Origin: Haliotis rubra
Taxonomy: Eukaryota
Length of the DNA: 64,000 nt
Direction: 5' to 3'
Assembly (NCBI RefSeq): GCF_003918875.1
Contig: NW_025767127.1
Coordinates: forward strand, 62,001-126,000
The translations under genes and the position numbers were made by a program. Position 1 is the first letter of the stretch; every line of letters starts with the position of its first letter. Of this stretch, positions 1 through 64,000 are shown in pieces. Below the pieces are notes generated by a model, which saw nothing but the letters and a program-made list of their open reading frames with translations, had not been told where the DNA came from and did not search any database.

Positions 1-1109
1 GTACGGTGCTGCCAAGCCTGATGTCGTGCAGAGGGCGGGGATGTGTCGGGACGGGGGTCATAAACAGCAGTTCGCGAACGTATCCTCATCTTCTGTGAAG
101 TAGCCCCTTTTCCAAATTCCTCCCATCCATATATCTCCTCGCAGCACTTAGAAGTGCAAGGAGGCAGTGACACCGCGTGACGTAACGTGACGTGACTACA
201 CAAGTGTCTACAATGGCGAGGTCTGGTAGATGTATCCTAGAAGGCACTGCACGTGCTTCCCATTCTCCATCTCTCTGTACTTCCAATTGCTTTGTTGCAG
301 CGTTTAACGAGAAACACACATTCAACTTCCAAAGAAAATGTCGCAAGTCTAACCCTGTATCATCACCGGTTACGTGATAAACTCTTATTCATCTAAGCGG
401 TTTGGTACATTTATTATGTTTATAGTTCAAACACTGACCCGATTTATCATCCTTCATCAACAGTTGAGGTTACAATGTAGTTGTTTCAAGGTGTTTATTT
501 ACAAATCACTGGTAACATCTTGCTGAGACACGTATACACCACACCTCTATCTTATTTACAAAAAGGATCGGGAATATTACATGAATATTACACAGCAGTG
601 ACATATAAATTGTTAATTGTTGTGTTTTCATGCTGGTCAGAAGCTGATGATTCGTTTTGTAAGAGGCCCGTAAATATGCGTGAGTGTTTTATTTAGGGGT
701 TCATGTAACTGGAGCCCATTTGAGATTTTCAACCGGGTAGGTTCCAACTCCAAAAGCAAAAGTGCCCTTTCACTGATCCACATCGAATACAGTATGTATC
801 CCACTTTTGATTATGAAGCCTCTTTGCGTCATATAAGGTAAACAGCTTTATGTTATTCGTTGTACTGCTTCTCCTCTACATCCCAAGATTTGAAACACAA
901 CGCCTGAAGATGACTAGTCCCAATCACAGGTTCCCAGTCATACACCCACAGGTTAGCAGGCCAACACACTCAATTTATCGGCCCTTCACCATATTACAAG
1001 TTACCATCCCCACACCCTCTGGATACCAGCCCCAAACTCCCGTGTTCCCAGTCGAACACCCACAGGCTACCAGGCCAACACACTCAAGTTACCGGCCACT
1101 CACAAACGC

Positions 1110-3170
1110 GTTACCATCGCCACATCCCCAGGTTACCAGCTCCACATCCCCAGGTTACCTGCCCCCCAATCCCGGGTTACCAGCTCCACATCCCCAGGTT
1201 ACCTGCCCCAAATCCCGGGTAACCAGCTCCACATCCCCAGGTTACCTGCCCCCAATCCCGGGTTACCAGCTCCACATCCCCAGGTTACCTGCCCCCAATC
1301 CCGGGTTACCAGCTCCACATCCCCAGGTTACCTGCCCCCAAATCCCGGGTAATCAGCTCCACATCCCCAGGTTACCTGCCCCCAATCCCGGGTTACCAGC
1401 TCCACATCCCCAGGTTACCTGCCCCCAATCCCGGGTTACCAGCTCCACATCCCCAGGTTACCTGCCCCAATCCCGGGTTACCAGCTCCACATCCCAGGTT
1501 ACCTGCCCCAAATCCCGAAGGGTAATCAGCTCCACATCCCCAGGTTACCTGCCCCAAAATCCCAGGTTACCATCTCCACATCCCAGGTTACCTGCCCCAA
1601 TCCCGGGTTACCAGCTCCACATCCCAGGTTACCTGCCCCCAAATCCCGGGTAATCAGCTCCACATCCCCAGGTTACCTGCCCCCAAATCCCGGGTTACCA
1701 GCTCCACATCCCCAGGTTACCTGCCCCAAATCCCGGGTTACCAGCTCCACATCCCCAGGTTACCTGCCCCAAATCCCGGGTTACCAGCTCCACATCCCAG
1801 GTTACCTGCCCCAAATCCCGGGTAATCAGCCCACATCCCAGGTTACCTGCCCCCAAATCCCAGGTTACCAGCTCCACATCCCCAGGTTACCTGCCCCCCC
1901 GGGTAATCAGCTCCACATCCCAGGTTACCTGCCCCAAATCCCGGGTTACCAGCTCCACATCCCAGGTTATGCCCCCAAATCCCGGGTTACCAGCTCCACA
2001 TCCCCAGGTTACCTGCCCCAATCCCGGGTTACCAGCTCCACATCCCCAGGTTACCTAGCCCCCAATCCCGGGTTACCAGCTCCACATCCCCAGGTTACCT
2101 GCCCCCAATCCCGGGTTACCAGCTCCACATCCCCAGGTTACCTGCCCCCAAATCCCGGGTTACCAGCTCCACATCCCCAGGTTACCTGCCCCCAATCCCG
2201 GGTTACCAGCTCCACATCCCCAGGTTACCTGCCCCCAATCCCGGGTTACCAGCTCCACATCCCCAGGTTACCTGCCCCAATCCCGGGTTACCAGCTCCAC
2301 ATCCCCAGGTTACCTGCCCCCAATCCCGGGTTACCAGCTCCACATCCCCAGGTTACCTGCCCCCAATCCCGGGTTACCAGCTCCACATCCCCAGGTTACC
2401 TGCCCCCAATCCCGGGTTACCAGCTCCACATCCCCAGGTTACCTGCCCCAAATCCGGGTAATCAGCATCCCAGGTTGCCTGCCCCAAAATCCCCAGGTTA
2501 CCCATCTCCCACATCCCCAGGTTACCTGCCCCCAATCCCGGGTTACCAGCTCCACATCCCAGGTTACCTGCCCCCAAATCCCGGGTTACCAGCTCCACAT
2601 CCCCAGGTTACCTGCCCCAAATCCCGGGTTACCAGCTCCACATCCCCAGGTTACCTGCCCCCAAATCCCGGCATCCCCAGGTTACCTGCCCCAAATCCTG
2701 GGTTACCAGCTCCACATCCCCAGGTTACCTGCCCCCAAATCCCGGGTTACCAGCTCCACATCCCCAGGTTACCTGCCCCCAATCCCAGGTTACCAGCTCC
2801 ACATCCCCAGGTTACCTGCCCCCAATCCCTGGTTACCAGCTCCACATCCCCAGGTTACCTGCCCCAAATCCCGGGTTACCAGCTCCACATCCCCAGGTTA
2901 CCTGCCCCCAAATCCCGGGTTACCAGCTCCACATCCCTAGGTTACCTGCCCCCCAATCCCGGGTTACCAGCTCCACATCCCCAGGTTACCTGCCCCCAAA
3001 TCCCGGGTTATCAGCTCCACATCCCCAGGTTACCTGCCCACAAATCCCGGGTTACCAGCTCCACATCCCCAGGTTACCTGCCCACAAATCCCGGGTTACC
3101 AGCTCCACATCCCCAGGTTACCTGCCCACAAATCCCGGGTTACCAGCTCCACATCCCCAGGTTACCGGCC
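1110..3170. repeat. GC-rich minisatellite, ~42-44-bp unit made of two ~21-bp subunits
   Basis: Repeat of (ccagctccacatccccaggtta cctgcccccaatcccgggtta)n over ~2 kb. Degenerate ~21-bp copies flank it at ~910-1110 and ~3170-3345. Confidence 0.97.
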
Positions 3171-6100
3171 TAACACACAATGGTAACCGACCCCGCACAT
3201 CCACGTTATCAGCCCCACGCCTCCAAGTTACCAGCCCCACATAACCAGGTTACCATCACCAAACCCCCAGATTACCAGCCCCATACACAAAGGAGACCGA
3301 CCCCACCCTCGGGTTCCCAGCCCCACATCCCCAGGTTCCCAGGCCCGAATCTCCTTGACTGCAACACCGTGTGGTACAACCAAGATGTCAAACACTCACG
3401 AGAGGCAATAAATGTGGAGAGCTGTAAAACACGGGCTTGTAGTCATTACCGCGTGCTCATATCATTCCCAGACAGGTGACATGTATATCGACATCTACAT
3501 GACAGGTGCTTCACGTGCAGCACGAGGTGAGACACGGCGGGCACCGGCTGGATCTGCAGCCGCCTCATAGCGCTTATCTCACTGTTCGTTTAACAAAAAT
3601 TAATTCTCAAATGTGATTCTCAAATATAATTACATATCCACATCATTTTAACACTAGGATTCAAAGTATAACAGAACCGCATTATAAAAACATACAATAT
3701 GTTTAAATGAACATACAAATGCATATACAAACCAGGATACACCATAGCGAAAAAGCCACCGACTTTATATACATATGTTTATCATATTTTGCTTCGCATA
3801 AATTCACACAATATAAAAATGTACAGTAGTTTACTAAGAAGTTCATGCACCTAAACGTTATGATCCTTATAATAAACAAGGTGACATCCATAAAACCTCT
3901 CTGCCTTATTTTCATACAGTATTTTAGGAGTATTTTTATTATTGCTTTTAAATTCATAATATTGACATGTGAATTTTACACGTAGGTATGAGATGATTTT
4001 TTTTTTAATAACCGGATGAATTCATTCACATTCATTAAAGTAGCAAGTGGAAAGTTACATATTGTTGAAAGTCTATAAACATTAGTTGCATAAACAATAT
4101 AAACTATATATACCTAAAACCTGAATAGCACTAAGCCTGTTCAAATACATTTCCGATGCAAATATTATGATAACGGTGAAAGTAGAGCAATAAATCGGAT
4201 AAATCCATGAAAAACATAATCATGCATATCAATATACATTCTATCATTTGATATAATTAAATGATACCTTCCTAATTGTATTATGTCTTCCAAAATCATA
4301 CATTCAGTGTAATTGTGAAGCATTCAGTGAAGATGGAGTGAATCAATAAATTAATGGATCTGACATGTTATACTCGTCCAAAATACAGTGGAGATCCATG
4401 CTAAAAATAGAGGTGCATTACTCATGAAAAACCTATACACTGTGTTTCGTCTATGTCACACTTTACAACCTATCGATGGCTGAACATTTCCAGGGAACTC
4501 CGCCATGTTGATAGTGTAATTCAAATGCTTCCGGAGATGTGTATTTCAGGTGAACAACTGACTTCCCTTTACATGTACTTAATGTTCTATTGAGCTTGTT
4601 GACCAATCCAGTTCATGAAAATTCTGTCGTTGCTTTTTCATGAAAAAGATATGTTTAAACCACATGTATTTAAACTGTGAGCAGGTTACGCTCACCCTTT
4701 CGCGAACACCTGATGCCGTCACTATTTGATAGTGATTCATAAATACATGCTCTGTCATCGTGTCTCATGATGTCAGTCACTGGGTTGTCTGGTCCAGATT
4801 TGATTATGTACAGACCGCTGTCATACAGCTGTAATATTGCTGAGGATGGTGTTAATCATACAAGCATACACATTATACAGTCGGAATTGTACAATCGACT
4901 CTGGTCCAAGCAGAGCTCCGTTAATGTGGAAAAGAGTTTTGTCGCTATTTCATTATGTATTTAGGTGTTCTGGATTTCTCTGTCATCGAACTCTGACACA
5001 AACAAATATCTTAAGTTTCCAAACCTGTTTTAGTTTAAGAAACTACAAAATACTAGTGTGATAGATATAAAATCAATTTCAAAATTCCTTAATCGTGTGT
5101 GTAAGAATTATTAGTATCTAAAATCCTAATTTCATTATTCTTGTTAAATGCTGTTACATCTTGCACAGATATAACATTATGTCTAATCGTGGTTAGGTGT
5201 TTATTATAGAATTAATGAATTGGACTGGATCGAAAGGTATTTCAGAGTCAGAAACGATGGAATTGCATATTTGAAACTCTGGTTTATTTATTTAGGTTTT
5301 CTTATATTCTAAAAGAAATAATGTATATGCATTTGTTGAAATCCACGTTAATTCCGGTATCACTGAGTTATAGTATTGTTAATTCAATTAATTCAATTAA
5401 AATGTTTAAAATTCATTCTAAAATGTCAAATATCCTTCTATGTTTTTGCATCCACAGAACAAACCGCTATCTGGCATTATTGTTTTGTTTGTCACAGGTA
5501 AATTATTAAATTCATCAGTCACCGTTATCACACTCGCTGAGCCATCATGTCTGTCGGGACATAAACATGATATATATGACACTAGACAACCGACATGACA
5601 CTTGTACATGTGTACATGACCACTCATGACACTAAATGAACATCGACAACTGATGATGTCGCGGCACCGTCCGCAGCCTCGTCCGATCAAACACCGAGAA
5701 ACACCGTCAACAAACACTGAACCAATCCATCCATAACGGGCAATAAAACCCCACTTAGTCTCTGATCCAATCCCACCTGTAATCAAGGAACAATACCTGG
5801 CGTCCCACATCGTCACAGTCCACAGGTCGCCAGGTGACCGCGAGTTGCCCAGGTGTGACGTAATCAGTGCAACTCATGTATGACGGAGCCGCGTTATGAC
5901 ATCAACATACTGTTGTGAAATGGCGATGAAAAGTCACAACTGTCTTGTTGCTTGTCTGTCTGTCCGACTGTCTTACCAGGCGAATACTCGGAAACCGTAC
6001 TTAATGTTAATCCTGTCTAGAACGTGATATGACATGTAGTAATCGCTGTCTTAATCTTGTTAAACATAAAACAACAAGTTTATTAGGGGATAAAAGTGCA

Positions 6101-6879
6101 ATTATTGTGTCAAATGGTGTATAGGTAACCTTGTCAGCAGCATGTTTAAAAAAACTTAATTAAAGACACAGCTTATTATCAGAAACCATAGTTACAATTA
6201 TCAGGAAATTATTAATATTTCAAAGCAAATGTTCAAATATATTTTTTTTAATGTATCTTTGTACTTTTAATTGAAAATATTCACAAATATGCTAATAGAG
6301 GCTAAATGATACGAGACTAGTTCATCGATGTTAGTATGTCAACACCAAACACGATTTGTCATTTGGTTGTTCGAATGTAATGAGATAGTATATAATAAAC
6401 TACTTAAATTACCCTTTGTATGCTCAGTGAGGTATACGGTATATTAGGCTACCGGCACAATAATTATATAAACATGCCCTGAACACTATCTAGTATTACA
6501 CATATCACTGACACACAAACGAACTGGTTTAAACATATTTATAATTCATAAATTCCATCATGATTGGTAAACAAAAGAGTGTTTACATGGATGCCACTGT
6601 GGAAAAATACCTTCCATCTGGTGAATAAATATAAATACGTAAATCCAGAATTGAGGTGGGTAGGCTGGTCCAGTCTTGGCTAAAGGAATGCAGTACAACA
6701 ATATCAGTGTTTTATCTCAAATTTATATTGTGATAACTATGCAAACGTTGGCTTTTAGCGATGAAATCTTTGATCGATTTCAGAATTTCAACGATTCAGA
6801 CATTAGTAAAGAGAAATTACTTCGAAACGAATCAGCGTATTCTTACATTTTATATCCTAAGGTTGGTTTAAAGTATATT

Positions 6880-7470
6880 TGTATTTCCGTAAATTACCCC
6901 GTAAATACAATCAGTATAAGCTCGGCTGTAGTGATCTAAACGCAGACAGATATAATCGACATATATCGGACACACCCAGGTGTCCATGTGGTTATTATAA
7001 CGAAGACGTTATACACTACCTTTTTACATGTCGGAACTATCAAAATTTAAGAACAACTGTGTATTTTTACATTCAAGGATACGATGTTAAAACTACTTTA
7101 TACGGTAACGGCGCATTGGATAACTCAACTAATAGTGACATTCTTAACTCATTACACCAGTTCAGTTCTATAAGTAACCGCTTCCAGTGATTATCCTCTC
7201 AACATATATATTCAGTGTAACACAAATTTTATATAACGTGATTTTCTGCGGTAGCCCATTTCGTTGCTAGGCATAACGAACACCACAACGAACATATTTG
7301 TTACTCAATCATATATATGTTATTGTATTATTCCTTTGTTGTCAAATTATTTCATTTATGTATCCAGTTATTTGAACAATGTACTGGAGCGGCGTTTATA
7401 TAAGCCACTAGGCTTGTTCGCCTTTCCAGGTTTCTGCTTTTTGCGAAATAAAACTATGTTTAAACCAATC
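6880..7470 (+). mobile_element. 5'-truncated LINE 3' end (C-terminal zinc-knuckle region + 3' UTR)
   Basis: Encodes KLGCSDLNADRYNRHISDTPRCPCGYYNEDVIHYLFTCRNY, a CxC...HxxxxC knuckle typical of LINE ORF2 ends. The tail ends ...tgtttaaaccaa; a similar tail lies at ~10320-10408. Confidence 0.75.
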
Positions 7471-9785
7471 AGTATGTTTGTCTTACAATTTTTCTTCTTT
7501 ACCGATCCTCGTTTCCTCAGAAATACAAATACGTTTAAACCATATTTGCACTCAAAAATGAACATAGTCAAGGCAGCAAGAACAGATAATACGAGTAGAT
7601 GTGACGGGGCGTGTCGTGAACTTTATCCACGGGCCGGCTCAATACTCATATACTACCTTATCACAGATATCGAAATATTGTAACCCTACAAATGAAACCA
7701 AACCTTTTTATTTTTAAGTATGATTTCATATTCATTGTGAGACTTCTGTCGTCTCCATTTGCATATGCTGTTACTCACATTGTTCATTACAAACACCACG
7801 GTAAAATATGCATTATGTGTCATCAATTCAAAACACCTGCAAATAGTTGGTGTTGTTTGTTGAATTCAATGTTTTATGTAATTATACTTCTGAAGTGTGA
7901 CTAGAAAACATTATACTCTGCGAAACGTGGCACCTTAATGAACATTGTGTATCACTGAATGTAAGTGTCCCGAGCTTACAATGAATAAAGAAATCTTTTC
8001 TATATCCATAAAAAGTATCTGAAAAAAGCATTGTAAATAATTCTTATAATTACTTATCACTGTAAATATATACAAATACTGCAGTAAAAGAGGTTTGGCA
8101 AATATTATGATAAAATTATAAAAAGTGACCTCAGTATTTTTATATGAACAATATATATTTCGTACAGTTCTTATATTTTAATGAGTCAATTAATTTAGAA
8201 CTAAACATATTTCGTTTTAACAAGTAACGAAAGTGATAACAATTGTAATGTTAGTGCATTATTTAAACCATAGTGTGCAGAGTAGCAAGATTGTATCATT
8301 TCACTATACTGTAAATATGAAACAGTCAAAATTACCTTGCATATACAAGCTAAATTTGCATTCTAAAACGAATTCACGACCAGAAGGCTAATTTCGAAAG
8401 AGATATGGTAGGTTTAACGTTGTTTTAAATATCAATATAATAAAAGACACTGAAGAATTTATTTATAGGCAGTTGTTATTCTGTTTTGGGTGTAAAAGAC
8501 GTTTTAAAAAGAATCACAATTTGCATCCACACATGTTTTGTATGCCCATGTCATATATAATACTTCCTTATTTTCAAGATATATTTTGTATGTTTATTCA
8601 GTGCATCTTTCAAACAAATAGTGTCAGATATTTGGCATTCATTTCCTCACAAATAAATTCAAAAAGCAAATATCAGTAAATAAAACAAGAATGGCTAGCC
8701 GCGCCATCAATCTAACACAGTGAATGGCTGACAGAGAAGAAGCCTGAACACAGTGGTGTTGTATCACAATACTGGCACACGGGTTCTCTGTCAGACAGTC
8801 GGTCACCTGTACGTACCATAGGTCCAGTCCCGACGGAATATGCCTGTTTAGAATATACGGCGTCCGTCAGGCTTCATTACATGTCTTATAAAAAACACGC
8901 TATTAAACGTTTAATGAACTGGAAGCATCAGGCGAGGAGATCGTAAACTATTTACATAAATATGTACATATGTCAGTTAATTTGCGATAAGAAAGAATTG
9001 AAGAATTTGAATGACAAACATTTCTTCCATAATACATAGCGTAGTGAACACTACTTTGAATGTCTCAGTATTTAAATATATATTTCAATTTTATGTATAA
9101 TTTTTATTGTTTTGTTTTTAAAAACAATTTTACAGACTTTTAACAGACAGACAGACAGATATTTTATTTCAGTCTCACCTCACATAAAATTCTCACCTCA
9201 CATAAAATACATATATAAATATAATTATAAAATATAGCATATAAGTGAGCCACCCTTTAAGGGTTATGAGAGACTAATGTATTGATACATTATAAATACT
9301 AAATAATAAATAATTATATAGGTACATACAGTGTAAAATCTATCCGTATAAAATATGTTTTCTTCTTTGCAAGATATAAAAGCAGATTTTGGCACTGAAA
9401 TATACATGGTGTTTAAAAAGTAAAACTAATTAACATTTCGTCATTTTCGTTTTCATTTGCTAGGAACAAAAGTTTGTATAACAGGACAATTTGAACGCTT
9501 GGGCTGTGCTGAGTGCGGGAAGTTTCCCATGCAGCAATACAAATAGCATGAAAATCGAAACCCAGTCACCAGACAATAAAGGTTAATATTTCGCATTTAA
9601 AGTTTTGAAAACTACATAAAAATACTTACTAAAAAACAACAAAATGTTTTATAAAAATGTTGCAATAAGCCTTCCAAGTAGGTAATTCAGAACAGATTTT
9701 TCTAACCTCATGTCCATTTATTCAGATATCAGATCTACGTTATGGCTCAAAGCCAATGAAATTACCCCACAATTTCTTAATCTGT

Positions 9786-11490
9786 CCTCAACAGAACAAA
9801 CTATATTTCTTATGCAGTATCCTCAGTTCTCCACACCACTTGCCGCTACATTTAGGCTCAGAAAAACTACTTTTATAATGTAATAATTTAAACAAATATC
9901 CGTGTCTATTGTACTTATACCTCTCTTATGTGATATATTTTAATTATATTTAGCGCTTTCGCGCTCTTAAAGACTTTTTATTGTAATTTAGTGTCTCTTA
10001 TGCCATTTCTGGTCGGACAACGTCCTGTGAATATGTCTAATTTTTAATCTATTGAGAATGTACGTTGTGTGACACATAAATAAATAAAAAATCTTCTTCT
10101 TCTTCTTTGACCTTAATTGTTTTGTTTATTCACAAGCATCGTGGTAATTGTTCAAATGAACGTAAGGGGAAACCGTTCTTCCAAAGTTTCTGTAGTTCAA
10201 AGCAGTATGTATGTGTATCAATGTCCACAGTCATATATAACAGCTTTATGTATATTTTGTCATTGTAGTTGTAAATATAGTTGATCTATTTTTGAAGGAT
10301 ATATCACTTTCCCAGTAATTGATACTAGGGAGCGGCATTGATGTAAGCATGTTTTATGCTTGTTTGCCAATCCCGTCATGATCAAATGAATAAATACGTT
10401 TAAACCAATTGATAAATATCGTTTTCTTATCTGATGATATCGATATCCTGTATCCTCAAACTTATTATTTATTCAAACACAATACACATGTTTTCGTTCT
10501 GACATGCTGGAAGAAACGATCACCGTTGTTTACAAAAACACCTTCATTTCCTTGACCGTTTTATGACCACTTGAATGTTTGTTGTATCACAGCTCTATGA
10601 CAGGTGTTAAAACAACACGATCGCGGGAGTTTATTGTCTAACTATTCTACCTGATCACCTCTATCCGATGCAATCATCTGACCAGGTAATCTTGTTAACG
10701 TTTAATGCCGTTGATTGACAGGTACAGATTGCAGACGGTCGAGAGGAAATCGGCGACAGATAAAATTTCAATGTTTGTCGAGACGCGGTAGAGATTCAAA
10801 TAGTTATTCAAATACACTTAGTATATCCATTCTAAGACAACGATCTACTATTAAATATACAAAAAAACACGAACTGGGTTTATTTTATATATCTAAACAC
10901 CCCCAGGCATTACGTTGACATTTTAGTCAAATTGTGTCACTGCATTCCTCTGGCTCGGATACCACTATCTTTAGCTTACGGTTTCAGAAAATAAATTAAG
11001 CATTTTGAATTAATGTTTAACATTCAAATCTTTATAATGAATCACCAGACAAAATCTGTGCTGCGGTAGTTATATAATTCATTTTTTAACTCCAATTTGA
11101 ATTTAGAATGTTTAAACTGGTCATGTGACTGTATACCATGCCCGGTCTGAAACTATACAAATATGGCTCCTCAACAGAACAAACTATATTTCTTATGCAG
11201 TATCCTCAGCTCTCCACACCACTTGCCGCTACATTGAGCGCTATGTTCAGGCGCAGAAAAACTACTTTTATAATGTAATAATTTAAACAAATACCCGTGA
11301 TTATTGTACTTATACCTCTCTTATGTGATATATTTAAATTATATTTAGCGCTTTCGCGCTCTTAAAGACTTTTTATTGTAATTTAGTGTATCTTAGGCCA
11401 TTTCTGGTCGGACAATGTACTGTGAATATGTGTAATTTTTAATCTATTGAGAATGTACATTGAGTGACACCTAAATTTAAAAAGTCTTCT

Positions 11491-11522
<32 letters not shown>

Positions 11523-11762
11523 TTCTTCTTCTTCTTCGACCTCAATTGTTTTGTTTATTCACAAGCATCGTGGTAATTGTTCAAATGAACGTAAGGGGAA
11601 ACCGTTCTTCCAAAGTTTCTGAGACGCGGTAGAGATTCAAATAGTTATTCAAATACACACAGTATATTCATTCTAAGACAACGATCTACTATTAAATATA
11701 CAACGAAAACACGAACTGGGTTTAATTTACACAATGTCCGGTCTGAAACTATACAAATATGT
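9786..11762 (+). repeat. Local tandem duplication (~1.38-kb unit) whose second copy has two internal deletions
   Basis: 11168-11621 matches 9786-10192, 11621-11725 matches 10780-10885, and 11733-11762 matches ~11137-11166. Confidence 0.9.
11485..11537. repeat. (CTT)n microsatellite
   Basis: Directly visible; expanded relative to the paralogous copy at ~10093-10107. Confidence 0.95.
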
Positions 11763-11909
11763 TACAAGGATTACAAAAATTTAGATTAAAGATCAGGTCA
11801 TTCATATTCCAAAAAGTTTAAACTAATGCAAGGCTATAAATCCCTGATATATACTGACCCTTGCCTATTAGCAAGGTGGGATACTTTATGGATGACAACC
11901 TATTTATTA

Positions 11910-12537
11910 GATTGTAGGAAAAAGGTCCTCGGAAAAAAAGTTCTCGGTAAAAAAGTACCGGGAAAAAGATACTCCGGAAAAAAAGTCCTATTGCAATAAA
12001 AACCTATTTAATCATAAATTTTGATGTCAATGACTTTAGAAAAGACATACGGGTCATTAAATAGATAAATTGATCTTTTATCGTTTGTTTTTGTTCACTG
12101 ATTATGCTGTGATTTTAGTTGATTACATTGTAAGAAGGTTTCAGTTTATGTAAGGTATGAATATGTATCCCAGTACAACATCAGTAACGATTCCACCATG
12201 GAAGTTATTCAGACCAACAAGGGTGGTTTGAAGCTAGTCTTGGATGGGTTTATGTACACCAAACACGCAAGTCGAAAAGCCAGGATTATTTGGAAATGTA
12301 GTCGTAAGTCCAGTATGAACTGCTAGGGCCAACTGTTGACGAACATTGAAAATAGAATTCCAGAGCTGAGCAAACTCTCCTGATGATACATAAAAAGTCA
12401 ATAAACGCTATGAAAAACCATGAAACACTAACAAATATTTTTTATTCGAAAATGGATTTTTTTCCGGAGAACTTTTTTCTTAGGTATATTTAGGACTTTT
12501 TTTCCGGTACTTTTTTCAGAAGACTTTTCCGCAAACC
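11910..12537 (+). mobile_element. Non-autonomous Mutator-like element with FLYWCH relic
   Basis: Ends are built of inverted arrays of ggaaaaaaagt(c/t)c. The internal 12198-12356 segment encodes MEVIQTNKGGLKLVLDGFMYTKHASRKARIIWKCSRKSSMNC*GQL, a FLYWCH pattern with a stop codon. Confidence 0.75.
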
Positions 12538-12939
12538 TTTTATTATAGAATGACACGACTTTTCGGTATAGACTAACATATTTACTCTTGTTTCAACAAT
12601 CAATTTTTACTCTGATGAACCAGGACCAAATCATGTTCGGCCCGTGTGCGAAATACGCATTTTGTCTCCAAATAATAATAATAATCATCACTACCCTGTT
12701 CTACCGTGGTAGTTGTAGTTGCAGTTTCAGCAGCAGGGGTAAAAGAAACTACAGAAAATGAAAAGCAAAAGAAAATCTTTTCATAAGCTACCATTAATCG
12801 TCACATGTTGTAAGAGTAAGATTAAACTTGAATAAAGCGATTAAAAACTATGTTGATGAAATACACTTTAAACCCAAATAGAGAGAGAGGGTGGCGACAT
12901 GTGTAAATGGTTTACTTCTTACACTGTTTTATTAGATGA

Positions 12940-13083
12940 AGGGCGGCAGGGTAGCCTAGTGGTTAAAGCGTTCTCGTTCGATTCCCAACATCGGTATATG
13001 GTGTGAAGCCCATTTCTAGTGCAGCCCGCCGTGATATTGCTGGAGTATTGCTAAAAGTGGTGTAAAACCCAACTCACCCACTC
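12940..13083 (+). mobile_element. tRNA-derived SINE family B
   Basis: A box gtagcctagtggttaaagc, B box gttcgattcc, tail ggagtattgctaaaagtggtgtaaaacc..actcac. Confidence 0.85.
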
Positions 13084-15151
13084 GTATTTGAGTGGAATAA
13101 GAGCAAATATTTTAAAAACGAATTGCCTTTGTTACATGATATCTGATTTGCTAGTAAAGGATTTCACCATCAGAAGCTTCCTATTAATTTATTTTACTTT
13201 AACATATGTTGCTTGGGGATTACACTTTCTTAAATCAGTACAAATTCTGTTACTTCATAGACTGAGGATTCGAACCCACACTCACAAATTGAAGCACCAC
13301 ATCGCTAGCACACAAACCTGTGTATTGTAACCGATTGTTCTGCCAGATTCCCTGTATCAGTTCGAGGGATTGAACAGCTCATAAACAACTCTTGGTGCAT
13401 GTATCAAAGCGATCAATATTACCACGCACAGAGCTTTAATCGAAAACTATAACAATATCGTATTACTTCGACACATGACAGAAACACGATACAACTATAG
13501 GTAAAAAATACGTTAGTCTGAGTACAACTGAAGCTTCATCACAAAATAATAAAATATGAACTGCATGAATAATAGACGACCGTCCTATTTTAGAAATTAT
13601 AAGCCTGCACTTGCTCAGTTGAAATGTGCACCCCAGTTGCTAATTAAGACAGGTTGTGTTTAGGCTTGTAATAAGGGTCAAGGAAACATGAATATTATTT
13701 TGTAATAAGTTTTGAAACATCATCATTTCAGATGTTAATATAAACATACACATATATTCTGACGATTACAGGTGAGAATAATCACTTAGGTCAAATGGAA
13801 TCCGTCCAGGTTCGAATCCTATCTTGGCCTACCCTTTATTCAGATGACGTTATTACATGACCAAACAAATCCTATAATGTTAATACTATGGAAAAAAAGA
13901 AAGATTGTAATATACAGCTGTCTCAGAAAGATTGAAGCGTTTAATAGACGAAGAATAAGGTCGTAATTTTTAATCGTTGTCGGAAGAATATCAAGATTGT
14001 ACTGAAACGTCTGATGTTGCACCCTGTATTGTGCTAAGCTCGTGTTATCACGAACAGTCAAAGAGCGTTATGGTAGGCATTAAGACATTTAAACCCTTCA
14101 ATAACAAAACTTATGTCTGATATCATTTCCGATTTTGATTTGCACCATATTTTCCCGAATGGTTTGGTTTTTTTGTCAATTTGGAAATTGTACGATACTT
14201 GGAAAACAGGAGTTTAGAAACATAATATAACCTGTCCATTTTGTGTCAGTACATCCTAAAATAATATATTTCCATATCCGACAATGCTGTAGATCTAAGC
14301 GTTTATTGACAAAACATTCGTACAAGACATTGACGTTCGGTTGTGTTATTCGGCAGAATAAACACACGTTGCACAGAAAACGTTACATCACTTAGATGGT
14401 GATTGCTCGTTCTTGGATTTGTTACTACGATTATGTTTGGACATGTGCAGGAGACCCGGATGTATGTTACTACCACAAAGACATGGGTCCTTAGAAATCT
14501 TAATTTATATGTAACTACGATTCCTGTGTAAAATATCACTAAAATGCAAAAGCAACGCTTTCATCCTAACACCCCCGTCTCTCCACGCCTCGTTACAATT
14601 AACCGTTAACAGGCATATACTCCTACAGAGGGAGAATCCTTAATGAACTTTTAACATTACCGACACTAACCCTGATGACCTGCCCCCCTTGGGTCACGCC
14701 TCCAGCTTGTCATAATTACAGGTGGCGATATGCATGTTACACCTGTAATTAGCGCACTACCATATACCGCCACAATGTACACCACGCAGGGGGCGCTAAC
14801 AAAGGGGATGCGATATTGATATGGAGAGAACATGAAAACAATTGTACTCTCAAGTGTTTGATGTTAAACGCCAATGAATTTCTTTGATACCTTGTTTTAC
14901 GGTTGTATATTGTGTTAAAAAGAACATAGATATCTACCTCCGCTGTTGAAGACCTGGTGAACCGGAACACCCCGAATACACCAAATTATATGCGAAATAT
15001 GTATACATATCCTTGTCATCTTTAACGGATATTCCTTTCTAAATAAAAATATGCCTTTTAATGCATTGATGTTGATAGGCATCATTAATTTCGTTTTCGT
15101 TTTATGGTACTGAGGAAATTAATGGAATTATTTCCACTGATGCATGTACAT

Positions 15152-15310
15152 GTGTGCTGGCGATTAGGTGCCTGACTCTGAGGGTGTGGGTTCGAATCCC
15201 GGATGGGACTCAACCCCAAAAGTACTAGAATCTGTACTTTACAAAGAAAATGAAATCCCAAATATATCATATGTTACATTTGACCACTTTCTAAAATGGC
15301 ATTGTGTATT
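15152..15310 (+). mobile_element. tRNA-derived SINE family C
   Basis: Core gtgcctgactctgagggtgtgggttcgaatcccggatgggactcaacc. Further copies at ~20850-20995, ~35640-35810 and ~13230-13312 (minus). Confidence 0.75.
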
Positions 15311-17327
15311 TCATGTACATATCAGTCAAAAATGTCATTGATCTCTGTTTTACATGTTTACATTATGTGGCCGGGAACGATATTTGACCAATATACGTGT
15401 CAAATTGTTCTGAGTGTAGCTTGAAATTACATATACTTCAGGTCATAACCAATATGTATACGATAAAAAGTGACTTAGGAAGGTTGAACAAGCTAGTTTG
15501 ATACCAATTTTGAAATACTATGTCAGAACAGCTTTCTGTAAACATTCGGAAAAATACTTGTATATCTCCACAAACTTGGGCTACCTAAATACACGAAAAG
15601 TTTATACCAGGATCCTTCTGGATAAGTCCGGGTAAAATGCAAGATTAAACGTCAGAATTGAACAGTTACAGATGAAAGAGAGTTTACACCGTTCTGTTAA
15701 CCATCAATCATCACAGGTGTTGCCCACTTGAGAATACCCAACGGTTGTTTTTCTTCAGCAGTAATCGGTCTCTGATATCCAATCAATATTGTTACCTTGG
15801 TCATAATAGTCAGGATATAACACGACACATTCAAACATAATTAAAAATATCGTGCATGTATTTTGCCTATTTGTTATTGTTCATATATTGTAAAGCTTCT
15901 ATACTACTCCAATATTGCATTTCTTAACGGGTATATCGCTCCTGTATATTTTGGTTTAAGAACTTCTGTCGTAAACATTAGAATATGTAGGACCTTAGAG
16001 CTGAGAACATGCAGGTGGTTCAATTGTATCCTGTTTAAAGCATTCTTCATCAAATCATTCGGTTCGGTGGTTAAGCATGAACACAGGTTCAAAATTGACT
16101 CCGGAATAGTAAAACAGTTCTGTTACTTTCTCTGTAGAAGAATGGTGATAATTTTATGGATATACAACTTCTTTATTGTGAAAGGCGACGTTGCGATATA
16201 GATTCTAATGTCGTTGCCAAGGTTTCGTTTCAAGTCTGAAATTTTAGTTTTCAGTAGATGCCACTGCGGTGTGGAACCTTCCACAGATTAGAAAAAAATA
16301 TCTGTGAATCAGGCTACTGTTCATGGATCCCGTGCCTCCGTGAAGACCCATGGTTAGATTTGGTGCCAAAATATTCTGATAGATGTTATGGTGTGAAAGG
16401 TTATGCTCAATTGTAATATATATGTATTCCTATATTTCTTCATGATTTGTGATGTTTCAGATTTTAAGTGTTTCAACGTCTCTAATAACCTTTATGATGG
16501 CTTATACATGTTAACTCGTTATATATTGTATTTTAAACTCTGTAAATGTATTGGCGAGACGAAATATACAATCGTTTTTCTCTCTCACCTATGCTGGACG
16601 TAAAGATACTGAATGTCATACCCAAAAGGCATGCACTGTGGCTTATTTCTATCGCTTGGCTGTCTGATCCAAACTCCAATATTTACAATGTATACTAATA
16701 TTAACATTACAATATATTATAACACTAATATTACAATATATATTGTATTGCTATGTGGCGTTCATCAACAAAGTTTGAGTACGTAAAAGCTAGATGGTGA
16801 ATTTCGGTTGAGTGCAACCTGTATCTTGAATGCAGTTTAAACGGAATCGCTTATCTGAGAATTAAATTATGAATATTACACGTGGAAATGATAACTAATT
16901 GGCGTGGTCCATATGTGGCTAACACATTTGTTCATAAATATCAATTGTATGCTTGGTGTTTTACAAGCTGTCATAAGTGACATTATCGCTGCTGCCTGAA
17001 ACTCAGGCGTTTTTTCCGCATCCTGTTGCAGTCATAAACTAGGTGTTATAATTCCTTGTCATCAATCTGTGCTAACCATTTCGTGAATATCCATTTCAGG
17101 ATTACTTTTTAATTTAATTATATCCATCCAGCTTTGTGTTTTATCGCCATGGTTTGAGGTTATGTGGAAACAATATTCTGATCGGTGTATTGAAGATCGA
17201 TAAAAGTTTCCCCCTTTGGGGATTCAAGAAACTTAATATTGTTGGGTTGGATTTACAGCTGACATAAACATAAAGAATAATGTTGGGGTGATAAAGATGT
17301 TATTTGTGGAGAAAACCCACACGCGTA

Positions 17328-17461
17328 CAGGTAGCCTGTGGTTGAAACGTTCACTCGTCACGCCGAAGACCCCGGTTCGATTTCACATGGGTACAATGTG
17401 TGAAGTACATTTATGGTGTCCCCTGTCGTGATATTGCTGGAATATGCTAAAAGCGGCGTTG
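17328..17461 (+). mobile_element. SINE family B copy
   Basis: gtagcctgtggttgaaacgttcactcgtcacgccgaagaccccggttcgatt...gctggaatatgctaaaagcggcgtt. Confidence 0.85.
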
Positions 17462-17479
17462 ATGAGACAACGCTTTAGC

Positions 17480-19265
17480 ATCACTCGTTTATTAATCAAA
17501 ATAATCCACCATCGGTGGTACATGAGTACATACAAAATGTACAACAAGACGACTAAATGATACAAGTTTATGGAACTTTGACAAATTTGGCCAGGAACTA
17601 TAAGGTTCTTTTAACAACGATTTACGTATGTATGCAAAATAATTACATTTAAACAAATAGTGAAACTCATCTCTAATCAATTGTGAATCACATAAGTTTC
17701 CAAATCTGTGTTCTTTTTGGCTATTTCCCATTTTCTATGGGAAGTTTATGGTTGCATGTTGTAACCATAAACGGTTTAGAAATATCATCTTAGAGAAGTA
17801 GGTATTGTTCAAATTTGGGAGAGCGCTTCTGAACTTTATAATATATTCCTTTAGAGGAATTTTGCATATCGCTAGTCCATGATTGTAAAAATCGGTCTTT
17901 TAAAATTGATTCAGCCTTTGAAATGATCCATGATTTTGAGTATAGATGAGGGTGGTGAAACACATCAGGCAATCCACACTTACAGAGGATATGTTTAATA
18001 TGACTTAGCCAGACATAGTTATGTGATGTTTCGTTTTGTTTAGTAATATATTGAAGAATAAAAGCTGCTGTTCGTTATTTGGATGTGATAATGTCAATTC
18101 ACACCAATACGAAATTAGTCGTTTCGAAATTTTAAGCTGAATAGGTTCTCTACCAAGTTCCCAGTACTGAAGTTAATTGAGTACAACCTGTACAGGTTGT
18201 GGCGGCGCGTGGTCCTGTGCTCAAAGCTCAGGTCACAAATCGGTGAAGTTAAGCAGCGTCAAGCTCGGAGAGTCCTTGGATGGGTGACCGTGTTTGGCAG
18301 CTTGACTCCTGAGAGTTTCTAGGACTTGAGTCCTGCCCCACAACGAAGCACATGTGACACATTGTGGTCTCACCTTGGGCAGTGAGTTTGTTCAAAATTG
18401 CCTCTGTTCAACCAGCAGGAGAATGGGTACCCGGTAGAAAAAAGTCATATGACTATAACCTTCTAGCGCCAACAGGCAGCTTGGGTTATCCGGGGTAATA
18501 ATGTGCTATGAGCATACCTAGTGTCGAGTTTGGCGCTATATAAATGGACACATTAAATTAGGGGTGTTATATTTTAAACCAGTAGCTAATTTAAGAAATT
18601 TTAGATGTACTCTTTCTATCATGTCAGTCTTCTCATGTCCCCATATTTCACATCCATACATCAATATTAGTACTACTAATCTGTCAAATGCAGAAAGGAG
18701 CAGGTGCAGTGGCAATTTAACATTTCTAGCATGTTTTCGTAGCGCAATTGATGCCTTCATACCGAGATCGGCTATGTGTTTAACAGCAAAATTCATACGA
18801 CCATTTCTGTGTAGTAAAGTTCCAAGGTATTTATACGTCTCTACAACTTCTATCGTATTATCATATAGTACAAACGATTTCTTATAACTAGCTGCAGGAC
18901 CGGAACCAAAAACAATAATCTTAGTCTTACTAATATTTACTTTAAGTTTCCATGTAATATACAACAAATGTATTCAGTGTATGTTGTAAGTCATCATGAG
19001 TTTCAGCTAAGAGGATTGTATCGTCAGCATAAAGTAGAACTAGCAATTTTAAGTAAATAATAAACTCATCATTATTTGATTCTAATTCAATACCAACACA
19101 TGCTTGTTCTTCTAGGTGGGATTCTAGGTCATTTAGAAATAAGGAAAATAAAAGAGGAGACAAACTTTCTCCTTCTCTAACTCCTGAAAGACAATCAAAG
19201 AAATCTGATCTTGCAGATTCTACCATAACGCAGGATTTTATGTCATTATACATATTTTGTATTTT
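17480..19265 (-). mobile_element. Degenerate LINE reverse-transcriptase region, interrupted by a SINE
   Basis: Motifs GVREGESLSPLLFSLFLNDL, LLYADD, VNISKTKIIVF, YKYLG, MYGCEIWG, GELGR and DEFHYLFKC are spread across frameshifted ORFs. Confidence 0.92.
18168..18550 (+). mobile_element. Composite SINE with 5S-rRNA-derived segment, inserted in the LINE
   Basis: 18245-18290 gaagttaagcagcgtcaagctcggagagtccttggatgggtgaccg resembles the 5S internal control region. Downstream are a ccttgggca...cctctgttcaaccagc..aatgggtacc core and a gcgctatataaat tail. Confidence 0.7.
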
Positions 19266-19420
19266 ACACTTGATACCAGTTTGTCTTAATTGGGTGTGTA
19301 ATAGCTATCAAATATGTTGTTTCATTGTTTGGGGTTGTTGAACGCTGCAGTTCCAACAACATGACAACAGGTGTATAAACCGAGCGGTGATGAGACAATC
19401 CTTTGATTTACATCGTGAGT

Positions 19421-19580
19421 TAGTGAGTATGGTTTTACACCGCATTTAGCAATATTCCAGCAATATCACGGCGGGGAACACCAGAAATGGATTTCACACA
19501 TTGTATCCATGTGGGGAACCGAACCCGGGTCTTTGGCGTGATGAGCCAAAGCTTTAACCACTAGGCTACCCCATCGCCCC
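19421..19580 (-). mobile_element. SINE family B copy with 16-bp TSD
   Basis: Full A and B boxes on the minus strand; flanked by gatttacat(c/t)gtgagt on both sides. Confidence 0.9.
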
Positions 19581-20444
19581 GATTTACATTGTGAGTAAGG
19601 ACCCACGCTCCGGGGAAAACACCAAGCGAGCCTGACCACCCGATCACTCTGGTCATATCATTCGACCAGCAAAGGTTACTGGGGTTCTATTGTAATCCGG
19701 ATTCCCTACGGGTGTATTTAATCTGTTCTAAACCACGAGCAGCAGAATACACGTGGTGTCTGGTTTAATCTGTTATTTCATGGCTGTCTCTTGAGCCCTA
19801 TTGTATCGAAACTTTTCCGTTTATTGATCGTAATAATAATCGATATCATAATAAGTCCATATTTGATATTGGAGATAAATAAAAGCACTATACTTCCTCT
19901 GAAACCCGGCAATTGGAGTATGTTCAACACTCCGGTCCGAAACACACACTTCAACATGTTGACACCGACTGGTTTATTGTTTAGACGAGATAATTTATAG
20001 GAACTGGTTGAAATAGTTCTTTTTTCTGTTTTATGACGAAGCAGATTGCGGTTTGTTGTGGAGCAGACTGAATATGATATCTCACAGCACCAACCACAAT
20101 AGTTCTAGCTAAATAATCACTGAGATTACTGAGATAATGAACGATTGGTAAAGACCTGATTAGGTATGCTGTTGTCTGAATCCAGTTCAAATTCATTCAC
20201 ATTTATCCAATTTCTCAAAACCACTCACACTGATGCAGAGTACAAAGAATATTAGTATAATTATTATTATAATCCACTGAATGTCTAGGAAAGTACGTAT
20301 TCCTTGCAATGAAAAACGTAAATCGTTTGTGTCACCAACTTAACCATGACTATTATTATACCACCTGTCAACTGTGCGGCGTTCCATCAGCATTTATATC
20401 TTTGTACAATGCACTGTATAATGGGCCTGTGGACCCTCTACTGC

Positions 20445-20775
20445 AATAAAGTCCTTCATATAGCGCCGAGTTCTATTTCTATAGCGCCGAGCTCCAGCTC
20501 GGCTGCCCACAGGCGCTTTGTTTTTCCCTCGATCACTGGATGTCAATCTCAACGACACTTCGTATTATCAATCTCAACTCCCTAGGGATCATACAACTCT
20601 TGCAGCCACTAGGCGTACTGAGTTAATGTGGCTTTCCCATCCTTACGAGGTACCCATTCAGAGCTGGGCGGACTGGGACACATAGTCACAGTACTTAGTC
20701 CACGTTTACTGCACGTTGCTGTACCTGCAACAAGGCATTTGCATGTGGCCACCATCTGGCCATTTACCAACCATT
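20445..20775 (-). mobile_element. SINE with Deu/Nin-like core
   Basis: Minus strand reads cagtccgcccagctctgaatgggtacc and ends in duplicated gcgctata tails, related to the 18168 element. Confidence 0.5.
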
Positions 20776-21318
20776 CCTGGGTTCTTGTAAGTGTACAGTA
20801 ATAACTGACCTCAGATACAGAAAAAATGTATGTCAACTTCAGCCGCTTTGAGTGCCTGACTCTGTGGGTGTGAGTTCGAATCCCGGATAGGACTCAACCC
20901 AACAAAACTAGAATCTGTACTTTACTGAGAAAGCGTAATCCCAAATATATAACATTTGTTACATTTGACCACTTTCTAAATGACATTGTGTGTTTATATC
21001 AACTTCACAAGTGATAAGTGCTGTGGATGGTTGACACACACACGCACGCCCGCGCGCGCACGCACACACACGCACACACACACCTGTCAGCTTATGGGTA
21101 TTGGGTAACTTCTAATAACATTAAGAGATGTATAAAGATCTATAGAAAGGCGAGAATTTATGGATGTCAACTTCTTTATTTTAGGTACATCAGGTCCTGT
21201 TGAAGGAGTAAGAAAATACTCCGAAACGTTGTGTTCCTCTAATAAATAAGTTGATTTCCATTAATTCACGCCTTTCTATGGATTTATAGAAAGTTAAAAA
21301 ACAGATTTAAAGAAATGT

Positions 21319-21497
21319 ATTTATCACTGCACAATGGGAAGTACACACGCTGTAGTTAATGTTTTCTATCTGTTCAAACAAGTTGTTTTCCATCTCCAGA
21401 TCAATGTTTATCACTGCTCAAGGGGAAGTACACACCCTGTAGTTAATGTTTTCTATCTTTTCAAACAAGTTGTTTTCCATCTCCAGATCAATGTTTA
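21319..21497. repeat. 87-bp direct tandem duplication
   Basis: Two copies of tttatcactgc...ccagatcaatg. Confidence 0.9.
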
Positions 21498-22024
21498 CAG
21501 TGTCAACATTTCTACAAGATGTAATATTTTAAGTAAGAGGTATTTTTAAAATATTCGAGTGATAAATATTATTTTATGCCACTTGTTTTACATGGCATAC
21601 GCCATGGATAAAAGCTATCTGTGTGGCGAGTCTGTAATAGTATCATCCATATACCCACTCCTCCATCCATCCATTCAGCTACCCATCCATCCATCTTTAA
21701 GATAGTGGTGGTTGCCGTTATCCGATATACTAATGGGAGGAGAATAGATTTGAAGACTGTTCTGAATACAGAGATATCCCTTATCAGCATATTTATATCA
21801 TATTTATGTATATAAATGAGAAGGAAATCAAAATATAAAGGTTGTGCATATTTTATTATTTCTGCAAAATGTGGTAAAGAAAACAGCCTTGCCATGGTGG
21901 GTGGTCTGAATATTGTGTTCGGTATTCCCTGACAGAGGAACAAAGTCAAAGTTTGTAAGTGCCGCCTAAAAATATATTCTATATCTGCTTGTTTCTCAGA
22001 CCCTATAGCATGGTGGTAAAGCAA

Positions 22025-22200
22025 ACCTCATCATTTCACTAACACAACACGAGACAAGGTAACACAATATTTCATCTCTGCATGATTCTGCGTTCCCCTT
22101 GTCTACACCTCACCATTACACTGACACAACACGAGACAAGGTAACACAATATTTCATCTCTGCATGATTCTGTGTTCCCCTTATCTACACCTCATCATTA
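22025..22200. repeat. ~82-bp direct tandem duplication
   Basis: Two copies of acacaacacgagacaaggtaacacaatatttcatctctgcatgattctg. Confidence 0.9.
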
Positions 22201-25200
22201 CAATGACGTATATAACCCATTATACAGTCACAGAATATTTCACTTCTTTAAGAAGTTAAATTTCCAATATTGTTTATGGCCGTCGCGATCTTAATACGTC
22301 AATACTCAACGTATTAACTCTAAGAGCTCCTATATTCAGATCTCTGTATAGAAAGAAAAAGAGAAGTCAAAAGCCCTGAGAAAATAGAAGTGCCCAATTC
22401 CAACACTTTCACTCACGAATCCTTGTAAAGATGTAAAACTAGGGGTCTGGGACGTCAATAATTCCTTGCTTACATGATAATACTTATTATCATTATTATC
22501 TCACTTGTCATACATTCTGTCGAAAATAAACTAAATATTTCCTGCAACGGATGAAAGAATTTTCCAAAACGCATGTAAAGACTTTCAAGATGAAAGGTAA
22601 GGTAAATTGTATTTTAATGGTAAAATTAAAGCACCGTACAAATGAGGCATGGCTGTTTCACACCTTGTTCCGTTGGGGACACAGGTAGCCATTGTCCCCA
22701 TGAGCCTCACCCTCACTCACTCACATCACACACCTTTTGTCCCGCCCTTAACTTGAAATCACAAGGTTTTTGTTACCGCAAAGTGATAAATTGTCTCTAA
22801 TGAGATCTTCAATACAGCGTCGAAAGGAGAAACAAAACTACCGCGTTGTTGTGTGAAACAAACCTGCGTAAAGTGACGTCATTGGTTCTGAGCAATTAGG
22901 CGCGCATATCTATCCCCGTTGTCCGCGGTCAACACTTGACCATTGTAATGCTGATGTTGGCCAAGACGGCGACGTTTGATCTGCCACAGAATCTTCTGTC
23001 ATCGCAATGCAGTAATAAGCGCACTGATCGAGACGAATCGTTTGAGAGGGACTTATTTAACTTGTTCGAGATTTACAACGTGTTGCTCATTTGGCGGGAA
23101 TTTGTCCCTCTTCATCGTGAATGAAGAGCACATGGGGGGGACCTAGCCATGTCATCGTCTCTGTACCAGGGATTTATGATCCTCTTCAAATCCCCATCCA
23201 CTGTTCCACGCCGGCGTTATCTACAACACAAGCACCATGGAGCAGGCGGTGAAACTTTGGTAGCACTCGGGAACTAGTTTATTGGGTTTTGAAGACAGAT
23301 CGACAGGAATATTATACAGCAACACTAATTTGTTCTCAATGAAATAATTAGTGGGACGATTTATGGGATATAATAAAATGTGTCCCCACACGAACCCTGT
23401 ACAAAGATCGAACCTTGTGTACATCATTATATATAAATTAACGTGATATCGTGTTACACGTGAGTTTGTATATCTAAAAATAGTTATTACATGATTATAA
23501 TGATGCTAATAACCAACTTGTCTCCAGTAAACTTGTTCAAAATCGACTTAAAAACACTTCATGCACCAAAACCCATTTCATCACCGCCGTCACTTGAAAA
23601 CATCGTCTCCACTGCTTTTAAATATTATAGCGACGAGTAAGCACAACACGTGTTATCATTAATATATCTATTGATGGATGGCAGCTACAGCTGTTTCAGT
23701 GAAACCATACCGTTCCCAGTTAAATCGCCTGGCTTTCTGATTGAGAGTACGTTGACTGTCTCATTAGAGACTATTTTATATCACTTTCCTGTTACCAAAA
23801 TTTTGTGATATGGTCATTCACTGCTTATGATATACTCAGAATCTTGCAACTGGTTCTTATTTAGTGGACATTTATTACGAAAAAGAAAAAATAATCATTT
23901 TATCTGTGCCATATTATGCTTTTGATATATTCCCGGGGAGTTTGTCCTCATGTATACATCTAGCTGTCCCTAAAGTTTACATTAGAGAGACGGGTTGCTT
24001 GATAAACGAGTTGTCACTTTTTCTGTTGTGTGGACAGTGTTATTTGTAAGACATATGGATCACCACCATCAGAACCGACATGTACATAGTGTCCGATATC
24101 CGGCGTCTCATGAAATGGTCGAACGAACGATTAAATGTATTATTTTAAATAGATATTCATTTTTTAAATTTTGAAAAATGTCTTGCTTTAAATATCATTT
24201 GTGGTTACCATTGTGGAACACACATTCTACTTGTACCGGTATATGATTTCAGATAATCACATTGTTAATAATCATATTTATACTCCGAAGCAAAGTGAGA
24301 GACAGACATAAATGTCTATAAAGTCTCACCTGATGTGCAGCTATATACACGCTTTAAACAGATGAAAATACACAGGCCGTTTCCTGTGGAACTGCTTGGG
24401 CGATGTACATACTTTGTAACCTAACATTTTTACAAATATAGGCATAAACATGATGGCAGTGTTCATCGTATATAGGTTATTTTGGCAGATATTGTAATAT
24501 GTCCCTGTTGGGCGTTAAGTACAACACATCTGTACGCCAGACAACAACATATTCGTTATCAAAATAAGTTAAAATGTACAAACTCTCTGTTCAGTTGGTA
24601 GGTTATCATTGTACAAACTCTATCCCTGAGCTTGGTCAATGCGGGTCGATCTGCGAGACATTGTCTTGGCAAAAACTAACGCATAGTCTTTGGAAATATA
24701 TAACTTTGTTTGAAAAAGGTCCTTGTAAATGAAAAGTATGCCCAGTCAGATGGGACCTTCAGAGCATGTGGACAAACTAGACATGATTCATTTAGGAGCA
24801 AGAATGACGGCGAGGGCTTGGCTGAATGGATGGAGGTTAATATGGCTCAGGGATTGTAAGATAGACTATTCTGGGAAGCACAATGTTCCACACAATATTC
24901 AGTTCTGAGCACGCTATATGTGCGTAACATGCACTATTGTGCACACTATTTGAAGGTCATTGATCAGTTGATCTATGTTTGATGTAATTTTGGTTGTAAA
25001 ACGAATTGATATACATTACAATTCCCGTTCCTACATTGGCATGACTGACACTGTTCTGGCCATTGAACGCTGCTCTGTTCAATCTGATTTTTATTGACCA
25101 ATCCCTTTTTTTAACTGAGGGACACAGCTCATATCTCAATGAAGTATTAAAGGTACATTTCCCCATCATCTAAAAAATATCAGCTTACAGTCAATCAGAT

Positions 25201-25561
25201 GACTTCTGAAACCCGACAACGGTTGAGATTGGCTAACACAGCATCTCAGACCTGTCCCTTGGGAGAGGTTGGCGTCCGGGAGAGCTTATACGCTTCAAAT
25301 TTTGCTGGTGCCGACAAACCGTCATATCATGTTTGAGATGCTAGTGTCCAGTGAGAGTCAAAGCAAATACAATTAACTGTGGATTTAACAAACTCCAAGG
25401 GTTGGTTACACGCATTTCGACCAAAACATACAACATGCGTTCTGTCATGCGTCTGTCACCCGACAACAAAACCTAACGCGTACTCCCGTAGCGAAGATGA
25501 CGACCCATGCCTGCACTGCGAAAACAAGACATCCTCATCCTAACAAAGGGTTGGACCATAT

Positions 25562-25652
25562 GTGAGTGAGAATGGGTTTACGCCGCTTTTAGCAATATTC
25601 CAGCAATATCACCAGAAATGGGCTTCACTCATTGTACCCATGTTGGGAATCG
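25562..25652 (-). mobile_element. SINE family B partial copy
   Basis: gtgagtgag..tttacgccgcttttagcaatattccagcaatatcac..tgtacccatg. Confidence 0.8.
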
Positions 25653-26382
25653 ATATTGGGCAGGGGCGTGTGTGTGTGTGCGTACGCGCGCAGTTCATTT
25701 GCACAAATATGGAGTCACAAGCTCAACAAGGCCGCTAGAAGCAAAAGTCATCCCAGCACACCTATCCCGGGCCATAACCGTGACAGAAAGACTTTTTGCC
25801 GGGGTAATTTTTCTCAATTAATCAAATAACACCAGGTGGTAGATACCCACCGCAGTTTATCTATGTGCTATTTAGCTATTTAGCTGTAATAAGATTGATA
25901 GTTTGACAAGCTGCGACAGCACATGTTACACATTCGCCGCTCGCTTAACACACTCACTCTTACTTGTTTCCCGTTACACTATGAATCACTTCATCATGGG
26001 TTAAGGGTCAATGTATCCTCCAATCAAATGACTGATCTCATGATCGGTTACTGCTAGGCACATAACGGATGAGTGGAAAACAGATTCACATCTAGTAGAG
26101 GTTGTGTATCAGGGGTGAAAACAAGCTCACAAGTTGAACGTTTTTATACTCGCAATACATACAGTGGTTGCTACCAGACTATGATTCAGCGATACAAACT
26201 GACTTCAGCACAAGACGTATCTCCACTAACGTCAATTCAGTCTCACATCATACACAGTGCCAATCCTTCAATCTCCCCTTCATTTTCCCCTAACTTCTCA
26301 ATCTCCCCTTCAGTTATCCAGATGTGGGAAGAATAATGACAATTATTATGGATATACAACTTCTTTCATTCTGTGGAGGCGA

Positions 26383-26688
26383 TCCCCGACCGCATCATAC
26401 CAAAAGACGTTAAAATATGGTACTTGTTGATCCCTGCCTGGCGCTCGGCATTAATGGGTACAACAAGGACTGGTCGGCTCGGAGTCAGTATAATGTGTCT
26501 GAGTGGGGTGTTCATGCTTCACTGCGGCATGGTATCTCAGTGGGCTAACACTATAAAACCAGCTTCAGTCTGGGCTAGTACAAGCGGCCGCACACACACA
26601 TACACACGCATGCACGTCGTCATATGAGTGAAATATTCTCAAGCACGAGGTTAAACCAAATTTCACCTCACCTCACCTGTGGAGGCGA
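26383..26688 (+). mobile_element. 5'-truncated SINE with V-domain-like core, TSD ctgtggaggcga
   Basis: Core cataccaaaagacgttaaaatatggtac..ccctgcctggcgctcggcatt. Direct repeats of ctgtggaggcga flank it. It splits a sequence that is intact at ~16137-16222. Confidence 0.75.
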
Positions 26689-27596
26689 CGTTTCGACATA
26701 GGTTCTAATGTCGTTGTCAAGCAAGTAATACATGAGTAACAAATTGAGAGAATATATACAGGAGTTGTTGTTACAGTTGATAGGGAATGAGTTGTTTATA
26801 CAATAGATGAGGTTGATGTACAACGTTTGTATGAGAGATTGAGTAAATTGATAGGAAGCCAATTGTCATTATTCTTCATCAACTCAACTTCTAAAATGCC
26901 CATCAAAGAAGTCAGATGTGGGAGTTAACGACTTTCATGTTTTTCAGGAAGGCCAACCGGGCCTTCCTGGTCCCCTATAAAGACTGACAGGTAGGCCTAA
27001 CTGGGGTGAGGAAATGAGGAATGCCAAACCCACGCAACGCCTCACCGTCTTGCGGTCCAAGGGAGATAACTAGCTACAACGGTTGACCCTTACTGTCACA
27101 ACGTCTTTTGGCAACATTCAGAGAAGCGTTACGAGTTCTATTCATACTAAACCGTTTTTGATACACTCGGTACGGGATAAAACTATTATCAGTTCCTTGT
27201 TTAACATTGATCATTTGACATGTTATAGATTTCAGATATTCTTGAATGTTTTATGTGTTTCGAGGAAAGCGCTTTGACCTCTTCACTTCATGAATTCATA
27301 GAAACGTTTCCGTATTTCCTCTTTCCCAGATCGGCAAGGATGATTGATACAGAAACGCTAGTATTCTAGGAGAGATACAGGTTTTGCATTGTGCTGACGG
27401 AAACCCACAGAATCTAAACTAGAATATGACCTGAGACATACCAAAGTTTCGTGCAAGAGAAAGTATACACTTGAAAATTAAAGATTTGACTAAAAGATGT
27501 AAAAAAGTTATCAAAACGTTACAGGGCTAAAACAGTCGTGGAACACTGCAAACTTGGGTCAAAAACATAACTATAATATTAGAATTGGTTTTCAGC

Positions 27597-27745
27597 TACC
27601 TATCCTTTCGTAAGAAGCGACTAACGGGATCGGGTGGTCAGGCCCGGTTACTTGGTTGACACATGTCATTGTATCCCAATTGTGTAGATTGATGTTCATG
27701 ATGTTGGTCACTGGATTGTCTGTCCCAGACTCGATTATTTACAGA
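27597..27745 (+). mobile_element. SINE family A partial copy
   Basis: tcgtaagaagcgactaacgggatcgggtggtcagg...ccagactcgattatttacag. Confidence 0.8.
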
Positions 27746-28299
27746 AGAACAAACAAGCAAACAAACAAAACAAAACGTTCTGCTGTCCTGTAGTTTATAC
27801 TACGAGGGAAATATTCTGAAACATTACTAGTACTGGGCCCGTCGTAAAGTGGGTATCCAACCAACACCAGGTGCTTGGTCTTACAAACATTGGATAAAAT
27901 ATACCAACATGGTGTATTCAAGATGACTGGGTACTGAGGAAGATGGGACACTTGCGTGCAGTGCTACCGTGGGATGTATGGCCTGGCGCGCATGGTATGT
28001 TTCCAAGGGAGTTGAGTCTGGTAAATCGGTTTTTGTATCGTATCATCATAGGAATCAAACAATCATTAGCCATTAGTACTTAAAATAATTTTTTACCCCA
28101 CAAGTATTGGGTATTGGGTATTTCAAGCATTGAGAATCTGTGTAGGCAGGGCAGGGGGCGAGTTATCTATGATGTGCCGTGTTGATAGAGATTCAATGCT
28201 TTAACACAATTGCCTCTGAGGTCACCCTACTTCTGCCAACGATGACGATATGCCTGGATTAAACTGATGTAGAAGTCCTCCACACCAAACATTTAGTCA

Positions 28300-28700
28300 T
28301 CATAATTTGCATGATGTTTACCAGACAGTTCTTTCTTCAAGCTGGGAAGACGTGGACACCGACACCGGCACATGTCAAGCTTCTGAATATGATGGACGAT
28401 CATTAGGTCTAAAGCCACAATCATTCATTGCAGCCGTGGCCACCATCTGCAGTTGACACCATACCCTCATACTCAGTCAGTCCTGCCAGCATTGTAGTAA
28501 ATACATCTGTAAAGGGCTTAGTATACATCTTTTATAGTTTAGGCTCAGGACTCTTCATCCAGCTAATGTTGCACAGCTGATCCAGGGAAAAGGTACAAGC
28601 ACCGGCACAAAACATATCCTATGTATAGATGCCACCGATACTGTCCCATTTTGGACATCAACTTCCAGAAAGCATATCTACACGTGCCCCATGGAGATCA
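28300..28700 (+). mobile_element. Highly degenerate LINE RT fragment
   Basis: ILDINFQKAYLHVPH near 28650-28692 resembles the RT motif LDFxKAFDxVPH. Upstream frames are broken. Confidence 0.35.
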
Positions 28701-28711
28701 TGCTTAGAATC

Positions 28712-29345
28712 ACAGTCCTCAGCAACCCATGCTTGTCGAAGAAGCGACCAAGGAAATCGGGTGGTCAGGCTTTTGTTGTTGGTGGTGGTTTGTTGTTTAA
28801 CGCCGCACTCAGCTTTAAGACCGCGATTTGTAAATAATCGAGTCTGGACCAGACAATCCAGTGATCAACAGCATGAACATCGATCTACGCAACTGGGATA
28901 TGATGACATGTATCAACCAAGTCAGTGAGTCTGACCACCCGATCCCGTGAGTCGCCTCTTACGACAAGCATGGGCTGCTTTAGACCAATTCTAACCCGGA
29001 TCTTCACGGAACAGGTGGTCGGTCTCGTCGGTTTGGTTGACGCGGGCCATCGTACCCAACAGATTGATGTTCATGAGGGTCTGTCACAGGACTGGTCCAG
29101 ACTCGATTACAAACAGTCAGTGAGTGAGTTTAGTTTTACGCCGCTTTTAGCAATATTCCAGCAATATCACGGCGGGGAATACCAGAACTGGGCTTCACAC
29201 ATTGTACCCATATGGGGAATCGAACCCGGGTCTTCAGAGTGAAGAGCGAACGCTTTAACCACTAACCTACACCCCCGCCCCCGATTACTCACAGATATCA
29301 CTATATGGCTGGAGTATTGTTGAGAAAGGCGTTAAACAACAAACA
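28712..29345. mobile_element. Nested SINE cluster: family A host with family A and family B insertions
   Basis: The host (+) is interrupted at ~28772-29011 by an antisense family A copy and at ~29116-29282 by an antisense family B copy. Confidence 0.85.
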
Positions 29346-29832
29346 GAAATAGCTATTCTACCTCGTCCTTCTTGTGATCATTTATTGGCAGGGCTTTCAT
29401 GTTTATACGCGCATTTTGATCAACATCCTTGCCCAGATGCAACACAAAAACACACATCCAAAATCCACGCATAGATAACGCCTTTGTAATGAATGTCCAC
29501 ATCAATCAACAAGCCCGTGATATGCCGTGGAATTGTTTTATTCAGTGTTAAATACCATTCTTTTCAAATCAGAAAAAGAGGTCAGTCATATATTTGGATA
29601 TATAAAATAGATTGTGCAAACGGTGTAGATATAGGATTCTATAAAATAAACTTCATATGTGGCGATTGCTTTATATACAGACAGTACAAGAAACATGCAG
29701 GACGACACTGGACACAACTGCCTAGAACTAACACGATCAAGGATCAACCCCGTCTTCGTTTACTTCCGGTATCAACCCGCTCAAAGTAAAATCTACTGAC
29801 TTAAAAACGGCTGGTAACTTTGATACTACGTA

Positions 29833-30075
29833 TGAGTGAGTGAGTTTAGTTTTACGCCGCACTCAGCAATATTCCAGCTATATCGCGGCGGTCTGTAAAT
29901 AATCCAGTCTGGACCAGACAATCCGGTAATCAACAGCATGAGCATCAATTTACGCAATTGGGAACCGATGACATGTGTCAACCCAGTCAGCGAGCCTGAC
30001 CACCCGATCCCATTAGTCGCCTCTTACGACAAGCATGGGTTACTGAAGATCAATTCTAACCCAGATCTACAAGGG
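29833..30075 (-). mobile_element. SINE family A full copy
   Basis: Core gtcgtaagaggcgactaa, (actc)n tail, TSD atacta(c/t)gtatg. Confidence 0.92.
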
Positions 30076-30794
30076 TATATACTATGTATGGTATAGGGTG
30101 TTGCCCGGCAACTCTTGCAAACAGTGGAGATAGAAGTGTGTGAATATGGTTAAATGTAGCTTGTGGCAATGCATGGGTCTTATGGAAGACATCCAAGTGG
30201 GGATTCGAACCCAAGTCTTTAGTGTGATAATGCCATTGCCTTTACCATAAAGCTATCTGGACAAATGTGGGAGAAATGAGAACAGGGCCTACTTTCACAA
30301 AGCACTAAGGTGTTCATAAGTCACTAAGGTAACATTAGTGCAATGCTAAAGAATGGGAGTTAAGGTTAACCTTGGGAAAGTTTGCTTCGTGAAAGGCGCC
30401 CCAGGGTGAAAAGCAGCTGTGTGTGAATACTGGTTGTGATTGGCTGCATAAGCTAAAAAGTACATGTTTGTTAACTGCTGTTTTTGTTGTTCCAAAAAGC
30501 AAACATCTCTCATTCCTTATTCATAATCGTGGAATTGTTATGATATCTTAGAGGAGACACGTGACAAAAACCAAAACCATATATTTATGCATATTTGGAT
30601 CAAACAGGTGATTTAAATGCTGACATAGTTCATACTTAAAAACACCAAAATAAAAATGGGATCATGCAGATCTTCAACTCTGATCTTAAACTTCATACGA
30701 CCTGTACTTTGTCACAAAGTAATGAGCAAATTCTAGGAAAACAAAACAACAACAAATACTATCAGTTCACATGCACACAGAGAGCATCTGCTCG

Positions 30795-31215
30795 GCTATA
30801 TACCATGTATACAATGGATAACATCACTGCTGTATACCATGTATACAGTGGATATCATCACTGCTGTATACAGTGGATATCATCACTGCTGTATACAGTG
30901 GATATCATCACTGTATACAGTGGATATCATACTATGTATACAGTGGATATCATCACTGCTGTATACCATGTATACAGTGGATATCATCACTGTCCTGTAT
31001 ACAGTGGATATCATCACTCCTGTATACAGTGGATATCATCACTGATGTATACTATACATACAGTGGATATCGTTACTGCTGTATACCATGCATACAGGAG
31101 ATATCACTGCTGTATACCATGTACATCGTGGATATCATCACTGCTGTATACTATGCATACAGTGGATATCATCACTGCTGTATACCATGTACATCGTGGA
31201 TATCATCACTGCTGT
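30795..31215. repeat. Minisatellite with 24/33-bp units
   Basis: Repeat of (atacagtggatatcatcactgctgt[ataccatgt])n. Confidence 0.95.
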
Positions 31216-32759
31216 CATCATCAACACATGTTCATATGGTTTAAAGTGTTGATATAAATCATTTCCAAAGACACACATGTGTTCTAAATTGGACATTTGG
31301 TCATCTGGAAACTTAATCAAGCTGACTCTTATTCTCAGAACCAGGGTTTGCGTGTATTGAAAACATCAAACCTTTTCAGGACATTGAAAATAATTGCAAT
31401 AACTGATTTTCAGAAACAAACAGGTGAGAGTCACTTTCAGGTGGACAATGACAATATCAAATCCTGGTGAGATAATATAGGGAGACAGATCTAACACTCA
31501 ACATTCCAGTTCCAGGTGTGTGTGTGTCAGTGATATGGGGTTATCTCCCTTTGAACAGTTACACAGTTGCCTAACATATCTTGGCTTACCATGAAGGAAA
31601 GATAAATGTAAGCAATAACCAAGGATAATGAGGGCAAATCTGGGATTTGAACACACAATCCTGGCACCCCCAAGGGACACAACTCAGCAAGCATATATGG
31701 TTTCTGAAGGACATGCTTTGGCATATATACATTCAGTTTTATAATAACAACTAGTGACAGATTGTTTACGAATGCATCTTAAATGTTATTTTGTAAAAGG
31801 TTGATAAGAGCGCATTACTTACCTACCATAAGACATCATCAGTAAGACAGTAATGCCTGCATTATGCATCTGATTAGACCACAACAAATGTGTCTGCATT
31901 ATGTGTTACATGGTGATACAGATACAGTCATGAACAAAAATATGTCCCATGAATACAATGTCAACATAAACTAAACAGTATGTTTGTGATCTGTTGGATC
32001 ACATATCTGTGAACCTTGTTTCTTCAAAACTGAAAAAAATATATCAGACTTTACACATGTTTATCTTGCCTACATGTTAAAAATGAAATAAAAAAACCCG
32101 TTAAGAATCATCAAGACAGATCTATTTTTACACTGAATATTATTTAGCCAATGAGTGCTCGCAAAAATCCTTATGTCCCTTGGCCAAAAAACGTCCCGCA
32201 GTTGTGTCCCCAAAACAATTTTCATACATTTTCCCCCTTCTACACGGAATGATTTTTGTCAGCTGTTTTAAAAATTTGTATGCTCTCTTCCAACTTTGTC
32301 TAAGATAAAACAAATCATTGATACAACAAATGTTTAAATAACGGTCTTATGTTGAGCTGACATAGCAGTAGAGTGAACTACTCACTTTAAGAGTAAAAAC
32401 ATCTTACATACAAATACTATATGTATTTAACAACAGAATAAAAATGTCCACAATCAAAACCAGTCACATCAACATATACATCCATTTATGTTAAAAAAAC
32501 ATCACTCACTGATCCAGAAGTGCAATAGTCCATTAGCATGAAGATCCATTAAAACAGATCCAGACAATTCCCAAACTCTGGAACTCAGAGAAATATTGAA
32601 GGTCTATTTTAATTTTAACCTTTATTCAATACTATTCCTTAAAATAATAGTTTCATGTATATTATTGTTTATATTCTATCATGTATGCATTAAATTAATT
32701 GTTGAACTTACAATTTACATCTTCAGCACTTACAAAACCATGTGTCCAACGTTAGAAAC

Positions 32760-33092
32760 TAGGGCCAGACCAATATTATTTCTTGTTTTACGGATCTGCT
32801 GGTCGTATTTTTTCAAGAATAAGAAAAAAATAATACATTATCCCCCCTCGAAAAATAGAATCCTTCGACTACGCATGGCAGTTTGTTGGACACTAAAACA
32901 CTGGTATCTGTTCTCAATATTTGTGTTACAAATCAGTGTTTTGAGCACCTCAGTGAGTGTGAACTTGAAAAACAACGCCTTTGAAAAACTCATGTGGGTC
33001 TTTGCTTTGATTGGTGATTTTTTTCCCCTCCTGCCTTTAAGTTTTCTGAGGACAAAAATTTGTAATGAAAGAAATTAAATTGGTCTTGCCTA
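32760..33092. mobile_element. MITE
   Basis: Imperfect TIRs tagggccagaccaat / attggtcttgccta. Confidence 0.55.
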
Positions 33093-34159
33093 ATGGTTCT
33101 TTTGTAAATATTTTTCTTCAAGGATAAACATTTGTCAAAATGCTACAAATTGAAAAAACACAAATTATGTTTCAGACACCATCTCAGTGAATATGGAAGA
33201 GCAATGGAGTAAGTGGAACAACTGTGTGTGATGTAAGCACTGCACAGAAGGATATCACAGCTGAAGACAAGGAGTCAAGGTGTTACTGATGGGTGGTACA
33301 GCCTACTCCAGAAATTCACCACGCTGTACAACAAACATTCACAATACTTTCCAGGGACAGACTTCGCAGATAATATTCATATAGTTCTTAATTCATGTCA
33401 AAGAAGTGGCCCCTGAATACAATACAGCTAGATTTTAGGAGAAAGTCTCCCGGACCCCAGAGAATAAATTCAAAAAGAAATACCAACTCAAGTGTAGAAT
33501 GATTGGGCAAGTCTATGTTGCCTCAGCTGTAGGGAAATAATAACTTGTGCTCTATACTTTAGTAAATTACTAAATACCTTTTTATTAAATAAGAAAGCTT
33601 ATTTATTTTGACTAAATGTCAGTCTGAGGCTAATGGCTGTGTGAAGTCTGGAATGTACAAATCATTCAAATTTCAAGTTAGGATGAGTTGTCAGACAATT
33701 AGTATTATTCTTGTCTATAATTTCACGAAAGTATTTGATTCCAGTAAATGAACTTCATCAAGATTCAACACACTCAAGGGACAACAAGTTATGTAAAAAC
33801 ATATTGTTAAAACAAGTCACTCAAACAGAAAATAAATAAGACTGAACATAAAATAACCAGCAACAGTATGATCAGCCTACCAGTGCCATCACCTACATGG
33901 TACTTGCGTATGTAGAGACATTGTTGTTACCTGCAGGACAAGAAAGGTCCACCATACAGTATTGGTTAGCTGCACTAGTCATGTTGACTTCAAATGACAA
34001 ACTGGCACTGATCAGCATGTACTGGCTGCGATGAATCAATAACCGGAATAAAATTTAATGTTATTGTGCAGCCAATATTTTGATGTTGGAACCTGATGAA
34101 TTCACTTGGTTGCACCTGGTACAGGTATTGAAAAATAAAGAAATACTACCCTGGTGTTG

Positions 34160-34925
34160 AGAGCATGAGCTTGCCCAGATGAGTAGGAACTGGTTCTGAT
34201 GAGCATGAACTGCCTCTGATGAGCAGAAACTTGCTCCAATGAGCAGGAACAAGCAATGGTGAGCATGAACTTGCCCAGAAAAGTATGAACTGGCTCTGAT
34301 GAGCAGAAACTTGCTCCAATGAGCAGGAACAAGCAATGGTGAGCATGAACTTGCCCAGAAAAGTATGAACTGGCTCTGATGAGCATGAGCTGGCTTTGAC
34401 AATCATTCACTGGTCCTGATGAGCTCAAACTTGCTCCATTGAGCAGGAACAAGCAATGGTGAGCATGAACTTGCCCAGAAAAGTATGAACCTTCTCTGAT
34501 GAGCATAAAACATTTGTTCAGATGAGCGTGAGTATGACCAAGCTCTGGTTATCATGAACTTGCTCTGACGAGCACAAATTTGCTCCAATGAGCAAGAAAT
34601 GGCCTAGACAAGTATGAACCGGCACTGGTGAGCTTGAACTTGCCCCAATGAGCATAAACTTGCGTAGATGAGGATGAGTGAGCCCATAACCATCACCTCA
34701 CCCTGATGACCAGAAACTTGGCCGGATGAACATGAATTCACCCTGATAAGCATAAACTTGTCATGGTGAGCATGAATTCACCCTGATAAGCATAAACTTG
34801 TCATGGTGAGCATGCATTCACCCTGATAAGCATAAACTTGTCATGGTGAGCATGAATTCACCCTGATAAGTATAAACTTGTCATGGTGAGTATGAAGTTA
34901 CCAGGATGAGAATGAACTTGCCCTG
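34160..34925. repeat. 20-bp minisatellite with 80-bp and 40-bp higher-order units
   Basis: Tetramer gagcatgaacttgcccagaa|aagtatgaactggctctgat|gagcagaaacttgctccaat|gagcaggaacaagcaatggt, followed by (caccctgataagcataaacttgtcatggtgagcatgaatt)x4. Confidence 0.93.
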
Positions 34926-36646
34926 TCCAGATTGGCATGATCTGGCCCTGAAACATTTTCTTTAGCTTAAGTTACCAAAAAGAGTTTTCTGATATTCGCT
35001 GTGAAACATACTCACTGAATTCAGTGTCTGGGAAGTCAGAGGTAACAATTCTCTTCCCACAGAGGTTACTTGTCATATCTTCCTACTAACCTCTGTTCTA
35101 ATGCAACCCTTTCATGGTGAGATGTTCAGGATTCGTGATTGGTTGCAATCAGATTTAGTTGTGCAATCAGCGATGCCGTTTCAAAAGTGATCATTCCCAA
35201 GGCCTCTGTAATTTTTGTATGCTTCAGGAATACTAGAACCTCTTCCCCTGTGCAATGCGTAAACATTTCTTCTAGACAGAACTCAGTCATGTAATGGCGG
35301 ATCAATGGCGTCTCCACCACCCTCGTTGTACTTGCATTAGTCAAGCTGGATCTAAGTCAACGTAACACGTGCTCTGATTGGATAGAAAGAAGGGACATAA
35401 TTCGTGTTGCAATTTTTTGCCGCTAGGGGATTTTAGGAGAACCGGCAAATATGGCCGTATTAGAACAGATGTTCGTAGGAAGATATGACAAGTAACCTCT
35501 GTGGGAAGAGGATGAGAGATAACATGCAGTAACAGTTAAGGTGTGAAATACATAAAAACAAAGAAACTTTCTCCTAGGAACCATGGTCTGGCAAACTGGC
35601 AGACATTGTAATTTGCATCTAGGCATTCAAATACCATGAAGCTGTGGTGGTTGAGCAGGTTAGGCGTCTGACTTTGCGTGCTGGCAATTAGGTGCCTGAC
35701 TCTGAGAGTGTGTGTTCAAATCCTGGATGTGACTCAACCCAACAAAAGTACAAGAATCTGTACTTTACTAAGAAAGTGTAATCCCAAACATAACATGTGT
35801 AACATTCAAATACCACTTTGTACGCTCACTCCAATTCTGACATGTTGATCAATGTAACAATCAATAATTACCCTACTAAGAAACACACATTGTCTAAGAT
35901 TCAAACATTCACAAACCTGTTAACATCTGATTTACATTTGGGACTTTGGTAACCACAGCTTGTCCTTGGAGCAGAGAAACAGGATTGACATTGTCATCAT
36001 CATACACCAGTTGTGTTTATCACTGCTCATGTTGTCAATAATTTGATTGTCTCATTCAGACGTGACTTCTTGTAGACTGTCATCACATAGCTGGAATATT
36101 GCTAAGTTTTGTTTTAAAAAATTACACATTCACAAATCACAACATCTAGTCTTTAGTGAAACTGGGCATCAAACTGAGAAGCTCCTTAACTATAATCATG
36201 AACCGGACTGGGACAAAGAAGAAGCGCTACTAACAATCACTTACAACCTAGGAGCTACTGGCAAACAAGGATAAGTTGGACCAGTGCAGAGAACGCGTTA
36301 CGAGAAGTAAGCGGTGCACGGCAATGAGCAAACCCATTTGGTTTGTGAAAGGTAGAGCAGATGTAGGCTAGTGCACATGCATTACATGATGATGAAATTG
36401 ATTCCGCACGTAGCTGCACACGCCTTGCTCATAAGACTCTCACATCGGTAAAGAAAGTCTCACTACACTTGATCGCGGACAACCTGGGGCCCCTTCGCTA
36501 ACAATGGCAAGCGACAGTGGGCAGCACTCATACATGCTAATTCGGGTCAATTGTCAGGTCGGTGCTCAACGTATCCTTGTTTGTCAGTAGCTAGTTGTGG
36601 ATTTCCACCATAGCACACTATAGAGAGTAAACACATATAGCAAACA

Positions 36647-39325
36647 CTACTGATGAGAATTCCCTGGATTTGCCATGTAAGCATAGTCACTTAGGGTCAT
36701 CCCAAACTGGTTGGCAAGGTGAGAATAGTATGCATACATGGAGGGCCATGGTTGGGGCGAGGTAGGGAAGTTGTTACTGCTGCTGCCAGATGTAGATGGG
36801 TCAGTCCGTGTTGGGGGAGTGTCTGGGGGGTAGGGGGAGGGTCGCTCATCTGGGCTCTCCTGGGGGTACTGAGCTTGTCTGACCCCTCTGTCTCGGTTCA
36901 CTGAAGAATAGTGGGGCACTCTGTCTCCTCGGTTTGAGGGTTCAGGGTAATGGATCGAGTTGTCAATTTTCTCAGGATCAGACACAAACGTTGCATGGAG
37001 ACTGCTGCCATCTTGGCAGGTATCTGTTGTGTACTGAGCACCTCTGTCAACATGTGCATCATGGGTGTAGCGGTTGTTATGGTTACTGGTAAATCTGGAA
37101 TCCTGCTGGAGAGGTAGATACGGATGTGCAGGACTATCTGTTCTACCCATCTGCCCTTCCACAGGTAATTCATGGTCTTGACTCTTCTGCTGCAAAGCTT
37201 CATGGCTGTGTGGCCGACTTGGGGTGTCTATGTAGGCTGTCTGAGAATGCTGCTGTTCTGTGTGCGGTGTTTCTAGGTAGGAGCTGGAATCATGTTTATC
37301 ATGAGTGAAGTCCGGCTTCTGCAGCTGGTTGAGTTCTGGTTTGAGAGAAGGATACCACTGAGATGAGGAGGATGAAGCAGGATGGATGCTTCTGTGACCT
37401 GACTGATCAACACTATGTTCCTCCTGTAAACCAGGGTTCGACAGGCTAACATCAGCATATACATCAGATTTGTACACACTGTACCCCGAGTTGGAAGGTC
37501 TCACCACCTCTGGAGAGCCAGGTCCATCTGCCAGTGGTAATTCTACAGCCTTAGCTGCTGCAGCAAGAACATCCATCTCAGTAGAAGCCGTTGAATCTTG
37601 ATGATCAATTTTTTCCTCGATTTCCGATATTTTCTCAACATGGTAATTCAGAGCCCCTTGCACTTTGCATATTATGTCTTCTCTCCATGTTTTGGCATCT
37701 TTGTGGATTTTATGAACCAAAATCATGTGGCGACGAATGATTGAAGCATCACTGAAAGTCCTGGAACACAGCTTACATATAAATGGCTTATCTCCCTTGT
37801 GAACCCTCTCATGTCTCTGAAGAGCTTGTTTTTGTGTGAACTCACGCCCACAGTCACTACACACAAACTGCTTTTTTTGTTCATGAATTCTCATATGCAT
37901 TTTTAAACCAGATCTTTGACTGAATCCTTTGCTACAAATTTCACAGATAAATTGCTTAGCACCAATATGAACATATTTATGATCTCGTAGCGCAGATTCG
38001 TAACAAAATCCTTTACCACACACTTCACATATGTGAGGTTTAGCACCAGTGTGAGCATTTGAATGCTCTTGCAGTGAATGTTTAGTTGTAAAGCTCTTGC
38101 CACACACTGAACACAGAAAGCTCTTCTTCTGACCCAAATGTTCAGATTTCACGTGGCATGAAAGAATGTAATTACTACAGAATGACTTTGGACACATACC
38201 ACACTGAAATGTCGGCCTCGAGTATCCTTCCTCGTGAGTCTTCTTATGCTCCTGCATTGCTTTTCGGATTTTATACATTTTCCCACAAACATCACAACAA
38301 TGCTGTGGCTCAACATGAGATGCACGATGACGCTTCATGTACCGACGGTTAGGGAAGACTTTGTGACATATATCACATTTGGTTGGGTTAGCAAGGTGAA
38401 CTCTATGCCGGTGATCTCCAAGTGTGTTCCGATTTTTGGCAACAAAATCACATTCAGGGCAAGGAAATTCCTCTGGATCTCCTTCAGGGAACTTTCGAGG
38501 TCGACCCCTTCCTCTACTTAATTTCACTCCATCATCATGTATAGTTCGCTTTAACCTTGTATACTTTTTCCTGTGATTGAATTTGGATCTGAATTTGGTG
38601 AATATTCTTTGACTTGGAAGACCAGGAGAATGCTTTCTAGGACGTCCTCGTTTCCGCTTGACCGACTGCTCGGTCGCTTCAACACTTTCCATGTTCATAC
38701 TTTCAACATTTTCAGGTTCAGATTCATCAGCTGAACAGTTATTGGTGAAGTCTGTTACATGTTGTGTATGGTTTTTTGTTGTGGTACTAGTGGCAGTTGA
38801 TTCTGACTTTGGTAACGTGAGTGATTTTATTGCTTTCCTCTTCTTCACATGCTTTCTAAATTTAGCTTTCATGACAGTCTCACCTGTGTCACATTCTCCC
38901 TTTAGTTCCATCCTATCATGATTTGATGCAGTAACTTCTGTCTTACTTTGGGTAACTGGAGTGAGTGTGTCCTGTTGTGAAATGTGGTTTTCTTCTGCGG
39001 CAGTACATGATCCAGATTTTAGAAATACACTTGATTGGCTGTGAAAATCTTGTGTGGGTGATGGTGAAGGCGTATTCCTTGGGACCACTCTGGCTCCGTA
39101 CACTGCCAATGCTGTAGCAAGCAGGCTATGGACCTTCTCCATAGCGACCCACACACCATGCAGAGAAATGTGTTTACTATCACCACCATTCCCTGTCTGA
39201 ATCTCCACCCCAGCGTCCTCGCTGACTTTTCTCACCATTGCATGATAATCAAAGTCTGTGGGAAATTTCCCTTGTAGATCTTTGTCAATATCTGCAACCA
39301 CATTGGAAAATATTCTCGTCACCAT
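36647..39325 (-). CDS. Intronless AT-hook + 9x C2H2 zinc-finger protein (892 aa)
   Basis: Long open ORF with two AT-hooks (KRKRGRPRK, RGRGRPRK). Nine CxxC..HxxxH fingers run from CPEC..HRHRVH to CKLC..HMILVH, with TGAKPH/KGDKPF-type linkers. There is an in-frame stop 4 codons upstream of the ATG and a low-complexity S/P/Q/H-rich C-terminus. Confidence 0.93.
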   Translation of the reverse strand: MVTRIFSNVVADIDKDLQGKFPTDFDYHAMVRKVSEDAGVEIQTGNGGDSKHISLHGVWVAMEKVHSLLATALAVYGARVVPRNTPSPSPTQDFHSQSSVFLKSGSCTAAEENHISQQDTLTPVTQSKTEVTASNHDRMELKGECDTGETVMKAKFRKHVKKRKAIKSLTLPKSESTATSTTTKNHTQHVTDFTNNCSADESEPENVESMNMESVEATEQSVKRKRGRPRKHSPGLPSQRIFTKFRSKFNHRKKYTRLKRTIHDDGVKLSRGRGRPRKFPEGDPEEFPCPECDFVAKNRNTLGDHRHRVHLANPTKCDICHKVFPNRRYMKRHRASHVEPQHCCDVCGKMYKIRKAMQEHKKTHEEGYSRPTFQCGMCPKSFCSNYILSCHVKSEHLGQKKSFLCSVCGKSFTTKHSLQEHSNAHTGAKPHICEVCGKGFCYESALRDHKYVHIGAKQFICEICSKGFSQRSGLKMHMRIHEQKKQFVCSDCGREFTQKQALQRHERVHKGDKPFICKLCSRTFSDASIIRRHMILVHKIHKDAKTWREDIICKVQGALNYHVEKISEIEEKIDHQDSTASTEMDVLAAAAKAVELPLADGPGSPEVVRPSNSGYSVYKSDVYADVSLSNPGLQEEHSVDQSGHRSIHPASSSSSQWYPSLKPELNQLQKPDFTHDKHDSSSYLETPHTEQQHSQTAYIDTPSRPHSHEALQQKSQDHELPVEGQMGRTDSPAHPYLPLQQDSRFTSNHNNRYTHDAHVDRGAQYTTDTCQDGSSLHATFVSDPEKIDNSIHYPEPSNRGDRVPHYSSVNRDRGVRQAQYPQESPDERPSPYPPDTPPTRTDPSTSGSSSNNFPTSPQPWPSMYAYYSHLANQFGMTLSDYAYMANPGNSHQ

Positions 39326-39747
39326 CCTGGAATCTCATTGATTCATTTGCTTCGTTTCTGGTCAACACTGTCAAATTACACTATCGGAAATCGTGGGCGT
39401 GTTTCACTGTATGATTGGGACTTGATTTTAGTCTGAGATATTATTCTCACCGCCCATGTAACAATCTCTGATTTCATGGTAAAATGTTGAAGTGTTTTTG
39501 TCATCGTACCCGTCTGTACCCTCTCTCCAAATCATATATATATCTTTCAGGACTGTCACACAACTTCTCCGAATACTACAACATTTGCTTTTCGAGTGTT
39601 CCCCGGACACATTTATGAATCTCCATTGCAGAAGAGTGTTTGTTCGATTATCTCCCTTGAACGCTATCGGTTCGTGTGACATCTATCGTGTGAATGCTAT
39701 CGGAAATACCGCTATGTGACATTCTAAAATAAGTACGAGAGTGTTGG

Positions 39748-39974
39748 CAGTGTATGAAATAAGCCAAAAATCCAGCCAGACATCAGGGCTGGTAACTTCA
39801 AAATGTTACCAGCCCAAAATGGATTTAACCAGACCAAATATGGTGAATTTACTCAGATGTATGGACGATCAAATTTTTTTACAAGACCATAGGGCTGGCT
39901 AGCTGTAAATTTAGACCGTCCGTCAGAAATCTAGACTGTCTCGGGCGGTCGGACGGGCCTTATTTCATACACTG
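39748..39974. mobile_element. MITE with CAG..CTG termini, 7-bp TSD gtgttgg
   Basis: TIRs cagtgtatgaaataag / cttatttcatacactg. Confidence 0.88.
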
Positions 39975-40138
39975 GTGTTGGGGTCTATTTTGAGAGTATT
40001 CAGAGGTGGGGTAGTACCATTGTATTCAGTACGCAGATTCAAGGTCGAAAAACAGTACACATAAATTTATTATATTCTGTTTGTTTTTTCAATATATATT
40101 TTTTTCAGTCGTTCAAATTCAAGTCGCACATTGTATTA

Positions 40139-40408
40139 GAGTGAGTGAGTGAGTTTAGTTTTACGGCGCACTCAGCAATATTCCAGCTATATGGCGGCGG
40201 TCTGTAAATAATCGAGTCTGGACCAGACAATCCAGTGATCAACAGCATGAGCATCGATCTGCGCAATTGGGAACCGATGACATGTGTCAACCAAGTCAGC
40301 GAGCCTGACCACCCGATCCCGTTAGTCGCCTCTTACGACAAGCATAGTCGCCTTTTGTGGCAAGCATGGGTTGCTGAAGACCTATTCTACCCCGGATCTT
40401 CACGGGTC
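40139..40408 (-). mobile_element. SINE family A full copy
   Basis: Near-identical to the 51409 copy; TSD cacattgtattagag. Confidence 0.93.
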
Positions 40409-40497
40409 ACATTGTATTAGAGATTCAGGGATGAGCCATGTGCTTACACCCACAGTGTATGTTAATTGTGCAATACATAACAGCAAATGTTATCGAT

Positions 40498-40920
40498 CTG
40501 GCCCCGGGATCATGACGCATAGCAAAATTTTGGACATCATTCAGCAGTGTTTATTTCTCAAACCGCCGAGGTATTTGCATTTATATTTATACCAACGGAT
40601 AGGAAATTTAATATGCCACATTTCTGTGTAAGTTTATAGCTGTACGCAGATCCAGGACCACGCGAGCGCAAATCTCGCACAACGTTCACTTTTCAAACCT
40701 TATGAAAATGTGCGCCTGAAAAAAAACTCGGCATCAAAAAGGGCTTAAGACTGGTAGGTAGCAGTCTCAGGATTTAAGACAAAAAATTATCTCAGTCTTA
40801 ACTTTTAAGACTGAAAAATGTACGTGATCCCCGATTTAAGACAATATTTTGAACTTAAGATCAAAATGACAGACGTAAGCAATTTTTAGACTTAAGTCAC
40901 TTTCATGACCCCGGGGCCTG
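40498..40920. mobile_element. MITE
   Basis: TIRs ggccccgggatcatga / tcatgaccccggggcc, with internal cttaag repeats. Confidence 0.7.
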
Positions 40921-41362
40921 GGCAAGTTCGGCAAAAGCCTGAGAGATAGTGACTTCTTGGGTGTGATGGATATCGGATGATACATTTTGATGACATAAAA
41001 AAACGTACCCGAACGCCATCAGTTAGTCTGTCATGTTTTAAAAAGGGAGTTCAAATACAATCATGAATCACAGGGCAACGCTAGCTCCTGGGCCAGAAAT
41101 TGAGAACTGTTCTGGGTTCCTTTTAGGTTAATTTCTTTGTATCAATTTATTCTGTTAATTATACAAATATATATGTCAAGTAACTGACTTCGTGTACAGC
41201 CTACATCTAGATGTAGCTTACTTGCATGGGGAATCGAATCATGACCTTTACCCCTACCCTCCTCAACCCACCCTCCATCACACTTTAATATTAATTAGCA
41301 CAGCGACTACTGAACTATTCATATCCTATTTAATAGTGATTCACATACGCACATACACACAG

Positions 41363-41735
41363 TCCCGGGGAAGACTCCGGTTCGAATTGGTCACCAACAA
41401 GCATGATTGTCGTAAGGGTTGGCATGAGGATGGGGTGGTGTGGTCAACTTCGCTGACTTGATACATGCCATCGTATCACAACTGCACAGATCGATGCTCA
41501 CGATGTTGATCACTGGCTCGTCTTTTCCAGGATCGATCATTCACAGACCACCGCCATATAGCTGGAATATTGCTGATTGTGGCGTTTTAACAACAACCAA
41601 CCAACCAAAACTGCCCTGTAGGTTATAATCTGAAGGATTAAAAATGTCAGTTACGGGATTGTCTGGTACAGACTCTTACAGACCACCGTCGTATAGCTGG
41701 AATATTGCTGAGTTCGGCGTTAAACAACAAACAAA
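41363..41735 (+). mobile_element. SINE family A diverged copy plus a second 3' fragment
   Basis: ...cagaccaccgccatatagctggaatattgctga..gcgtt occurs twice. Confidence 0.8.
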
Positions 41736-42254
41736 CATACGCACATGTTCATAATATAGCCGGACACGTACAATCATGTCTGCTTTCAGCAGAGCCTGGA
41801 AAGCAAACAGAGAAAATTGTAGCATAAACTGCTTGTTATTGACACATTCAATACAGCCAATGCATGTCTAGGATATTTGGCTAGGTTAGTTTACTGGAAT
41901 TTCTGAAAATGAGTCTCATAGCTAGTTTTTATCAATTTAATTTGATAATTGAAAACGTGTGTGTGTGTACGTGTGTGTGTGTGTGTGTGTGTGTTCGTGA
42001 AATATGCATATTTCAGAGACCACAGATGTCTAACTGCCCATCAATGCGCCAATCTTGTTCCATTCCGAACTAATATAGCGCCTAATCTATGGAGTTATAT
42101 AATTGTGACACCAACAAGGAGCCCCAGTGAGATGGGAGATTCAGCCTAAACTTGTGGAAAATGTACATGCAATTGCTTCGTTTGGCGCTAAAGCATCATT
42201 GTATGGGACATGGTAAACCCAAAGTCACTGTGTTCTTTAATCTGATGTCTTGTG

Positions 42255-42610
42255 TAGGGCTGGGTCGGGTCCAAATTTTCTACCAGGATACGCCATCTCC
42301 TAATACCCTACCCTACCCGGATGACCGATATGTTAATTCCTGAAATGGCAACATATTCTTCAGCTCGGAGGCTAAAATTTCGAGTTTTTCAATATCTTAA
42401 TCATGTATTATATTCAAAATATATAGGTGACTGTAGATTATGTCTAAATCTTCAAAGACAATGCAATCTTTTAATCATGAAAGAATAACATATTACATTT
42501 TTTAATCTATTAGTCAAATGATCATAACGGGTCCGGGTAATGAGATGGGTACCCGGGTCCAACTCATTACCCACCCATCCCGGGTATCCAGGTTACCCGT
42601 CCCAGCCCTA
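42255..42610. mobile_element. hAT-like MITE
   Basis: TIRs tagggctgggtcgggt / acccgtcccagcccta; imperfect 8-bp TSD gtcttgtg/ttctagtg. Confidence 0.8.
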
Positions 42611-42892
42611 TTCTAGTGTATACCACACGGGTGGATAAATTCCAGTTCTACATGTCAGCTTTGCATCCAGACAACTGGGAAATAGCCAGATGGGGAAGGT
42701 CGGTGGTGTTTTTACTTTTAGTGAAATGCACGAGATAAGCGAAGATGTTGCCAGGCCATACAAGGATCACAATCGGTTTGAACCTGGGATTCGATCAGCG
42801 GACTCTGGTATGACTACAGGAGGAAGCCCTGCAACGAGAAGATGACCGCATCTTCATTAGTAGCATTCATCTAGGCGAGGTCAGTTTTGTAC

Positions 42893-44130
42893 ATTGACGT
42901 ACTGGGAGTATAAATAACCTCATAACAACGTTTTAGCGGTATGAATGACGCACTGAGAGTATGAATGACGTACTGGAGGTAGGTACGACGTACTAGAGGT
43001 ATGAATGACCCACTATAAGTATAAATGACCTACTACAGGTATAAATGTCATTCTATAGGTATGAATGACGCACTGGAAGTATGAATGACGTACTGGAGGT
43101 AGGTACGACGTACTAGAGGTATGAATGACCCACTATAAGTATAAATGACCTACTACAGGTATAAATGTCATTCTATAGGTATGAATGACCTACTACAGGT
43201 ACGAATGACATTCTATAGGTATAAATGCCGTATTGGAAGTATGAATGACCTACTATACAGGAATGAATGACATTCTATAGGTATGAATGACCTACTGCAG
43301 GTATGAATGACCTACTATGACGGTACTAAAGGGAATGAACTACAGGTATGAATGACATTCTATAGAAGTATGAATGACCTACTATACAGGTATGAATGAC
43401 CTACTAGAGGTATGAATGACCTACTAGAGGTATGAATGACCTACTAGAGGTATGAATTACTTACTAGAGGTATGAATGACTTACTAGAGGTATGAATGAC
43501 CTACTAGAGGTATGAATGACTTACTAGAGGTATGAATGACTTACTAGAGGTATGAATGACTTACTAGAGGTATGAATGACCTACTAGAGATATGAATGAC
43601 CTACTAGAGGTAGGAATGACTTACTAGAGGTAGGAATGACTTACTAGAGGTATGAATGACCTACTAGAGGTAGGAATGACCTACTAGAGGTTTGAATGAC
43701 CTACTAGAGGTATGAATTACGTACTAGAGGTATGAATGACTTACTAGAGGTTGAATTGGCCTACTAGAGGTATGAATGACTTACTAGAGGTATGAATGAC
43801 CTACTAGAGGTATGAATGACTTACTAGAGGTATGAATGACTTACTAGAGGTATGAATGACTTACTAGAGGTATGAATGTCTTACTAGAGGTATGAATGAC
43901 CTACTAGAGGTATGAATGACCTACTAGAGGTATGAATGACCTACTAGAGGTATGAATGACTTACTAGAGGTATGAATGACCTACTAGAGGTATGAATGTC
44001 TTACTAGAGGTATGAATGGCCTACTAGAGGTATGAATGACCTACTAGAGGTATGAATGACCTACTAGAGGTATGAATGACCTACTAGAGGTATGAATGAC
44101 ATACTATAGCTATATGAATGACGTACTGGA
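42893..44130. repeat. 20-bp minisatellite (ggtatgaatgac(c/t)tactaga)n
   Basis: Homogeneous array at 43390-44100; the diverged left part contains a 120-bp higher-order duplication. Confidence 0.97.
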
Positions 44131-44419
44131 GTGAGTGAGTATGGTTTCAGCAATATTCTAGCAATATAATACAGCATGGACCCAGTCGGACCGAACACAG
44201 ACCAAACTCTTCTGAGTGAGTGAGTGAGTGTGTATATGTTGCTTTAAGCCCCATCAGCAATATTGTACTTATTCGTGGCGATAATCACTTCTGCTAGAGC
44301 CAACTTTGAGAATGTTGAGTGAGTTTAACCACTAATTGTCACTATGCATGTTTTTTGCCTTACTGCACTTCTTGCCCATGCGCGCCACAGTCGGTTCTAT
44401 TGTCTGGCTGATGGGCCAA

Positions 44420-44661
44420 GGTTGGTTGGTTGTTGTTTAACGCCACACTCAGCAATATTCCAGCTATATGGCGGCGGTCTGTAAATAATCGAGTCTGGAC
44501 CAGACATTCCAGTGATCAAAAGCATAATCATCGTACTACGCAAATGGGATATGATGACATGTGTCAACCAAGTCAGCGAGTCTGACCACACGATCCCGTT
44601 AGTCTCCTCTTACGAGGAGACTGAGTTACAGAAGATCAATTCTAACTGGGATCTTCACGGG
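44420..44661 (-). mobile_element. SINE family A full copy
   Basis: Family A body with (aacc)n tail; TSD tgggccaa. Confidence 0.9.
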
Positions 44662-45895
44662 TTTGGTGGGCCAACCGACCAAAGCCAAAAACTTCAAGGC
44701 CTCCGTTTTCAAAAACGTTTTATACTACCCAAGAGGAAGACATTTCCAAATTTGACACACAAGTGACAAAAATGATGTCCGGTGTAATTCAGTGCTGTAC
44801 TATGGTTTCTGTCCTTGTTCAAGTGCACAATTGACTAGCCTTTTCATGTGTTTATGAGGTACAATGCTCCACAATACGCTCACCTTTCCGCAAACTCCTG
44901 GTACCATCACAGTATGATGTTGATTCATTTATTCATAAACACATGCTCACGTCAGTCAGAAAGTGTACCGACTCATATGGACTGACTCAAATGGGGTGTA
45001 TGGTTTGTGGCCTGCAGATAACTTTCATGAAATGCACCCCTAGTTGAGGTGTTGATCCACTTGTAGGAGGATAATACAGCCAATGAATGAGGCTTTGGTG
45101 TGTACTAGCTCTGCACAGTGTAGTACACAAGTGGCATAAGTTGGCCAAAATGTTGTGTTGGTATTAAACTGTTTAATTTACTGTGTCTTTGCAAAGATGA
45201 ATCTGTAAGACTTGGTCTGGCATTTGTCTAACTCTGGGTAACTTTTGAGTTGCCAGTTTAAATACCTGTCTATATATCTACTGAATATTCAACAGTGTTA
45301 CATTACAGGTAAGCCTGACCTGAGTGGTGCCTGCAGCATCAGGAACGTTCTATCAGGTACAGATTAACCTGTGATTTAGTAGAAGCAGGTACAATCTACA
45401 ACAGGCGTTATATAGTCTCCCTGGTAGAAGAGAACCTCTGACCAACTCAAAAACAAGGCTATTGTGTATCTCCAGTAAATTTATTCCACATATGCACAAA
45501 AAGCTTAATATTGAAATATAACAACAAAATGTACCAATTTCTGGTATAATTCAGACACCACATTATCAGACTATAATCAACAAAAAGATACATGCAAATT
45601 TGATTTGATAGGAGATGCATCAACATAGAAGTTACAACATCTCTTCTTTACCACAAACAAATAACATACCACTCACATCACATTCGGAATCTCTCTTTCT
45701 CTGCACATTATGACTAAATATGAACCGTGTTATGTCAAGATGAAATATCTTAATGTCTAATATATTGCGAGATTAATATTGTCTAAACAATAAGCAAAAT
45801 TTATATCCTTGCAAACAACCTGACACCAACATTCAACACAGCATAGCAAGGATATGGAGACATAATGTGATAACTGTTCTATTATCTTTTGAAGA

Positions 45896-46030
45896 CTGAC
45901 TGACTGACTGAGTTTGGTTTTACGCCGCTTTTAGCAATATTCCAGCAACATCACGGCGGGGGACACCAGAAATGGGCTTCACACATTGTGCCCATGTGGG
46001 GATTCGAACCCGGGTCTTTGGCGTGAACGA
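45896..46030 (-). mobile_element. SINE family B 5'-truncated copy
   Basis: B box and tail present; TSD ctttgaaga. Confidence 0.85.
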
Positions 46031-46472
46031 GTCCTTTGAAGAGGAAATCATACAAAACAATCATTTCTTGACCATAAGAAACTATTTAATATTCATAATG
46101 GATTAAAATCCAACTTTTTACTTTAAAGCTTTAAACAAAGACTTAAATTTCATGGATAAATGCCCACATGATTCTGGAAAAGGCATCTTTAAGGTGATGT
46201 GGAGGCAAACAGCCATCAAGGTAGCAGTCCTGGACAAGGACAAGCCAGAAGGAAAATTATATAACTGATTTGTGGTCATCACAACATAATGCATGGTCAG
46301 TGATAGCTGATCAATAACCCATGTTTCCAAGAAATACACCTTCCCTCAGATATAACATACATACACTCACATACACACACACTCACACAACCACTCAAGC
46401 TGACATGCTGTTGATTTATTTCCCCATATTACTGCTCCAGCTAGAAGGCAACCTCAGACGGACGACTTGATC

Positions 46473-46488
46473 TCACTTGAACAGGAAG
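46473..46488 (-). CDS. TUSC3: MAGT1/TUSC3 terminal coding exon (SFLFK*)
   Basis: tttcag|C TTC CTG TTC AAG TGA completes the typical YPYSFL(x)K C-terminus. Confidence 0.85.
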
Positions 46489-49400
46489 CTGAAATCATAG
46501 AAAGTACAGTGAGAAAGTGCCAGTATATTACTCATCCATATGTATCAAACAACGTGAAACACAAAAGCTATGTATACAGCTTGATGCCACTGTAGGCTCA
46601 GTAAACTGAATCAAACAACGTGAAACACAAAAGCTATGTATACAGCTTGACGCCACTGTAGGCTCAGTAAACTGAATCAAACAACGTGAAACACAAAAGC
46701 TATGTATACAGCTTGACGCCACTGTAGGCTCAGTAAACTGAATCAAACAATGTGAAACACAAAGCTATGTATACAGCTTGACGCCACTGTAGGCTCAGTA
46801 AACTGAGCCATGTCTGATCCAACTTGGTCATCATCATCTATCGGAATTACAGATGTCTGAAAATCAGAAAGTCGGATGACAGCTTGCCTCATCAGTTTGT
46901 GCTCAAAACAGCATCAGCAATATTCCAGCTACAAAGAAGCCTGTAAATAACAGTCTGGGTCAGAAAATCCAGTGTTTGCTATATCAGGCAATGACCCAAC
47001 TATTCCGGGGACAATGACATCATATCAACCAAGTCACTAAAGCTTATTACTCCTCCTCCTTTCAGTTGCCTCTTATGACCAGCAAAGGTTGATGAGGACC
47101 TATTCCAACCTGACACCCCCCACAGATACATCATCAGAGTGCAGGAATATTCAAACAAACCAGTGATGAGCTCAACAGCTACATACACATGTGTCCCACA
47201 AGTCCATGGATACTAATAGTCAAGCTGTATGACAATCTGAAATGCCGGACTATTCTATCTGGTGATCTGCAGTGACAATGCAGTACATTCCTTTCAACAG
47301 TATTCCACAACAGGCCGTAACACGGAATAAATCTGGGGCAGGAAATCCAGCGGTTATCAAGATCAACACCCTCAGGCAGGACAATGCTGAGAGGCTATGT
47401 TGTGACAAACAGATCGTCAGCTACTGTAACATTCCTGGAGTACTGAGGCCAACCCCTGAACATCCTTAGGGATGCTGAAGCCTTACCTGTAAGGATAGCC
47501 CTGGTACTTCGACCGGAACACAGAGAGGAGGAGACTGAAGAATATTGCCACACACCCTAGACCGACCAGAGCCAAAACTATAAAGAAAACACACAAAACA
47601 ATCAATACAATTAGTCCTAAAGAAACATGGCAATAATCAAGTCTTCAAGTGTATTATATATTTAGTTCTTTACGGATCACTCAGCACTGTTCCAGCAATG
47701 AGGGCAGCCTGTATTCAGGTTATTGATTTTATGAACAATGAGCAACACTGTTGGGATACAAGGACACATTGAACCAAGTCACAGAGTCTCACAACCCAAT
47801 CCATTACATCCATGCATGACCATAGATGACTGGAGACTTACTCTACCCAGATTCCCCTGGGAACAACCAGCTTAGGTTGCTTTAAACCTGTTCGCAGTAA
47901 TAGATGGCTCTGGCACTTAGAAAATGACACAGATGTGAAATTATAAACATGGAGATCAGAGAACAAGCAAAAGTGGAATGATTTTAATGATTGTTAACAA
48001 TAAATATATGCCCCTTCTACAGTTCTGTTCATGTAACACAGGAAAATACAGAATGTCACATAACTGTAGCAGGGACTTACACAGATTACCTACTGATTGG
48101 TCTAGTTGGTTAGGGACTCTCAATAAGCTAAATGTGGAATTGCAACTTGCTATTACTATCTCCTCCATCTCTCCTATAACTTTAAGTCGAACGAGATAAA
48201 AAGGCATCATCAAAGAGAATAAGTAATTTTATCACTTTATCAATTCTACTGTTCAGACAAATCCTTCCTTTGAAACCTGGCTGAAAGGTGAACAAATACT
48301 TACTCCTCTTCTTCCCAGGGTCCCCCTTGAGAGAGTGAGCTTCGTTCATCAGGATGAAGCCGAACACAACAGCAGTGTCTACACAAGGTCAAGGTCACAA
48401 ACACATTCAGGTGTCACACTGTCTGCATGATTTTGTCATGTTCAAGTAAAATACAGAATTACACAACAAAATTGTTTTTGAAGCCATTTCCAGTGTGCGA
48501 AATTTACGCTGGTCCTGTGGTCCCTGGCTAGTAAAAATTCATAAGGACCAGTAAATGATAAGTTTGCAGTGGTCTTCGATTATTTCAATTAATCGGACCA
48601 CCACTAGTGGGTAGAGCAAGGATACTGAGAAGCATAACGATGTACGTCTCCATGATGAACTGGCCTTGGCTGCTGCCGTGGATGTAGTGCTTAAACATAC
48701 AGTAACAATGGTAACAGACCACTGAATATTGGACATAGAGTTTCACAAGACACAAACACAGAAGACAGTATAGGTTAATGCTACTTTGAAAGTTACGTCA
48801 GTAATAGCACGGAATGTCAGTTTGACGTGAAAGGCCTGCAGTGGTATATCAGATAAATCCTCTAAATAAAGAGTCTGTATAAACATGAATCCTATTTGTG
48901 TAAACACAATCATAGAGCTATACATGCAACAAAAATAGACAATGAACATGTTGCAATCAATGTTATTTTCTTAGATGTACATGATATACAGATTTACATG
49001 TTGCAATCAATGTTATTTTCTTAGATGTACATATTATACAGATTTACATGTTGCAATCAATGTTATTTTCTTAGATGTACATGATATACAGATTTACAGT
49101 GTTTCAGAAGTGAGTTTGGACTAGAGCCTCTGTGAACAATACTTCATTTGATGTGGGAGAAAGCCCCTAATGATGCATGGCTCAACATTTACAACATTGG
49201 TGAAACCCACAAGCCTGCATATGGGGGTTGACATAAATATAACCAAGATGAGCCAGACAATGATGATATGGTCGAAGAACCATAATGCTGGACAGGTGAC
49301 TGAGGCTCATGTGTCCCTGTTTTTCAGAAGTGATTTATGTCTTGAAATGAACCAATAACTGGATTAATGCTTTGCCACCAATTAGTAAAAATGCTAAATG

Positions 49401-52400
49401 CTATGACATTTATTGATGTTAAAACAAGTGGAAGTGTTCTGAAGACCAAAATATATCAAGCATGTCAATGGAGAATGACTGAAAAGGACTGAAAAGACTT
49501 TTGCAAAACAAATACCTCTTTATGATTCATGTTTGGCATTTAAACATCATAAATTTTCATAACCAAAAAATTGTGACTTTACACAGAAATATGACAGGCC
49601 TGTATTTAGTGCAACTGTTTTGAAAAAAGAAAAACAGTACCTATATATTTTTCCCCTAGGTGATGATTATTACCCAATGAGATGACAATTAGAACTTTGC
49701 CCAAAATCTTTTAATCACCCCAACATACAACACAAAAAGCAAAGACGAATTTACATGCATGGTGTATCTACTTGCAAACACACAACAATGTGAACTGTCA
49801 GACAGCAATCAATTCAACTCATATGAGGAAGGAATACGGATCTAACTCCTACATGGAAAATGCCCATCAAAGAAGTCCTACATGAAACTCAAAATGTATC
49901 CTCAACAGAAGTAAACCGAAGAAAGAACACACTGTAATGCTTACTGTTAGTATACAGGAATGGTTAGGTTCATTATAGTTTTCAGAATTCTTTTGGGGGG
50001 AAATGTCTGAAATAATTCCAAAACTCTTTTGCCATTTACTATATTTAGCTTGTACTCATTTTCAACAAAAAGTATACACTTTTTTTAAGAAATGTCTGTA
50101 TATTACTAAATGAAGATTGTATTCATTGTGAATTAGAAATACAGTAACAAGCGACTTCAAAGTTAAGAAATCACAAGTAATAAGTTAGTTGTCATGGCAA
50201 CAAGTAGATACACAGCGAGCATCCCAGTCTTCTCCTATTCTGACGAGCCAACACAGCTGCTGTCTTTATCACAGAAACAGGGAGGATCCCACAATAGGAG
50301 CAACTTAAACATGATACAAACCTTCCAGGAAAACTGGGGCAAATTTAAAACAACGGTTTCATCAAACATGCAAACAAATGCTGACTGTAAGCAATGCTTA
50401 AGTATCATGATACATCCACAATATCATATTTCTCTATCAGTGCAAACAATGTTCAAATATACATTAATACTTCTACACAGACACGATGGGTGTTTTAATG
50501 CAGCACATGCAGAATATGGCAATACCACAGACAAATTACTGATGACATGAAAACAGAAAATGCCTGTCAGGATAACAATTTAAAGACAAGAACTAATACA
50601 CATGTGTGAAATTCCTAAAAAGAAATCATTTTTAAATACTTACCATGGCTCCAGTGTGAGGGTTGCGGTGCATGAGAGGAGGGCCACGGATGTGGTTCCA
50701 CATCTGTCCCGATGTCATGGCAAATATCACAGCCTGGACAGAGAGATGATCACATTTGCAATCAGAACGAAAAGAAAGTGAGCGACTGCCAGAGTGAGTT
50801 GGTAATAATATAGCTTTGAACAGTACTCAAGTTGTAATCATGGAATAATATGGAAGAAAGAGCCTGATGTGAAGTTGGGTGAAACCAACAAGCCTGTATA
50901 TGGGGATGACATAATCTTAATCAATGAAACATAACATAATGTGATGGTACAAGATGACCCCCGGCTCACTCGGAATATTCAACACATGCTCAATGACCCT
51001 AGTGTGACAAATAACAACAAAGTCAAACAATGATGGAGCAAACCCTGTGGTTACCCACCCAATGCAATCCGATCCCCATCCCCACCCCCATTGCCATCCC
51101 CACCCCCATTGCAATCCCATCAATGTCCTCCTGCCAAACCCAACCACATTCAACACTCTACCACCCTGCAAACTCAACATCACTCAACACTATCCACCAG
51201 CAACATACCAATGCTCCAATTCCCCATGATGTTTTGTTGTACAGGAACTCAAGGTTGTTGCGCTTCAGGTACAGCAGTCCTCCGATGAGAGAGAAGAGGA
51301 GGGCCAAGGCCAGGGTACCTGAGTAGTTCGGAGGACGGAATACACGGATCTGAAAGAAAACCACTCAGTGTTAACTTGCTTATTTGTCAATCCTCTCTTT
51401 ATATGAGAGAGTGAGTGAGTGAATTTAGTTTTACGCCGCACTCAGCAATATTCCAGCTATATGGCGTCAGTCTGTAAATAATCGAGTCTGGACCAGACAA
51501 TCCAGTGATTAACAGCATGAGCATCGATCTGCGCAATTGGGAACCGATGACATGTGTCAACCAAGTCAGCGAGCCTGACCACCCAATCCCATTAGTCGCC
51601 TTTTACGACAAGCATTGTCGCCTTTTATGACAAGAATGGGTTGCTGAAGACCTATTCTACCCCGGATCTTCACGGGTTGCTTTATATGAGAGAATACATG
51701 GTACATTATTATCCAATAACACAATCATGCATTGTATATATGTTCTGAAGCTCTGTTTAGTTATACAATACCAAACTTGTGCAGTTAATCAGCAGTGACT
51801 TACCACCCCTGTAGAAAGCTTATACCTAATCATTTATAAGAGGTACCTGTATATCTGTTCTTTCACCGACCCATCTTGCTATCTGTTCTGCAGCAAAACC
51901 GACCCTGGAACAAACATGTTGCATGTGAAACAAAAAGTACAAATTACCAATCAGTCTGTAATTGGTGTCAAGGAATTATCACAAACGGAACTGAAATGAT
52001 ACCATCTTGGACCTGACATGGCATCATGGAAATGAGATACCTATAGCTTCTACTCTCATCAATGCTAAACATACATGAGACAGGAGGATTGGACACTAGT
52101 TCAAGACTTGTATTTATCCAGTTGTTGTTCAACACACGCACAGCAATATTCCAGCTAGGTGACGGTAGTCAGCTTAATGAAATCTTGACCACACAATCCA
52201 GTGATTGATATAATAAGCAACAACCCATGCCATCAGGATACTCTGACACGGGAGCCACCTTGTCACTGAATAGGACCATCAGAACCAACAAACTCCTTCG
52301 CGTATGACCAGTAGGTTGGTGAGAACCAATTCCAATCAGGAAACACCATGGGTTCCAAGACTTGGGAATATCTTGGCAGCTAGTAGTTATCCTGCTAACT

Positions 52401-54954
52401 GAAGTAACATGAATAACTGGTACTAAATGAAGTGCTGACATCTGGTTCTATCCTCATGGTGTCAACTGATAACCATGCTGTAGACTAGTGGTGGGAATTG
52501 GTTAAAATCTCATAATTGATGATTGGTCCATTACAACCGATCAATCATCAAAATAATTGGTTAGCGTCATTTATCAAATGTTCCTGTTGTCTTTGTAAAA
52601 AATAAAGAAAAAACATGTAATAATTTGGGTTTTTTGCAAATTAAACAAAATCCATTTGCAAATTTTGCATGTTTAAAGGATTATTAGTATGTTAGGAACA
52701 CAGATTTCCTGGATTCTTTAAGATAAATTCAATCATGACTTGGAACGAGCTTGTTGTGCTTATGAAATGTAAATTTAATGACACAGACAAAAGCAACCTT
52801 TTGAAAAATATTGTTGATGCAAACAAGTGTTCCAAGATTGGTTGTGTTCGATTATGAGAAAACATGTTCGATTGCTTGGTCGTTAAGTCACTGCGACCAA
52901 TCTTCGATTATTTCAATTAATCGGTTATTTCAATTAATAGGACCACCACTACTGTAGACCCTATACATACCTGTTTATGTCTAGAGAGTCTCCCTTCTTG
53001 GGTTTGCCCTTAGGAGGGAAGTGCATAAACACAGGGGCAGTGTTCAGCTTCAACTGAAAGAGACAAATATAACAGTAAGATAGTATGACAAATGCACAAC
53101 TTACAAAGTCAATCCTTTAACAACATTTAAGAGTAATTTCATTTATTTAAATATCAAATGGACTCAGAATTGGTTAGTGAATGCAGAATTAGGCAAAAGC
53201 CTTTGTTGGTATTTTAAATATCTATATCAACATAGTTGTAAGTGTATGCCCACCAATGATAATGCTGTAAATATAATGGTAACCAAGGCAACACTCACAT
53301 TCTGGAACACATCTGGTCCCTCATCATAGTCAACCAGAGCAAAGAAGAGTTTGTTGGAGAACTGCTGGGAATAGCGCCAAGAGTTGGCCAGGATGGTATA
53401 CTCCTCGTTTGCCTGCCTGGAACCCAACAAACATTGCCTCAGTAGTCAGTAGATCAACACATAGCTGGATATTCACACGAGTTAGCTTATCATAACATGA
53501 GCCATATCCTTATCATGATATTGCAGCAATCCTGCTGGAAAATTACTGAACATGCATAAAACCATTCTAACCATCATCTCAGTAAAAGAAAAGCCAAACT
53601 GTACATCTTAAATGTTATTTTACTGTAACTGCCACATCAGCTTTATTTCAGAAAGCATAGGGACTATTAATATTATTATCTATATAGAAAATTACACTGA
53701 ACAAGAGTACATAACTGTACTACAAAACTTAGGAAAGTCTTTTGGATAAGTTCCTGCATCCTTCCAATGGTGACTCACCTACACACTGAGCACTGTCTCT
53801 GTGCCTGTAGAGCTGTCAACATCACAATCACAGAATAGTTCCTAGGTGCCGTCTAAATATCTCTTCATCCAATGATCCAATCGATCTCAAACTGTGCAAG
53901 TGGATGTTTTGTCAGACAACCTAATCACATTGTAAATCACCGATTTTATGCATTTCTATTAAAGAATCTGTCTATGTAACTGTCAACAAAATAAACAGCA
54001 GAACGCAGACTGCTTGCCGAGGGAGGGAGCCAATGACCTGTAACAGCGTCACTGTTGGGTCATAAAGGTAAATGCACGTGCAGTTCATGATAGTTACCTT
54101 TGCACTGCACAGTGATAGACCGTTTGGATCATTCACATTGACTACTTCTAGCTGTCATCATGAAAGCTTATTCAGATGATGCTAAACGTTTCATGAGAAA
54201 TGTGTTGTATTTTTTTTAAAAGAGAGCAAACGTTGCAAACCAATTTATAAGGTGTCGGATTACATGAAACGTACATAGCTGACCTACATTGACGAACGTT
54301 GACCTTTATAACCCAACACTGCCGCTGTTAAAGGTCATTGGCTCCCTCCCTGTGCAAACCGTCTGCAATCTGCTGTATATTTTGTTGACAGTTACATAGA
54401 CAGATTCTTTAATACAAATGCATAAACTCGATGATTTACAATGTGATTAGGTTGTCTGACAAAACATCCACTTGCACAGTTTGAGATCGATTGGGTCATT
54501 GGATGAAGAGATATTTACAAAAAAACGGGTCCACATGCATTTCATGCCAAACTATAGTCTAACTATTTGCGACAGCCCATGTGGCGTGGTAATGTTCTGG
54601 CTAATTAGATTAACTCATTAGCCCAGTGCAGCTTCAAGCTGGCAAAGTGAATTCGATCCTCCACGCAGTGCTAACCGCAATACCAAAAGTGAGTGGAGTG
54701 CTTACTTCATTCTATCCAAATTATTTCCTGCATATTGCTGTCGAGTGTGCGCGAAATCTGGAGGTATAGACAGGCAATTTGTATTCACGACCAGCAAAAA
54801 GGAGGTGCTTGATGACGATAACTCTGCATTTGCTTTTTGTGTTCTACATCTGAATGTGCAATGCACGTACCTCTTTTTTCTTGTAGTTTTGTCCTACAGT
54901 TGTCAAACAAATACAAAACAACACCAAAATGCCAAAGCTTGCTCTGGCCTCCAT
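46473..54954 (-). CDS. TUSC3: OST3/OST6-family oligosaccharyltransferase subunit (MAGT1/TUSC3 orthologue), 11 coding exons, ~297 aa as assembled
   Basis: Exons: 54871-54954, 53779-53852, 53299-53416, 52971-53053, 51847-51904, 51209-51349, 50644-50733, 48626-48689, 48304-48378, 47487-47577, 46473-46488. All introns are GT-AG with consistent phases. Family motifs present: [71 protein letters not shown]. Confidence 0.95.
46544..46807. repeat. 66-bp tandem repeat x4 in last MAGT1/TUSC3 intron
   Basis: Unit atcaaacaacgtgaaacacaaaagctatgtatacagcttgacgccactgtaggctcagtaaactga. Confidence 0.95.
47487..47577 (-). CDS. TUSC3: MAGT1/TUSC3 exon 10
   Basis: Encodes [29 protein letters not shown]; boundaries ttatag| and |gtaagg. 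Confidence 0.95.
48304..48378 (-). CDS. TUSC3: MAGT1/TUSC3 exon 9
   Basis: Encodes [24 protein letters not shown]; boundaries tgtag| and |gtaagt. Confidence 0.95.
48626..48689 (-). CDS. TUSC3: MAGT1/TUSC3 exon 8
   Basis: Encodes [21 protein letters not shown]; boundaries tttaag| and |gtatcc. Confidence 0.93.
48946..49098. repeat. 50-bp tandem repeat x3 (intronic)
   Basis: Unit acatgttgcaatcaatgttattttcttagatgtacatgatatacagattt. Confidence 0.95.
50644..50733 (-). CDS. TUSC3: MAGT1/TUSC3 exon 7
   Basis: Encodes [30 protein letters not shown]; boundaries tccag| and |gtaagt. Confidence 0.95.
51209..51349 (-). CDS. TUSC3: MAGT1/TUSC3 exon 6
   Basis: Encodes [47 protein letters not shown]; boundaries tttcag| and |gtatgt. 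Confidence 0.95.
51409..51677 (-). mobile_element. SINE family A full copy (intronic)
   Basis: TSD ctttatatgagaga; shares an internal duplication with the 40139 copy. Confidence 0.93.
51847..51904 (-). CDS. TUSC3: MAGT1/TUSC3 exon 5
   Basis: Encodes [19 protein letters not shown]; boundaries ttccag| and |gtacct. Confidence 0.93.
52486..52951. mobile_element. hAT-like MITE with perfect 8-bp TSD ctgtagac
   Basis: TIRs tagtggtgg / ccaccacta; TSD present on both sides. Confidence 0.88.
52971..53053 (-). CDS. TUSC3: MAGT1/TUSC3 exon 4
   Basis: Encodes [28 protein letters not shown]; boundaries tttcag| and |gtatgt. Confidence 0.95.
53299..53416 (-). CDS. TUSC3: MAGT1/TUSC3 exon 3
   Basis: Encodes [39 protein letters not shown]; boundaries ccag| and |gtgagt. 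Confidence 0.95.
53779..53852 (-). CDS. TUSC3: MAGT1/TUSC3 exon 2 remnant ([25 protein letters not shown])
   Basis: Contains the CxxC motif and donor AG|gtgagt. Its 5' boundary abuts the foldback element (tttag|ACG). Confidence 0.85.
53854..54517. mobile_element. Foldback/MITE-like element, 664 bp, ~220-bp inverted arms, TA at both ends
   Basis: The left arm taaatatctcttcatccaatgatccaatcgatctcaaactgtgcaag... is the reverse complement of the right arm ...cttgcacagtttgagatcgattgggtcattggatgaagagatattta. The spacer is non-coding. Confidence 0.9.
54871..54954 (-). CDS. TUSC3: MAGT1/TUSC3 exon 1 (signal peptide, [28 protein letters not shown])
   Basis: aacATGG start context, hydrophobic core, conserved KKKE end, donor GAG|gtacgt. 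In-frame upstream ATGs also exist (e.g. 54996). Confidence 0.85.
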
Positions 54955-54969
54955 GTTGCCGGCGGATGT

Positions 54970-55315
54970 TGACGTGGATGTGACCATGGATGCCATTGGA
55001 TAAAAGTTCGACCCAATCGGTGCTTGCGTTATATAATTCGGATGGAGCGCTAGCGCAGCATGCCCAGGGGCCACACTGAAACTTCTATAATGCTGTGAGT
55101 GAGTTAAGCTTATAGTCACATTGGCAGTATTTCAGCCAAATCGTGATCCTTTCAATAAGAAAAAAAATCTACTGGAAGTAATGGTTTTTTCTGTAACTAA
55201 TACATTTCCTACATGCATGATGTTTCATTTTAGTCTCTCATTTCCCATTTCATATCATTGTGTTTCTAAGACAACGTGGGCTACGGGTGATATGTTCTGA
55301 GTGAATATCACGTCA
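54970..55315. promoter_or_regulatory. Putative MAGT1/TUSC3 proximal promoter with UPRE-like motifs
   Basis: TGACGTGG at 54970-54977, TGACGTGA (minus strand) at 55308-55315, CCAAT at ~55013 and TTATATAA at ~55029, all immediately upstream of exon 1. Confidence 0.45.
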
Positions 55316-55698
55316 CGTACGTTACTTTGGGCCCCCTTCGCCAACAATGATGAAACTTCTAACTAATAATTAGGAACCAAAGCTGATACTGCTCAGTGAG
55401 AATTACAGAAAATTTCATCTCCGTGCCCTTACGGGTGATATTACTTTCCGAAGCGATTTTTACTACTTGATAAATTCTACTACACAGTCTAGAAGTAAAA
55501 GCTAGGTCCTTGCGTATTCATATTAGTAATATAGTAATGGCGAACCACAGAAAAGATTTTGATTAGGTCCTATCAGGTTCGACACAACGATGTTTAATAG
55601 TACATGTACTATATATGCTTTTTGGTTCGTTTAAGCTCGTCAGATACGAAATCATTAACTCTTGTAATAAAAATGGTATTTCACGGAAGCGAGTATAG

Positions 55699-55790
55699 TA
55701 ATAGAGATTATTACACGAGCAAGTGTGTCATACACCAGCATATGACCAGGTTGTATGACACACTTGCTCGAGTGTAATAATTTCTTTATT
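55699..55790. repeat. Near-perfect palindrome, probably from a palindromic non-autonomous DNA element
   Basis: Arms aatagagattattacacgagcaagtgtgtcatac ... gtatgacacacttgctcgagtgtaataatttctttatt. Confidence 0.8.
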
Positions 55791-57485
55791 ATCCATTTTA
55801 TTCATGTACATTTGTGCAGTAAAACACGGTAAGCAAGTGTGACGGCCCTGTTAACTTACGTCACGTTCAATTGTTTAATGACGTCACAGACGACGAAATA
55901 CAGAAGAAATGGTTTGCTAGGCAAAAGTGATATGAGCACATGTATCGCATGCAGTATGCAGTATATCGAGTGCAATATACTGTATACCACATACAGTATA
56001 CTGTGTGCCACGCGCAGTGTGCGCCGGGATAATAATTCCCGGCTGGGTTTATCATCGATAGTCTCCCTTCCTCCCCTTAGCTAACACCGCATGGGGATGT
56101 AACGAGGTCAAACGATATCAGGCATCCTAGGTCATCGTGTTTGGCCGCTGGTGATAATGGGTGCATGATTAAACATACCCTGAAAATGAGACTGTGACTT
56201 TCTGCTATGGTCTTATTAGGCTATCGCTTAATCAAGAGTAGGATGATCCTGATGACCACTGCACGAGAGGCATGTGGGTTGTGGACGAGGTTCCACATGG
56301 TCTTGCCAATACCATTTAAGGAAGACAGATTATCAGATCTGAGATATAGTCAAATTAATGAGCGTTGGTTAGTTAGTTTAGAACTGGGAGCTGAGCACTA
56401 AGCTCCTAGTTAAACACAGCTCACAATAAAACGTTGTGGACCCGCAGACGGACTTGCGTTGTCACTTTGAGGAATATCCGCCAACACACAACAACAACCA
56501 ACGCCTACAACAACATAGTAGTAGACAGCCTGAAACGTCTACGGACTGGTCCTGCTACGGCTGATACATGTGCACATATGATATATATGACACTGGTTAT
56601 GTTTCACCATATGGGTAATAATTCTGTTTATTACTCTCCAACTTAAATTGATAGAAACTGCCTACAGTGCTCAGCTTTTGTGACAGAGTTATTAGCATTG
56701 TGACGTCATAAATGTAAACCATTATGACGTCATACGTCTAGCGGTATTACACTAGCGTAATATTGCCGTAAGAATATTACACTGCAGTATCTTCCACGGG
56801 CGAGTAATATAAACACGAATAGATCTCGAACAAAAGGATTATTTATTACCTATCAGTACGAATTTATCTCCCTTCGTCCATTTACAAAAAATTACTAATC
56901 ACGACCACCGACTAAGAAAAAACAATCATGACGTAAAACATCTTCAGCTATGGCGTCGTTTCTAGTGTGTCGTTACTCCAACCTTACGTCACAATCACAT
57001 ACGACCAGGCATATGACCAAATTTTACCTTTGAATACCTTAGTTTTCCGGTCAAAAACTATAAAAACAAGCGCACATATGATTTTATAAACGTGGCATGA
57101 TGCATGGGTTACAGATATAACAAATGATTTCTTCAGGCGCATAAGCATTAACTATACAAAAACAATTGATTCCAGACATGCTTGTCAGTTTTGTTTTGAT
57201 AGGAGACCCTGGCATAAAAAGCCCATGCAAGTCTAAAATATGTGGCAAGTCTAGATTTCCACAGTTTTGGCAAAAAATATAAATGAAAATGAAGAAAATC
57301 GCTGGGCTCCTTTTCATTATATTTTATAATTATATTTTAGGAACCGTTTTTTTTAATGTAAAATATGTTCATGTGAGAGACTAGATGTTATTATAGTGTT
57401 TGTCGTGCCTGCACAGAACACCGGGAAGGGATTAAAGTTAAACACCAAAACTGTGAAGACCAACAGATCTGCAAGAGAAAGAGTG

Positions 57486-57642
57486 CCTTGGGGAAGCCTT
57501 GTCGTTAAAGCGTTCGCTTGTTACTTTGAAGAAACCCGGGTTCGATTCCCCACATTGATACATTGTGTGAAGCCAATTTCTGGTGTCCCTCGCCGTGATT
57601 TTGCTGAAACATTGCTAAAAGCGACGTAAAACCATACTCACA
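57486..57642 (+). mobile_element. SINE family B copy
   Basis: gttaaagcgttcgct...cccgggttcgattccccac...attgctaaaagcgacgtaaaaccatactcac. Confidence 0.85.
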
Positions 57643-60009
57643 CACGACTGAAGATACACTTCGGCCATCTATATTACGAGGCGATCGCTGAGTTAATTTG
57701 GCGCCTTTGTTCGACATGGAAACGAAGTGATACACGCCTTACCACGACATTTTGGAAATATATTTCGTGTTAAATCCATATATGATTTCAAATCTGTTTG
57801 TGTCTCAATATCCATGTTTTGAATCAAAGATATTGAATATATTTATACACCTTGCATGCTGATTGCACCTTCGGTTCGGGTATAGAGAAACGCTTAGTCT
57901 CTGAATATGTATAATATTGATAGAAAAACAACAACAAATAATTCCATTTAATTTGAAAAGGATCCCTAGTGACAAGGGAGATTTCAGAATGTAGACTTGT
58001 TCATTTAGGGCTTTAGCATTGTAGAAAGGGCTGGGCAGAACGGGAAATAATGCGGTTCAGGGACTGTGCGACAGACAAGTTCGGGTAATTATCTTCACCC
58101 AGCTGTTTTTTCAAGTACAAGATCTGCTTTTGCGGCAGGAATTTAATTAATAATTATGTCTCACCTACGGTGTACCTATATCGTATATCATGGTAAGGAC
58201 CTTTTAAGTTTTTTTTATAAAAAAAAAAATGTTTATTATAAAACTGTGCTCTTTCGAAATTAAGCGTCAGTTGCGTACCCGTGAGTAACCTGCTTTCATC
58301 TGTCAAAACCTGGCATCGTCATGATCGTGTTACGAACGCCTTGTGCTGACCGCTCGCACCATTCCTCCGCTCGCAGCATCTGAGACGGGAGGGGGAGCAC
58401 AGAGAGGCGAGAGGAGAGAGAGTGTTTACAGATACCAGCTTGGGAACATGGATGCCGTGATACCAACTTGCCGGAGTAGCTAGACAGCACAGGTTAGTGC
58501 CCTGAATCTACCTCCCTTTTGTGTGTGTTGATGGAATATAGAGATACCATACCTTAGGGGACGTTCAATCTCGTTATGAGGTGTATTTGGAACTAAAGAC
58601 TTCGGTGCTAAACTTTTATGGTTTCAAGATTTTCGTGACCTTTTCGCTTCTTGGCAGATATTCCTGCTATGTTATATATTGCTGTGGTGAGCGTTTGAAG
58701 GGAAGGTGGAGGTAGCACGAGGGATATTTTGATGGTAGGCCTTATCACACAGAACGCAATTTGTTTCTTTATGAAGTTTAGGGTTGGATGTAATTCTAGG
58801 CTATCTCCAACACACTACGCAATTAGAAGGAAGGATGAGATATTGGTTAAGAATGAACGTTGGAGTTGAAAGAAAGTTGCAGCTATGTTCTTGGTGAGGA
58901 GCAAGGCAGAACACATGTCGGCTCTGTTCATTCTCAAACCATCTCACGCCCAACACTGTGCCGAGATGAAAGGTGCCCTAGGGCGTTGGAGGAATCAGGG
59001 CGTCTTGACCATCGCCCCGCCCCCATCAACTCACCCCCCTCCTCCAAACTCCCCATCACTTCATGCAGGTGTTAGTGTTTAGGTTTGTGGTACTGGTAAT
59101 GACTTCACAGACCCCCTGTGTCAGAACATCCTGAGCTTCCAAAATGACATTTTATGACAAACCTTTTGTTCTCAGTCTGTGTGGATTTCTGATGTACCAC
59201 AGATGAATCTTGGTGAATGTTTGCAAGCAGGTGAATATTTAGTGTAGTGTTTGAATTGACCATCAGACTAGTCTGTCTCACAGTCCCTGAACCACATTAT
59301 TTTCTCTTCTACCCAGCCCATTCTCCCATGGCACTGGTGCTTTGTTTCATTGTAAATAGAATTATTCATTTTATTAAGATTATATATATATTCAGAGACT
59401 AATTGTTAGGCTAGTGTTAAGACATTCAACAACATGGGAGTACCTTTATGAGGCTATCTCAGAGTTCCTGAAAGAAAATATTTATGCTTGCAAAATCAAT
59501 AAAGAAAGTCTAAATTTTCATTTGGTACACTCACATTGGGGTTACTTTTTAATAATTTTCTAATTGGAGTTAATTGTTTCTGTCAAAATTAAATATTTTC
59601 AGAGACTAAGCGTTAGCCTGCAGTTTGGCTAACAACACATTACCCAAGTTTATAGTGGTGGTGGACAACTTAGAATTTGCAAGTTGTAGATTTATATTAC
59701 ATTTCACAGGAAAGTTCCAGTCCATATTATTCCTGTGAACAAAGTTTTAAAAAATGCAACCAAGATCATTTGTAACTGTGAAATTCTGAAGGTAATTTGC
59801 CAACCCTGGTGCAGCAGAGCAAGGCTGTATGGAGAGTGATTTCCAGGGGCACTGTCAGGAGTTTACAGACTCTTGTTAAGAAAGGTATTTATAGATTGTA
59901 ACAAGTTGTGTGGCAGGCAGCATATGTTATGTAATTAGTTTAGACAGTGATAGTACTATTTACAGAATACAGAAAGTGTGTGTTTGTTGTGGGGGTGGGG
60001 GTTGTGAGA

Positions 60010-60410
60010 TAGATATTTTATTTAAGTCTCACCTCACATTATTATATACATAGAATACAAGACACATAAAATACATAAACGTGTGAGCCACCCATTCAGG
60101 ATTACGAGAGACTATTAAAACAAGATAAAATACATGATATAATGCAGTAAGAGAATAATACAAAGATATTTACAAACATACTAAAACTAAGAACCATATT
60201 AAACACTCTTTTGTTTTTGTAATAGAATATTGCAGGTTTGGGCACACACATACATCACAGATGGGCTGGAGAGAATAAACCACATTTTCTGTAAATCATT
60301 AAGATCGTTAAAACTATCACAGTTGGCTATACATGTTTCTAAAAGCGTTGATCTGATTTTGTTGTATATCGGGCAGTGTAGTAGTTGTGTGAGCCTACAA
60401 GGAACAGTAA
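60010..60410 (-). mobile_element. LINE 3' end relic
   Basis: Encodes LLHCPIYNKIRSTLL...LQKMWFILSS. The 3' UTR (gtctcacctcacat..gtgagccaccc..gagagact) is shared with ~9155-9420. Confidence 0.65.
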
Positions 60411-61440
60411 ATAATGAACATTTGGTGAAGGATATTTTTGTAACAAGATTGAGTTGGTTCACTACTATAAAATAAGCCACAAATATACAAATGTTCATGT
60501 TATAATAAACAACCTATAACAGGAAAATGTGACAGGAAGATTTTGATTATGATGATATCAACGTATATATATGTCTGGAGGTCAGTAACAAAAAAGTTAA
60601 ATTGGAATGTTTAAAAGCAAAGAAAACAGGAAAATATTAATATTATCCAGTTGTCATTAGGTCTATCGCTAGATTAACAGCTATTCTCTGAAATGAACAT
60701 ATTTTTTCAGAAAATAAAAGTTCTTAAATTAAAATTGTAAATACAATAAAAAGGAGCCCAGGGACTTTCTTCATTTTCCTGAAGCTGTGGAAATCTAGAC
60801 TTGCCACATTTTCTAGACTTGCGTGGGCTTTCTTGGATATATTTGCTTCAGGGTCTGTACGACAGACTAGTCTATCGCTTGTTATTCCAAAATCCCCTGT
60901 TTGTACAAAAACTCTAAATAAAAGTTCTGCCAATGGGATGTGATTTAACATATGCAATAGGACTGCATGGTATTAACGGTATACAGCAATATGCTTTTCA
61001 CATGATTCATATTGGATTACTTATTTTGAGAACTGGTATATTAGGTAAAATATATAAGAAGTTTTGTGATTGTCTCTTTGGTTTAAGTTAAAATCTACAC
61101 AGACTTCCATTTGTAACTGCTGTTTCCCTTTGTAATTCATTGACAAAACAGGATACTTTACATGCTATGAATTGTATAAAACAGAAAATAGAATCCCTAA
61201 CTATCCAACCTCATTTTGAGATTAGTCAGAACTTTTTGTCAGAACCATAACATTTACTTTTTAATAGGGCCTTGGTATGCAATAAAATAGGATCTGCACA
61301 TACAATGTGTCACTGGTTGCCAACTTATTAGCTTGGTCCTCAATGGTCTTTATTTTGAAATTAATTGCTTGGCTCCAGTAGTTCAGGAGGAAACAGATAA
61401 ATACTAAGTCGGTATAAAGTACAGGAGTTTTACAATGGTT

Positions 61441-61678
61441 CAGGGGTGGAAATAACTTTAAAATTGCTAGTGTACTCCGGTACAGTGGCACATGTAAAAT
61501 CACTTGCCCTGATAATTTTTCCACTATACTGGACGTTTTCTTCTTGATTTTTAAATAAACAACATAATTAACATTGGAATATCAACTGGACATAGGTACA
61601 GTGTGATATACAAATTTGCTTGCCCGAAGAAAAAAACACTGGACTCGGGCGTCGGGCAATGGGTTATTTCCACCCCTG
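61441..61678. mobile_element. MITE with perfect 16-bp TIR, 5-bp TSD tggtt
   Basis: TIRs caggggtggaaataac / gttatttccacccctg. Confidence 0.88.
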
Positions 61679-62852
61679 TGGTTCATAATGAACAGGTAAA
61701 TTTACGAGTCGAGCGTATTTAATTCTACGAAGACTCTGTTCATGTTTTGATAAGTTTGTAGTTGACAGAATACATTTGATAATGGAATTTATATGTTCAT
61801 TTATTAAGTTCTTTAAATTTGTATGATATTGTTATATTTTTCTAATCCGTCAAGGAAGGGACAGGCAACAAAAATACATTGGTACTAATGGCAAATGCAA
61901 ATAGCAATTTATTTATGCTGACATTTATTGATAAAACATTAATTAAACGTTATTAAAAACCAGAAACATGAAATAATGTCTTTTTGTATGAGACATTCAT
62001 AACATTACTTTTGAGATATTTTAATATTTTTTCAATGGATATATCAGCGTCTGCTAAATGAAGAACAAACCAAATGAGGACATCAATTGTTTATACATTG
62101 ACATGATCAAGACCTACACGTTGGTATGTATACAAGTACCCCAGTTCTTAGATCTGCTGCCATGGCGACATTCCATTTGTCATGACTCCCGTTGCCACGT
62201 GGCCCAAGTTTACTCAGAGCTGTGTGATCCTGCCGCAGATAGATCACACAACCCTTTTTTGTACCTCTAGTTAGAGCCATGTTGACAGATGGCCCTGTGC
62301 CCTTCTTGCCAGGCAGCCATTATGCCGTTTTAACGATTGTGGAATGACTGGCACTTGCGCTGGTGTTCACACGTTGACTGGTGATGAAATGCTGCGTCAA
62401 CCTTAACTTGGAGTTTCCGCAGCTTCCACAGTTGCCTGCAAGTTTATAGCAGCCTGGGTAAATTCAAAAGCCTCTTTCAGAATCTTTTTGTGAACATCTT
62501 TTTGATTCTGTTGACAAGAATGTTGGATATGTTTCTGAGCTTGGAAATGTAATACTTTGTTGTCAAAAGAGAAGGGTTATTTCCTTGAGATATATTTGCA
62601 GTTGATGTAGCGCATTGCTGAAATCAAATAAACAGCCATTAAAGTGATGTAGGAGAGTTGACAGCATGCCATGTAGTGAACTATGAGGTTTATTTGGAAA
62701 ACACAGATTGTCAAACTAAGCTAATAACTGCAAGATGTGGAAATGCTGAGAATAACAGATAAACATACATACACATGGACACACGTACAGACATATACAC
62801 ATGGGCACAAAGAATACAAACACATGGCCACACACATGCACACACACTCTCA

Positions 62853-62884
<32 letters not shown>

Positions 62885-63169
62885 TAAAAAAACAAAGCTA
62901 AACAACAATCAACAACTTGGCGACAATCTATGTACCCCTGCTTTAAAGTGTCATGGCCTTTTGACATCCCCTCTGAACCAACAATTCTAGTATGAATGAC
63001 ACCAGTTGTGGTGTTTCTAATATGGCTGACAGAGTTACGATCTGATGTTAGAAAACAACAAACTAAGCCTTCTGACTGTAGATTGCTATTTTCAAAAAAT
63101 TCTCATTTAATAATAGGTTTAAGGAAACTAAAAAAAAATGTATACAAAACAAACTGAAAACCTATTCTC

Positions 63170-63860
63170 TCATACAGACCCTGTACAGTCCCTCCTGGAT
63201 TCCACGGCAAATTTTTAAGAATTCCCCAGTAAATTTAAGTAAATTCTGCGTGCATCCCATTTTTCAAAATTCTGCAAAAGATTCTGCCTTTATATACATG
63301 AAAAAACAACAATATTTTAAAGAATTTCAAACTTTAATTCTTAGGCACAAAGCTGTAAATGTTTTAGATTAGAGCTTCATGACATTCAAGGTACAGCTGG
63401 CTCCAGGAGTTTTTCTGCATGAAAAGGTATTTTCCACAATTTATTCTGCAACCGCGAAATCACGGAATCCAGGAATCCAGGAGGAACTGCCTGCAGCAAA
63501 TATATCCAAGAAAGCCCAAGCAAGTCTAGAAAATGTGGCAAGTCTGGATTTCCACAGCTTCAGGGTCTCTAAAAAATGAAGAAAGTCTCAGGGCTCCTTT
63601 TCATTATGTTTTATTTTTTTTAATATGAGCTTTTTTCTGTAAAATATGTTCATTTCAGAGACTAGTTGTTAGTCTAGAAAACCTAGTCTGTCATACAGAC
63701 CCTGCAGCGAATATATTCAAGAAAGCCCACACAAGTCTAGAAAATATGGCAAGTCTAGATTTTCAGTCTCAGGGGCTCTTTTCATTTTATTTTATTTTTT
63801 TTACTTTGAGCTTTTTTTCTATAAAATATGTTCATTTCACACACTAGTCATTAGTCTAAA
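63170..63860 (+). repeat. ~215-bp dispersed/tandem repeat family E
   Basis: Unit catacagaccctgcagcaaatatatccaagaaagccc..caagtctagaaaatgtggcaagtctagatttcc..atgttcatttcagagactag. Two tandem copies here; others at ~57205-57395 (+) and ~60660-60870 (-). Confidence 0.85.
63186..63489. mobile_element. MITE inserted in a family E repeat
   Basis: TIRs cagtccctcctggattcc / ggaatccaggaggaactg; flanks cctgta / cctgca. Confidence 0.8.
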
Positions 63861-64000
63861 GAAAACCATATGGCTTATGAAAGGCTTGTAAAGCTGAAAG
63901 CCTTGTGAAGGAATATAGCTGTCATCATAAAGTGGATCAAAGGCTTTTCAAAGTATCATGATAGAGACATCAAGTTTACTGTATGAAACACGTCAATCAA

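What the first reader, a model, noticed from the sequence alone, without database searches (positions are those of the whole stretch)
53779..54870. Foldback element on the exon-2 acceptor of MAGT1/TUSC3, with ~32 conserved codons missing but frame preserved
Seen: exon 1 ends KKKE in phase 0. The next recognisable coding sequence starts at TAPRNYS, directly after a 664-bp inverted-repeat element whose terminal TA supplies the acceptor (gagatatttag|ACG). I could not find the conserved segment that lies between KKKE and PRNYS in MAGT1/TUSC3 proteins (the LxEKVxQLxxW...NGDKF region, ~96 nt) in 53853-54870. Removing the element leaves ccgtttttttgtag|ACG, a good acceptor. Inference: one possibility is a TE-associated deletion allele giving an in-frame protein of ~297 aa that lacks the start of the thioredoxin-like fold but keeps CSVC. 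The alternatives are a mis-spliced or null allele, or a misassembly caused by the palindrome. This is notable because it affects a conserved N-glycosylation gene.
Basis: partly seen in the sequence, partly recalled or inferred. Interest (0 to 1): 0.85.

Follow-up and report, generated by a model that had tools for sequence, protein, structure and literature searches.

The report
Transposon-linked deletion truncating abalone TUSC3 exon 2
In the blacklip abalone reference genome, a 664-bp hairpin-shaped mobile element sits where about 0.5 kb of the glycosylation gene TUSC3 (a splice site and 32 conserved codons) is missing; this is most likely one damaged gene copy or a local assembly fault, not a new protein form.

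Summary
The window is 100% identical to the Haliotis rubra reference assembly (GCA_003918875.1). Its TUSC3/MAGT1 orthologue lies on the minus strand. Exon 1 ends in KKKE. A 664-bp TA-flanked foldback MITE abuts the next coding block (TAPRNYS...). Exactly 32 codons are absent from the whole 64-kb window.

H. rufescens, H. asinina and H. cracherodii all carry those 32 codons (ESVGDKVQQLTEWNLKKSVIRLTGDKFRQYVK in H. rufescens; 1-3 substitutions in the other two). There they form the 5' part of a single 170-nt exon 2.

Measured against H. asinina, 536 nt are replaced in the window by 704 nt. The lost 536 nt are the 3' 442 nt of intron 1, including the true acceptor, plus 94 nt of exon 2. The 704 nt are 41 nt of uncertain origin plus the MITE. 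So the "good acceptor" left by removing the MITE is not the ancestral one.

Read contigs of two related organisms leave the window at the two breakpoints. A relative's mRNA contig has room for the missing 96 nt. RefSeq annotates only N-terminally truncated proteins here (263 and 259 aa).

Best reading: a derived, TE-associated deletion on the assembled haplotype, probably a null or hypomorph and possibly heterozygous. Local misassembly remains a serious rival. An in-frame 297-aa protein is possible but unsupported. Interest is low to moderate.

The parts
54871..54954 (-). TUSC3 exon 1 coding part: signal peptide through KKKE, 28 aa, phase 0, donor gtacgt
   Evidence: It is 27/28 identical to H. 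rufescens P0250 residues 1-28.
54559..54870 (-). Native 5' part of intron 1, homologous to congeners
   Evidence: Window 55069-54559 aligns to H. asinina L003 2935-3437 at 83%. Window 55034-54709 aligns to H. rufescens and H. cracherodii at about 90%.
54518..54558 (-). 41-nt block of uncertain origin between the native intron and the MITE. Its last 13 nt (acccgtttttttg) may be native intron.
   Evidence: It has no global alignment to the congeners. An 8-nt match ACCCGTTT lies right after the H. asinina breakpoint (18 of 2000 shuffles do as well). It occurs once in the window. X1's contig starts at 54531, and an RNA-type contig of organism B covers 54373-54551.
53854..54517 (.). 664-bp non-coding foldback MITE: arms 53854-54079 and 54292-54517, loop 54080-54291, with TA at both ends
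   Evidence: There is no ORF of 60 aa or more and no internal tandem sub-repeat. Summed read depth is 3-4 orders of magnitude above the flanks in organisms A and B and near zero in organism C.
53779..53852 (-). Remaining 3' 74 nt of exon 2 ([24 protein letters not shown] plus 2 nt). 53853-53854 (AG) are the last two bases of the ancestral Lys codon and now serve as the only in-frame acceptor AG.
   Evidence: Homology to the congeners resumes exactly at 53854.
53820..53822 (-). Internal ATG (the Met of VIVMLTAL) used as start codon by both RefSeq models of H. rubra
   Evidence: P0290 and P0349 begin [14 protein letters not shown]. The CDS starts at L002 8001, which is window 53822.
53299..53416 (-). 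Exon 3 ([39 protein letters not shown])
   Evidence: Pfam OST3_OST6 E = 5.5e-9. PDB TUSC3 4M91 E = 5e-17.
46473..53053 (-). Remaining intact exons. E4 53053-52971, E5 51904-51847, E6 51349-51209, E7 50733-50644, optional 12-nt micro-exon 50333-50322, E8 48689-48626, E9 48378-48304, E10 47577-47487, terminal exon 46488-46473 (SFLFK, stop).
   Evidence: There are no stops or frameshifts, and the model is 99% identical to H. rufescens.

Best explanation
The window is the haploid, haplotig-purged Nanopore/Illumina reference assembly of the blacklip abalone Haliotis rubra.

On the assembled haplotype, the single TUSC3/MAGT1-type OST subunit gene carries a derived, transposon-associated deletion. 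About 0.53 kb of ancestral DNA is gone. That DNA comprised the 3' ~440 nt of intron 1, with the branch site, polypyrimidine tract and true exon-2 acceptor, and the first 94 nt of the 170-nt exon 2. A 664-bp TA-flanked, non-coding, high-copy foldback MITE sits exactly at the breakpoint, together with 13-41 nt of uncertain origin.

The simplest mechanism (inferred) has two steps. The MITE first inserted into intron 1. A one-sided deletion then ran from its 3' end into exon 2, through aberrant transposition or break repair at the hairpin-forming element. By accident the deletion left ...TA|G ACG, that is, an AG in frame.

Consequence (inferred): the allele is most likely a null or hypomorph. The surviving AG has lost its pyrimidine tract, and stronger cryptic acceptors inside the MITE give premature stops. 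If the in-frame junction is used at all, the 297-aa product lacks helix 1, strand 1 and helix 2 of the thioredoxin-like domain.

The species as a whole very probably has an intact copy, and the sequenced individual may be heterozygous.
For: Shown:
- The window is 100% identical to GCA_003918875.1 contig QXJH01000442.1.
- All other exons are intact and 99% identical to H. rufescens. The only difference of note is one clean 32-aa gap.
- H. rufescens, H. asinina and H. cracherodii each have one 170-nt exon 2 containing the 32 codons.
- Homology to H. asinina stops at 54559 and resumes at 53854. H. asinina's 536 nt are replaced by 704 nt in the window.
- The MITE anatomy and its lack of coding capacity are established.
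- DNA contigs of organism C (X8), which lacks the MITE family, match the window up to 53854 and 54559. They then run on for 177 and 303 nt that do not lie on the window. Contigs of organism B (X2) stop matching at 53854 and 54555.
- X1 is Illumina contigs of the best DNA holder, probably the source sample. Its contig contains the native-intron/41-nt junction (it reaches 54531). Its exon-2-side contig ends exactly at 53854, as expected at a graph branch.
- A 1006-nt spliced contig of organism B (X12) has 187 nt 5' of the 74-nt exon-2 part. About 92 nt of that lie on exon 1, leaving about 95-96 nt, the size of the missing piece.
- The acceptor pyrimidine fraction is 0.40, against 0.50-0.75 for the other acceptors. 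Cryptic acceptors with first exon bases at 54012 and 53979 give stops.
- The RefSeq proteins XP_046582052.1 and XP_046582053.1 start at the internal Met.
- The assembly is haploid-collapsed from an individual with 1.27-1.44% heterozygosity (PMC6774278).
- The deleted residues 29-60 form helix 31-44, strand 48-50 and helix 52-60 in the model of the intact orthologue.
Against: - No read or contig was seen that crosses the MITE/exon-2 junction at 53855/53854. That junction rests on the assembly alone.
- The read laying tables were swamped by a SINE, so the joints, loose ends and the letters of the mRNA contig were not shown. The 91 + 96 reading is arithmetic, not sequence.
- Contig ends are only indirect evidence of heterozygosity. 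The exon-1-side contig runs 24-28 nt past the point where a branch would be expected if the other haplotype resembled organisms B and C.
- The junction is not at a clean TA of the ancestral exon, so a simple transposase-mediated adjacent deletion is not demonstrated.
- The assembly differs from all four runs at 53380, 53487 and 53781, which shows residual assembly error nearby.
Confidence: 0.6

Rival explanations
1. Local misassembly. The real H. rubra genome has an intact exon 2, possibly with the MITE elsewhere in intron 1. The wtdbg/DBG2OLC/QuickMerge pipeline dropped about 0.5 kb next to a high-copy palindromic repeat.
For: - The assembly came from Nanopore coverage that the authors present as modest, using wtdbg 1.2.8 plus DBG2OLC. 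It was merged, polished once with Pilon and haplotig-purged.
- The assembly letters at 53380, 53487 and 53781 disagree with all four runs.
- No contig seen crosses 53855/53854.
- RefSeq found no N-terminus here.
- The relatives and the relative's mRNA are intact.
Against: - X1's Illumina contig includes the junction of native intron with the 41-nt block (54559/54558), so at least the left side of the rearrangement exists in reads.
- X1's exon-2-side contig ends exactly at 53854 instead of running on into an intact exon, as X2's and X8's contigs do. This implies that a second continuation, the MITE, exists in the reads.
- Consensus or polishing errors do not usually swap 536 nt for 704 nt.
Confidence: 0.25
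2. Exon 1 is spliced to the tag|ACG acceptor supplied by the element's flanking TA. This yields a stable in-frame 297-aa TUSC3 that lacks the start of the thioredoxin fold, possibly common or fixed in H. rubra.
For: - Phase 0 to phase 0. The rest of the ORF is intact, and CSVC and all transmembrane exons are kept.
- An AG is present at the right place.
Against: - This is the poorest acceptor context in the gene, and better cryptic acceptors lie in the MITE.
- Both RefSeq models start at the internal Met rather than at MEARASF, although the latter would give a longer ORF.
- The deletion removes a helix, a strand and a helix of the compact Trx-like domain.
- The rest of the gene is 99% identical to a congener, so there is no sign that the locus has evolved for long with the deletion.
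Confidence: 0.08
3. Nothing is missing. Either the segment is encoded by an unrecognised, diverged small exon in or near intron 1, or abalone TUSC3 naturally lacks it.
For: Frame-shifted scraps in 54700-54760 loosely resemble the expected residues (..IIW....LDRM..) by eye.
Against: - The profile HMM of the segment finds nothing in six frames of the 64 kb.
- That stretch is ordinary intron, conserved with the congeners.
- Three Haliotis species encode the 32 residues in exon 2.
Confidence: 0.02

Closest known systems
TUSC3 (N33) / MAGT1, the Ost3p/Ost6p-type oxidoreductase subunit of the oligosaccharyltransferase (Pfam PF04756; PDB 4M91/4M90 TUSC3 luminal domain, 6S7T OST-B with MAGT1)
   Same: - The exons match PF04756 and the PDB TUSC3/MAGT1 chains.
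- The CxxC motif (CSVC), the KKKE after the signal peptide, and the C-terminal [15 protein letters not shown] are all present.
- The model is 99% identical to the annotated H. rufescens TUSC3-like protein.
   Different: The window copy lacks 32 residues of the luminal thioredoxin-like domain (helix, strand, helix) that every one of the 34 homologues used for the segment HMM has.
Tc1/mariner-type (Stowaway-like) MITEs with long terminal inverted repeats
   Same: - TA at both ends.
- Long, near-perfect terminal inverted repeats.
- 664 bp with no coding capacity.
- Very high summed read depth in two organisms.
   Different: - The arms (226 nt) make up two thirds of the element, so it is almost a pure hairpin.
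- No autonomous partner or transposase link was examined.
- The flanks here are not the two halves of one target site, so the TA duplication cannot be verified at this copy.
Transposon-adjacent (flanking) deletions produced by aberrant or abortive transposition or by repair of breaks at TE ends, as described for P elements, Ac/Ds and bacterial IS/Tn elements (from general knowledge)
   Same: - One TE end is retained precisely.
- The DNA next to it is missing, while the other side looks like ordinary intron up to or near the element.
   Different: - The mechanism is not demonstrated here.
- The breakpoint in exon 2 is not at an ancestral TA.
- 13-41 nt on the other side are of uncertain origin, so filler DNA or an indel of another kind is equally possible.
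Human TUSC3 exon deletions (recessive intellectual disability) and MAGT1 loss (XMEN disease), from general knowledge
   Same: Structural loss of 5' coding sequence in the same gene family.
   Different: - Those are established disease alleles in mammals, which have two paralogues.
- Here it is one haplotype of a reference assembly of a mollusc. No second full-length Haliotis TUSC3/MAGT1 homologue stood out in the protein searches. No phenotype is known.

Membership tests
OST3/OST6 family (TUSC3/MAGT1) | Significant match to Pfam PF04756 and to solved TUSC3/MAGT1 chains | tested here: met
   - Exon 3 scores 36.3 bits and exon 2 scores 28.8 bits against a cutoff of 27.
- PDB 4M91 E = 5e-17 and 6S7T_H E = 7e-14.
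OST3/OST6 family (TUSC3/MAGT1) | Luminal CxxC active-site motif | tested here: met
   CSVC is encoded at the end of the retained part of exon 2.
OST3/OST6 family (TUSC3/MAGT1) | Complete thioredoxin-like luminal domain, including the N-terminal helix-strand-helix (LxEKVxQLxxW...NGDKF) | tested here: not met
   - Pfam profile positions 1-26 have no counterpart in the window.
- The segment HMM finds nothing in the window.
- There is a 32-aa gap against P0250.
- The missing elements are H31-44, E48-50 and H52-60 in the model of P0250.

The gene is an orthologue by descent, but this copy cannot encode the complete domain.
OST3/OST6 family (TUSC3/MAGT1) | Signal peptide plus C-terminal multi-pass membrane part | tested here: met
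   - Exon 1 encodes a hydrophobic N-terminus.
- Exons 6-10 are 100% identical to P0250, in which the model shows long helices at 181-201, 210-233, 256-285 and 290-318.
- The model has moderate confidence (mean pLDDT 64).
Tc1/mariner-type MITE (Stowaway-like) | Terminal inverted repeats | tested here: met
   226-nt arms, 92% complementary, starting at the very ends of the element.
Tc1/mariner-type MITE (Stowaway-like) | TA target-site duplication | tested here: inconclusive
   - TA is present at both ends.
- A generic family contig in X1 starts at the TA at 53854.
- The two flanks of this copy are not contiguous in any congener, so the duplication of a single TA cannot be verified.
Tc1/mariner-type MITE (Stowaway-like) | Short, non-coding, multi-copy | tested here: met
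   - 664 bp, with the longest ORF at 54 aa.
- Summed word depth is 1e5-9e5 in the MITE bins against about 1e2 in the flanks for X1 and X2.
- The tool warns that depth is not a copy number.
- Only one copy lies in this 64-kb window.
Tc1/mariner-type MITE (Stowaway-like) | Sequence relation of the termini to an autonomous Tc1/mariner transposon | not tested
   No abalone repeat library or whole genome was available in the tools.
Foldback (FB) elements in the strict sense | Long arms built of tandem sub-repeats, with a 9-bp target-site duplication | tested here: not met
   - There is no tandem array in the arms apart from one 20-nt, 2.3-copy trace.
- The flanks show TA only, with no 9-bp duplication.

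The most novel reading that the evidence does not exclude
H. rubra, or a common haplotype in it, actually expresses the in-frame 297-aa TUSC3. Its exon-2 acceptor AG would be completed by the TA flanking a foldback MITE. This would be a natural OST subunit that keeps CxxC and the membrane part but lacks the first helix-strand-helix of the thioredoxin fold, tolerated because one intact allele remains or because the oxidoreductase function is dispensable.
Probability: 0.07. Interest if true: 0.5.

Novelty: new member of a known kind. Interest (0 to 1): 0.25.

Why it matters
The main value is practical.
- The H. rubra reference carries a damaged or mis-built copy of a conserved N-glycosylation gene.
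- RefSeq therefore lists only N-terminally truncated TUSC3-like proteins for this species. These should not be read as a lineage-specific protein form.

If the allele is real:
- It is a clean example of a hairpin MITE associated with a flanking deletion that removes a splice acceptor and part of an exon in a mollusc.
- It is a ready-made PCR marker, a presence/absence variant of about 170 bp net size difference, in a commercially fished species.

It does not open a new biological question.

Tried and rejected
1. A hidden exon. I searched for it by eye in intron 1 and with a 34-sequence HMM over all six frames of the window. Nothing was found, and the eye-catching scraps lie in intron that is conserved with the congeners.
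2. Pseudogene or paralogue. Rejected: all other exons are intact and 99% identical to H. rufescens. Only one H. rubra locus appears in the protein collection.
3. The 'pre-insertion acceptor' gtttttttgTAg. At first I accepted it as evidence that the acceptor predates the MITE. I rejected it after alignment with three congeners.
4. Other copies of the MITE or of the 41-nt block, to define the element's true ends. None were found in the window, L001, L003 or L004, nor in earlier notes of this scan by sequence.
5. Exon-2 ORF fragments from Logan contigs of abalone runs, searched through the protein collection. Only distant non-Haliotis hits came back.
6. Read laying. The joint, loose-end and piece tables were swamped by a SINE at 51408-51693 that I had included in the stretch.
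The truncated protein itself was therefore not modelled.

Full report
**What is there**

The gene lies on the minus strand. Exon 1 (54954-54871) encodes [28 protein letters not shown] and ends in phase 0 before gtacgt. The next coding block starts at 53852 (ACG GCA CCT AGG..., [24 protein letters not shown]) and runs to 53779.

Exon 2 and exon 3 match Pfam OST3_OST6 (PF04756) at profile positions 27-49 and 52-89. Exon 3 matches the solved TUSC3 and MAGT1 chains, 4M91 at E = 5e-17 and 6S7T_H at E = 7e-14.

Between the two exons lie 353 nt of unique sequence and a 664-bp inverted repeat. Its arms are 53854-54079 and 54292-54517 (226 nt, 92% complementary) with a 212-nt loop. As single-stranded DNA it folds at -252 kcal/mol, z = -35. 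It has no ORF above 54 aa and no tandem sub-repeats. TA flanks both ends.

**The missing codons**

Thirty-four homologues from the representative search all carry the segment K(E)..L.EKV.QL..W....V.R.NGDKF...VK..PRNYS. A profile of that segment finds nothing in any frame of the 64-kb window except the PRNYS end itself. All the other exons are present and intact. The spliced model is 882 nt and 293 aa, or 297 aa with the conserved SFLFK terminal exon.

**Whose genome this is, and what the relatives have**

The closest protein is 'tumor suppressor candidate 3-like [Haliotis rufescens]' (P0250, 329 aa). It is 290/292 identical to the model, with one clean gap of exactly 32 residues, ESVGDKVQQLTEWNLKKSVIRLTGDKFRQYVK, between KKKE and TAPRNYS.

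The window itself is 100% identical over 21.8 kb to H. rubra GCA_003918875.1, contig QXJH01000442.1.

In H. rufescens (L001), H. asinina (L003) and H. cracherodii (L004; the accession is confirmed in PMC9709981), the 32 codons are the 5' part of one 170-nt exon 2. That exon is preceded by a normal acceptor...ttttag|GA(A/T)TCA.

**What changed at the DNA level**

Homology between the window and H. asinina runs from 55069 to 54559 (83%) and resumes at 53854 (84%).

The 536 nt of H. asinina in between are 442 nt of intron, including the acceptor, plus the first 94 nt of exon 2. In the window they are replaced by 704 nt, made of a 41-nt block (54558-54518) plus the MITE.

The AG at 53854-53853 is the remnant of the ancestral Lys codon AAG (...GTN AAG ACN GCA...). 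Together with the T of the element's flanking TA it now reads tag|ACG.

So the 'good acceptor' that appears when the element is removed in silico (gtttttttgTAg) is not the ancestral acceptor. The element did not simply land on an acceptor. The acceptor and part of the exon are deleted.

The last 13 nt of the 41-nt block may be native intron. ACCCGTTT recurs immediately after the breakpoint in H. asinina, and only 18 of 2000 shuffles do as well. If that is so, the MITE is an ordinary intronic insertion, and the loss is a one-sided deletion running from its other end into exon 2. I could not settle this, because no other copy of the element or of the block is in the window or in the three other loci.

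**Read evidence (all runs are Logan contigs with coded names)**

- The MITE bins have summed depths of 1e5-9e5 in X1 (organism A, the best DNA holder and probably the source) and in X2 (organism B). Single-copy flanks are at about 1e2.
- In X8 (organism C) the MITE bins are at 0-25. The family is therefore high-copy in A and B and nearly absent in C.
- X8's contigs match the window up to exactly 53854 and 54559, then continue for 177 and 303 nt that do not lie on the window. X2's contigs stop matching at 53854 and 54555 and continue for 314 and 413 nt. These are the same two breakpoints found against H. asinina, so these organisms do not share the window's structure.
- X12 (organism B, transcriptome-sized) holds a 1006-nt spliced contig in mRNA sense. 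Exon 3 starts at its position 262, so the 74-nt part of exon 2 occupies positions 188-261 and 187 nt lie upstream. The depth in bin 54852-54985 corresponds to about 92 nt of exon 1, and the next bin is empty. That leaves about 95-96 nt. There is no AG at 54964-54963 that could make a 5'-UTR intron boundary. The simplest reading is 91 nt of exon 1 plus the 96 missing nucleotides. This is arithmetic only, because the letters were not displayed.
- In X1, one contig begins at 54531 and so contains the junction of native intron with the 41-nt block. The left side of the rearrangement therefore exists in Illumina data.
- The X1 contig coming from exon 3 ends exactly at 53854, with no MITE bases and no intact-exon bases. 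In a de Bruijn graph that is what a fork gives. It suggests that two continuations are present in the reads, that is, a heterozygous individual. This is an inference from a contig end and nothing more.
- The assembly letters at 53380, 53487 and 53781 differ from all four runs.

**The assembly and its annotation**

According to PMC6774278, the assembly was made as follows:
- wtdbg on Nanopore reads plus a DBG2OLC hybrid assembly, merged with QuickMerge.
- Polished with Racon twice and Pilon once.
- Scaffolded with RNA-seq and reduced with Purge Haplotigs.
- The individual has 1.27-1.44% heterozygosity.

One haplotype per locus is therefore kept, and local errors are plausible.

RefSeq lists two proteins for this locus, XP_046582052.1 (263 aa) and XP_046582053.1 (259 aa). 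Both start at the internal Met of exon 2 ([14 protein letters not shown], window 53822) and neither starts at MEARASF. An RNA-supported in-frame junction of exon 1 to exon 2 would have given a longer ORF. Its absence from the annotation argues against the in-frame product, although only indirectly.

**Likely consequence**

- The acceptor context at tag|ACG has a pyrimidine fraction of 0.40 over positions -23 to -4. This is the lowest in the gene; the other acceptors and the congeners' exon 2 are at 0.50-0.75.
- Two better acceptors lie inside the MITE's 3' arm, with first exon bases at 54012 and 53979. Using either one puts stop codons right after exon 1. That would also explain why the longest ORF starts at the internal Met.
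- In an AlphaFold model of the intact orthologue, residues 29-60 form helix 31-44, strand 48-50 and helix 52-60. The model has mean pLDDT 64, with 65-80 over most of the luminal domain.
- If the in-frame mRNA exists, its product would therefore lack three secondary-structure elements of the thioredoxin-like domain, while keeping CSVC and the membrane part.

**Verdict**

| Reading | Probability |
|---|---|
| Derived, TE-associated deletion on the assembled H. rubra haplotype, most likely a null or hypomorphic allele and possibly heterozygous | about 0.6 |
| Local misassembly next to a high-copy palindrome | about 0.25 |
| Expressed in-frame 297-aa form | about 0.08 |
| Hidden exon or natural absence (refuted) | about 0.02 |

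This is a known kind of event, a TE-linked structural variant or reference defect. Its main value is as a caution for users of the H. rubra annotation.

Noticed in passing
window 51408-51693 (also 28764-29049, 29829-30114, 40138-40423, 44415-44700, and inverted copies at 27608-27745 and 41458-41585): A SINE-like repeat of about 286 nt lies in intron 5 of TUSC3, with at least 7 copies in the window. Summed read depth is about 5e7 in X1 and of the same order in X2 and X8, so it is by far the most abundant repeat here. ARAGORN finds no tRNA gene in the window.
   Followed up: partly
L001 12346-12722 (H. rufescens): A 72-nt unit containing the 3' part of TUSC3 exon 5 ([14 protein letters not shown]) plus its donor is tandemly repeated 5.2 times at 90% identity in H. 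rufescens. The H. rubra window has a single copy.
   Followed up: partly
window 50322-50333 and 46473-46488: A 12-nt micro-exon (cag|TTTTCCTGGAAG|gt, FSWK) is used in RefSeq isoform X1. The conserved terminal exon encodes SFLFK and a stop. Reading through the exon-10 donor instead gives ...YPYR and a stop.
   Followed up: partly
window 53380, 53487, 53781: The assembly letter differs from every run that covers the place. At 53380 all four runs read otherwise. At 53487 and 53781 X1, X2 and X8 do, and X12 has no contig there. 53781 is a synonymous TGT/TGC in the second Cys codon of CSVC. These are probably residual consensus errors or private alleles of the reference.
   Followed up: no
window 53854-54517 in the reads of X8: The MITE family is high-copy in organisms A and B but almost absent from organism C, whose flanks are otherwise alignable at 88% or better. 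This points to a recent, lineage-restricted burst.
   Followed up: no
window 945-3314, 34142-34956, 42814-44100, 46541-46828: Long arrays of short tandem repeats with periods of 20-22 nt, about 43 nt and 66 nt lie around the gene.
   Followed up: no
window about 37900-39325 (minus strand): A C2H2 zinc-finger gene lies downstream of TUSC3. The collection lists an 892-aa product there with weak or faint zf-C2H2 hits, starting at L002 22498, which is window 39325.
   Followed up: no
window 54955-54996: An in-frame upstream ATG ([21 protein letters not shown]) precedes the conserved start. The H. asinina RefSeq protein (343 aa) is annotated from the equivalent upstream ATG.
   Followed up: no
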